The notes under the pieces: model-generated
Database searches by the model: none
What the model was told of the DNA's origin: nothing
The model's input: only the letters and a program-made list of their open reading frames with translations
In this document: positions 1 through 64,000 of the stretch, in pieces
Layout: every line of letters starts with the position of its first letter
Numbering within the stretch: the stretch's first letter is position 1
DNA from: Eledone cirrhosa
Taxonomy: Eukaryota
Direction: 5' to 3'
Length of the DNA stretch: 64,000 nucleotides
Assembly: GCA_964016885.1 (NCBI GenBank)
Contig: OZ024741.1
Location: 143,282,001 to 143,346,000 of the forward strand
Translations under genes and position numbers: made by a program

Positions 1-58
1 TGAGTATCACTTAATGGGAACTAGGAGTGGAGATAAAGGTAGCATGGAAGAAAAACCC

Positions 59-236
59 CATCACCACCACCACCACCACCATCATCATCATCGTCATCAC
101 CTAAATCATCAGCACCTCCCACCACCACCATCATCATCAACAACATCATCTTCATACATCACATTACCACCACTCCATCACCACCACCACCACCACTGCC
201 ACCATCACATATCACCATCACCACCACCACTATCAC
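59..236. repeat. (CAC/CAT)n microsatellite
   Basis: Trinucleotide run; it explains the poly-His ORF 14..283. Confidence 0.9.
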
Positions 237-318
237 CAATCTACAAACACCTTGCTGTCCAAGGTGTTATATTTTATTTTTAATTTTCTCTCTTTCATTC
301 CATCATGTGATGATTCAG

Positions 319-492
319 ATGTTGTTCGCACTGGAAAATACCGGTGCCTTTTTGATCCAACTACCCTTCTATCTGGAAAAGAAGACGCTGCCAACAATTT
401 TGCTCGTGGTTATTATGGGGTTGGTCGAGAAGCTTTAGAAACTGCTGTTGAACGAATAGAAGGACTTGCTGAAGACTGTGATTCTTTACAAG
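319..492 (+). CDS. TUBA: Divergent alpha-tubulin, internal coding exon (about codons 76-134); upstream exons lie outside the window
   Basis: ttcag|AT GTT GTT CGC ACT GGA acceptor at the conserved phase-1 intron position in codon 76. Translates (D)VVRTGKYRCLFDP...GKEDAANNFARG...DCDSLQ(G). Donor CAAG|gtatct at 493. Confidence 0.92.
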
Positions 493-534
493 GTATCTGT
501 TGATAATTCTAACTATATTACTATTGGTTATATT

Positions 535-755
535 TGTGGATTGACAGAGTTGCTGGAGCATTGGACAAAAGCTTAGCAGTATTTGTTCCAGCTCCTTATG
601 TTCTGAGTTCAAATCCTGACAAGGTCAGCCTTTCTTTTCATTCTTTTGGGGGTTGATAAAATAAAGTGGCAGTTAAATATTGGGATTTTAAAAAAATCAA
701 CTTTCCCCTCACCACAAATTGCTGTCCTTGCGCCTGGAGTAGAAATAATTTATTA
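535..755 (+). mobile_element. tRNA-headed SINE, TAA/ATT-tailed family
   Basis: B-box GAGTTCAAATCC, core gccttttc..ggggttgataaaataaagt and an attatt tail; many related copies in the window. Confidence 0.75.
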
Positions 756-764
756 CCCTTGTGG

Positions 765-915
765 ACGCAGCATAGCAAAACATTTTAAAAGTTCCTTTCA
801 TAATAGGAAGGTCCTGAGTTTGATTCTGCTGTATGTCATCTTTTACCATCACCCCAGGTTGACCCAAATCTTGTGAGTAAAATTGGGTAGACAGAAACTG
901 TTTGGAAGCCTGTCT
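765..915 (+). mobile_element. Second SINE family fragment
   Basis: Shares ggttgacc..cttgtgagt..ggtagacagaaactg..gaagcc with a copy at about 47975-48115. Confidence 0.55.
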
Positions 916-1379
916 AATAGATTATATCTGTAATTTAAAGGTCCAGGTTTGGCAAACACTGTGTCATGCTGATTCTGTTCACTACAAGGATACCTTACAA
1001 TGTACATGTTACTATGAAATACTCAGCTATTTCCAATATAATTTAATGAGTTGGTAAATCCAGTTGATTGTTCAGCATTAAAATTAATGGAGATCTATCT
1101 TTTAGATTATGTACATTATGTAATGGAGATTTATCTTTTACATTATGTATTATCTTTTATATAATGATATAATCCTAGAGAATCAATTGGGAGTGTACAG
1201 CAAACCTACCAGGATTGAAAAAAATACCCAGAAATTATTATTCCCATTTTTTGCTTTCATTTATATCTTATTTCAGTTACAGTAATAACAGTGTGTATTT
1301 TATGTATGTGTTTATATGTGTGACATCTGAATGAGTATCCTCAACCTCCAACTAACTTACTCTCCACCTCTTGGTCCCA

Positions 1380-1930
1380 ACCACAGGATGGAGAATACAT
1401 AGCCCTGGAGGACGGCAAGGGAGATGTGCTGGAACAACCATTCCACCTCGCAGGGCTCACACCTACAGGCAGTAAACTCCACTCTGATAGCAGTGAGCTG
1501 AGATGTGGTCCGGGGGCCAAGAACACCAGAAGTCTCCACAGCTACAGGCTCTACTTAAAACCTATCAGAGAGTGGCTGATACTTGGACAAAAACCATCAG
1601 CAAGAGTGGCTTGAGGTGAGATATTGTACTCCATTCCAGTTCATCAAAGCAGCTGATTTTGATTGAACACACTGTGCTATTTGAAAGTAGAAGAGAAGAA
1701 ACCCATGTCATAATGATTGAGAAATATGTCAGTTTGTCCAACAGTCTGAAGGAAGCCAATTTCTGGGTCAAAGTTCTTACTATAGAAGTTTTCAGTGGGT
1801 TTTTAGGAAAATTTGCCTAAACTTCATAAAACAGCTCTCAATCTCTGGGAAGTATAGAATTAAAGCATTAAATCTAATAGTAGAAACACCAGAGAGGAGT
1901 TCCAACTGGATCTGATCGAGGAGGAACAAA
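1380..1930 (+). mobile_element. Degenerate 3' end of an RLE-type non-LTR retrotransposon (HERO/NeSL-like)
   Basis: My translation DIVLHSSSSKQLILIEHTVLFESRREETHVIMIEKY...VKVLTIEVFSGFLG matches the PD..(D/E)xTVPWE...KxxKY...VEVG.RGF restriction-like endonuclease pattern. Stops and frameshifts are present. Confidence 0.7.
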
Positions 1931-2640
1931 AGCAATCCCTCTTCAGTTTAAGTGCATCACAAGTCTATGATATCCTAGTGGTTAAAAAGCATCAGGAGAA
2001 GGGCATCCAGGAGTTATTACCTGGATGTGACCCTGCCTCCTTCAAATATCAGGACCAAGCAGAACTTAATTTTTCGCAATGGAACTAATTTTTTTAATGG
2101 ATTTAATCCCCCCCACATACACACACAATTTCTATAACCCTGTTATCCTTACTCTCACTCACAAACCCATGCACATACATACACAATGCACACACCATTT
2201 ACAACACCATATATACCACCCAAAACACATATACCTCTGCATACACATAAGCCTCAAAATCATACATTTTCTGATGTATGCATGCATATGTGTGCATGCC
2301 TGCACACACCACCAACACACACATCCTAATCTTTCATTTGAAGGTGCATGTGTGCTTGTTTTTCTTGCACACATCTCTGTGATTACGTGGAAGCCAGTGG
2401 TGTGGCTGTGGCGCCATCAGTTTTGAATGGTTCCTAACATTCACTCTGGCCCCATTACCTCCTAACTCTATCCCCCTCCACACATGTAGTGACTTAACAC
2501 TTTGTAGTTCAACCATTTGTAGTTGTACCACCATATCATTGTACTCGAAGCTAAGTGTTTTCTCTTATGGCCATACTAGAAAATGAAATATACAAGGCAA
2601 CAATCATATTGAAGTAAATCACCAGCTTCAGCATTCAGTA

Positions 2641-3710
2641 ACCAGATAGAAAAATGCGTACAGCAAAAAAAGTAATATTGTTGGAATATAAACCTTTAAA
2701 AATACAGGACAAGAAACTAAAATAAAACTTTAAAAGAATAGGACAAGAAACTAAGATAAAACTTTAAAAGAATAGGACAAGAAACTAAGATAAAACTTTA
2801 AAGAATTGGACAAGAAATAAAAAATGTTACAATAATATTAGTGGCAAAATTTTTATTGGTAAAAAATCGAGTTCCACATTCAGAGGTCGTCGTCAGACCG
2901 GGGGATCATTTGATCCTGGTTTGAACACCAATTGGGCCATAACCATACCCCTATTACATCACTCGGCGACACGCCTCATGTGTCATGCATAATGTGAATG
3001 GACCCATGGGCCCATGAGCACAGATCTTGAGCAGCAGCAGATGGTCTTGTCGTCCCGCTCATCCTTAATCTTGACCAACCCGTCCATCTTCTCCTTGCAT
3101 CTTGTCCTTGAGTTCAAGTCCGGCAGTCCAGATGAATGCGTGCCACAGCTTTCTGGTACAGGAAGGGGGAGCAGGAGGACTGGAGGGATGACGGGACAGA
3201 GGGAGGGAGGACCGGTGGTTGAGGGAGGTGCCGTAGTCGGTGGTCAGAGTCGACATCTTGTCCCGGTCGTCTTCTCTATCTTCGTCTGGTGTTGCGGGAC
3301 CAGAAGTGCATTCTTGGAGGAGACCTGCAGCTGCATCGCCCAATTCTTCTTGCAATGGTCATTCTGACGGAGCAGAACTGCTCAGCCAACCAACCCCAAC
3401 CAGAACCAACCGCTCAGGGGCAACGCACAATGAGAGCATGACAATTATTATGCACTAATCAAGAAGATACTGGGGCATAGCACAGGAAACGAATAAAAAA
3501 ATGTTGCCACTAATATTATTGTAAAGTTTTTTATTTCTTGTCCAATTCTTTAAAGTTTTATCTTAGTTTCTTGTCCTATTCTTTTAAAGTTTTATCTTAG
3601 TTTCTTGTCCTATTCTTTTAAAGTTTTATTTTAGTTTCTTGTCCTGTATTTTTAAAGGTTTATATTCCAACAATATTACTTTTTTTGCTGTACGCATTTT
3701 TCTATCTGGT
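2641..3710. mobile_element. Fold-back element: ~217-bp inverted arms (2641-2857 and 3492-3710) with internal ~33-bp tandem repeats around a GC-rich ~630-bp filler
   Basis: accagatagaaaaatgcgtacagc... is the reverse complement of ...gctgtacgcatttttctatctggt. The unit ggacaagaaactaagataaaactttaaaagaata is repeated in each arm. No clear TSD. Confidence 0.85.
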
Positions 3711-3983
3711 CTACTATTTTTTAAGGCAATGCAAGCAGCAACTATCTAATAATTAAATGATCATAGTGAATTACTGACAAGTGATTGACATTTTAAAGTT
3801 CTTTTGAGTATAATTGCAATCTAGTTGAGGCAACTGGCTTAATGATAAAGCTAGTAAATCATGAATGCATTTGAGATGATTAGTGCATAATAGTGAATTA
3901 GTGAAACTTGTGCATTTCAATGGTGTTACAACAATAGATGTAAGTTATATAGTAGTAATACTTTATCATTTTAACTTTTTAGA

Positions 3984-4343
3984 ATGGACAAAAACCCATG
4001 CAAAGAAATGACTTTGACTGCAGTGATTCTCTCCAATTTACTTACAAAGCAAAACGTGGTCAAATACCTTATCATCTCTGATAAAATGCCCATTGAATCA
4101 CTGAAAATTGGATGCATGGAATTCCTCATAAAATGCACCTATGAATCGGAAGCCATCACATATATCAATGGATATAGGGAGTTGTTCACATTGGAAGACC
4201 ATCACTTCATTTGTGACTTCATCAGTTATCTCCACGATTATCTCAGACACCCAATGCCATTGATGAGAGGTGATCCAATGTGTGAGCATGTAACTAATCT
4301 TATAGAAGTTGTTATCGACCACCTGGCTTTTAGTGACATTTGA
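3984..4343 (+). CDS. Orphan 119-aa ORF or exon resembling the BACK domain of SPOP/BTB proteins
   Basis: LTKQNVVKYLIISDKMPIESLKIGCMEFL...INGYRELF..HHFICDF parallels SPOP [29 protein letters not shown]...SGWKSMV..HPHL. Preceded by tttttag (acceptor-like) and an ATG. Confidence 0.55.
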   Translation: MDKNPCKEMTLTAVILSNLLTKQNVVKYLIISDKMPIESLKIGCMEFLIKCTYESEAITYINGYRELFTLEDHHFICDFISYLHDYLRHPMPLMRGDPMCEHVTNLIEVVIDHLAFSDI

Positions 4344-4974
4344 CTGATTTGACTGATAATGATGTATTTTTAAAAAGTATGTGTACATTCTTGTTACTAT
4401 TTTAAGGCAATGCAAGCAACAACTATTTAATAAAATTTAAATTTAAAAATGACCATTGTGCATTACTAGTATGATGACATTTTATTAAGTCACAAAATTA
4501 GTCAGTCAGCCATAGAACAAGGATCAGGTGGCAAAAACATTGGCAAAAATTTGTGTCAATTTAAGATTTCCAACATTGTTCAAATGAATCATATCTGGTT
4601 TGAAGTCAGATTTGTCAAATTTTGACCAATTTTCAATGTTGTGAAGATTGGGCAAGTTCAATTTTTGAATCATTTCTTTCATGCAGTAATTAAACTTTTC
4701 CAAACGTCGTCATTTCTAGATTACCTCCCCTAGCGTCACGCTTACTACTCACTCACTTGAACACAAGATTTATCAGCAAACTTTGATTATAAACTTTTTC
4801 CCGCTGGACCAAATTTCTAGATTTTTAAGCCAAAAGATGCGTAATGATCTACTGTTCATGCTCATATAAGTTTTATCTCAGTTAAATAAAGTAGAGCCGC
4901 GCTGTACTGTCGTAAACAGACGATTGCCAACGAAAACACGACCACAACAATATTACTAAACGGACTACCGTCCG

Positions 4975-5470
4975 TTTAGGATCAGAAGTAGAGAGGTAGG
5001 TGTAAAAGCCAAACTTGCTATCTTCAATTCAGTAGTCATGCCAACCCTTTCCTATGGTCATGAATCTTGAGTAATGACCGAAAAATACGATTGCAAATAC
5101 AAGCAGTCAAAATGGAGTTCCTCCGAAGGGTTTATGGAGTAACATTACTCCATAGAGTGCGTAGTTCAGAGATCAGAGAGTAACTCCAGGTAGAGTTACT
5201 ACTTCTCCAAATTGAGAGATCACAGCTCCAATACTATGAACATGTGGATAGGATGTCATAGGAAAGAATTGCTGGACAGATTTTATGGGCAAAACCAACC
5301 AGCAGGAGACCCAGAGCAAGATGGTTGGATAACAACCATGAGCTGGACTGGTCCCACTTTGGGATCCAGCCAGATCAATTGGAGATGGTTGCTTCTGACA
5401 GGCCCCACTGGGAGGAGTGTTTGAGGACTCTGCCTCCATAACCTTCTCAGGAATAAGTGGATGAAGAAGA
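4975..5470 (+). mobile_element. Degenerate RTE-clade LINE 3' fragment
   Basis: Reads KAKLAIFNSVVMPTLSYGHES*...MEFLRRVYGVTLLHRVRS...RPRARWLD with stops. Confidence 0.75.
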
Positions 5471-5890
5471 ACAATCATATTCGCTACCACCACCTTTTCT
5501 ATACAACCCTTTATGATTGCTTCTACGTATGTGTGTATATACATATACACCTCCCTATATTGGTCACTTCACGCGTGTGCATTCACTCACACCTCTCACA
5601 GCAGCCAGTCCCGTAACAGTCAGTCCAATGCCCATCCTTCAAACCTTTACATAAACAAATGAACAAACCTACACACACAACACATGCACATGCACACACA
5701 TGTCCATTCAAAATATATAATGATTACCCCCATCCCCTCCCTTTCTAAACCTCTCTCATTCCTAAGAAACCCACTGACCAGCATTTCTCCAAAATGGCTG
5801 ACTGAAAACACAAGTTTTTCCTTTAAAAAAGTTTTTCCCTGTTCCTTCCTCTTCTTACTCTTTCTATTTCATCTTTTATTTCTCACTCTA

Positions 5891-5927
5891 TCTTCTAATG
5901 AAGGACTAGTGTCTGAAACGTTAAGAC
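5891..5927 (+). ncRNA. Degenerate minimal hammerhead ribozyme (core CUAAUGA, G5 mutated)
   Basis: tctt-ctaatga-aggactagtgtct-gaaa-cg-tt-aaga; palindromic AACGTT stem III. Related copies at 43825-43862 (minus) and about 56825 (internally deleted). Confidence 0.6.
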
Positions 5928-6046
5928 TCTTTTCCTATTATATCAAGTGTTAAACTAATATTTTTCTTCATTGTTTTGTGTTGTTTGCTTTGTTATTTTT
6001 ATTTTATTTTTGCATACATATATATAAATATATATATATATATATA

Positions 6047-6081
<35 letters not shown>

Positions 6082-6126
6082 TAAAATATAAATATTAATA
6101 AAATAGATGTTCTTTTTATCAATTAC

Positions 6127-6179
6127 ATTTTATTATACATATTTCGGATGTACAACAGTACGTCCTCATCAGACAAAAT
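6127..6179 (-). ncRNA. Type I hammerhead ribozyme (left arm of hairpin A)
   Basis: Reverse complement of 6273-6325. Confidence 0.85.
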
Positions 6180-6272
6180 ATAATGATATATGACATACCT
6201 TGAGATATTAAATGGTTAAGATTTAATCAAGGTAAACCATTTAACATCTCAGGGTATGTCATATATCATTAT

Positions 6273-6325
6273 ATTTTGTCTGATGAGGACGTACTGTTGT
6301 ACATCCGAAATATGTATAATAAAAT
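6273..6325 (+). ncRNA. Type I hammerhead ribozyme (right arm of hairpin A)
   Basis: Stem I ATTTTGT/ATAAAAT, core CTGATGA (6280-6286), stem II GGACGTAC-tgtt-GTACATCC, GAAA (6307-6310), short stem III T-atgt-A. Predicted cleavage after AUA at 6318. Confidence 0.87.
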
Positions 6326-6506
6326 GTAATTGATAAAAAGAACATCTATTTTATTAATATTTTATTAATATTTATATTTTAATATTAATAACTCTGGAAA
6401 ATTATTTTCCATAGAGTGCTTCCAATCTACTGTAAAACTCATTCTTTGATGTACTCATTGAATATTGTTTAACTCTTTAATATATATAAATATATATATA
6501 TATATT

Positions 6507-6845
6507 AGAATTGGTGCTCTGAAATAGCGATATACATGAATGTATATATAGTATATTTGGCAATATACTATATGCTTAATTAAAAGCATTTTGAAGACCT
6601 TGCGCTATTGTTTTAAAGTAGTGACTATGTCACTTACTTCTTTTTTCAACAAACAAAGGGAGATAAGCTGACAGATCTGTTTCATACTGTTGGTAATCAT
6701 CAGAGCTTAGCACTCACTTTGTCTGTTGAAAATTATAAATGTTGGATTCATATAGAATTTCAGTAATAATCAAGAACTGATTATACAGAGCGATTGCCGT
6801 TCCAGCAAAAATTGAAAATTCAAATTGGTGCTCTGAAATAGCGAT
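6507..6845 (-). mobile_element. Retrozyme/Penelope-pLTR-like ~314-nt monomer with terminal redundancy; HHR at 6664-6709
   Basis: aattggtgctctgaaatagcgat occurs at both 6509 and 6823. The segment is an inverted copy of 7167-7500 and is flanked by TA/CTAT microsatellites. Confidence 0.8.
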
Positions 6846-6865
6846 CTATCTATCTATCTATCTAT

Positions 6866-7105
6866 CTAAGGCGGGTAAAATTCCCGAGATCCATGGACGA
6901 GTTCTCTCCAGCGGTCTCTGTCCCTCATTATCGCTGCCATATCCTGCATCTCCAACAGACCAGTGTCTGTCCTTAGGGCATCAACATATGTTAACCTTGG
7001 TCTTCCTCTTCTAGTGTGTCCATGTAGGGGCTCCCAAAGGAGCACTGAGTGCAATGTCAACTCTGGATGTCGGTGAGCATGTCCAGCCAACCTCAGTCTC
7101 CTCTG
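6866..7105 (-). mobile_element. RTE LINE 3' fragment
   Basis: QRRLRLAGHAHRHPE...RRGRPRLTYVDAL is the typical RTE ORF C-terminus. Confidence 0.8.
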
Positions 7106-7166
7106 TATACATGAATGTATATATAGTATATTTGGCAATATACTGTATGCTTAATTAAAAGCATTC

Positions 7167-7500
7167 ATATATACATTCATGTATACATCGCTATTTCAGA
7201 GCACCAATTCTAATTTTCAATTTTTGCTGGACCAGCAATCGCTCTGTATAATCAGTTCCCGATTATTACTGGAATTCTATAAGAATCCAACATTTATAAT
7301 TTTCAACAGACAAAGCGAGTGCTAAGCTCTGATGATTACCAACAGTATGAAACAGATCTGTCAGCTTATCTCCCTTTGTTTGTTGAAAAAAGAAGTAAGT
7401 GACATAGTCACTACTTTAAAACAATAGCGCAAAGTCTTCAAAATGCTTTTAATTAAGCATATAGTATATTGCCAAATATACTATATATATACATTCATAT
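7167..7500 (+). mobile_element. Second retrozyme/pLTR-like monomer with a short 5' inverted piece (7105-7165)
   Basis: atatatacattcat occurs at 7167 and 7485; near-identical to the reverse complement of 6507-6845. Confidence 0.8.
7323..7368 (+). ncRNA. Type I hammerhead ribozyme, family B
   Basis: Stem I TAAGCT/AGCTTA, CTGATGA (7329-7335), stem II T-TAC-caaca-GTA-T, GAAA, palindromic stem III ACAGATCTGT, GTC cleavage triplet (7360-7362). Confidence 0.87.
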
Positions 7501-7545
7501 ATATATATATATATATGTATATTACTCCAAGTACATGGCAACAAA

Positions 7546-7720
7546 ACATATATTTCCATCGGTACTCAGAGTTTCATGATGGTATACAATTAATCTTGCA
7601 TCCACCATCAATTTTTAGCCTTTTCACAAAGGCTGGAGATTGATGGGGGATGTAAGATTAATCTGTAACAATTAATTTGATACCATCATGAAACTCTGAT
7701 AACCAATGGAAACATGTATT
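7546..7720. repeat. Old imperfect hairpin made of two outward-facing decayed HHRs (family C)
   Basis: Centre agcctt-ttcac-aaaggct. Arm consensus CTG(A/G)AGA-T-TGATGG...CCATCA-T-GAAA-CTCTGAG-TA. Confidence 0.6.
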
Positions 7721-8084
7721 TTAAGTCATATAAAGTACTCCTATGTTTACATATAGAGGGCTAATTCTTTAAAAAAGTGGAACTATTCAATCAAATCTCA
7801 AAGGAGAATAGAGATAGACTTATAGGTTGTGATTGCCAGTCACGGAACAAGGCAGTTGCTCAATGCTTATATCATTCAAAACAAGTGTTAAGAGAAGGTT
7901 AGGTTAAAGCTTGGAAAAAGTTAGTGATGCATTTAGGAAATATGCAGAGCATGTATATTCAAAAGTATTTGAAGAAAATCAACTTACTTTCATTAAAAAC
8001 TGTTTAATCACTTACAATTGTTTCTGGCAGTTTGTGAAATATATATATTTCTGGAATTTTGTGAAATCATCATCATGACCATCA

Positions 8085-8366
8085 TTGATTAACGTCTACC
8101 TTCCATGCTAGCATGGGTTAGATGGGTTTGTCCCATTTAGTGGCAAGTTGTGTTGGGTGACCATGTCTCGTTCATATAGGAGTGTTTCTGGCTAGTTTTC
8201 TACTGTTGGATGCCCTACCTAATGCCAACTACATTTACAGTGTGTGCTGGTGCTTTTTGCCGTGTCTTTTACACGACCACTTTACAGTGTGGGCTGGATG
8301 TTTTGTGGTACCATCATAATGTACATATATATATTTATGTACATGCATATATCATGATAATGATAT

Positions 8367-8405
<39 letters not shown>

Positions 8406-8428
8406 TGCATATATCATGATAATGATAT

Positions 8429-8465
<37 letters not shown>

Positions 8466-8488
8466 TGCATATATCATGATAATGATAT

Positions 8489-8548
<60 letters not shown>

Positions 8549-8936
8549 TTATTCATATACATATACCATATATATATATAATATACATACACATATCATA
8601 CATATACAAACACACTTCATATGTACACACACATATATATATATCATCAACCACATCATATAACATCCATCTTCATGGGTAGGATGGATTGACCCTTAGG
8701 GAAAAAACAGGCCAGAAGACCATGTTTAGCTCACCTGGGAGAGATTTTTGCTTGGTTTCTATAGCTTGGTTTCTATACTCCCAACCACATTTACAGTTTG
8801 TGCTGGGTGCTTTTTGTCGTGTCACCTACATGACCACATTGCAGTGTGGACTGGGCACTTTTTGTTGTGACACCTTCATGACCACTTCACAGTATGGACT
8901 GGGCAATGTTTGTCGTGACACCTACATGACATGAAG

Positions 8937-8968
<32 letters not shown>

Positions 8969-9372
8969 TGTTGTAATTTGCTTGAAGCATTGGGGAATAT
9001 GAAAATTGGTTATGTCTTGGAAACCGCTACAATGCAGGTGCCATTGTAAATATTAATGCAACAAAATCAGGGGAGGCATGAGAGTGGTAAGGTTGAGTAG
9101 AGAAGAGGATTAAATAACAAAAATCAGGGATAATGTTAACTTGGAAATATTTATTAGTTCCAATATATTTCAGCTATACCATCCATTATCAAAGGATGCA
9201 ATGGGAACCTTGGATAATATTGGAGAAAACCCTTCTATGCCTCTGTGAGGCTTGTGTACATACATATTTATATGAGTGAGACACGGTCATCTGACCAGCC
9301 TTGGGACAACTCCCGACTAACCCATGCTAGCGTGGAAAATGGACGTTAAACGAAGATGATGATGATGATGAT
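8085..9372. mobile_element. Cluster of RTE 3' UTR fragments (8085-8320 minus, 8655-8935 minus, 9275-9372 plus) and TA-rich tandem repeats
   Basis: Tail aacccatgctagcatggaa..ggacgttaaa(gat)n and the ~47-bp repeat cccagcccacactgtaaagtggtcgtgtaggtgtcacgacaaaaagca are shared with the RTE at 14718-17349. Confidence 0.75.
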
Positions 9373-9861
9373 ATGAATGTATGTATTGCATTCTGCCTAT
9401 GGTAATGACACTCTTATGTAATTTACTGTCTATGATAACAGCATTTGTGGTCAATAAATGAGGCAAAGGTGTACAATTCCTTACTGGAAGTAATGGGAAT
9501 AGCCCATTATCGCTAACAGTTTTGATAATGTACAGTGCTGAGGTGAACTCTTTGTGTATTCACTATAGTTTAATGAGCAAAGAAAAAGTGCTTCAATATC
9601 ATTGCTTGATAGATTAAACATAACAGCCCCCTCCCCCCCCCCCATTAAACCCCATTATTTTAAAATTGTAGGTCATCTTAGAGAATGTTTAAAATAATGT
9701 GATGATCAAGAGTAGAATGTTTTTGATCATAGATCTATTGGATCAAGTCTGACCTGGTGTTCAACAACAATAGCAACAATCTACCATTTCTCTATTGTCA
9801 GTATTTCTATGCAGAACATCATTTCTATTATTAGTGACAATATACATTGCTGTCATTTCAG

Positions 9862-10817
9862 GTTTTGTTCTTTTTCACAGCTTAGGTGGAGGCACTGGTT
9901 CTGGTTTCACAGCAATCCTTGCTCAAGCTCTCAGTCAGCTCTTTCCTAAGAAATCAAAGATGAATTTTATTGTTTATCCATCACCTCATTTATCAACATG
10001 CATAGTCGAACCATACAACTCGTTGCTCGGCACACACTGCATAATGGACGATTCTGATTGCAGTTTCCTTCTTGATAATGAAGCTATTTACAAGATCTGT
10101 CAAAAAAAACTCAATATTATACGTCCAATGTATAAAAATCTGAACCAAATCATCTCCCAGGTACTCAGCTCTGTCACAAACCCATTACGTTTTGATGGGG
10201 CCCTACCAGTAAACCTTACTACGTTTCTGACTAATCTGGTACCTTATCCACGAATTCACTTTCCTCTTATCACTTATGCACCACTGATGACAGAGATGAC
10301 TATCTTACGCACAGTAGTAAGTACCCAACACTTAACCAATCAGTGCTTCGTGGCTCAAAATCAAATGGTGAACTGTTCACCCCAACAAGGCAAATACATG
10401 GCCTGTTGCCTCCTATATAGAGGAGATATTTGTCCAAGTAAAATCAACTCTGCATTACAGAATCTCAAAAAGTCAAACAAGATACAGTTTGTCGACTGGT
10501 GTCCAACTGGATTCAAAGTTGGTATCAACAATCAACCACCTAACATAGTTCCTGGCAGCAATATAGGTGGTTCTATTCGTGCTGCTTGTATGATTTGTAA
10601 TACAACAGCAATTAATGAAGCCTGGGTACGTCTCAATTACAAATTTGATTTGATGTTTAAAAAGAAGGCTTTTGTTCATTGGTATACTACTGAAGGCATG
10701 TCAATAGATGAATTCCATGAGACTCGAGAAAACATGGCTGCACTTGAGCAAGACTACAGAGAAGCTGGTGTTGATACAATAATAGAGGAAGACGAGGAAA
10801 TACAGGAAGAATATTGA
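9862..10817 (+). CDS. TUBA: Divergent alpha-tubulin, terminal coding exon
   Basis: tttcag|GT TTT GTT completes the phase-1 Gly codon from 492. Contains [61 protein letters not shown] and AFVHWY, then an acidic tail ending EEY-stop. Confidence 0.96.
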
Positions 10818-11078
10818 ACATGTTTAAATAGAATACCTTTTAGACTCACTGTATGTGAGAACAGAAACAATTTCAACTTTTTTAGTTGACTTTCAGAGAG
10901 AGATGAAGCTTTCGAAATTTACTGTCTCCACCATTTACAAGTTTCTCTCCCTGTCTCTCTTTCAAATCAGTGTAATATTTTCCATTTTCCACAAATGTTT
11001 GAAAGTGTTTGCGAGTTTCTTCATTGCAGTAAATCTGATGTAAGTATATATTGTCACACAAAAATCGCCTAAAAAACA

Positions 11079-11088
11079 AATAAATAAA
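11079..11088 (+). terminator. Candidate polyadenylation signal of the tubulin gene
   Basis: Overlapping AATAAA hexamers about 260 nt after the stop codon. Confidence 0.5.
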
Positions 11089-11159
11089 TCTTACAATTTA
11101 TCACAGCATTTGGATGATTTGAAATTTGAAATGTTAGAATTTAAACAAAGAATCACTAT

Positions 11160-11405
11160 AAATGATAATAGCTATTTAAAAAATCAGGTAAAATACCTTT
11201 AGGGACTGGAAAAAGTGGCCAGCAGCCACTAAAGAAAATTGAATTCCTGCCAAGTGCATTACCATTACATCAAATGGCATCTAACAATTGAGATAAGGAC
11301 CGGCATTCAGGAGCTATGGAGTTCAATTTTTTGTAATGACTGCTAGCCACTGTTTCTTGTCCCTAAAGATATTTTATCCAATTTTCTAAGACTATTATTA
11401 TTTAT
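11160..11405. repeat. Degenerate inverted repeat (~90-bp arms)
   Basis: ctttagggac..agtggccagcagcc..aaaattgaattcc versus ggagttcaatttt..gactgctagccact..gtccctaaag. Confidence 0.6.
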
Positions 11406-11731
11406 AGCATTTCTGTGTTTGAATACCAATATTTGAAAAATAAATAAATTGAAGTGAAATCTAAGCAAGAATATAAATAAAAACAATTGATAATATATTC
11501 TGTTAATTTTAAATGTCAGACATTACAATTTCCTTGACAGTTGTATCTTACTGCTTTTTGTATCACAGAGGGATTATATGACAACTGCTGAGATGTTGAT
11601 GAGGATGATATTGATTAGCACCAGTATCAGCTCTGATCCAGCAGATCCATCTTTCTCTCTCTATACACACACACACACACATATATTTATATACATACAT
11701 AGATACACACACACACCACACACACACATAC

Positions 11732-11734
<3 letters not shown>

Positions 11735-11766
<32 letters not shown>

Positions 11767-12072
11767 TTTACGTCCGCTTTTCCCTGCTTGCAAGGGTGGG
11801 ACGGGAACTGATTCTGGCTTGATTTCTACAGCTGGATGCCCTTCCTAACACCAACCTCATTTACAGTGAGTGCTGGGTGCTTTTTTGCCGTGGCACCTCC
11901 ACGACCACTTTGCAGTGGAATGATATGGACCCCAGTCCCTATCATCTCATTTCTACAGCTGAGTAAACTGGAGCAATGTGAAATAAAGTGTCTTGCTCAA
12001 GGAAACAACACATCACCCGGTCTGAGAATTGAACTCACAACCTTTCGATTGCAAGGCCAATGCTCTAACCAC
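11735..12072 (-). mobile_element. tRNA-headed, CORE-like SINE with RTE-derived 3' tail
   Basis: The minus strand reads agtggttagagcattggcc..gagttcaattc (A/B boxes), ccttgagcaagacactt, then an RTE-type tail ending (gat)n. Near-identical copy at 56935-57200; partial copies at 56565-56620 and 58697-58820. Confidence 0.78.
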
Positions 12073-12089
12073 TATATATATATATATAT

Positions 12090-12230
12090 ATTTATTAAAA
12101 TAACATTAAAATAACAGATTAATCTGTTATTTTAATAAATTTTTGCTCTACGGTTCTTATATATTTGATATATATTTATCCTTATCGAGCCCTCTTTGGA
12201 TTTAGTCTTCAAATTTATTATTATTACTAT
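12090..12230 (+). mobile_element. Short Penelope-pLTR-like tail with 5' inverted piece
   Basis: Same sequence as 43320-43460 (minus). Both begin with the palindrome atttattaaaataacagatt/aatctgttattttaataaat and sit in (TA)n. Confidence 0.55.
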
Positions 12231-12242
12231 ATATATATATAT

Positions 12243-12864
12243 GGATTAGAAAGAAGCGAAGCCTGCATGCTCCGATGGATGTGTAATAGTAATATACGTG
12301 AACGGCAAAGCATAAATGAATTGAGAGAGAGACTGAGCATAAGAGGAATGAAATTCTGTGTGCAGGAGAGGCGGTTGCGTTGGTATGGACATGTGATGCG
12401 TATGAAGGATGACAGCTGCATAAAAAGGTGCAGAGTACTAGAAGTCAATGGAAACCGCGGAGTGAGAAGACCCATGAAGTCCTGGGATGAGGTGATAAAA
12501 GCCGACCTTACCCAATTACACCTCTCAAAGGCGATGACACATAACTGTGACCTCTGGCGTCATGCAGTAATACAGAAGACCCGACCCTCCCACGGGTACA
12601 AGCCGAAGCTGAAGCATATAGACAATATGCCCCCACACCCTTCCACTGCAAAGTGGACGTGTAGGCGACAAGGAAAAAAGCACCCAGCACTCACTGTAAA
12701 TGAGGTTGGTGTTAAAAAGGCATCCAGCTGTAGAAATCAAGCCAGTATCAGCTCCCGTATGAGCAAGGCATGGTCAGCCGACCGGACACTGCTCACAACA
12801 GGACAAACCGTCTAACCCATGGTAGCGTGGAATAACGGACGTAAAACTGTGATGATGATGATGA

Positions 12865-12867
<3 letters not shown>
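12243..12867 (+). mobile_element. 5'-truncated RTE LINE
   Basis: LERSEACMLRWMC...[12 protein letters not shown]...RPMKSW followed by 3' UTR and (gat)n tail. Confidence 0.88.
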
Positions 12868-12909
<42 letters not shown>

Positions 12910-12912
<3 letters not shown>

Positions 12913-14680
12913 CGTTTCTGAATTTGTTTAGCAAGATTCTTTATCTGAAATCGTGTGTTGAAACCGATATTGTTATACTTTGGGAGGGTCATGTTGCCAA
13001 TAAGAAACACACGCACCAGTTGCTTTCACTTCAATTTATTATAATAAATTTATAATAAATTTATAAATTTCTGGTTGGTTGGTTGGTTCCACAACCAGAT
13101 AGTTGTTTATATATTGTCATAGTTCTTTCGTCACACACTCTGTGACCTCTTCAGTGACTGGGGATTCCTTTCTTTGTTTCTGTGCCTCTCCTTTGTTCTG
13201 TCCTACGCCATTTTGTTTCTGCGTGTGTGTTGTGTGCTCAGTCTGCGCATGCGCCACATCCGGGTGTCTGTGTGTGTTTATGTTCATTTATTTATTTGTT
13301 TATTTATGTGTTACTGGTTGGTTGTTTGTTCTATGTGTGTGTGTGTTTTTATTTTGTCCTTAATTGTAAGTTGTGATGTTGCTGTTCCACTCATATTTTC
13401 TATTTAATTTTGGTTGTAATTCTTTTATGTTTATTGCCTCTGTGATTTGTCTAAACATTGCGTCTTTTCTGTGTGTAGATTCTATTTTTATTTCTATGTT
13501 CTCTAATTTACCCTTGTGTTCTATTTTAGCATGTTGGTAGAGTACAGATGATTCTTTACTATCTTGAAGGTCTCGCCAGTGTTCATTTATCCATTCCCCT
13601 ACACTACGAGCTGTCTCACCTATGTACACTATATTTTTGTCTCTACATTGTCCTTCAGTACATCTTATGCTATACACTACATTTCTAGTTTTACAGTTAA
13701 TATGGGGGCTTATTTTACAGGTTATACATTTCTTATCTATACATGAGGGTCTTTGAAAAGGGTATGTCTTGCTAATAAGTGTTTTTACGGAGGTACCTGG
13801 TCTTTCTACTATCTTAATATTGAGTTTATGTTTATCTAGGGCCCTTCTAAATTTGTAAGCTAATTCACCTCTAGGGGTTGTATCGATGAACATTACACTC
13901 TGGTATTTATTGCTATCGTACCATGAGTTTATTCTATTAGCCTTGTTCCTAGTTCTTTCTATTCTATTCCAAAATTTGCTCCTATACAAGGGGCAGGTCC
14001 TATTTATGTCACTATTTACCATTTTTTTCCCATTTGGTTCTGGCTCCTCTATACACTCTGATTTTATCTCTCTGATTGTAGCCAGAGAACTGCATATGGT
14101 GGATGAAGTGTTGTATGTGTCTCTCTAGTTCTTCGGGGTTGTACATGCGGGACACGTTTCTCATCACCCGTACCAAATCCGCAATCAGTATGTTGATTTT
14201 GGTATGGTCCGAAACGGCCGAGTTTCGGTGGATCAGATGTTTGGAAGTCATGGGTTTGGCATAATGGGAATGGAGGATTTGTTTTTTGTTATTTATGGTA
14301 TCTAACCAGAGCTCTGTGTCTAGTACAGGTAATCGATGGTTGGGGTGTTTACTTGGGTAGTCTATAGTAACTCTAATGCTCTGGTGGATGGAGTTAGCTA
14401 TTTGCTGGATGCTTTCCATTGTGTTTTTCTCTAGTTCCTGACTGTTCTCTAGTGGGGGTGTCTTAACTACGATGTTTATATCATCAACGTAGCGGGAGTA
14501 CATTATCAGGGTTAAGGGGTCTTCTAATTGTTCTTTAAGTTTAAGTTTAAGTCTACTGTCCCACCATACCATGAATAAGTTAGCTATGTCGCCTGCAATG
14601 CTAACACCAATGGCTGCTCCTTCTTCTTGGGCATATGTTTTTCCATTAAATTTGAACATATGTTCCTTAAGGGATAAAAC
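12910..14680 (-). mobile_element. 5'-truncated Penelope-like element (RT C-terminus, GIY-YIG endonuclease, pLTR with HHR)
   Basis: ORF 14012-14659 has G.AIG.SIAGDIANLFM, RYVDD and LPVLD. Frameshifted ORF 13360-14022 has CKTRNVVYSIRC...YIGET.R...EH and EAINIKELQPKLN. Confidence 0.93.
13116..13158 (-). ncRNA. Hammerhead ribozyme in the Penelope pLTR (family D)
   Basis: Minus strand gtca-CTGAAGA-gGTCACagagtgtGTGAC-GAAA-gaac-TA-tgac. Confidence 0.85.
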
Positions 14681-14717
14681 TAACCCTTAAGGGATAAAAC
14701 TAACCCTTAAGGAACAT

Positions 14718-17349
14718 ATGGAATTCTGTGACGCTAAAAACCTAACTATCTGTAATACAAACTTCAAAAAACGAGACAATCACTTGATCACCTATAGATC
14801 AGGGGAACATGCCAGCCAGATAGATTATATCTTTACTAGAAGACGTGACAGAGTGTCTGTTGTAAACACTAAGTCCCTCCCCCATGAAGAATGCACTTTC
14901 CAACATAGCCAAGTAGTTAGTGACTTTATAGTCAGGACTAGATGTACTCGATGACAGAGGAGGACTACCTTGAGGAGAAGAATATAGAAGTTGAAGGTTG
15001 AAGGACCCCACAGCCAGTGACAAATTTAAAAGCTTATTACTTGATGCTTTTGACATTAAGGAAGAGCAATTAGAGACGTACAATATAGAGGAACAGTGGG
15101 AATTTTTAAAAGTTAACCTGCTGAAGGCAATGGATGAAATCTGTGGCTGGAGCAGACCTATAGGCAGGAGGAGAGTAACTTAGTGGTGGAATAGTAAGGT
15201 GGAAGAATCAATCAAGGCCAAAAAGCAGGCCTGGAAAGTATGGCCAGGGGAGAAGCTAGGAGACAAGTGTACCTTGCAAGAAGGGAAGCAGAGGATAGAA
15301 AGTTCAAGTATGTTCTTCAATGCAGGGACCAAAAACTTGAGGTGTTCAGGATTGCAAGACAATGTGTGAAGGAAAACCATGATATTGTCGGGGAGAAGTG
15401 TGACCATAATGATGATGGTGTACTTGCCCTCACTGATACTGATAAGAAGGTAGCTTGGAAGTGTCACTACGAGAGACTACTAAATGAGGAGAATAAATGG
15501 GAAAAAGATAGTCTGCCCCAAATCGATCCAATAGAGGGACCAGCGGTGCAAGTTAGTGGTTGTATAATAAGTAAGGCAATCAAAGATATGAAGACAAGCA
15601 AGGTGGCTGGGCCTTCGGAGATAGTTGCTGAGATGTTGAAAGCATCTGGAATTATGGGACATACTAAGGTCACCTGGATAGTAAACCAAATAATACAGAA
15701 TGGGGTCATACTAAAGGACTGGTGTAGCAGCATCATCGTTAATTGCTACAAGGGTAAAGGGGATGCTCTAGATAGGGGAAACTATAGAGGTATTAAGTTA
15801 GTTGACCAGGTCATGAAGGTCACAGAAAGAGTTATAGCACAACTAATCAGAGATCGAATTGATCTAGATGAAATGCAGTTTGGGTTTGTGTCAGGTAAAA
15901 GTACCACAGATGCTCTTTTCCTTGTACGACAACTACAGAAGAAGTACCTAGCTAAAAGTAAAGCCCTCTACTTAACTTTTATTGACTTGGAGAAAGCCTT
16001 TGACAGAGTCCCACACTGCATTATCTGGTGGGCCCTTAGAAAGCTAGGAGTAGATGAATGGCTTGTGAGAGCTATACAAGCCATGTATAAAGATACAGTC
16101 AGTAACAATGAATATAGTGAAAAATTTAGCATAAAAGTCAGTGTTCATCAAGGCTCTGTCCTTAACCCCCTTCTGTTTGTTATTGCCCTTCAGATTATAA
16201 CAGAGGAGTTTAAGACTGGCTGCCCATGGGAACTCCTATATGCAGATGATCTAACGCTCATAGCTGAATCTATGGCTGAACTAGAGAAGAAATTCCAAAC
16301 ATGGAAGCATGGCCTAGAATCAAAAGGCCTTAAAGTTAACTTGTCTAAGACTAAAGTTCTAGTATGTAGAAAGGAAAATAGGGCACAGGTGCCCTCTCGG
16401 AAATGGCCATGCTCAGTATGTAGGAAAGGAGTAGGCAGAAATTCCATTCTATGTCCCAAATGCAAACTATGGGTACATAAAAGATGTAGTAGGATCACAG
16501 GTAAACTATCTAAGAACGTAGATTTTATATGTGGCCGATGCTTAGGTGCAATAAGTAGCAAGTGCCCACAAGATACTAGCTTCTTCTATTGCCCAGATGG
16601 TTCTATAGAAATAGTGGACACTTTCCGTTACCTGGGTGATAAAATCAGCAGTGGTGGAGGGTGTTCTGAAAGAAGAGTAGCCAGAGTTAGAACGGGATGG
16701 AAAAAGTTCAGAGAGCTTATACCGCTGTTGGCCACAAAAGGTTTCTCTCTGAAAATGAAAAGCAGATTGTATGATGCTTGTATACGAACAGCAATGTTAC
16801 ATGGCAGTGAGAGATGGGCTTGTGTGCAGAGGACCAGCGCAGACTGGACAGGAACGAAGCATGCATGCTCCGTTGGATGTGTAATACACGAACGGCAAAA
16901 CATAAAAGAACTAAGTGAGAAATTAGGAATAAGAGGGATCAGATGCTGTTTACTCAAGAGAAGATTACATTGGTACGGTCACGTGATGCGCATGAAAGAT
17001 GACAACTGTATAAAAAAGTACCTTGCACCTCTCTAAAACAATATCACTGGATCGAGATCTTTGGCACCACGCAGTATTACAGAGGACCCACCTTCCCTAC
17101 GTACAAACAAGTGTCACGACAAGGTGTCACGACAAAAAAAAACTCCATGCTGTAATGTGGTCGTGTAGGTAACACAGTAAAAAGTTCCCAGTCCACACTG
17201 TAAATGTGGTTGGTGTTAGGAAGGGCATCCAGCTATAGAAAACCTGCCAGATAGTCCTATACGAGCGAGACACGGTCACCCGACTAATCTTGTTTCAAGT
17301 GGGACAATTTCCGTCTAACCCATGCTAGCGTGGAAGAGGGACGTTAAAC
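14718..17349 (+). mobile_element. RTE-clade LINE (APE C-terminus plus RT with PHD-like Zn-finger insertion), disrupted
   Basis: SQIDYI (APE), NYRGIKL, QFGF, DLEKAFD, QGSVLNP, YADD and FRYLG motifs; C4HC3 cluster; RTE 3' tail; stops and frameshifts. Confidence 0.95.
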
Positions 17350-17863
17350 ATATATATATATATACATATCCTCAACTACATTAACAAATGTGTCTTTCCC
17401 TTTCTGTTTTAAAGATGGTAAAAGTTAAAGGTTGAGGGGTGTTTGGTTGCTGTTTCTAGCAGGTCAAGTTTCCATTATTGGTAAAAGTAGATTTGGTTGG
17501 TGTGCAAGACTAGTTAGCAATTTGGATTGATATTTTTTTTATTACACATTCATCAGAGCATGTTTACCCCATGCACGCACGCACACACACACGCACATAC
17601 ATTTGAAATGTTGGAATCCAAATTCAGAAATCACTAGAGAAAACTCTCTCTTGAATTCCAGCTCAGAATTCAAAAGACATAGAGTTTGATTCTCTGTAGT
17701 GGTTGTTGGCCATTATTTTCTGTTAGTAAATGTATTTTATCCAATTTACTAAGGTTATTATTTATAGTGATTTCTGCATTTGGATTCCAGCATATAAAAT
17801 TTCAAATCACTCAAGCAAATACCTTGATAAATCATTCTATCTAACTATCTATCTTTCCAACCC

Positions 17864-18985
17864 CTTGTATTTGTCCCCTTCTTTTGTGCCCCTGTGGCTA
17901 ATAAAGAAACATATCTATCTTTCCAACCGGGGTGGGCACCGTTTGTGAGACAGGCTTTCCCACAGCTTGTCTCGCTGACGGAGCTGCAGTCCTGGGTGAA
18001 GAAAAGACCGAAAACGATGGGCGCCTGGCACATTGAATGCGCTCAGGCGCTCACAGTCCTCTGGCAAGCGGGCGCAGCAATCAGTGGAGACTCCACTTCG
18101 ACATTCTATAGAGGGATTGTACGTTACAAAGGTGACGACGTGCTCGGAGAGACTCTGGGCGTCGAAGACGATGAGCTCACCAGTCTGTTTGGTAGGACTT
18201 TCCGCCCGGGACCTATGGACAACTTCCAAAGGTTCCTGGCCTGGCAGTGCTACTGAGGAGCTCTACCTGTTCGTGACAAGATCTACAGGCACGGACGCCC
18301 CGACAGGGATCCTTCCAAGAGGACGTGTCCAAGATGCGCGCAGCACATTGAAACAGTCCTGCACGCAATTGTACACTGCCCGGGCGTAACCGACCTGTGG
18401 AACTATGCAGAACAACTGCTGTCGCGTATGGGACAAATCCAGTTGACTGCAGAGTCTATAGTAAGGATCAAACCGCCAGCCTCTTTCAAAAACGAAAGAG
18501 AGGCGGTTTTCCTCTGTACGGTGGCTATGGTGAAAGAAGTTATATGGTGGACGAGGTTGAGAGGACTGAGGACAGATGCCTTTCTCTCCGGACAACAATT
18601 GATTCCCTTCTTTAAGTATCACTTTAGAAGGAGAATCAGGGTGGAGAGAGAGGCACTGCACCCCAGTAAATTTACTGCAAGGTGGGTGAATGAAGCGAAA
18701 ATGGCCCGAGTGATTGGGCCTTCTCTGTTTATAAGCCTGTAGGTTGAGAAAGAGAGCAAAAGGAAGAAAGGAGCACTTGCACAACACGCTCCTGGAGTTG
18801 AGGGTTGTTCTATCGACGGGATATTAAACAACCCATTTGTGGTGCCTTCCCCTATTGGGGATTTCGATTGTTGTAATTGTTTGTTTTTATATTTTTTACA
18901 CGACTGTATATAAAATCCCCGGCATGTCTTTGTATTGTCCCCTTTTCTTGTGTGCCCTTGTGGTTAATAAAGAAATATATCTATC
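17864..18985 (+). mobile_element. Two tandem 5'-truncated copies of the Tx1/L1-like element (17864-17918 and about 17924-18985)
   Basis: Near-identical to about 23515-24585; each ends aataaagaaa(c/t)atatctatc. Confidence 0.88.
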
Positions 18986-21900
18986 ATCATGAAGTTGTGT
19001 GCCAGTCGCGCTGGTAAGTTTTTTTCTTTTTACTTATAAAAAACAAAAATTATTGTTTTAAAAAATATACCACTGTATAGATTGACCCTCCGACTAAATT
19101 GTCAATGGATGGGTCATTGAAATTTTCGCCCCTTGGGGGCGTAATTTAATTTTCATAAAAATTTATAATAAATTGTTTTAACTATGAATGATAAAATTGA
19201 AGCGCTTCCCGCCATAAGTGGAAATGGGAGCGTTGAAATGAATGTCACTATAGCAACAGGTAGTGACCGAGATAAATCACACCAAAACAAAAGTATGGAA
19301 ACACATACGGCACAAAAAATATTGAACAAGAAAAAAACACAACTTCACAAATGAACTCCACAACCACAAATCAAGCAATTGAGAACAACAAAAACAACAA
19401 CAACAACAGCAACCATAAAAAATCTTTTGCCACAATAAGCAAAGGAACTTTTACAAATATTGTTATTTCCAATGCGAAGGAAATGATCAATGAAGGAAAA
19501 AAATATATTACCTTCGAGGAAAAAGGGGGATTTAAAATAATCTCTCCGCCACAACTCAAAGCCGACACTATGCGAAGGACTGTGATTTTTCGCACGATTT
19601 TGAACAAACAAAAAAAAACGACTTTCCTTACTCAAGGCGAAATTGAAATCGTCTTGAAATACACTACATACAAAGGGCTAAACTGTATGGAAGCATTTCG
19701 GTGCTCTTCAAAAGTGAGGCCCTTGCGAAAAAATACTCAGTGACCCCGGTCACCTCTGCCACACACATCTTTTTCCCTACATGGGAAAAAGTACACAAAG
19801 AATAAACATCACCAATATACCACCCAACATTAACATCTGGTGGATTCTGGCAGGGTTCTTGGAGGAAGATGAAGACACAATACTGTCGATTCAAAAATCC
19901 ACAAGAAACACCTGGGACGGCACAAGCTTGGAAATTTTGGTCCAATTGAAACCAGACAGAATTTCCAAGATACCAGAAAGGGTGCCAGTAGACAATACCA
20001 ATTACATCCACATTTTGGCAGATGTAAGAAGGCCACATTGTTTTAAATGCGCGAGCACATCGCATTTAAAGGCCTCCTGTCCCCTCTTACAAACAAACAC
20101 CACCACCCCCCAAAAAGTACTTTTACCAACATCAACTCCAAAACCACAACAACAACAACACATAAAACAAGCAAACACGCAAAAAACAAACAACTGTTCA
20201 ACCACAAACAACAGAAAAAACACAAACAATTCCCCTGAAAAACACAGTCCCACTCCATCCAACACTACCACAATCACACACACAAACACACCATCACGAC
20301 ACAACATACCCCTCGCACACGCTCCTGATGACGATTCATCACCAGACGAGGCTACTTCTCCATCCCCAAGTGAAGATGAAGGAGAGCCTCGTAAATCAAA
20401 AAAATCAAAAAAAGAGACACCACAAAGCCACAAAAACAACAATCACCAACACAAACACACAACCACCAACACAAATAACAACACAAACACCACCACAATC
20501 AACCCCCTGCCCCTACCAGCAAAACAAACACCAACACCACCCCAAACACAAATGCCCACCATAAAAAGAAAACTACAAAATGAACAACAAACCAAAACAA
20601 CACAACAAAAAAACAAACAACAATACACATACATTAACACAAACAACAAAAACCTAATGGAGGTCATCTCCCAAGACCCCAAAGTAGAAATTGAGGGGGA
20701 AACTTTTGTAAAAGCAAACTCTCAACCACACCTAAAACTGATAAGAGTTTCGATAGAGACCTATCAGACATTGAAAGAAAAGTTTTCACAGGTCGTTGGC
20801 AACCACTGCCAAAAACCAATAAACCGTGTCCTGTTGAAATGTTTCCCCACCCCACTCAACACCCCCACCAGAACTGAAATGGAGATTAAACAACCCGATC
20901 TCCAGGAAACGAAAAGGTAAGTGCACCTTTTCGTCCTTTTTGCCAACCCTTCTCCACCAACCTGGCTGACTTACGAGTTGGAAGCGTGAATGCCCTGGAA
21001 ACAGGGCCAACTTTTAAACGACCTTAGGTCACATGGTATAGATGTAATAGCCATCACCGAGTCCAGGAACCACAACAGGCAGCAACTAACCCCTATCTTC
21101 AATGACTTTGAGATCTACGCATCTCTCTGTCAGCCGGGAGGTGGAGGGGGAGTCCAAGTGTACTTGCTGTACTTCGAGATCCAGGTTTCGGAAAAACCTG
21201 GATCTCGAAGTACAGCAAGTACACTTGGACCCGGAGGGTAGACTGATAGTCCTAGACGTGAACAGTATTGGAGGTGGAGCCTTCAGACTGGTGGCCGTTT
21301 ATGCCCCGACCGGGCAATCACAATCGTGGCCAGACTTCTTTAAGCGTCTGGAGTCTTTTCTGGGAATGTCTCGCTCCTTGCTTTTAGTGGGGGACTGGAA
21401 TGGTATCCTAGATGCACGATGGGACTATGTGGGAGCATGTCCCAGTAGAGCGGGGTGCAACAGCCTCAAAAATCTAATTGGCCAATTCCAACTGGCCGAT
21501 AGATATCGACTAGATTTCCCGACTGCACCACAGTGGACGTGGGCAAACCGCAGCGGGACATCGAGATCATATCTAGATAGGTTTTTCATTAGAGAAAAGG
21601 ACAAGAAGAGGTTAAGCTGTTCACAAATGCACATGGTTGCCTATTCAGGTCACAAACTAGTCGTCTGTATAGTCAACCGTGATAGAATACATAGACAAGG
21701 ACCCGGATACTGGAAGCTGAACGTGTCGTTGCCGGCACGAAAAGCCTACAGTGAACGGATAAGTAGATTAGTTAAGCAAGAGTTGACGGGAGCCATCGTC
21801 AACAATAGATGGCGGTACTCTCTCAAGAGAGCAATTAGAGTAGAATCGATAGGGTTTAGCAGAGAATTAGCTTTAGAGAAAAACAAATCAGAAACAGAAC

Positions 21901-24585
21901 TAGTAGCCAAAGTAGAAGAGGCGCTTAGGAGTGGCAACGCAGCTAGAGTGCTAGCGTCGAGAACGGCACTGGACCAGTGTTTCAACGCAAAACACGAAGG
22001 CTGCGTGGTCAGAAGTAAATCACGTGCTCTAGGAAACGAGGGAGCAAAAGCTGTTAGCTGGGTCCGAGTGGCAGAAGCGAAAAGTGGCAACAAGTCCACG
22101 ATTCGGTCTTTTGCTACTTGACCCCAGGCAGATGTGCATGGCCTTTCAGCGGCACTTTGCATGACTGTTTGAGCAGAACGACGGGGCAATGGACTTTGGT
22201 TCATACCTCGACGGTCTGATGCGTCTCTTGAGCATGGACACCGAGTTCTGCGAAAAACCGATCGCAGCCACTGAGATACGGGACGCTCTGAGCCGCTGCG
22301 GGAAATGCAAATCACCCGGTCTAGATGGTCTACCCTATGAGTTTTACATAGGCATGCTGGACTTGTTCTCTGGCTTCTTCGAAGCCGTCTACTGCAATTG
22401 GCAGCAGAACGGAACAATTCCCAGTTCTGCAGGCAAGGGCGTAGTAACGCTGATCAGGAAAGACGAGAACAAGGGGGACGAAATAAACAATTTCAGGCCC
22501 ATAACTCTGCTCAACACAGAGTTAAAGATTTTGGCCAAGGTGCTAGCAACGAGGGTGGGACATGTCGTCGAAAACCTGGTAGGGAAAGCGCAAACGTGTG
22601 CAATCCCGACCAGGTCCATACACGACAACCTCCACCTCATGCGATACATCATAGAGAGGGTGGGGTGTAAACCCGGCTTCGGTGGGGCTCTGATCAATTT
22701 AGAGCAGTCTAAGGCATTCGATAGGGTCGACTATCGATACTTAGAAGCGATTGTCAAGGCGGCCGGTTTCGGTCCCATTTTCAGAGGCTGGATCAAGGCA
22801 GTGCACACCAACATCTGCTCGAAGGTCAAGGTGAACGGCTACCTATCAGAGCCATTCGCAATCATGCGTTCCATTCGACAGGGATGCCCTCTCTCCTCCA
22901 TTCTGTATGTATTGACTCTAGAGCCACTACTGCGGAAGTTGGAGCTTTTGCAGGGCATCCCTTTAGAACTGGGACTGTGAAAAGTGGCGTCGGCTTATGC
23001 CGACGATGTGACGGTAATGGTGTCGAAAACCTCGGAAATCGGCAACCTACTACAGGTTCACAAGAGCAAAACTGAACCCGGACAAGTCTGTCGGTTTGCA
23101 ACTCGGAACGTGGAGAGGCAAACCGATGTCGTCCGACACTGGATGGAAGGACCGGTGAAATTGCTCGGGATCTGGTTTGGTCCAAACCTCCAGATGGAAA
23201 AAACCTGGAACGAGGTCATGGCCAAGGTATTTGCGCTCACCCAGAAGTGGGCAGAGTGCAAACTGTCTTTGAAAGGTCGAGCGGAGGTGGCGAACACTTT
23301 CATAGCGTTCGTCATCTACTACCGCTTGACTGTTGTGCCTTGTCCCCGTGAATACCTCACCAAGATGGAACGCATGCTCTTCCAGTTCTTGTGGAAGAAG
23401 CAGGCTCCACTGGTGATGAGATCCGTCTGCTGCCAGCACCCTTCCAATGGAGGGCTGGGCATGCCGTGGCTAATGATGCGCTGAGGCTATGGTATCTTCA
23501 GGTAATCCTCACCGACCAACCGGTGTGGGCACCGTTTGTGAGACAGGCCTTCCCACAACTAGTCTTGTTGACGGAACTGCAGTCCTGGGTCAAGCGAAGA
23601 CTGAAGAAGATGGGCGCCTGGCACATTGAATGCGCCCAGGTGCTCACAGTCCTCTGTCAAGCGGGCACAGCAATCAGTGGAGACTCCACTTCGACATTCT
23701 ATAGAGGGTTAGTACTTTACAAGTGCGACGACATGCTCAGGGAGACTCTAGGCGTCGAAGACAACGAGCTCACCAGTCTGTTCGGTAGGACTTTCCGCCC
23801 GACACCTATGGACAACTTCCAGAGATCTCTGGCCTGGCAGTGCTACTGAGGAGCTCTACCTGTTCGAGATAAGATTTAAAGGCACGGACGCCTCGGCAGG
23901 GTTCCTTCCAAGAGGACGTGTCCAAGGTGCGAGCAGGACATTGAAACCGTCTTGCACGCAATTGTACACTGCCCGGGCGTAAGCGACCTGTGGAACTATG
24001 CAGAACAATTGCTGTCGCATATGGGACAAATCCAGTTGACTGCCAAGTCCATAGTAAGGATCAAACCGCCAGCCTCTTTCAAAAATGAAAGAGAAGCAGT
24101 TTCCATGTGTACAGTGGTTATGGTGAAAGAGGTTATATGGTGGACGAGATTGAGAGGACTGAGGACAGATGCCTTTCTCTCCGGACAACAATTGATTCCC
24201 TTCTTTAAATATCACTTTAGAAGAAGAGTCAGAGTGGAGAGAGAGGCACTGCACCCCAGTAAATTTACTGAAAGGTGCATGAATGAAGCGAAAATGGCCC
24301 GAGTGATTGGGGCTTCTCTGTTTATAAGCCTGTAGGTTAAAGAAGAGAGCAAAAGGAAGAAGGGAGCACTTGCACAACGCGCTCCTGAAGTTGAGGGTTG
24401 TTCTATCGACGGGGTATTAAACAACCCATTTGTCGCGTCTCCCCCCTATTGGGGATTTCGATTGTTATAATTGTTTGTTTTATACTTTTTTTTACACGAC
24501 TGTATGTAAAATCTCCGGCATGTGTCTTTGTATTGTCCCCTTTTCTTGTGCGCCCTTGTGGCAAATAAAGAAATATATCTATCTA
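18986..24585 (+). mobile_element. Near full-length Tx1-type (L1 group) non-LTR retrotransposon, ORF1 and ORF2 disrupted
   Basis: ORF1 has a CCHC knuckle CFKCASTSHLKASC. ORF2 has APE (AITES, VYAP, GDWN, SYLDRF, GYWKLN), RT (SPGLDGLP, FRPITLLN, KAFDRV, RQGCPLS, AYADD) and C-terminal CPRC...H..VHC. Confidence 0.93.
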
Positions 24586-24869
24586 TCATCATCATCATCA
24601 TTTAACGTCCATCTTCCATGCTAGCATGGGTTAGATGGGTTTGTCCCATTTAGGGGCAAGTTGGGTCGGGTGACTGTGTCTCGCTCATATAGGACTGTTT
24701 CTAGCTGGTTTTCTACGGCTGGATGCCCTTCCTAGCGTCAACCACATTTACAGTGTGTGTGTTGAGTGCTTTTTGTTGTGACACCTACACAACCACTTTA
24801 CAGTGAAAGTTTTGTGGAACCAGCATAACATACACGCACACATATATATATAAATACACACATATGGTG

Positions 24870-24908
<39 letters not shown>

Positions 24909-25670
24909 GGTCTATACATATATATTTGTGTGTATATACACATATCATCACCTACATCTTATGTCCATTTTCCATGCTAGCATGGTTAGAGGGGTTGTTG
25001 TGTTGTGGGCAATCCTAGGTCAGGTGACCATGTCTTGCTCATACCGGACTGGTTCTGGCTTTGTTTCTGCAGTTGGATGCGCTTCTTAACGTCAACCTCA
25101 CTTACAGTGAGTACTGGGTGCTTTTTGTCGTGATGCCATGACCACTTTACAGTGTGGGCTGGGTCCTTTTTGTTGTGACACCTACACAACCACTTTACAG
25201 TGTGGGCTGGGCACTTTTTGCCATGTCACCATCATGACCACTTTACAGCATGGGCTGGGGGGCTTCACTAGATGCATTTATTTTGGCCTGTCCTCCTGGG
25301 GGTGCAGCCTGTCTTCCTGGGGGTGTATATAAATATGTGCGTGTGTGTGTGTATACACACACAAACATACATCATCGATCTCTCGGATTTTTCCGTCTCT
25401 AAGGGTCTTCATCCTATTTTAGCTATTTTATAGCATCTCCGCTCATGAGCACACACACCACTCTTCATATTGAATATATATATCATCATCATCACCATTT
25501 AACATCCATTCTTCCATGCTACCATGGTTTAGATGAGTTGTCCCATTGTGAGACAAGTCAGATAGGTGATTGTCTTGCTCATGCAGAACTGTTTCTGGCT
25601 TGGTTTCTATGGCTGGATGCCTTTCCTAATGCCAACCACATTTACAGCATGGACTGGGTGCTTTTTATCG
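24586..25670 (-). mobile_element. Three RTE 3' UTR fragments interleaved with TA/CA microsatellite
   Basis: tttaacgtccatcttccatgctagcatgggtt tails at about 24600, 24960 and 25500, plus ~47-bp repeats. Confidence 0.75.
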
Positions 25671-26599
25671 TTTATAAGGTTGCACTAATATAGCATTTTT
25701 CATCATAGAAGTGTATATGAAAGCATATCTATGTTTATGTATAATAAACATACAAGTATCTAGCTATGAATTTTTCAAGAAGCCTATTTCTGGAATTTTA
25801 TCCTTTATCTCTCTCTCTGTCTCAGAGAGAGTGGTAGAATGATAATGTTGGTATCCTGTGATGTCAACAGCAGAATGATAATGTTTGTGACCTTAGATGT
25901 CAACAGTCAATTGGTAATGTTAGTGTCCTTAAATGTTAACAACAGTAAATTGATAAACAAAAGAAAACAAAAGTATATCTGTTAGAACACGAAAAGTGTG
26001 AAACAACAGAATGTTCACTTTTCGTGTTCTAACATATATGCCTAACTTCTTCATAAATTTTCCCGGGATAGCCGTGGTGGTGGTGATCGTATGTCATTGG
26101 CTAATTTTCAACCAATCAGAGTAAGTGTTGATATATATATATATATATATATATACTATTCCCCCTCTCTCTATATATATCTTACGCTTTCGCTTTACAC
26201 TCCTCCCCTTCAATAACACATTTCCCCCTCTCTATATATCTCTTCCACTGTTACTTACGCCTGTTTCTCTCTATCTGTTCCGTCTTTATATATATCTCTC
26301 TTACTCTTTCGCTTTGCACTCCTCCCCTTCAATACCATCTCTCCCCCTCTCTATATATTTGTTACTCTATCGCTGCACGCTCCTCTCCTTCAATATATCA
26401 ATTACACACGCTTTACACTCCTTTATCCCCAGCGCCCCTATATATACACCCCCCTCCCGCATCTATATTTTAATGTTCCGTTGCACCGTGAATATATGTG
26501 TCTATATATATATACATATATATTGTATATACACATTCATGTATGTGTATACACACTCATGTATGTATATACACTGGTTTTATGTGTGTTATGTGTGTA

Positions 26600-26720
26600 T
26601 TGTAAATTTGTACTGTTAAAACACGACACTAACATTCGATTGACACTTTGATTACCTGTACAGGCAATAGTTATTAGAATGCTGTTGAAGTGTGTATATA
26701 TTTTTTGGGGACATCCTGTA
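26600..26720 (-). mobile_element. Tc1/mariner-like TIR end
   Basis: The minus strand starts TA|CAGGATGTCCCCAAAAAAT. Confidence 0.45.
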
Positions 26721-26779
26721 TATACACACATTATATATAATACAATAAACAGATAAATACACACATATATATATGAGCT

Positions 26780-26880
26780 TATTTAATTATAAATATTGTG
26801 AATTTTTAACTCAGTTCAATTATATATATAAATGGCTTCTACAGGACTAGAACTGTTTCATTCGAAAGAAATCATCATAA
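26780..26880 (-). ncRNA. 5'-truncated HHR / pLTR fragment (family E)
   Basis: Minus strand aTGATGA-T-TTC-tttc-GAA-T-GAAA-cagttcta-GTC-ctgtag; the same family forms the hairpin at 48807. Confidence 0.6.
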
Positions 26881-27495
26881 TATTGAGAGGGGGGACTAGA
26901 TAAAATATTTCAAATCAAATGTGTATAAGTTATAAGTTAAAATGTATAAATAGAGACGATAGTGGAGGTATATCTGTTTAGTGGAACAGTAGACGATAGA
27001 ATTAAATACAGACGAGAATCTCCCTTTAATGAAACAGCAGACGATAGAATTAAGGCAATTTAAATTTTAAGCATTTGCATTTTTGCCTTTCATCGTTACG
27101 GGGTCGATAAAATAAAGTACCAGTAATACACTGTCACTATAAGTAGACGACTTTCAAATTGAATTGTTGGTTCCATTTCTTTAGTATTTTCAATTGTAGT
27201 TATCTACTTAAAAAGCGTTACACGGTTAGAGACATAGTTGGTAAGTTATATCTTCCCTATTAAACCATTGCATTCTTTCGCCTACAATAGAACAAAAATG
27301 AAATGTTCTTTAAAGAAACAGGAATATAACTTTATAAAAAAAAAAGTTGCATCCGCTTCTTTTATCATTGATAATGTTTTCGTTTTAATATTAATTGTTT
27401 TTTGTAGTTGTTTATATTAAAAATCTTACTGTAATATTTACTTAAACGAAGGCAGACATCTAAACTTATAGATTAATCTTGAGCGAAGGACTAGA

Positions 27496-27562
<67 letters not shown>

Positions 27563-27566
<4 letters not shown>

Positions 27567-27776
27567 GAAGAATGATAACATTTCAAGCAAAGAGTTTAAT
27601 TAGGTAATGACTTACAAATTTGTTTCAGTATATATTTAATATAATATTAATATATTTTGTAATATTATTAACTAATTATTATAATTAGCGCTTCAGGCTT
27701 TGTCTATATACTGAAACAAATTTGTAAGTCATTACCTAATTAAACTCTTTGCTTGAAATTTTATCACTCTTCGTTT
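27563..27776. repeat. Inverted repeat (~70-bp arms) carrying HHR 3' halves (family F)
   Basis: Each arm reads outward tatact-GAAA-CAAATTTG-TA-agtcatta with palindromic ACAAATTTGT. No CTGANGA half is retained. Confidence 0.65.
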
Positions 27777-27964
27777 TGAATTTCTCCTAAGTATTCAATA
27801 CTCTGTTGAGAAATACATTTTACATAAACAGTCTTTGTACCATTTATACGGTATTAATTACTTATATTTATATATATATATATATAGCGTATGATTAGAA
27901 CTGTGTTTATTATTAATATTTTAATGGATTTAATGAAAAATTTTAGGTGTTCATATATATATTC

Positions 27965-28027
27965 TAAAAATGCGCGAAATCGTGAATCCGCGATAGTTGA
28001 ACCGCCAAGTAGCGAGGTATCACTGTA
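27965..28027 (+). mobile_element. Tigger/pogo-like DNA transposon right end
   Basis: ccgcgatagttgaaccgccaagtagcgaggtatcactg|TA. Confidence 0.55.
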
Positions 28028-28053
28028 TATATGTTTAAATATATAGTGTAGCT

Positions 28054-28518
28054 GTGATGTATCTCGCGAGTGAATCGAGACCTGTCACTGATTTTGGTGT
28101 CCCCACTGCCGATGTGAATGAGCAACGCTGCACTTGTGAATTGGGTCTTGATGTTGCAGGCAGTTCATATACTTACAATGATGCGGTCCCACAAGCTTGT
28201 TCACATTCCTGTGCTAATAATCTAGATGGGCGTATTAAATTGGATGTGAAAGCAGCTTACCGGATGCGGAATCGGGAGAAGTTGAGACAAAAACAGGCCG
28301 ATTATAGAGCTGTGAATTTTGCTAAATTAACACAAAAACAGGCCAAGTATAGATGTTCAAAACGGTATGAGTTGGCAAACAAGCAGGCCAAGTATAGATC
28401 TGCAAATTCAGCTATTATATCTCAAAAGCAAGCCGAGCGTAGAGCTTCTAAACGTACCGAGTTGGCTAAAGAGCAGACCAAGTACAGATCTGCAAATATC
28501 TTATTGCACAAACAATAA
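28054..28518 (+). pseudogene. ORF with five 15-aa KQAxYR repeats, possibly a Helitron N-terminal relic
   Basis: KQADYRAVNFAKLTQ / KQAKYRCSKRYELAN / KQAKYRSANSAIISQ / KQAERRASKRTELAK / EQTKYRSANILLHKQ. Confidence 0.45.
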
Positions 28519-28729
28519 TTCTGCACAAATGTTGCTCCATTATTAGATCTAATGTTGCAACGATACAGATAAATGTTGTCTGTGTATTTTAAAAAAGATT
28601 TGCTTATAATCTTTTCAAATTTCATTACGCCAATGATTCAAGCTCAAATTGACATTATCTAAAAAATTGTACAAACAGCGGTGGATTAGCAGTAGTGAAC
28701 AGATAAATCAGTCAATTTATTAAGATTGA

Positions 28730-29380
28730 CTTGGCATCAATCAGCAAGACCTTCATTAGCTGCTCTCCAGCCATCTATTTAAAGCTGTATACATCTATGG
28801 TACGAATACACTTGGAGTTCGCGTCATCAGTCTGGAACCCCTATCTTGCTCAGAACATTGACCTCCTGGAAACTGTTCAGAGACATGCAACCAAGCGCAT
28901 ACCCTCCATCAGACACCTACCATACCCTGAATATTTTGCTTCCCTCTGGCAATGGACTTGGTAAACACCCACAAAGTTATTAACCATCCGACCAACAACA
29001 ACCCCGAACACCTTTTTGATCTCCATGTGTCTAACACGTGGACATGCCTACAAAGTCAGAAAACAACACAGCTCCCATGACTTTAGGAAATATTTCTTCA
29101 TGCTCAGAGTTGCTGAAGGATGGAACAAACTTCCTGCATCAGTTGTTAGCTGATGACACACTGCATCCTTTAAAACCATCATACATTCCGAAATACACCA
29201 AAACTACACCTGATGTCCCCCTTCCATACACATGCACATATGTGTATATCATGACTCATGCACTGTTCTTTTTTCATGACGTTTTTATATTACCCTATGT
29301 ATTATATATGCACTTTTGATGAGTTGTAGTGCACCTCAGCATTGTACACAATATTTTCATTATTATTATCATTATTATTA
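28730..29380 (+). mobile_element. CR1-group LINE 3' end
   Basis: LYTSMVRIHLEFASSVWNPY...LETVQRHATKRIP..LPY with an (ATT)n tail. Confidence 0.88.
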
Positions 29381-29829
29381 TTACACTCATTGATCCATTT
29401 TGCACTAACTCTGCCTCAAGCACCCTCACCTAAATATTAACCAATCAAGGATCCAATACAGCTATCTGTTGGATGAGTATTGTATAGTGCCAAAAACGAA
29501 ACCAATCAGTTTAGCAGAAAGTTTCCAGACAAGAAACGCGCATATTTTGCTATCCTCAAACACGTTTACACATGGCATGAAATATAACTAATCCGAGATG
29601 GCTAGGTTTCATCTTCTAACTGGATATACGAAATCCATTATGTCTTGACAACAACATGAGGTAACATTATGTTATTCACAGACACACTTTGTACACTGTT
29701 CCATATCAGAATGTATTTCCTTCGTCACATTCACAAACAGTATTGAAAATATGTTCTTCGGCAAATAAAAATGTTTTGTTCATAATATTTCAACTAGCGA
29801 TTGCTCTACTCCACGCACGACCACCATAA

Positions 29830-30025
29830 ATTAATGACCAGCTCAACACAAGTATTGGTAGAGCGTCAGACACCATGCTTTGCAGTATTGTTATGGTCCT
29901 TTGCATTCTAAGTTCAAATCCTGCCGAGGTTAACTTCGACTTTCATACTTACTAATTCGATAAAATAAAGTACCAGTAATGGACTGCCGTAATGGATTTG
30001 TGCCGAAAAATAGAAACACTATTAA
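29830..30025 (+). mobile_element. TAA-tailed tRNA SINE
   Basis: gttcaaatcctgccgaggttaac..gataaaataaagtaccag. Confidence 0.7.
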
Positions 30026-30575
30026 TGTGCAATAAGAGCAAAATATAACGACATTGCTCAATTATTTTATCTAATGTTGTAATAACACAAGGAAATGTTG
30101 TTTGTGTATTTTTTTTTTATATTTGCTCATAGGCTTTTACAATTTCGCTCAGCCAACAACTATTAAAAAGTGAGTTGCTTAAGATAACAATTTAATCACA
30201 AATTGTTGCTATCTTTTAATACACTCCAACAAGTCATCAAATTATGTACAATAAAAACAAATCTTATTAATTTGCTCAGGGAATATAAAGAAAATGTATA
30301 TACACTGATAATTGCAATTGTATGTAAATATTTTGTTTTTGTATTGTTTATTTTATGTTTTCTATTATGTATAATATATTGATTTAATATTGATTGTTTT
30401 TTGTAGTTGTTTATATTAAAAGTCTGAAAATATTTTTATACATCTTACACTAATATTTATAAGATAATTTATAATAACAATTACATAATCTAATTACATT
30501 ACAACGATAATTTATTATTAATATATATCCTGTTTAACTAGAGTTATTACAAGCGTTGCCTTAAAAAAATATTAA

Positions 30576-31532
30576 ACTAGACATGAAAAATGCGCAAGCT
30601 CAAAAGTGCCACAGAATGTTATAATAAACCTTCAAAAGTGTGGGACTAGAGTTGTTGCTAAAAAATATTGTAATCATTATATATCGTACATTCTGTGGCA
30701 TCCTTTATAAAAATAGCTTAAACCAACGAAGCTTTTATTTTTACGCTATTTCACTTAGTTAATTCTTAGAGTGTAACATATAAAAATAAATACATCTATG
30801 TTTAATGTAATAACAGCTATAAATAATTACGTAATATTATTATCATATACTCATAGTAACAAAATAATTGTGTTGAAAATTAATATGATGCTTATATGAA
30901 CGATCAAATCTATAATGATAATTTCTTAAATATACTAATAGTAAAATAATTTAGTTATCTATTGTTACATTTTCATAGAACTATAATATTAACAATCGTA
31001 TTGCATTATCAAATTTTTATCACTACAAACTTTCATATTGGAATTACCTTAAGCCACTTATTATTACTTCGCTTTCGTACTTTTACAGCTGTAGATATTG
31101 CGCTGTATCTTATATCTAATATCAATATCTCATGGTAATTTGCATGCAGTGTAAAATAGGTTTATTAATAACTTTAATATGAAATGTATTATACAGGGCT
31201 GCGGAGTCGGCCAAAAATTGACTGGCTCCAACTCAGGATCCGATACTCCATTATTTCCTAAATTTCAGCTCCGCAGCTCTGTTATTATATTAATTAATTT
31301 ATTTTATAGTTGTAAATCATATTTTTATATGTTACACTCTAAGAATTAACTAAGTGAAATAGCGTAAAAATAAAGGCTTCGTTGGTTTAAGCTATTTTTA
31401 TAAAGGATGCCACAGAATGTACGATATATAATGATTACAATATTTTTTAGCAACAACTCTAGTCCCACACTTTTGAAGGTTTATTATAACATTCTGTGGC
31501 ACTTTTGAGCTTGCGCATTTTTCATGTCTAGT
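30576..31532. mobile_element. Fold-back element: ~212-bp inverted arms (30576-30787 and 31321-31532)
   Basis: actagacatgaaaaatgcgcaagc...catataaaaat versus its near-perfect reverse complement; the right end abuts (TA)n. Confidence 0.85.
31194..31281. mobile_element. Tiny MITE (hAT-like)
   Basis: TIRs cagggctgcggag / ctccgcagctctg; flanks gtattata / ttattata (7 of 8 match, TSD-like). Confidence 0.55.
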
Positions 31533-31779
31533 ATATATATATATATATAACAGACACAGTATTTTTTTTATTCTTTTTTAAAAAATTCCTTTAATATACA
31601 TGAAAGTCAATTTATTCTTTTTTTTTTATATTAAGAACTGGAAATACCAATACCATATATGGACAATTTAGGTTTTTGCTTGTTTGTTTCTTTTTTTTTC
31701 TGAGTATCACAGGATATCAAAAATGTTATCATCATTTTTATTATAATTATTATTGTTATTTTTATATGATTATTATTAC

Positions 31780-32320
31780 TGAGGGTGGTAGATTGACAGA
31801 ATTGCTAGAGTGTCAGACAAAATGCTTTATGGCATTTAGTTACAGCCCCTTACATTGTGAGTTTAAATCCTGCTGTGGTTAACTGTCTTTTATCCTTCTG
31901 AGGTCGATAAATAATGTACCAGTCCCACTTTGAGGTTGATTTAATCGACTTTCAAATCCTTTCAAATTGCTGGCCTTGTATCACATGTAGAAACAATTAT
32001 TATTATTGTTATTTATCAGGTATAAATGTTGTGGATTGGACGAATCATTTAAGCACTGGATAAAATGCTTTGAATTCTGATTTAAAATCTTGACAAGGTC
32101 AACATTTGCTTTCATTCTTTTGGGGTTGTTAAAATAAAGAACCAGATCAATATAATCAGCTTTCCCTCTGCCCAAATTGCTAGTCTTGTGCCTAAAGTAT
32201 AAATCATTATTATTAGTTTTGTTACTAACGATCCTTACGGGGTCGATAAAATAAAGTACCAGTAATGCACTGGGTAATTGCTGGCCTTGTGCCTAAAGTT
32301 GAAACAATTATTATTGTTAC
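31780..32320 (+). mobile_element. Head-to-tail array of three TAA-tailed SINEs
   Basis: Repeated gtcgataaa..gtaccag and aattgctggccttgtgcctaaag..aacaattattatt. Confidence 0.75.
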
Positions 32321-32599
32321 TAACAAGATCCGTGTAAATTTCACAGAATAAAGAAAATTAAGAGGAAATATTTAAGAAAAAAAGAAAGATTTGCATTTTT
32401 ATTGCATATAAATCTTATTGTTGCCTGTGCAATAAATAATACAAAAATATACAATAACAATCTCTATAATATGCATATCATTTGTTAGTATTTAATTCTA
32501 TTGAAGCTGCAAAATCAATATATAATTGCATAATAGTTATTACACAATATTTTATCATAACTCATCATAATGTTCCCACAACTGGTGCCACTCTAGACA

Positions 32600-32965
32600 C
32601 TTTTGCAGTCAGTTGTCCCCATTGCATAGAAGGGTCTCGGTGTTGTGACCAGTCTTTCATGTTGTCATACGAGGATTTTCTTTGTCTTCCTCGTCTTTGC
32701 CCTCTCTTGATTGTGCTCTGAAGGATGCTTTTAGACAAGAAGTTGTGGTGGGATACATGACCATATCAGGCAAGCTTCCATCTGTTCACCATTGCAAGGA
32801 GTGGTTTCTGTCTGTCAGCATATTTATTAACTTGCTACCTGACAAATCTGTTTGTTTTGTGCTCAGTGTATAGGATGTGTAGCAACATACTGAAGCACTT
32901 GTGTGTTCAAATGACTTAATTCTTCGTTCCATGTTAGCTGTGAAAGTCCAATTTTCTGTGTACAG
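32600..32965 (-). mobile_element. Degenerate RTE 3' fragment
   Basis: LYTENWTFTANMERRIKSFE...; downstream ILQSTIKRGKDEE-like RTE C-terminus. Confidence 0.65.
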
Positions 32966-33339
32966 GTGGTACACCATCTATCCCCACAAAAATAACTATT
33001 TCATTGCTAGTTGGTCAATTATAGCATCTCATATCTGATCCTCTTCTAAATCTTAATTCAGAGTACTGTACAGGACGATTTTCTCTTCTTGTTCGATGTT
33101 ATGCATTGTATTATTCACTTCAACACATGGATTACATTCATTTACCAGGTATCATCTCTTCTCAACAGACTGGATACCATGGGTTGTTGTAATGTTATCA
33201 ACCATGGTTAACTATGGGTGTGTACATGTTAGGCCCCTCCTCCAATCCTGTTCCATGGTGGTTGGTAGGCTACAGTGGGGTGTGAAACTCAAAATAAAAA
33301 CGGTAGAAGAGAAAATACCAAAAGGCATCTAATTCATCT

Positions 33340-35490
33340 GGTGTTTTAACAATTCCATCAACCCATTGTCCTAGGCTGGTACTTTATTTATCAACTCTGA
33401 AAGGATGATGAAAGGCAAAGTTGACCTCCACGAGATTTGAACACAGAAAGCAGACAGTTGGAACAAATACTACAGCCAGTCATCCTGTCTAATGTTCTAA
33501 TGATGCCCCCCCCCCCCCCCCCGAACTGCATAGTACTTTATTAATCCCCATCCCCCCAAAGAAAAGACAAAGTTAGTTGACCTTAGTGAGATTTGAACAC
33601 AGAATACAAAGATTTGGAATAAATAACATTAGACTTTTCATTTGATGCTCTGATGTTTCTGCCAAATTAAGAATGGTGGATTGTCAGCATTGTTAGAGCA
33701 TCAGACAAAATGCTTTGGAACATTTAGTTATGACCCTTTATGTTCTGAGTTCAAATGATGCCGAAGTTAGCTTTGCCTTTCATTCCTACAAGGTTCATAA
33801 AATAAAGTACCAGTAACACAGTGGAGTCAATTTAATTGACTTTCCTCTCCCCTAAAATTGTTGACCTGGTGCCTAAATCAGAAACTGTTATTAAGTTAAA
33901 ATTTCACTAAACCTCTCATAATTCTTGATTATTTTGATAATTAAAACACAAAGGTGGTATATTCTTGTTAGAAATAGGGTTATGAAAGTGTTAAGTTTAT
34001 TTGCTTGTTTTCAGAATCTCACCTCCAACCCACCACCGTCATCATCATCTCTACCACCAAGCTACTTTGATATTTTTCTTTCTATATATATGTACAGTTT
34101 TTAGAATGTTCTTTTGTCCCTCTCCCAGCAGCACAACAAAATAGCTGCCAGGGCAACTTATTGAATGATGGATGGTGCATGACTGACAGACCATAACTGA
34201 ACAACCAACTTTTATTACGATCAATACAATGACAAATATAAGTAACAAATGTGTGTACCAAAGCCGTAACACCATACAACAGATGTCAGTCATCTATATG
34301 GACTATTAGTTATTTAACATACAGCAGATACCAATCACAGAAATTCTCTTCACAACCATTGAAGAAAATTGATATAAAAATATACACACACAAGCAGACA
34401 TGCACACACACCACAGCAACATACAGATAGACATGCATACACACATAAACACAGACAGACAAAGACACACACATACAGACATACACTCATATACATACAC
34501 ATACAAAACTCCAATAAATGCATATATTTCAAAAACAGGACAAAAATATTTAACATAAATAGTAAATAATGAGAAGAATTTACTAAATGGTAACACTGAT
34601 GATGATAATGGGAGAGGGGTGAGTCAATTATATTGTCCCCAGTACTTGTCTGTCTAAGGTATGTCTCATCCGGTTGGTGCTTCTCCCAGTTCCCTTGGCA
34701 TTAACTGACTGAGAGTACAAGACTTCTCCTTGAACAGGATGCCTGTTTGTTGCAGGGTTAAACTCCCAGCTACTGCTGGTATTTATTTTCAGTTGAGTGT
34801 ACTGGAGCAACATGAAATGAAATGTTTTGCTCAAAAACACAACAGACAACCCAGTCCAGGATTCAAACCCATACCATTATGACTGTAAGTTGAACACCCT
34901 ATCCACTAGGCCACATATGTTTACTAGTATTTGACAGGTACATTATTTTATGTACTGCAGAAGTATGAAAGGCAAAGTTAACCTTGCCGGGATTTTAACT
35001 CAGAATGTAAAGAACGAGAACAACTACTGCAAAGCTTTTTTTCCCAATGTTTAATAATAATTGTTTCTACTTTTGGCACAAGGCCAGCAATTATCCCAGT
35101 GTATTACTGGTACTTTTATTTCATCAACCCCATAAAGATGAAAGGCAAAGTTAACCTCGGCGGGATTTGAACTCAGAATGGCAAGGGCCGTAACTCTATG
35201 CGTCAAAGCATAGTGTCCGACCCTCTACCGATACTGCCAATCCACCAATGCTTTAATAATAATGATGATGATGATGATGATGATGATTGTTTCTACTTTA
35301 GGCACAAGGCCAGCAATTTGATGGAGAGGGGGAAAGTCGATTAAATCGACCCCAGTGCATGACTGGTACTTTATTTTATCGCACCCAAAAGGATGAAAGG
35401 CAAAACTGATCTCGATGGGATTTGAACTCAGAATGTTAGAATGTTGTAACTAAATACAACAAAGCATTTTGACCAGCACTCTACAGATAC
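33340..35490. mobile_element. SINE-rich tract: TAA-tailed family at about 33340-33670 (minus), 33670-33895 (plus) and 34930-35490 (minus); CORE-like SINE at 34640-34915 (minus)
   Basis: Recurrent gatgaaaggcaaagttaacctcggcgggatttgaactcagaa and actggagcaacatgaaatgaaatgttttgctcaa. Confidence 0.72.
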
Positions 35491-35799
35491 TACCAAGAAA
35501 ACATTAAAGATGGCACAGGATGATACAATGTAGGTTTTTTTAAGCTAAAAAATGTTTAATAAAAACAGCAAACAAAACAAATTCCCCAATAGCAGGAGAC
35601 TTCTGAGGGTCACTCGTGGAGAAAGTCCACAAAAATCCACAGTCACCCTGACAGTTAGAGCAAGTTCCCCCTCCTAGTTAGAGTAAGTTCCCCCTCCTAG
35701 TTTTCTCATTCAATCTACAGATGCACACTCAGAGCAGGTCCATTCACTCGAACCATACTCACCACTCTCACCCACCTTTAAACAAATTGGTTGGAAGGC

Positions 35800-37150
35800 A
35801 GCGCTTACTTTTCCTTGTCAAGTGAAACCTGAAAAAGTTAATCAGGGCTTCACCAGATTCTCTTCAAGAATGTTGGCACATTTACCTGCCACTAACCCTC
35901 TATATAACACCAAGCAGGAGTTTCCACTGATCATACTGTCTGATTGGCAGAGGACTGTGTGTACTTGAAGACATTCCAATTTCCAAGAGCTCCCTCTTGA
36001 TCTTCACTTGACCCAGAATTGCAGCTCTGTGAATAAGATGAACTGGGGGAAAATATGTTTAAGTGAATGGTGACCACACCTATTCACCATCAAGGAAAAG
36101 CTGTATATGCTGTAGCCTCTGTGCATGTCTGCACATTACCAGTCACAGTATGCCCAGTCCTCCATGCAGCAAGGTGTTGACGGCAGATGGATCACCTGAC
36201 CATCAGAACACATCCCTTCCACAAGAAGCAAAAGAGTAAATGCTCCAGTACAGTCAAATGGAAACTTGGACAAGGCACGACAATCAGGTAATAGTAGATA
36301 ACAGATGTGCTGTATGGCTTTGCCACTTCTGCCTAACCTTTCAAGGATAGCTTCCTCTCAGCCCATTTCTGGATGAGGGTGGCCACCCTGCTTGTTACCT
36401 TGTCCTAACTTTTGTCAGTCTGTTGAAGGGTATAGACCTGCCTGTGCAGGTGCTAAGCTGCAAGCTCACCAACATTTCTGGTTAATTTTCCTCCTGCCAC
36501 TGCTTCGTATTCCCTCAGAGCAGTGCTGATCACATAAGTGTGTTTGATGGTCAACACCACTATTGTGACATTATCAGCATACGTTGACACAGATCCCCCC
36601 CATATCCTAGATCATGCTTCTAATTTATGGAGTAATGGCTTGAGAATCAGTATGTATAACAGGGATGAAAGAGGACACCCTTGCCGACCGAGCGCATGAT
36701 GTTGAATGGCTACTTCTGGGACCTATTCACTCTGATCACTGAGCAAATGTTGCTGAACATTGCACTGTTACATCCCCGAAAATGGGCCCAAAGCTGGCTG
36801 CCTTGAGGACCACTACTGAGTACCAATGGCCAACCCTATCAAAAGTTTTTGATTGATCCAGGTTGATTAGGGTCTCATCACTAACACCATGACCAAAATT
36901 TTGAACTCTGCATTTATTGAACTCTGAGTTATGGGTCTGAAATTACCATTATAGTTCCTCCTTGTTCAAGTCCTTTCTCAGCAGTACTGAAAACTGAACT
37001 CCTCAGCTCACAGAACCGAGAATTCTTCCATTTTGTGGCCAGTTGCAGAAGATGTCTGCCAAGAGGTCACTGAACAAGTCTGGCAACTTGTAGAACAAAC
37101 CATCCAAAACAAGTGATTTACCCCTCAATAGAGATTATTCTTCCTGACAG
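35800..37150 (-). mobile_element. Old Tx1/L1-like ORF2 fragment
   Basis: Minus strand RSARQGCPLSSLLYILILKPLLHKLE, VSTYADNVT and LSLKG; homologous to 22700-23500. Confidence 0.78.
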
Positions 37151-37341
37151 CTATAGCACCACACAACAAATACCAGTTGTTTGGACATCAACAATGATAC
37201 ACAACAGATGCAGGTCATGAGAGAGAGAGAAGAGGAAGGTGTGTACACACATACATTAATGTTGATGAACATGGACACACACATTAAAGTAGATAGACAT
37301 GGACACACACACACACATTAAAGTAGATATATTAAGATTGA

Positions 37342-38035
37342 TGGATGTGTAATAGTAATATACGTGAACGGCAAAGCATAAACGAAGTAAGGGAGAAATT
37401 GGGAATAAGTGGGATCAGATGTTGTTTACTCGAGAGAAGACTACGTTGGTATGGTCACATGATGCGCATGAAAGACGACAGCTGTATAAAAAAGTGCAGG
37501 GCGATAAAAATAGACGGTAGCCACGGAGTAGGCAGACCCAGAAAAACCTGGGACGACTTGATAAATTCCAACCTCACACACACCTCTCCAAGACAATGTC
37601 ACTGGACCGAGCTCTTTGGCGCTACACAGTAATACAGAAGACCCGCCTTGCCTAAGTACAAAGCGAAACCTACAGTCAGTAGGCACCTCTAACAAAAATA
37701 CACCCCGGCCCCACTACCCCCACCCCATCCACACCACCCCCTTCAATGTGAAGTTATGTTGGTACCACAACATCCAGGCCGAAACAAATGAGGTCGTGTA
37801 GGTGTCACGACAAAAAAACACACAGTCCACGCTGTAATGTGGCCGTGTAGGTAACACAGTAAAAACCTCCCAGTCCACACTGTAAACGTGGTTGGTGTTA
37901 GGAAAGGCATCCAGCCGTAGAAAACCCGCCAGACAGTCCTATACGAGCAGGACAACCAATCTTGCCTCAAGTGGGAAAACTCCCGTCCAAACCCATGCAA
38001 GCGTGGAAGATGGACGTTAAACGATGATGATGATG
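37342..38035 (+). mobile_element. 5'-truncated RTE LINE
   Basis: WMCNSNIRERQS...[12 protein letters not shown]...GRPRKTW plus 3' UTR and (gat)n. Confidence 0.88.
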
Positions 38036-38349
38036 GACATGAACAGACACAATTAAGGTTGATAGACATAGACACACTAAACAAAGAAGCACCAAGACAA
38101 AGATCCCTCTCCCCCTCCAGACAGACATTCATACAAGAAACTTTAACAATAACAGCAACAAAAAATAACAAAGAAATATTGGACAATATCTTGAGAACGT
38201 ACATATTTTATGAAACAATTGGTTTCAACTAATGTACTGTTGGTTTATGAGTTATATTTTCTAGAATATTCTAATACCTTTGGTAATATTTTGATCATTC
38301 ACTTTTGTATTTTGTTCTTTGATCCACATTCAGATATAAATATATATAA

Positions 38350-38530
38350 ATATGAGAAAGTTAAAAGATTCATCGAATTTTTTTACTATAGAAAAATAGT
38401 TTAAATAATAGGCAAGCATGAAGGTGCTAATGTCTATTTTTTACCTTTAAGGTGGCTTATATGCCCTATTATTTAGACTATTTTTCTATAGTAAAAAAAA
38501 ATTAGATGAAGCTTCTAATTTCTTCATAAA
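38350..38530. repeat. Degenerate inverted repeat (~65-bp arms)
   Basis: ttttttactatagaaaaatagtttaaataatagg / cctattatttagactatttttctatagtaaaaaa. Confidence 0.65.
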
Positions 38531-39294
38531 TTTCAAATTCTGTTCATCATTTCTAAGTTCATGTATAAATGTATATTTTTACACATACTCATCATCATAT
38601 TTATGTCCACTTTTTCATGGTGGCATGGATTGAACAGGACTTTTTGAAGCAGTTTTTTATGGCCAAATGACTTTCCTAACAGCAACCCTTTTAGCCACTT
38701 CCTAAAACATGCATACACACACATATATATATGTATATACAGGCACATGTATATACATATATATATATATACACATACACACACACAGAGTTAGTAAATG
38801 AGGAATGATCTCATACAGTTCTAGATTTTGTCAGAGGACTAGAAGCAGTAATTATGACCATCACAGGCTATATTTATGACTATTGCAGGCCACAATCCCA
38901 ATCTAGTGTTTGTCAGAGGAATAGAGGTGGTAATTATGACCATCGCAATCTTATGACTATGGCAGGCCACACTCCCAGTTTAGTGAGACTGATGTGGCTA
39001 ATGAGGTGCTTGAATATCTGCAGGAGGAATTGGCTAGGGGAGGCAAACAAGAATCTGGTTGTCACATAGATATTTGTAACGATATAGTAAACTGTACTAA
39101 AGGCTCCCAAGGACCAAGTGCTAGTGCTAAACTCAAACAGGATGTTAGAGCTGTCCACCATCCCAGTACATTTAATGTGAGTTGATAGGATATTAGACAA
39201 CTAGTTGAAGTGGTTGATAATTTGTCCTATGTTATCTCTAAAAATAAGGTTACTTGTTTGGTAAATTACTTATAACTGTATATAAAAACTGCAC

Positions 39295-40205
39295 AGCCTA
39301 ATGGTTAGGGTTTAGGACTTATAATTGTAATGTCACAGGTTCAATTCCTTGACAGAGTGATGCATTGTATTCTTAAGTAAAACACTTCATTTCATGTTTC
39401 TCCAGTCAACTCAGCAGAAGTCAGTATCAGCAACAGCAGCTAGAGGTGGGGAGAGAGTTAATCCGGCAATAGACTGGCATCCAGCTGTAAAAAACCCAGT
39501 CAAAATAGTTTTGTTATGAGCAAGGTATGATGTGACAAACTAGCCAGACTGTAAATATGGTTGAGGTTTAGGAAGGGCATCTAGTAGTCATCAAACCCAG
39601 CCAAAACACAATCACACTATGAGCAAGGTACAGCATAGCCAACTGGCCAGACCTGTCCCGTAACTATACCACTCAGTTCCACATTGTAAACGTGGATGGT
39701 GTTAGAAAGAGCTTCCAGCAGCTGTAAAAACCCTGCCAAAACATGGTCCCGTTATGAGCAAGTTATGGCACAACCAACTGGCCAGACTTGCCTAATAACG
39801 GGACCACCTAGTCCCACACTGTAAATATGGTTGGTGTTAGGAAGGGCATCCAGCAGCTGTAAAAACCCAACCAAAACACACTGCTATGAACAAAATACAG
39901 CGTGGCTAATTGGCCAGAACTTCCTCATAACGGGACCACTGAGCTCCCAAAATACGGTTCTTCTATCAGCAAGTTACGGCATGACCAATGGGCCAGATTC
40001 TCCTCCTAATGAGACTATTCAGTTCCACACTGTAAATGTGGTTGATGTTAGGAAGGGCCTCCAGCTCTAAAAAAAACCCAGCCAAAATACAGTTTTGTAT
40101 GAGCAAGGTATGGTGCGGCCAACTGACCAGACTTGTCTCATGACATAGATGACCCGTCAAACCCATGTAACTGTTGAAATAGATGTTAAACAGTGATGAT
40201 GATGA
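39295..40205 (+). mobile_element. CORE-like SINE head followed by a tandemly amplified RTE-type tail unit
   Basis: The unit actgtaaatgtggttggtgttaggaagggcatccagc..aaaacccagccaaaac..tatgagcaagg recurs about 5 times and ends in (gat)n. Confidence 0.7.
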
Positions 40206-41284
40206 TATACATATATCTGCACACACAAATTATATGAAGATAAAGTGTTCATTATAAACAATTATAATTCACCAAACAACTTCATTTTTAGAGATGAAAG
40301 ATTTTCCAATATCTACAAATTTTCCAGTATTTATATTTACATGACTGGTTTGATACATCAATGGCCTAGTGGATAAGATTGCTATTATCTTTAGTTTAGA
40401 AATACAGTTTCCATGCTCAAATCCAATCTAATACAATGAATATATTCAGGAAGAAGATGAGAAATCAACCTGATCTAAATGTCACATGTCACGTAGATGT
40501 AAATATTGAAAAAGTTCCCATTTCTAAAGACAAAGTTAATTAGTCTGAAAAAATTGATTATCATATTAACAATAACTCATTGCAGATATTTGGACATTTA
40601 AATTCTTTTATTTTACCCATACCATTCAGTATGTTACAGAAACACATACCATTCTAGTGTAGGCCACATGGTGTCCTACATGTCAATAATATCATAGTGG
40701 ACACTATATCAAACTTTGTTAATCATAATTTAGTGATGATACATGAAGATAACTGTTTGATTTAGAATACATTTTTCTTCTTCTTTCCATGTAGGATATA
40801 TTCTGAAGTGGAGAGAGTGTCTCCTACAAGGTGATAACAATGTGTTGTACATTAGTCTTTTAACTTAGGAGCAAGTTAAAATAGTCATACATACAAACTC
40901 TTAACTGAATCACACATGCACATGTTCTGATAGCAAGCAAAATGTGCACACACACACACACACATATATATATATTATGTCACATACACGTACCCACATT
41001 CATTCAGGTAGCAAACAGAAATGCACACAAACATATACACATACAGAAACATACACATAGCATAAAGAGAGCAGAGAGGAAGAAAGATTGGAGGGTTCAG
41101 CCCTCCAAAAATAACAACTGGAATGCTTTCAAGTTCAAGCAACAATCAACTGGTCAGTAAATGCGACAGCCAAGCTTGGACAATGGTGTGCATCTGACAG
41201 CTGCTTGCTGCAGTAATGAAGTTTATCAGAAAGACCTGTGAACAAAGTATATCTTATTTATTATACTACAACAAAAAAATAAAT

Positions 41285-41500
41285 AATAATAATTCCGTCT
41301 AGCATTGGCACAAAGCCAGCAATTTGGGGGAAGGGGAATGACGATTATATTGATCTCAGTAATTGACAGGCAGTCTATTTTATCAACCCTGTAAGGATAA
41401 AAGGCAAGGTTTACCTTGGTGGAATTTGAATTCAGAATGTAAAAATACCCGAGCAAATACAGCTCTGCATTTGTCCAATACTTTAACACCTCTGCCAATC
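41285..41500 (-). mobile_element. TAA-tailed tRNA SINE
   Basis: Same family motifs on the minus strand. Confidence 0.7.
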
Positions 41501-41509
41501 CAATAATAA

Positions 41510-42162
41510 TAATAACAACCGAATACCTAAACAGGCACGGCAGAGCTGCACAATACATACATTGGATAATGTGTAAGTATTTTGATCTGCCCCATCAAAA
41601 GAATTGGTGGGAGCATCAACCACCTCCCATACTTGAAAAAGATCACATCTCAATCTTAGCATCTAAACAGACCGAAAAATAGATGCAAATAGACCTGATA
41701 TAATACTGAAGGACTTTAAAAAGAGGGTATGCCTGCTAATTGATATGTCTGTTCCAATAGACAAGAATGTATCTATAAAAACATTTGAAAAATTGAGCAA
41801 GTATAAAGACCTGGAAATAGAAATTGGAAAAATGTGGAAGTTGAGAACTAAAACAATACCAGTGGTTGTGGGTGCTCTAGGAATTATAGGGGTATAATGA
41901 TTACTTATCCCAAATCTCAGGAAACCTGTGTATAGAAGAAATTCAAAAGATAGTACTAATGGGAACTGCTTATATACTAAGGAAGATTCTGTCAATATAA
42001 GTACATCACAAGTCTAAACACCTAAAGATGCATGTGTGTATGTATGTTCTTTCTTGAACATGGCGGACCTTGTTGTCTCTTGAGGTCACTGGTTGTGACT
42101 TGGTGATAACTCGTATGAACATAAAGCAGGATAAATGCAACTGTAATAATAATAATAATAAT
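41510..42162 (+). mobile_element. R4/Dong-type non-LTR retrotransposon 3' end in a (TAA)n target
   Basis: EYLNRHGRAAQYIHW...WWEHQP...TDRKIDANRPDII...LIDMSVP...EKLSKYKDLEIE..KMW...IPVVVGALG; flanked on both sides by (TAA)n. Confidence 0.9.
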
Positions 42163-42620
42163 TGTTTCTACTTTTGGAACAAGGCCAGCAATTACCCCAG
42201 TGTGTTATTGGTGCTTTATTTTATTGACCCCGTAAGGATGAAAGGCAAAGCTAACCTTGGCGGGATTTGAACTCAGAATGTAAAGAAATAACAATAATAA
42301 GAATGGTTTCTGATTTAGGCACAAGGCCAAGAATTTTGGTGGAGGGGAAAATCAATTAAATCAACCCCAGTGCGTGACTGGTACTTTATTTTATCGACCC
42401 CCGTAAGGATGAAAAGCAAAGTTAACCTCGGCGGGATTTGAACTCAGAGGTAAAAAGGGCATAACTCCATGCTGCAAATGAAATAATAAAACCAATTTCT
42501 GACATTTGTACATAGGGATACTGTTGACTTGTTGATTATTACCAGTCTTTAACTGGTACTTTATACAGAAATGAAGAAAGGCAAAACTGACTTCACTGAG
42601 ATTTGGTCTCAGACTATAAA
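42162..42620 (-). mobile_element. Array of TAA-tailed SINEs
   Basis: ttttatcgacccccgtaaggatgaaaagcaaagttaacctcggcgggatttgaactcaga occurs 2-3 times. Further copies at 53370-53550 (plus) and 54870-55050 (minus). Confidence 0.75.
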
Positions 42621-42673
42621 ATAGAGGGGGGGTTAAAAACAAAACAAAAAAGAACACACCCAATGAAACAGAC

Positions 42674-42716
<43 letters not shown>

Positions 42717-43563
42717 AGTGAGTGTTTCTGTCATAATAAATATTGATAGTAATTGTTTTAAATTAAAAAGAAGGTAGAGGGGGTGAACATATGTTAGTTT
42801 TATGCTGTATATGGTGTTTATTTTTTAATTTTTTATTTTTATTTTCTTGTGTTATTTCTTAAAGATGATTATGGTGGTGGTGGAGGAGAAAAGGGAAATG
42901 AGGTATTTTTTCATGACTAATGTGTATATGAGCATGTATGAATACCATTATATTTATATATATATATATGTATACACACACACAAATAATTATACAAACA
43001 TACATACATATGTATCTGTGTATGAATGTCACAAAGAATTATAGAGTAGGTGACAAAATATTCCACATAAATTGTAGCTGTAATCCTCAGTCAGATATAA
43101 AATTATGTGCCATACACCCACACATGCACACATATATATATATATATATGTATAGATTGTATTTACGATTCAAAGTAGTCCCATTTTTCCTTCTTTGAGG
43201 TGAAGTAAAGCTATATATTGTTGGTACTTGTCGTGTTCATCATTTCTTCCACAATAAATAGACTTTACTACACACACGTGTGTGTGTGTGTGTGTGTGTA
43301 TGTTTATATATATATATAGTAATAATAATAAATTTGAAGACTAAAATCCAAAGAGGGCTCGATAAGGATAAATATATATCAAATATATAAGAACTGTAGA
43401 GCAAATATTTATTAAAATAACAGATTAAAGTTTAAAGTTTAATCTGTTATTTTAATAAATATATATATATATATATTTAGTTATGTAATAAACAACATAA
43501 GACAATTATTACATTTACCAAAGGTTTCATTTTATTTGATATAGACATCCATATCAAATAAAA

Positions 43564-43636
43564 TTTCATTCTGATGAGCAATTTCAGACGTCTGTGTCAA
43601 GCTTGTCTGTCTTCATGAAACCTTTGGTAAATGGAA
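43564..43636 (+). ncRNA. Hammerhead ribozyme with long, irregular stem II inside inverted repeat 43476-43670 (family G)
   Basis: Stem I TTTCATT/AATGGAA, CTGATGA (43571-43577), 39-nt domain II, GAAA-CCTTTGG-TA. The inverted copy of the 3' half is at 43476-43530. Confidence 0.68.
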
Positions 43637-43824
43637 TAATTGTCTTATGTTGTTTATTACATAACTAAATAGCTCTTTAGCTTACATAGAGCACTCTCCT
43701 TTCCTTTACCCATCCTATGGAAACACATATATATATATATATAAAATAAAAAAAAGGCATACACAGAGATACAAAAACAATTAGTGTTATTAGATTGATT
43801 CTTTGGATGAAAGAGGGAAAAAGA

Positions 43825-43862
43825 ATTCAACATATCGGACATTAGTCCTTCATCAGGAGAGT
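43825..43862 (-). ncRNA. Degenerate HHR (GAAA mutated to GATA), same family as 5891
   Basis: Minus strand ctc-CTGATGA-aGGACtaatGTCC-gata-tgtt. Confidence 0.6.
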
Positions 43863-44330
43863 ACAATAGTTGATAGATTAGAAAATAAAAAATAGAAAAA
43901 GGGGGACATGTAAGTGTGTGTTGTTTTTAATTTTTTGTGTATCAGTGTATATATTGGTGGAATGGTTTATACATTGTTCGTGATGGTGTCTAAGTGTGTC
44001 TAGCTCTATTAACATTGTATATGTGTGTGGATCGTCTATATATGTATCAAATATAAAAGTAATTATTAGTGGCAAACATGTATCTGTTCATTATGTATTC
44101 ATTCATTAAAAAAAAAAACTCAACTTCAAGGTGGACTAGCTGAAGTTGAAATAAACAAATAAGCAGTAAAATTGCCATAGCAACCACACTATACAACGCT
44201 AAGTGAGAAACGGGAGTGTATATGTGTACATTTCTAAGTGCTTCTTTATTAGATTTTTGGGGGGTTGTTGTATATGTAATGAATCTGTACATATATATAT
44301 CATCATCATCATCATCGTTTAACGTCCATG

Positions 44331-44368
<38 letters not shown>

Positions 44369-45078
44369 ATATATATATGTGTGTATATACAAAAATATAT
44401 ATATGTATATACCTACATATACGCACACAAGCACATATATATATATATATTAAATAGTTATGCACAGCGCAGGGTTTTAGAAGATCTAAGATAAATTTAA
44501 CATTGATTACAGTTTTAAATTATAAGTTTCACTATGAGAACATAAACTTATGTAAATAGAGTTTATCCTCTTTGTACATAGAAATTCATAAGGATTGCTT
44601 TTACAATTCACGTATAAAGGTAATTGGGTGTGCTATGCACATTATGCAAATTAGACTTGTCATTTGGTTTGTGTTTGATATAAAGAGATTTGTTTTGCTG
44701 TAAGTTTTCTTTGTAGGCAGAACGGTAGAGGTTACTTATCTTTTGATGAATGGCGAATTAGCTGTGAAACAAGTAAAAGCAGTCCCTAACTTTTTGTGTA
44801 CAAAAAGAATAACAAAATGCATTTATATTTGTTTATGTTTTTTGCAGCATGACTCATACTTTAAAATTGTAGTTAGTCCCAGTTTAAATTTATCTTATAG
44901 ACATACATGTAAATTATTTAGTAATTTTGTAGATTACTGGAGGTGGCACCAGTATGAGTACTCAATGCTATTACTAGAACAGGATGGTTCTCAAAGAAGT
45001 TTCTACTTCTCACAGTATTTGTATGTTGTATGCTTGTTATTAGCAGAGTATATATATATTATGTATGAGACAATAATG

Positions 45079-45354
45079 TTTCACTTTAAAATGTTTTTAT
45101 CACATATCGAACATTACATATGTTTCATAGAAAATTGGCTCAAAGTCTTTATTGATGGAGTAGATCTGACTCCAGTATTGATCTGCCCATCAAAAGTGTG
45201 GACTCAAAATCAAAAGATTTCCATTTCTGAACAAATGTTTTCTGATGAGCAGATTAATACTGGAGTCAGATCTATAACAACCATAAAAACCTTGAGTCAA
45301 TCATCTATGAAACATGTAATGTTCGAAATTCAATAAAAACATTTTAAAGTGAAA
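45079..45354. repeat. Inverted repeat (~115-bp arms) of outward-facing HHRs with ~60-nt domain II (family H)
   Basis: Right arm CTGATGA-gcagatt...aatcatctat-GAAA-CATG-TA; left arm (minus) ttgatgg-gcagatc...-GAAA-CATATG-TA. Stem III is palindromic in both; stem I is poor. Confidence 0.62.
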
Positions 45355-45935
45355 CTTTGTTATTTCATACATAATCTATATATACACACACACATATAAA
45401 TGTATATATATACATATCTATATATGTATATATATATATGTGTATATATTTATACATATATATATGCATATATATATATGTGTGTATATATTTATACATA
45501 TATATATGCATATATACACACACATATATATAAATATATATAGATATATATATACACACATATATATAAATATATATAGATATATATACACACATATATA
45601 TAAATATATATAGATATATATACACACATACATATATATATATATACATACACACATATATTCACACACATACAAACACACACACACAGTCATAGGAGAG
45701 GAAGTATTGTTAAAAAACAACCAACACAGAAATCTTAAAACATACATTCATATTGTTCACATATGCATGTACTTACGCCAATACATGCATACACACACAC
45801 ACTACACACACATACATGCACACACACACACACACTACTCAAGCTTAGAAGAAACCATCAGAAGCTTGCAGCAAGGGGTGGCTGATTGGTTGGTTGACTA
45901 TATTGCCCTGTTACTCCACCCTCTGCTTGCTCTCA

Positions 45936-46177
45936 TCACGGCATCCAATTGCCAAGCTGTTTAGGTTCAAGATGTTTGTTGTCAGGGATCTGGAAACAGC
46001 CGACTGGATATACACCAATTGTTCGGTTAAACAAGTTCAAATTAAAGCTGGCACAGCCGTTGAGCTGTGTCTTGTGTTCTTCATGTACGTTCACCTGAAA
46101 TGTCATGTTAGAGAACTTCACGCAGATCTCGGCAGCTTTAGACTTTGAGCCAAGACAGATGAGCGGAGGATTTTCAG
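45936..46177 (-). CDS. Terminal coding exon of a DUF4773-like cysteine-rich protein
   Basis: Acceptor atttacctacag|CT GAA AAT CCT. Translates (A)ENPPLICLGSKSKAAEICVKFSNM...LNGCASFNLNLFNRTIGVYPVGCFQIP...WMP-stop, matching the NPP.IC...C..F.N...GC...GCF.IP pattern I recall for DUF4773. Upstream exons not identified. Confidence 0.72.
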
Positions 46178-46574
46178 CTGTAGGTAAATAGAATAAAAGA
46201 GAAAGAAAAGATAGTGTAAATAATTAAATAGATAGATAGACAGACAAATAGATAGATGGGTAGATATGTAAATATATAGACAGATAGTCCAAGAGATAGA
46301 TGGTTAGGCAGATAGATAAATGGTTAAGTATTTAGATGGGTAAGTTGGGAGATGGATTGGTAGAAAGACAGGCAGGCTATTATTTTTATTTCTTATTTTT
46401 TTATCACTTAGCTGAAGAAGGGTGATGTCCATCACTCTATGATGGCTTCCAATAATAGTGTTCCAGGCGTTCGAACAACAAAAACAGTCTACTCATAAAA
46501 TTAATGTGTGAGTGACTGAGCATTCTACAGTGAGTGACAAGGTTGGACTTTTAAATTACAGGTGCAACTAATTT

Positions 46575-46700
46575 TTCTCCAACTGAGTGGAATGGAGCAA
46601 TGTGAAATAAAGTGCCTTGCACAAGGACACAACAAGGTGTTGAAAATTGAGCTCAAGACCTGATGATTGTGAGCCAAACAACCTCACCACTAAGCTATGC
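46575..46700 (-). mobile_element. CORE-like SINE
   Basis: tggagcaatgtgaaataaagtgccttgcacaaggacacaac; a further copy lies at about 53950-54045. Confidence 0.65.
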
Positions 46701-48384
46701 ACCTTCACACCAACAGAATGTACTCTGTTGAAGGTACACAAATAAGCAGTCAGAGAGATAGACACATAGACAAAGAGATAGAAATATAACAGACATAGAT
46801 AGATAGACAGATAGGCCAACAGATAGACAGACACATAGATGAAGAAATAGAGACATAATAGACACAGATAGACATAAACACAAAAGCATAGATAGATAGA
46901 TAAACTGACACGTACTAGACAAAACAGACAGAAATAGATAACAAATATAGATTGATACAAAGAATATAAATGCATAATGTAATTAAAAACAATAATTGAT
47001 TTGAACAATTATCATCTTCACAGTCAACATCATTTTGAATAACAAAAAATCATCATTACCATCATCATTACCATTGGGAATAAGTATAACAATGAGAAAG
47101 TTAGTTATATATTACTAAATCCATTGAAGTTCTTCATTGTTTTCAAGATTCTTTCAAAATCTTAAGCAGAGTATTTCATTAGAAATCTGATAATAAAAGG
47201 GCTAACTGAATATGGTATCATAGCAGTCCTTAGTTGATTTTCATCAGTTATATAACCTCTTTATTATATGTATCAGCATCTTTGAAGATATATTAATCCT
47301 AACATAAATTATGACCTCAGCTTTTGGTGTACAACTGACATTAAAATATTATTTTGTTAATCTGCAGTTTTTCTCTGTCACTGTCTAATAGAAAGTAAGA
47401 GAAAAGAAAGGAGAGAGTGAAAAGGAGAGTGTGAGGAAGATAAAAGAGAGAGTGAGAAAAATGTGAGGGGAGAACGAGTGAGAGTGAGAAAAGTAGGAGA
47501 GTGCAAGAGAAAGTAGAAGAGAGATGGGGTTGAACGACGGGGAGAGGTGAGTGAGAGAGGTGAGGAAAAGTAAAGGGAGAAAGTATGAGCATGTCTACCT
47601 CTCTAAATGTAACCTCTACATTCCACATCTGCTTTACTATCCAATGAGAGAGCCTCTAACATGTTGATTCACCTGCTAGAAATATCAGCTAAATCACCCT
47701 CACAGCATACCTACCACTTTAAGGGAAAAGGACAACATGGATAAAATTGCCCTGGTTTTACTGCACTAAAGAAAAACATCAGATGATCATGGTAGAATTG
47801 CCTTTCGTCATAGGTCTGCTTGATCAGGGGTTGACCTTGAACTAAACAACATCAACAGCATCATGTCCTACTCAATATTATTTATCTCAATTTTATCTGA
47901 ACTCTAATATCATTGAGGAATTCAACTTTAGAATTCAACTTTCTATAAAATATATTACTAAAATAAATTACAGGTGCAGATATGACTATATGGTTAAGTT
48001 GTTTACTTGTAGTCACGTGATTTCATGGCACCTTAAATAAATGTTGCTTTGGGTTGACCAATGACTTATGAGTGAAATTATTTGGTAGACAGAAACTGCA
48101 GAAGCCCATTGTATATGTGTATGTAAGGCAATGACACAGGATCGAGAGCTCTGGCATTATGAAGTAATACAGAGGACTCACCTTTCCATGTGCACAGGTT
48201 GAAGCATACATATTGTACGCACTACCCCCCCCCCCCCCGATCCCTTTCCATATACCTCCATGCCCTAACAACCCTCCTCCCCTTGCACCTCCCATGTCCT
48301 CACACTCCACCAATGCCTGAACACTCCGCCCCCTCAAATGCGCCCCTAGATCTGCTTCCCCAATCCTGCCCCCCAAGTCCCATG

Positions 48385-48705
48385 CCCACACTGTAAAGTG
48401 GTCATGTAGGTGTCACGGTAAAAAGCATCCAGCCCACACTGTAAAGTGGTCACATGTAGGGGACATGACAAAAAGTGCCCAGCCCACACTGTAAAGTGGT
48501 TGTGTAGGTGTCATGACAAAAAGCACTCAGCACACACTGTAAATGTGGTTGGTGTTAAGAAGGGTATCCAGCCATAGAAACCAAGCCAAAAACCAGTCCT
48601 GTATGAGCAAGTCATGGTCATCAAACCTGGCTTGTCTTACAACAGGGAAACTCATCTAACCCATGCTAGCATGGAAAATGGACATTAAATGGTGATGATT
48701 ATGAT
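48385..48705 (+). mobile_element. RTE 3' UTR with ~47-bp tandem repeats
   Basis: cccacactgtaaagtggt occurs 3-4 times; tail aacccatgctagcatggaaaatggac. Confidence 0.75.
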
Positions 48706-48806
48706 GTGTGTATGTGAGTCCCAGGTTCAATCGGGGGTAACCACAGTTAGTAACGTACTCAATACATTAGTCGAATGTAATCATCAATTTTAATATAGAA
48801 ATGGCT

Positions 48807-48863
48807 TCTACAGGACTAGAACTGTTTCATTTCTTTTGAATGAAACAGTTCTAGTCCTGTAGA
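48807..48863. repeat. Hairpin centred on HHR stem II (family E)
   Basis: tctacaggactagaactgtttcatt-tcttttg-aatgaaacagttctagtcctgtaga. Confidence 0.75.
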
Positions 48864-49653
48864 TATATAAAAGCATGTTTACTATATATCTCTCGCTATA
48901 TATATATATATACAATTCTAGAAGAGTACCATAGAAGTAGCTTCTGTTAACTAGGCGACCTAACTAGCAGTGAAGAAGGTTGCTCTGAAAGGTATGGTAG
49001 CTAGAATAAGAACAGCATGGGAAAAGTTGAGGGAGCTACTACCTCTGTTGACAACAAAATGTTTCTAAGAACATAAGGCCAGTTGTATGATGCATGCATG
49101 CTAAATCCAATGCTGCATGCTTTCTATTTTCAACTAATTGAGAAATTCCAAATGGTTGAAATTATTTTCAAATGTATCATTCAGTATATCAGCCCATTGT
49201 GTGTATCTGATTTAGATTATGAACACTGTATCATTGTGTGTCATAAGAATCAACTAAAAGAATTGGCATAAAGAAGCACATTTGACCATACAACATTGCT
49301 TCAGAAAGGATCTTATGATGAGTATGAAGCCCATCATGGGGACTGGAGGTCTAACCTTTGCATTAACAGAGAAAATAACCTTGTTGTATTCGGTACATCA
49401 CCCATTAACACATTTTACTTTCTTAATACACTTTTGTTCAACAAATAAAATCTACTTATATCAGATGTAACTACTGACAGCCTTATTTATTATATCTGGA
49501 ATATTTCCATACAATCCACTAATAACAATCCACTAATTGAGTCAAATCTGATATACATATACAGTCCAAACATGTGGTAGCATTGGAATCATATTTAAAA
49601 CTTGATTTTCAATACAAACTAGAAAAAATGTTATGTAATACTAGAATTAAGAT

Positions 49654-50087
49654 ATTAAGACAAAATGAAAACACACACACACATAGAACAAACAACCAAC
49701 CAACAATAAATAAATAAATAAACAAACAAATAGAAAAATATAAATAGAAAAATAGAAAAATGAACACAAACACACACAGACACCCGGATGTGGCGCATGC
49801 GCAAACTGAGCACGCAACCCACACACAAACAAAATGGCGTAGGATAGAAGAAAGGAAAGGCACAGAAACGAAGAAAGAAATCCCCAGTCACTGAAGAGGT
49901 CACAGAGTGTGTGACGAAAGAACTATGACTATATATATATAAACAACTATCTGGTTGTGGAACCAACCAACCAACCAGAAATTTATAAATTTGTAAATTT
50001 ATAAATATAGAATAAATTAAATTGAAGTGAAAGCAACTCGTGCGTGTGTTTCTTATTGGCAACATGACCCTCCCAAAGTATAACAAT
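49654..50087 (+). mobile_element. Solo Penelope pLTR
   Basis: Near-identical to the reverse complement of 12968-13364. Confidence 0.88.
49886..49930 (+). ncRNA. Hammerhead ribozyme (family D)
   Basis: AGTCA-CTGAAGA-gGTCACagagtgtGTGAC-GAAA-gaac-TA-TGACT. Confidence 0.87.
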
Positions 50088-50389
50088 AACCCTTTCATTA
50101 TTGCATTTCTAGTGAAAAACAGAGTATCTGTTTCAATAAATACTGAAAATAATTTTTTAAAAATTAGAGGAATTTAATAAATATCAAACTTTTTCCATTA
50201 AGCTGATGTTTGGACCATCACTTGACAGCATCGAGGGTACTGATGAAACTTGTTAAAAAAATTTAACACAGCATGATACATCTAAAATGAAAAGGTTTTT
50301 TGATAGCACAATCTGGCGAAGGTAGGATCAAGAAATGATACCATATTTTGACAATTTGCTAGAAAAATACGGTAAAAGAAAAGAAAATT

Positions 50390-51370
50390 CAGATTTATTT
50401 TCAATCATTATCAGAGTCCTCATTAATGCTTTCTTCGTCATCAGAGGTGCCACTCGAACCCATATCTTTATCTGAATCATCTCTATTTTTATTGTCAGCA
50501 TCTTCCATATACTTGATGTGTTCCCATAATTTTTCTAGATTCCTATTTGCTTTATCGATGCACCTTGAACAGTATTTGCTTCCAGATGATTAAAAGCACC
50601 TTTTAAACATTGAAGATCATCTTTGAATGTAGTCTTGGTGGTGTACTGCCTACCAACCTCTCCTTTCACAACAGCCCAGACAGTCTCAATTGAATGTAAA
50701 TCAGAATAATGAGGTGTTGAAAATATTACTTCATGACTTCCATTCTTGCAATAACAGGAATTACATTGGCCTGGATATACTGATGCAGTTTGTCTTATAT
50801 CTTAGCCTTTTACACATGCTACTTATAATGTTGCTTACTTGTTGTTCTTTCTCAGTGTATTTTTGGGTAGCTTTTTGTGGTACTTGACATTGTCCATCAC
50901 AATAAGAGAATTGGATATATTTCTTTTTCAAAGACCACAATAGCTGTCTCATCCATTTGACAAAGTATTCATGATCAAACGTTCCATGGTAATCCCTCAT
51001 ATGTTTCTTTCCCTTTCAAATATATAAAACATATCCATCAGTAATTCAGCCTGTTCATCCAATTGTTGATCTTCTGGAATATTATAATCAGCATCCATAA
51101 TGGCATACAATAGTTGTAAGGTCTTGCTTATCATTTGTGTCATACAATAAGTCCTTGTGCCAACAATAATTCATGTGGATGTAACTTTCATCCATATAAT
51201 CAATTCACAGACTTTTCTCTTCATTTACATTCGTCATTCACTGGAACTTCATGTGAAGGACTCTCACTCGGCAAGTGCTCTTTGGCCCAGCAGCAGTGAT
51301 CTGACTGTCATCCAAATACTGTTGGTGTTGGAGGAAGAAGAACCAACGAGGCAAGGAATTGAATAAAACT
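50390..51370 (-). mobile_element. Degenerate IS630-Tc1-mariner transposase
   Basis: Minus strand YMDESYIH, DYHGTFDHEYFVKW, IVMDNVKYH and PHYSDLHSIETVWAVVKGEV; many frameshifts. Confidence 0.82.
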
Positions 51371-51379
51371 GTAATGAAA

Positions 51380-53290
51380 AGTGATCCCTCTAAGAAAGGC
51401 TATAGGAAATGAATGCATAAAATCTGAAACAATATTGTTCTATTTACATTAAGTGAACAAAAACTAGTGGGTCAGGCTTGTGTAATAAGAACTAATGGAT
51501 AAGATAGTTGAAATTGGAGTAACTGAATAGAGAGATTGAGGAGAAAATGTAAAGTGGAGCAGATCAAACAAATGAGCCTGTAAAAAGTAGAGCGAATCAG
51601 GCAAATGAGCCAGTAGAAATGAGGGTGAAGTGGGTGGGAGACCTGAGGAAGTAACTGACAAAGACAATGATCTAATGGTTGAGATAAATAAAATCTGGAG
51701 TAAAGATTTGGCCATTGAGAAAATGAACGCTGATGGGCTAGGGCAAGATTTTGTTGATATTCTGAATTTAATGGTAGATGAAATGAATAATGATAGTGGA
51801 AAACCTATGAATTAATATTTGTAGACAGAAAAAAGTTAAAAGAAATAACAGTTAAACAGGGTCATCCCATACCTTGAGACGAGAAATCTTTATCAATGAA
51901 ACAACATCCTCAAAGCAGCCGCAAATGTGGTGAAAAAATTGCTTGATATAAAGACAGGAAAACAGACAAGAGAGGACAGAACCTTGGTGGAAGAAGCAAT
52001 TGAATGGCCAAATCAGGGAAATAAGAAAGGAGATCAGGAAACTTGAGTCTTTATTAAACAGGACATTACAAACATAGATACTAGGGATAGATTGACAAGG
52101 AAATACAACACAAAAGGAAAAGGGATAAATATTACAATAGAGAAACTAAAGCAACGTGTCATAGCCAAAAGTACAAAAATTAAAACATATGAGAGTAGAG
52201 TTAACCAATATAGACAAAATCGCATTTTTGACAACAACCATAAGATGTTATTTGAACAGCTTGAAGGGAAAGAAAGAGGCAATGATGCTATTCCTGAGGC
52301 TGAATGGACCAACACATTTTGGAGAGGGAAATGGGAGCGGAATGTTGAGTATAATAGTCGAGCAGAGTGGATCGAGACTGTTCAAAAGGAGGTTAATGAA
52401 CAAGCACACCAACAACCTGATATGAGTGTCTTGTTTGAAACCCTTAATACGCAGGCCAATAAATTAACCAACTGGTGTGCAAGGATATTGGACTAAAAAT
52501 ATAACATCTGTCCACCTGATACTGATGGCCATGTTCAATGACTGTTAATAATGATATGCAAATTGCTAACAAGCATTATGTCTGAGGAAATCTACCACAT
52601 CCACAACATAAACAACTTATTGCAGGGGCAACAGAAAGAATGCTGAAAGAAGTTGTGTGGTTCAAATGAACAGTTACTTATTGACAAGATGATAAGGAAC
52701 TTGCCATGGGAAAGACAGACTACAAGAAGATATTCAACATGGTTCCTCATTCTTGAATAACCAAGTGCCTAGAAATCTGCAAGGTGGCGGTAACGTCAGA
52801 TAGCTATTAAGTAATAAATAGCATGAAGAACTGGAAGGATCCTTGGGAGGGGTGAAGATCAAGAGAGGTATCTCTCAAGGAGATAGTCTGTCTCTTATTG
52901 TTTGTCCTGACCCTCATAGCTTTGCTCCTCATATTGTGAAGAGTGAAGGCTGGATACGAACTGGGAAAAGGAGAACTTACCATCAACCAGCCCCTCTTAA
53001 TGGATGACGTAAAACTCTTCGAGAATAACGCAAAGGAGTTAGATGTAATTGTGAACAGTGTTCGTATTTTCAACAATGATATTTGTATGGAATTTTGTAT
53101 TAATAAGTGTGGAGTCCTAATGATGAGGAGGGGCAAATTAAAGAGAAGCAAAGGAATCGCGATACAAATGGGTGAGGTGATAAAGAACATCAACACGGAA
53201 GGATATAGGTATTTGGGTGTTTTGGAAGCAGATAACAGCAAGGATGAAGGAGATGATAAGATCGGAATACATAAGAAGAGTAAAAAAAAT
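51380..53290 (+). mobile_element. Degenerate R4/Dong-type element (N-terminal and RT region)
   Basis: IEKLKQRVIAKSTKIKTYESRVNQYRQNRIF, IKRGISQGDSLS, LLMDDVKLF, MEFCINKC and YRYLGVLEAD. Confidence 0.85.
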
Positions 53291-55293
53291 ACTAAAATCA
53301 CATGCATACATGTATGAATGAATGAACAAAATAAAAAATTCCATGTTCATGTTCTGAAATACAAACATTATATGGTAGAGGGTCGGACACCATGCTTTGC
53401 AGCAAAGAGTTACGGCCCTTGCCATTCTGAGTTCAAATCCCGCCGAGGTTAACTTTGCCTTTCATCCTTACAGGGTCGATAAAATAAAGTACCTGTAATG
53501 TACTGGGATAATTGCTGGCCTTGTGTCAAAAAGTAGAAACAATTATAATATTTCAAAATAAAATTATACTGTTAAGATGTTTCAAAATAAAATTACAAAA
53601 CCTATTAATAGAAGAGGTAAGATGAGTGAAAATATGTTGAGTGTAAACCTATTTCTCCTGAGAAATGTGAATAAAACAGAACTAGCTAATTCAATCCTAT
53701 CATCCAAAGTTTCTTTTTTGACTGCACCCATTACCCATCATTAATGGCTTCACACAATTTGATGATTCACTACTCTGTGTGTACAGATATTTTGTTTGTT
53801 ACCAAATCTGTGGAAATTTACTGTACAAAAAATAAAAAGAAGGAAAGGTGACAATCATCAGATTGGATTGAGGAATCAATGTTTCCATTAGTTTCTCCAT
53901 TGTTGGTACTATCTGCTGGTCACAATTCCTAGCAGAAGGAGTAGCATGAAATAAAATCTTTTGCTCAAGAACACAACACACCATTCGGTCTAGGTATTGA
54001 ACTCACAACCTTATAATTATCAGTTCAAAACCTCTAACCACATGCCATCACATAATAAGCTATAACAAAAGTCTATAATATGAAATATTAGAATATGTGT
54101 TTAAAATACCATAGTATTTAAAACATTAACTGAATGAGCACTCAATACTGGTAGGTAGAATGTATAAATTTATTTTCTAGGTAGAAAGGTGGCAGTGACT
54201 TCAAAGTTTCAGCTTAGTCACTTCATCTAGCTGCACCCTGTGGAGGCTATAATTGTCTTATATAAGTTTATGGCACCCAATCATAAACAAATAGATACTC
54301 TAACCAAATTGTACTAGGTGCATTTTATCATGGCACCAGCACTAGAGAGGTTATGTCCTCAATTAGATGAAGGCGTCCTCTCAACTGTATACTGTTTCTG
54401 TTCAATCACCAGCCAGGCTGTAAGAGTATTTACAGTAATATTTTATTGAGAAAATGAGATCAAAGATGAGGTACTTATGCATTTGTCTCCAAAGAAACTC
54501 TTGCAGATATGTAAGCAAAAAAATCACTCTAACCCTTTTGATACCAACCCACCCAAACCTTCCACAATTCGATTATGACAATCCTCTTGTTTTAAATTAT
54601 TCATATTTAAATAAAAAATGTTATCAAAGAATATATTTATTAAGATATGTACTAGACACCAGCTTAATAATGTGATTTATTATTTTACTAAATCCCTCTA
54701 ATTATTGATTGTTTACAAAATTAATTGAAAAACAAGTGGTGTATTTTGATAGAAATATGATAATGAAAAGGTTAAGTTTTTTGCAACACTTTGACTTGGC
54801 AATTGGCCATATTCCCTAAAAGTTTTCACTGGATTGAAAAAATAATGAAACCAAAGAAACCAGAGGTAAAATAATTGTTTCTACTTTTGGCACCAGGCCA
54901 GCAATTATCCCAGTGCATTACTGGTACTTTATTTTATCGACTCCGTAAGGATGAAAGGCAAAGTTAACCTCGGCGGGATTTGAACTCAGATCATAAAGGG
55001 AGGTAACTCTATGCTTCAAAGCATGGTGTCCGACCCTCTACCAATACTGCCAAGAGGTAAAATAATGAATTTGAAACTTTAATTTCAATGAAAAATTGCA
55101 CAATCCAAAACTAATGTACAGCATATGAAACCCTAAGTACAAGTATCAAATATCTTCTTTAATTTACATAACTGTCTAAATTATCATGCTAATGGAAACT
55201 ACTTGATAGCTTGTTCTGTCCAATATTTCATCATGTTTTTATTGTCTAGTTACTAAGGATATCAAATTTACTATGCTATAAAAAATATTTGAA

Positions 55294-55368
55294 ACAAAAA
55301 AGATTAAGAGATATTTCTGGTTATACTAGAGTCTAGTATAACCAGAAATATCTCTTAATCTTTTTTGT
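55294..55368. repeat. Perfect palindrome, 37-bp arms and 1-nt centre
   Basis: acaaaaaagattaagagatatttctggttatactaga-g-tctagtataaccagaaatatctcttaatcttttttgt. Confidence 0.9.
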
Positions 55369-55996
55369 ATTTAGCTATTTCATAGTATCAGAAAAGTAGA
55401 AGTAACTTTGAAATATCAGCTTATTTACTTCACCTGGCTGTGTCCTGTGATAGGAAGGGCATTCAGCCATAGAAAACAAGGGACTCTTCAGTTGTGCCAA
55501 AGACATGACAACCTCCTCCAAGTGTTAGTACCCTGATGAAATGAACCTAGTACACTCTAAAAAGTGGTTAATGATAAGAAGAACATTTAACTGTTGAAAA
55601 TGATGATAAAAGATTAAAATGTATTTTGTTTGCATATTTTGTGATTTATGTTCACAAAACTACTCTGTTGCTATTAAAACATACACTAATAAACACACAT
55701 TTTAATGAATGCTGTTTATATATTCAGTTCAAAGGACAACAATTAGAAGAAAAAAATAGGAAAAAAAGAAAAACAACATGGACATTCTCAAAGTATTTGT
55801 TGATAGCATTGCAATCAATTCAGTGAGAAAATGACAAAAGAACTATAGAAATGCTTTGGTGGGAAAATTTATGAAAAATTTAAAACTTGTTCAAGTAAGA
55901 CGGCCATCTTGAAAGGTTGATTAGAAAGTGGAGTAGCTTCAAAGACAGACTGTAATGATTGCAATAACTTGTGACCTACTAATGCAAACAATTAAT

Positions 55997-56109
55997 TAAT
56001 CTAAAAGGAGAACAGGGAATGTAGTGAGAATTAGATGTATATGTGTTGCACCTATATGATTATGTGTATGTGTGTGTGGTGTATATACATATGTATGTGT
56101 ATGTATGTG

Positions 56110-56149
<40 letters not shown>

Positions 56150-56723
56150 TATGTGTATGTACACGTACATACATATATGTATACAGATGTACAGTAGTAT
56201 GTATATATATACATACATGCACACATATATATATGCACGTATCGGTATACCGAACATTTATTATAATGACCGGTTTGTTTGTTTGTAAACAAACAAACAG
56301 CCCGAATTACGCCGTACAGTGTTTAGGCAACCACGTCACCTTTTTGTTTACAAACAAACAAACCGGTCATTATAATAAATGTTCGGTAAACCGATACGTG
56401 CATATATATATATGTGTGCATGTATGTATATATATACATACTACTGTACGTCTGTATACATATATGTATGTACGTGTACATACATACATACTTACATTTA
56501 AGTAAGTGCTGTACTAAGAGTGAGAAATGAAATTTTGTTTCATTCTATTCCATTTATATATATATCATCATCATCATCATTTTACGTCCGCTTTTCCCTG
56601 CTTGCAAGGGTGGGACGAATATATATATTTATATATATATACACACACAAACATATAATCATAGAAGTGCAACACATATACATCTAATTCTCGCTATGAA
56701 CCCTGTTTTCCATTTAGATTAAT
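55997..56723. repeat. Nested inverted repeats: outer about 55997-56070 / 56650-56723; inner about 56150-56293 / 56342-56490
   Basis: gagaattagatgtatatgtgttgcac / gtgcaacacatatacatctaattctc; ccgaacatttattataatgaccggtttgtttg / caaacaaaccggtcattataataaatgttcgg. Confidence 0.8.
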
Positions 56724-57230
56724 CATGGCTGACTGAATACACGTTTTCTCAAAATTTATTTTTCTATTCTTTCCTCTTCTCATTCTCTATCTATTTATTA
56801 CATCTTTTATTTCTCCTTCTATTTTCTGATGAAAGACTCTTTTCCTACTATATCAAGCGTTAAACTAATATATTTCTTCATAGCACTGTGTCGTTTGCTC
56901 TGTTATGTATGTATATATATGTTTGTGTATATATCATCATCATCATTTCATTTTACGTCCACTTTTTCCCTGCTTGCAAGGGTGGGACAGGAACTGATTC
57001 TGGCTTGATTTCTACAACTGGATGCCCTTCCTAACACCAACCTCATTTACAGTGAGTGCTGGGTGCTTTTTTTGCCGTGGCACCTCCACGACCACTTTGC
57101 AGTGGAATGATATGGACCCCAGTCCCTATCATCTTATTTCTACAGCTGAGTAAACTGGAGCAATGTGAAATAAAGTGTCTTGCTCAAGGAAACAACACAT
57201 CAGCCGTGTATATATATATAAATGTATATG

Positions 57231-57261
<31 letters not shown>

Positions 57262-57267
57262 GTGTGT

Positions 57268-57957
57268 ATCATCATCATCATCATCATCAACGTTTAACGT
57301 CCGTGTTTCATGCTTGCATGGGTTTGGACGGGGGTAGTCCCACTTGAGGCAAGAGTGATTGTCTTGCTCGCATAGGACTGTCTGGCAGGTTTTCTACAGT
57401 TGGATGCCCTTCCTAACACCAACCACATTTACAGTGTGGGTCTGGGAGGTTTTTACCGTGTTGCCTACACGGCCACATTACAGCGTGGACTGTGTGTTTT
57501 TTTGTCGTGACACCTACACGATCTCATTTGTTTCGGCCTGGATGGCGCGGCACCAACATAACTTTACATAGAACGGGGTGGTGTGGATGGGGTGGGGGTG
57601 GTGGTGGTGGGATGGGGTGTATTTTGTTAGAGATGCCTACTGGCTGGAGTAGGTTTTACTATATATTTAGGTAAGGCGGGTCTTCTCTGTTACTGAGTAC
57701 CGCCAAAGGTCTCGGTCCAGTGACATTGTCTTGGAGAGGTGTAAGTGTGTGATGTCGGAGTTTATCAGCTCGTCCCAGGTTTTTCTAGGTCTGCCTATTC
57801 CGTGACTACCGTCTATCTTTATTGCCCTGCACTTTGTTATACAGCTATCAACTTTCATGCGCATCACGTGTCCATACCAACGTAGCCTTCTCTCGAGTAA
57901 ACAACATCTGATCCCTCTTATCTCTAATTTTTTCCTTAGTTCGTTTATGCTTTGCCG
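57268..57957 (-). mobile_element. 5'-truncated RTE LINE
   Basis: [12 protein letters not shown]...GRPRKTW; near-identical to 60370-61055. Confidence 0.9.
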
Positions 57958-58043
57958 TGTATATGTATGTATATATGTATATGTATATGTATATATGTAT
58001 ATGTACATATAATGTATATATATATATGTGTGTATATATATAT

Positions 58044-58111
<68 letters not shown>

Positions 58112-58305
58112 GTATATATATGTATATATATATATGTAAAGAATTAGTATATCTACCAACATATGTATACAGATGCATACCTATGCTAGCAAATATATAT
58201 GTTTTGTCTTAGTAACTTTGTGGTTCTATGCAAGGGGATGCAGAACAATTATATGAAACACGTAAATAATAAAATTATGAAAATCGACTTACTTACTAAA
58301 ATTTC

Positions 58306-58386
58306 ACTCCAACTAATTAGTTTCTGTAAGGGAATAAATATGGTTACGGAGCGTACCCACAGAGAAACCTTACGTCATCAGGGAGT
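58306..58386 (-). ncRNA. Hammerhead ribozyme with extended domain II (family I) within inverted repeat 58260-58350 / 58509-58600
   Basis: Minus strand ACTCC-CTGATGA-cGTAAGG...CCTTACa-GAAA-CTAATTAG-TT-GGAGT with palindromic ACTAATTAGT. The plus-strand arm carries only the 3' half. Confidence 0.8.
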
Positions 58387-58904
58387 CTATTCTCAGCTAA
58401 GCTTCCAGGCAATGCGAGGACACTGGGAACTTATATAAAAATAATTCAGTGGATGGAAAAAAGCGAGCGGGGACTAAATTTCAAGACATTGAAAAAATTC
58501 ACTGCCTACTCCGTAACCATATTTATTCCCTTACAGAAACTAATTAGTTGGAGTGAAATTTTAGTAAGTAAGTCGATTTTCATAATTTTATTATTTACGT
58601 CTTTCATATATATATATATGTATATATATATATGTATATATATATATGTATATATATATGTATATATATATATATGTATATATATATATGTATATACCCA
58701 GCACTCACTGTAAGTGAGGTTGGTGTTAGGAAGAGCATCCAGCTGTAGAAATCAAGCCAGAATCAGTTCCCGTCCCACCCTTGCAAGCAGGGAAAAGCGG
58801 ATGCAAAATGATGATGATGATATATGTATATATATATATGTGTATCTATATATATGTATATTTACATATATATATATGTATATATATATATGTATATCTG
58901 TATA

Positions 58905-59664
58905 TCTGTATATATATAAAGATGAAGTTTTCTGTATGTGTGTGTGTGGACAATTTTTAATGAGGGCTCATATATTCTAAACCATTCATGCGATTTCTTT
59001 GAAATTCTTTACAGAGCTTCTCCTTGCACAAAACCTGTACATGGTCTACAAAGTCTTTCAAAAATCGATATTGGGGCCTTTGGAGTCATTAAAAAAGTTT
59101 CGGTTATTTGTGTCAATTTTGGTGATTAAGTAAGACAAGAGTTATCTTTAAGTAAGACAAGAGTTATCTTTCGTAATTCGGCTCATTCGGATTTTAATTT
59201 ACTCTTTTTACTTGAAACAAAAGGTACGCTTCCTTGAGACTAACAATATCATTTTGTATATTTCACAACCAGCAATTTCTAACAGATTACTAAGTTAAGT
59301 TATAGATTTGACATTGTATAATTTATCGTTTCAAGCTTGATGTTCATACATTAAGTGATGTCATAACTTTTACAATATTATGCTTTTGTACATAATAGTG
59401 TCTATTATTCACTTCACTTCTCTATTTCATGATGCGTTTTTACTGTTGTCAAAAAAATCTATACCTAGACTGGATTTCTGTTGTTACATGGTATAACAGA
59501 TGACACCGAGCTCACATATTAATTATTTCGCTGGAATAGTGCCTAAGGTTTTCATGTTTACATAAAGTACGTTTTTCTTCTATGTATTCAAATTTACTTT
59601 GTTTAGTTTAATGAGCTACATCAAAAGCTACTTGAACCGTCCAAAGCACGGGTAGTTTAGCTAG
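58905..59664 (+). mobile_element. Non-autonomous Helitron
   Basis: A|TC..tatatataaag start, subterminal hairpin ccgtccaaagcacgg and CTAG|T end. Confidence 0.68.
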
Positions 59665-59704
59665 TATGTATATATATATATATGTATATGTATATGTATA
59701 TACA

Positions 59705-59990
59705 TGTCAGGTCACCAGTTGGTGCTACTGGTAACATGTATCCCAGTACAACCTGTCTCATGGTTGGGTCTTTGGTGACTAAACTGGCAACCCCACCAAG
59801 GTTTCTTGGTGAGGAGGGTGATTTTGGACATCCTGCAGGACTAAAAACAAAACCTGTCAAAGGGCAAAGGAGATTTTAAGATTTCAATGGCCATCCAAAA
59901 TCACCGGGAGAGATGACCCCTTAGCCTTTGTCAAGGCAGAATTCTAGGAAAAGGAAAACTCTGATATAACACCTGCAACCCAGGTGGTAT
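59705..59990 (+). mobile_element. Probable RTE LINE 5' UTR fragment
   Basis: ggcaaccccacc..ggactaaaaacaaaacctgtc..ggcaga..taggaaaaggaaaactctgat..aacc resembles RTE 5' leaders. Confidence 0.45.
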
Positions 59991-60369
59991 CCAATGATCT
60001 TGACTTGTTCTTCTTTTTGGTAAATATCATCTTGGTTAAGAGAGTGGGACTGGCTTTGTGCAGTGCCTTTGCTCACTATAAAAGCTTCACGGCACAGGCA
60101 TTGCTTTATATCTGGAGATCTCTCAGCAGTTGTCGTCACATGGTACCATGGGTCCAGCACTATGTGTCAATAATTATCACAGGTGTAGTTTTGTACCAGA
60201 GTTTTCAAGTCGCTGGTTGGACTAAAAAGTCTCACTTGTTCAGCGCATCGGTAGGGGTTCTCCTACATGGATATAAAGTAGTGGCCGTACTTGAAAACCA
60301 GTTGGCAGCCACCCTGTATATATATATGTATATATATATGTGTGTATATATATATGTATATATATATAT

Positions 60370-62680
60370 ATCATCATCATCATCAACGTTTAACGTCCGT
60401 GTTCCACGCTTGCATGGGTTTGGACGGGGGTAGTCCCACTTGAGGCAAGAGTGATTGTCTTGCTCGCATAGGACTGTCTGGCAGGTTTTCTACAGTTGGA
60501 TGCCCTTCCTAACACCAACCACATTTACAGTGTGGGTCTGGGAGGTTTTTACCGTGTTGCCTACACGGCCACATTACAGCGTGGACTGTGTGTTTTTTTG
60601 TCGTGACACCTACACGATCTCATTTGTTTCGGCCTGGATGGTGTGGCACCAACACAACTTTACATAGAACGGGGTGGCGTGGCTGGGTTGGGGGTGGTTT
60701 GACGGGGGGGGGGGGGGTATTTTGTTAGAGATGCCTACTGGCTGTAGTAGGTTTTACTATGTATTTAGGTAAGGCGGGTCTTCTCTGTTACTGAGTACCG
60801 CCAAAGGTCTCGGTCCAGTGACATTGTCTTGGAGAGGTGTATGTGTGTGAGGTCGGAGTTTATCAGCTCGTCCCAGGTTTTTCTAGGTCTGCCTATTCCG
60901 TGGCTACCGTCTATCTTTATTGCCCTGCACTTTGTTATACAGCTATCGACTTTCATGCGCATCACGTGTCCATACCAACGTAGCCTTCTCTCGAGTAAAC
61001 AACATCTGATCCCTCTTATTTCTAATTTTTTCATTAGTTCGTTTATGCTTTGCCGTTCACGTATATTACTGTTACACATCCAGCGGAGCATGCAAGCTTC
61101 GTTCCTCTCTAGTCTGCGTATATCCTCTGCACACAATGCCCAGGTCTCACTGCCATGCAACATTGCTGTTCGTATGCAGGCATCGTACAACCTGCCTTTC
61201 ATTTTTAGGGAGAACCCTTTAGCAGCTAATAGTGGTATAAGCTCTCTGAACTTTTTCCAACCAGTTCTGACTCTACCTACTGTACTTTCAGAGCACCCTC
61301 CCCCACTGCTGATTTTATCACCCAGGTAACGGAAACTGTCCACTATTTCTATAGAACCCTCTGCGCAATTGAAAGAGCTAGTATTTTGTGAGCACTTGCT
61401 GCTACTTATTGCACCAGAGCACCGGCCACATGTAAAATCTATGTTCTTAGTTAGCTTACCTGTGATCCCACTACATCTTTTATGCACCCATACTTTGCAT
61501 TTAGGACATAAAATGGAGTTTCTACCTACGCCTTTCCTACACACCGAGCACGACCATTTCCCAGAAGGGACCGCCGCCTTATTTTCTTTCCTACAAACTA
61601 GAACTTTAGTCTTAGCCAGGTTAATTTTAAGGCCTTTTGATTCTAGGCCGTGCGTCCATGTTTGGAATTTCTTCTCTAGCTCGGCCATTGATTCCGCTAT
61701 GAGTGTCAGGTCGTCTGCGTATAGGAGTTCCCATGGGCAGCCGGTCTTGAACTCCTCTGTTATAGCCTGAAGGGCAATAATAAATAGTAGGGGGCTGAGA
61801 ACAGAGCCCTGATGGACGCCAACTTTTACGTTAAACTCTTCACTATATTCGTTGTTAATTCTAACCTTGCTGACTGTTTCTTTATACATGGCTTGTATAG
61901 CTCTCACAAGCCATTCGTCAACGCCTAGTTTTCTAAGAGCCCACCAGATAATGGAGCGGGGGACTCTGTCGAAGGCTTTCTCCAAGTCGACAAAAGCTAA
62001 GTAGAGGGGTTTACCTTTAGCTAGGTACTTCTCCTGTAGTTGTCGTACAATGAAAAGAGCGTCTGTGGTACTTTTGCCTGACACAAACCCGAACTGCATT
62101 TCATCTAGGTCAATTCTCTATCTGATTAGTTGTGCTATTACTTTTTCCGTGACCTTCATGACCTGGTCGATTAATTTAATGCCTCTATAGTTACTCCTAT
62201 CTAGGGCGACTCCTTTACCCTTATAACAGTTAACGATGATGCTGCTATGCCAGTCCTTCAGAACAACCCCATTCTGTACGACTTGGTTAACTATGTGGGT
62301 GACCATGGTGTGTCCCACCGTGCCAGATGCCTTCAGCATCTCAGCAACTATTTCCGAAGGCCCAGCCGCCTTACCCGTCTTCATATCCTTGATTGCCTTA
62401 CTTATTATACTCCCCTCGACTAACACTGCTGGTCCCTCTATTGGGTCGATATGGGGGAGACTGTCTTTCTCCCATTTATTCTCCTCATTTAGTAGCCTTT
62501 CATATTGACACTTCCAAGCTACCTTCTTATCAGCGTCGGTGATGGCAAGTGTGCCATCGTCGTTTAGTACACACTTCTCCCCGACAATATCACGGTTTTC
62601 CTTGACGCATTGCCTAGCAATCCTGAACACCTCACGTTTTTGGTCATCGCGTTGTAGAACATGCTTGAACTTTCTTTCTT
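60370..62680 (-). mobile_element. Young 5'-truncated RTE LINE with nearly intact RT
   Basis: ORFs 62118-62717 and 60765-62099 are in frame and separated by a single TAG. All RT motifs are present (QFGF, DLEKAFD, QGSVLSP, YADD, RYLG). Confidence 0.95.
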
Positions 62681-62682
62681 TA

Positions 62683-62751
<69 letters not shown>

Positions 62752-62752
62752 G

Positions 62753-62789
<37 letters not shown>

Positions 62790-62818
62790 GTATATATATA
62801 TATGTGTGTATATATATG

Positions 62819-62911
<93 letters not shown>

Positions 62912-62916
62912 GTGCG

Positions 62917-62968
<52 letters not shown>
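62681..62968. repeat. (TA)n/(TATG) microsatellite
   Basis: Direct inspection; similar tracts at 8370-8545, 45370-45680 and 57958-58136. Confidence 0.95.
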
Positions 62969-62969
<1 letters not shown>

Positions 62970-64000
62970 GTCATCATCATCATCATCACCGTTCTACGTC
63001 CGTTCTTCCACACTAGCATGGGTTAGACGGGTTGTCCTGTTGTGGGCAGTGTCTGGTCGGCTGACCATGCCTTGCTCATACAGGAACTGATGATTTCTAC
63101 AGCTGGATGCCCTTCCCAACACCAACCTCACCTACAGCGAGTGCTGGGTGCTTTTTCGTGGCGCCTCCATGTCCACTTTACAGTGTGGGCTGGGTGCCCC
63201 CCTGCCGTGGCACCTCCACGACTACCTTTCAGTGGGAGGGTGTGGGGGCATATTGTCTATATGCTTCAGCTGGTACCCATGGGAGGTCGAGTACTCTGTA
63301 TTACTGCGTGACGCCAGAGGTCACGGTCGTGTGTCATTGCCTTTGAGAGGTGTAATTGGGTAAGGTCGGCTTTCATCACCTCATCCCAAGTCTTCTTGGG
63401 TCTCCCCACTCCGCGGTTATTGCCTGCAGGACTATGATGAACAGGAGAGGGCTAAGAACAGAGCCCTTGTGGACACCAACCTATACGCTAAATTCCTCGC
63501 TATACTCATTGCTAATCCTAACTTTGCTGACTGCTCCCCTATACATGGCTTGTACAGCTTTCACAAGCTATTCATCTACTCCTAGTTTTCTAAGAGCCCA
63601 CCAGATTACAGCACGTGGAACTCTGTCAAAGGCTTTCTCGAGATCGACGAATGCCAGGTAGAGTGGCTTACTTTTAGCTAGGTACTTTTCCTGTAACTGC
63701 CTCACAAGGAAGAGGGCATCAGTGGTGCCTCTTTCTGCTACAAACCTAAATTGCATCTCATCTAGTTTCACCCGGTCCCTAATCAACTGTGCTATAACTC
63801 TTTCTGTTACTTTCATGACCTGGTCCATCAGCTTTATACCTCTATAGTTTCCTCTATCTAGTGCATCACCTTTACCTTTGTAGCAGTTGACATTGATGTT
63901 ACTGCACCAATCTTTTGGTATGGCACCTTCTAGTATTACCTGGTTAACAATACGTGTGGTTATAGTGTGACCTACAGACCCTGATGCCTTCAGCATCTCG
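62970..64000 (-). mobile_element. RTE LINE with internal deletion (RT region 63416-64000 joined to 3' end 62970-63415); runs off the window
   Basis: NYRGIKL..DLEKAFDRVP..QGSVLSPLLFIIVLQAI jumps to GVGRPKKTWDEV. Confidence 0.9.

Follow-up and report, generated by a model that had tools for sequence, protein, structure and literature searches.

Coleoid cephalopods code for a strongly divergent α-tubulin that lacks the glutamate at position 254; its version in Eledone cirrhosa lies in the window analyzed here, a stretch of 64,000 nt from contig OZ024741.1 (143,282,001-143,346,000, forward strand). We are highly confident that this is a gene under constraint, as the initial annotation held in proposing a natural isotype, not a dead gene. 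We further predict that it is very probably GAP-dead, a prediction that draws on the absence of E254 from all the orthologues together with the published roles of E254, D251 and N249. The interpretation toward which we lean, with modest confidence, is that of a coleoid-wide α-tubulin whose dimers stack into protofilaments without a trigger for GTP hydrolysis, yielding long-lived, motor-poor microtubules in a specialized cell such as the spermatid.

Gene structure and genomic setting

Exons 2, 3 and 4, when spliced, give an open frame of 450 amino acids with a C-terminal EEY, and all their junctions are GT-AG and of phase 1. The features are as follows (positions are those of the window unless another prefix is given):

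L031:1513-1518, about 8.5 kb upstream of the window: putative two-codon exon 1 (candidate)
G000:C2:143278394-143278616, 3.4-3.6 kb upstream of the window: coding exon 2, residues 2-76
1..318, + strand: 3' part of the intron at codon 76, phase 1
319..492, + strand: coding exon 3, residues 76-134, T3 loop DAANN intact
493..9861, + strand: intron inside codon G134, 9.4 kb, GT-AG, phase 1
9862..10817, + strand: coding exon 4, the last, residues 134-451 and stop
9885..9905, + strand: tubulin signature, sequence GGGTGSG
10188..10241, + strand: T7 loop and helix H8, with P249 at 10206-10208, N251 at 10212-10214, T254 at 10221-10223 and L256 at 10227-10229
10275..10325, + strand: rewritten M-loop, 4 of 17 residues canonical; H283R common to all four lineages
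10434..10469, + strand: helix H10, K326S and D327K in all four lineages, N329 retained
10494..10520, + strand: residues 345-353, the H10-S9/S9 interdimer contacts D345, T349 and K352, fully canonical
10665-10667, + strand: R402K, upstream of residues 414-417
10701..10712, + strand: residues 414-417, H11-H12 outer surface, E414S and E415I, motor-activation glutamates gone
10806..10814, + strand: C-terminal EEY, terminal Tyr present in all orthologues

The last exon (317 residues) aligns with residues 135-451 of human TUBA1B without gaps, so the residue numbering of the two is one to one. Direct translation of 10188-10235 returned the letters of the initial annotation, and the substitutions that it read relative to canonical α-tubulin, namely N249P, D251N, E254T (ACG at 10221-10223) and Q256L, are exact. 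The change from a Glu codon to ACG requires at least two base changes, and the best PDB matches of the last exon are engineered E254A and E254N chains. The uninterrupted frame, GGGTGSG, splice phases and EEY tail described earlier were likewise borne out. The placing of the divergence in the T7 loop was too narrow: the substitutions there are real, and the whole protein is divergent, with 58% identity to the canonical α consensus.

Broken upstream exons had been named as a sign of a pseudogene; exons 2 and 3 proved to be open and joined in frame, and exon 1 is a candidate only. The product of exon 2 has G in place of R2 and a Cys/His-rich luminal loop without K40; it starts with GEIV, and the Octopus models start two residues earlier, with MTGEIV, the RefSeq models of two Octopus species containing a two-residue first exon. 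The pattern ATG-NNN-GTRAG has seven matches in the 76 kb upstream. Five of these lie in one repeated context and are likely retroelement copies, and another is part of a microsatellite; the match closest to exon 2, at a distance of 4.9 kb, has a donor of full consensus. In a stretch of 560 bases that leads up to and includes the candidate exon (L031:961-1520), four TGACATCA-type motifs occur, on either strand.

In runs X1 and X3 the read contigs extend over about 9355-11647, and in X2 over 9633-11647, each with 0 substituted letters, the three runs representing one sample that is possibly the source data of the assembly itself. The sole substituted letter listed in the two exons of the window, at 453 in one X3 contig (n=1), is synonymous (Arg121). 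Short inverted and nested repeats with very high read depth occupy 6100-6400 and 6420-7520 inside the G134 intron, and downstream of the gene lie what we take from their ORF translations to be several degenerate LINE-like reverse-transcriptase copies (12123-24416 and 60765-63661).

The gene appears to be single-copy: searching the genome with exon 4 and with exon 2 returned one copy of the divergent type each. E254 is present in 25 of the 25 other α loci examined; the genome gave 90 matches, fragments among them. Against loci of its own genome the protein shows 57-59% identity to α- and 33-37% to β-tubulins, and it is placed with the α-tubulins in a tree with a β outgroup; by its sequence it is a member of the α family outside the canonical dynamic class. 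The intron in G134 is missing from most of the canonical α paralogues.

The genome holds further tubulins of some interest. About 8 Mb away, a big tandem cluster combines canonical α-tubulin genes with many broken copies (G000:C2:133.3-134.9 Mb; L002-L025 in part), and an intron-rich α-tubulin at G000:C19:24.976-25.008 Mb (L039-L041) has a longer H1-S2 loop and retains D251 and E254. Near 15.61 Mb of G000:C5 (L026:1105-2391, + strand) lies an intronless, open and strongly divergent β-tubulin, about 70% identical to other β-tubulins, with alterations in T3 (G100S), the signature, T5 and the guanine-stacking residues, and with no acidic C-terminal tail. It is possible that this is a partner of the divergent α-tubulin, or else a retrogene.

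A coleoid clade without Glu254

In protein searches, the Octopus orthologues (P0005, P0122 and P0123; O. bimaculoides, O. vulgaris, O. sinensis and two further records) are 77-78% identical to the Eledone protein and that of Argonauta hians (P0008) 68%, the canonical tubulins forming a plateau below these at roughly 60%. Scanning position 254 over all aligned α-tubulin matches, where it is Glu in 210 of 215, exposed a further, Sepia-type cluster that includes a Sepia pharaonis TUBA (P0237) and its relative P0243, with 60-63% identity over residues 135-440. The Eledone, Octopus, Argonauta and Sepia sequences form one clade with an SH-aLRT of 100 in two trees, both of them quick trees, the second with about 20 other divergent α-like sequences added. 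They have 12 identical derived residues in common. Octopus-type and Sepia-type ORFs also turn non-homologous at G134, the residue of the Eledone intron, which indicates an intron position common to both types of gene. Taken together, the single clade, the derived residues and the break at G134 place the origin of this α-tubulin before the split of octopods and decapods. That split dates to about 270 million years ago. P0335 has 7 of the 12 diagnostic residues, yet falls outside the clade in the second tree. Neither the profile search nor a search with the Sepia region returned a further cephalopod or molluscan member among the best 120 matches listed, both searches being dominated by canonical and fused tubulins, so that copies in Nautilus or other molluscs may have been missed.

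That orthologues might retain E254 had been raised as grounds for rejecting the annotated isotype; all four lineages lack it. The initial annotation had also taken T254 and N251 as the state to be conserved, which did not hold: position 254 carries T in Eledone and Argonauta, A in Octopus and S in Sepia; at 251 the octopods have N and Sepia has D; and position 249 reads P, Q, Q and R in Eledone, Octopus, Argonauta and Sepia. As far as these sequences go, what the lineages have in common is that Glu254 is missing, not that Thr has taken its place, and D251N is confined to the octopods. An ancestral Ala254 would be a parsimonious intermediate.

Sites that vary among the orthologues comprise 43 of 161 canonically invariant positions against 49 of 58 canonically variable ones, and under random neutral mutation the frame stays free of stops in only 1 of 500 simulations at 23% amino-acid divergence and in 27 of 500 at 11.5%. 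In the predicted fold of the Octopus orthologue P0005 (mean pLDDT 90.5, pTM 0.91; 94-row alignment), helices and strands follow one another in a tubulin-like order, a pLDDT as high as this being expected for any close homologue and the fold being that of the Octopus protein. Constraint pattern, neutral simulation and open orthologue frames bear out the initial annotation in its preference for a real gene over a dead one.

Retained and altered surfaces

The N-site GTP residues are retained at 21 of 22 positions and the intradimer face at 30 of 38, given the residue lists and region boundaries that we assume for α-tubulin. On the interdimer docking face, 23 of 43 residues are invariant across all four lineages, including 257-263, N329 and 345-352 (with D345 and K352). 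The acidic tail with its terminal Tyr is present. Against this background, N249, E254, H283, K326, D327, E414 and E415 are changed in all four lineages, and R2 and D251 are lost in the octopods, the Sepia record being without an N-terminus. In the Eledone protein, T254, N251, P249 and G2 replace the canonical GAP set, and no acidic residue nearby substitutes for E254. Across the lineages, helix H10 retains 4-7 of 12 canonical residues and the M-loop 3-7 of 17; the H1-S2 loop has lost K40 and is Cys/His-rich in octopods. The MREC/MREI start of autoregulation is absent (GEIV in exon 2, MTGEIV in Octopus). The motor-activation residues read K402, S414 and I415 in Eledone, and neither 414 nor 415 is acidic in any of the four lineages.

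The altered positions are ones to which functions have been assigned. αE254, D251 and N249 contact the lytic water and the γ-phosphate (a 2026 cryo-EM preprint, bioRxiv 10.64898/2026.06.19.733065); E254 acts as the base, with an αR2-βE69 bridge proposed as needed for hydrolysis (PMC10319017); and E254A, E254N and E254Q microtubules are stable and GTP-filled, the mutants carrying mutation-specific artefacts (PMC11893814). Yeast αE415 and E416, which belong to the EEGE motif and correspond to vertebrate 414 and 415 with the numbering shifted by one, are described as critical for activating the ATPases of kinesin and dynein (PMC4298687), evidence that comes from yeast tubulin and cytoplasmic dynein. 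With these activators of kinesin and cytoplasmic dynein lost in all four lineages, the cilium or flagellar axoneme suggested earlier is disfavored as the site of action, provided that the effect extends, as we infer, to axonemal dynein. The alternative earlier suggestion of a pure capping role is made less attractive by the 23 invariant residues of the docking face. What endures of the initial interpretation is thus a real, constrained gene that is predicted to be GAP-dead; the conserved T254/N251 does not, and the axoneme and the purely capping role are less favored.

Under the reading that we lean toward, the dimer would still bind GTP at the N-site and stack head to tail, and we regard its entry into a lattice as likely, the conservation of the interfaces being suggestive of pairing with β-tubulin and polymerization. 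Without αE254 the underlying β-tubulin would stay GTP-bound, and catastrophe would be suppressed. Lateral contacts would be altered, both the M-loop and its partner loops having changed; kinesin and dynein activation would probably be poor, and escape from MREC autoregulation may be expected. Such microtubules would suit a static structural array better than an axoneme that beats. For the tissue we can offer a guess, the male germ line, at even chances; the candidate site would be the manchette of octopus spermatids, whose perinuclear microtubules have been described (PMC11753710). The association of a KIFC1-like kinesin-14 with the octopus manchette (PMC3004946) does not agree well with a manchette that is entirely motor-silent. 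No RNA record was listed for the last exon, which speaks neither for nor against expression. An O. sinensis gonad GO supplementary table contains no α-tubulin gene rows, six O. maya testis supplements contain no match to the gene, and the passages of PMC9048481 that were covered have nothing on it. Besides the KIFC1-like motor, points against this reading are that the heavily changed H10 and M-loop could weaken rather than stabilize the lattice and that Sepia retains D251.

Of 244 conserved sites, 33 are changed in all four lineages, E254 among them; it also belongs to the 8 of 33 conserved acidic positions that have turned non-acidic. The loss of E254 may therefore be a passenger event in a broader remodeling of the surface. 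The protein would then serve a static or short-lived structure in which hydrolysis and motor binding are irrelevant, stabilization never having been selected. The overall divergence of about 40% and the joint loss of those eight acidic sites fit this, as do the lineage-specific states at 249 (PQQR) and 254 (TATS) and the non-acidic residue at 254 in 20 of 77 very divergent α-like representatives. We nonetheless consider it unlikely: position 254 is always small (A/S/T) in all lineages, the flanking 257-263 and 345-352 are invariant, and near-canonical E254G proteins of Cryptotermes and Agrilus, with R2, the M-loop and E414/E415 intact, suggest that targeted loss can occur.

A terminal or non-lattice subunit (a dimer that acts at minus ends, in nucleation or as a cap, or else a holder of β-tubulin), whose T7/H8 face never meets a β E-site, would account for the location of R2, N249, D251, E254, K326 and D327, all on the minus-end face, and for the better preservation of the N-site (21 of 22) and intradimer contacts (30 of 38) than of H10, the M-loop and the H1-S2 loop. 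It is rendered rather improbable by the invariance, on that same face, of 257-263, N329 and 345-352 across octopods and cuttlefish, and by the retained terminal Tyr. Detyrosination acts on the polymer.

The tail-less, intronless L026 β-tubulin, altered in T3 (G100S), T5 and the guanine-stacking residues, invites the thought of a private polymer built with a dedicated divergent β-tubulin, in which hydrolysis is absent or proceeds by another route; with L026 on another contig and the α-tubulin devoid of a nearby acidic substitute for E254, we give this very little credence. A decaying pseudogene or assembly error, which could appeal to the merely candidate exon 1, a long branch and a non-optimal last donor site, is the least probable of all and largely refuted by the open frames in every named orthologue (5 species), the neutral simulation and constraint pattern, the read contigs that match the assembly and the two Octopus RefSeq models with a two-residue first exon; the substitution is no sequencing error, and the gene is very likely no pseudogene.

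Loss of E254 elsewhere and its meaning

Among 130 α-like cluster representatives with an aligned position 254, scored by automated pairwise alignments of which some are uncertain, Glu is found in 47 of 47 with at least 80% identity to canonical α-tubulin, whereas those below 65% have Glu in 45 of 77, Asp in 12 and a non-acidic residue in 20. Loss of E254 is, on this count, common in fast-evolving tubulins; proteins that have lost all three glutamates, E254, E414 and E415, are less frequent (3 of 82, from sequences among which β-tubulins may still be present). Near-canonical α-tubulins with Gly254 occur in Cryptotermes secundus and Agrilus planipennis (P0116, P0226-P0228; the Cryptotermes protein and two Agrilus paralogues, with more Agrilus in the cluster), and by their sequences they illustrate a targeted loss of the catalytic residue more cleanly than the cephalopod gene does. 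Position 254 is D in Halichondria panicea (P0245), T in Bolinopsis microptera (P0394) and A in Paragonimus westermani (P0328). The likeness of all five to the cephalopod protein lies in a catalytic glutamate lost or weakened; these animal α-tubulins fall outside the coleoid clade in the trees, and the insect ones are otherwise near-canonical.

With canonical α-tubulin (human TUBA1B; L002-L022) the cephalopod protein shares fold, length, GGGTGSG, the N-site, 257-263, 345-352 and the C-terminal Tyr; it differs in being only 58% identical, in lacking R2, N249, D251, E254, K40, H283, E414, E415 and MREC, and in its extra G134 intron. The engineered human αE254A/N/Q proteins (PDB 7sj9, 7sja; PMC11893814) include the very residue found in Octopus, Ala254, as a hydrolysis-dead state. 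They are single mutants on a canonical background, unlike the cephalopod protein, in which about 40% of residues differ, the lateral and motor surfaces included.

The nearest natural counterpart is α3 of Toxoplasma and other coccidians, an isotype without D251/E254 that is conserved in related species and predicted to be GAP-dead and non-dynamic (PMC10056924). Its N-terminal MREI motif also contains one inserted residue, the cephalopod N-terminus being similar, but α3 carries T and H/Q at 251/254 and a very long tail, whereas the cephalopod proteins have A/S/T254 and a tail of the normal kind and have lost the motor glutamates. Lineage-conserved loss of E254 of this type is seen in four of four cephalopod lineages; the two cases are analogous, GAP-dead by prediction in both, and presumably of independent origin, α3 lying outside the tree sampling. 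A natural GAP-dead α isotype hence has a printed precedent, itself predicted only, to which the coleoid clade would add a further one, with motor activation predicted to be lost as well. The literature searched, which left out most subscription papers, contained no description of the coleoid clade, and six orthologue ids led to no paper by accession. Databases label the orthologues "tubulin alpha(-4) chain", ordinary names that hide the E254 change.

A bolder proposal, which we hold only tentatively and judge to be less likely than the reading favored above, is that coleoids have kept, since before octopods parted from squid and cuttlefish, a dedicated α-tubulin for motor-silent microtubules in which GTP stays bound permanently, perhaps together with a tail-less β-tubulin of its own. 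This natural, evolution-tuned counterpart of the E254A mutant would be one of several independent "frozen GTP-cap" lattices of animals (insect E254G, flatworm, ctenophore). Should the loss of E254 be a mere passenger, the value of the gene would drop to that of a good example of a specialized isotype. In the laboratory, the GTP cap is mimicked mainly with E254 mutants. A natural, long-conserved α-tubulin in which A/S/T254 is combined with lateral and motor surfaces that co-evolved would show how non-hydrolyzing lattices can be used by a cell, would supply evolution-tested sequences for work on the cap structure, and would open to experiment the question of whether animals adjust dynamic instability through the dose of a GAP-dead isotype.
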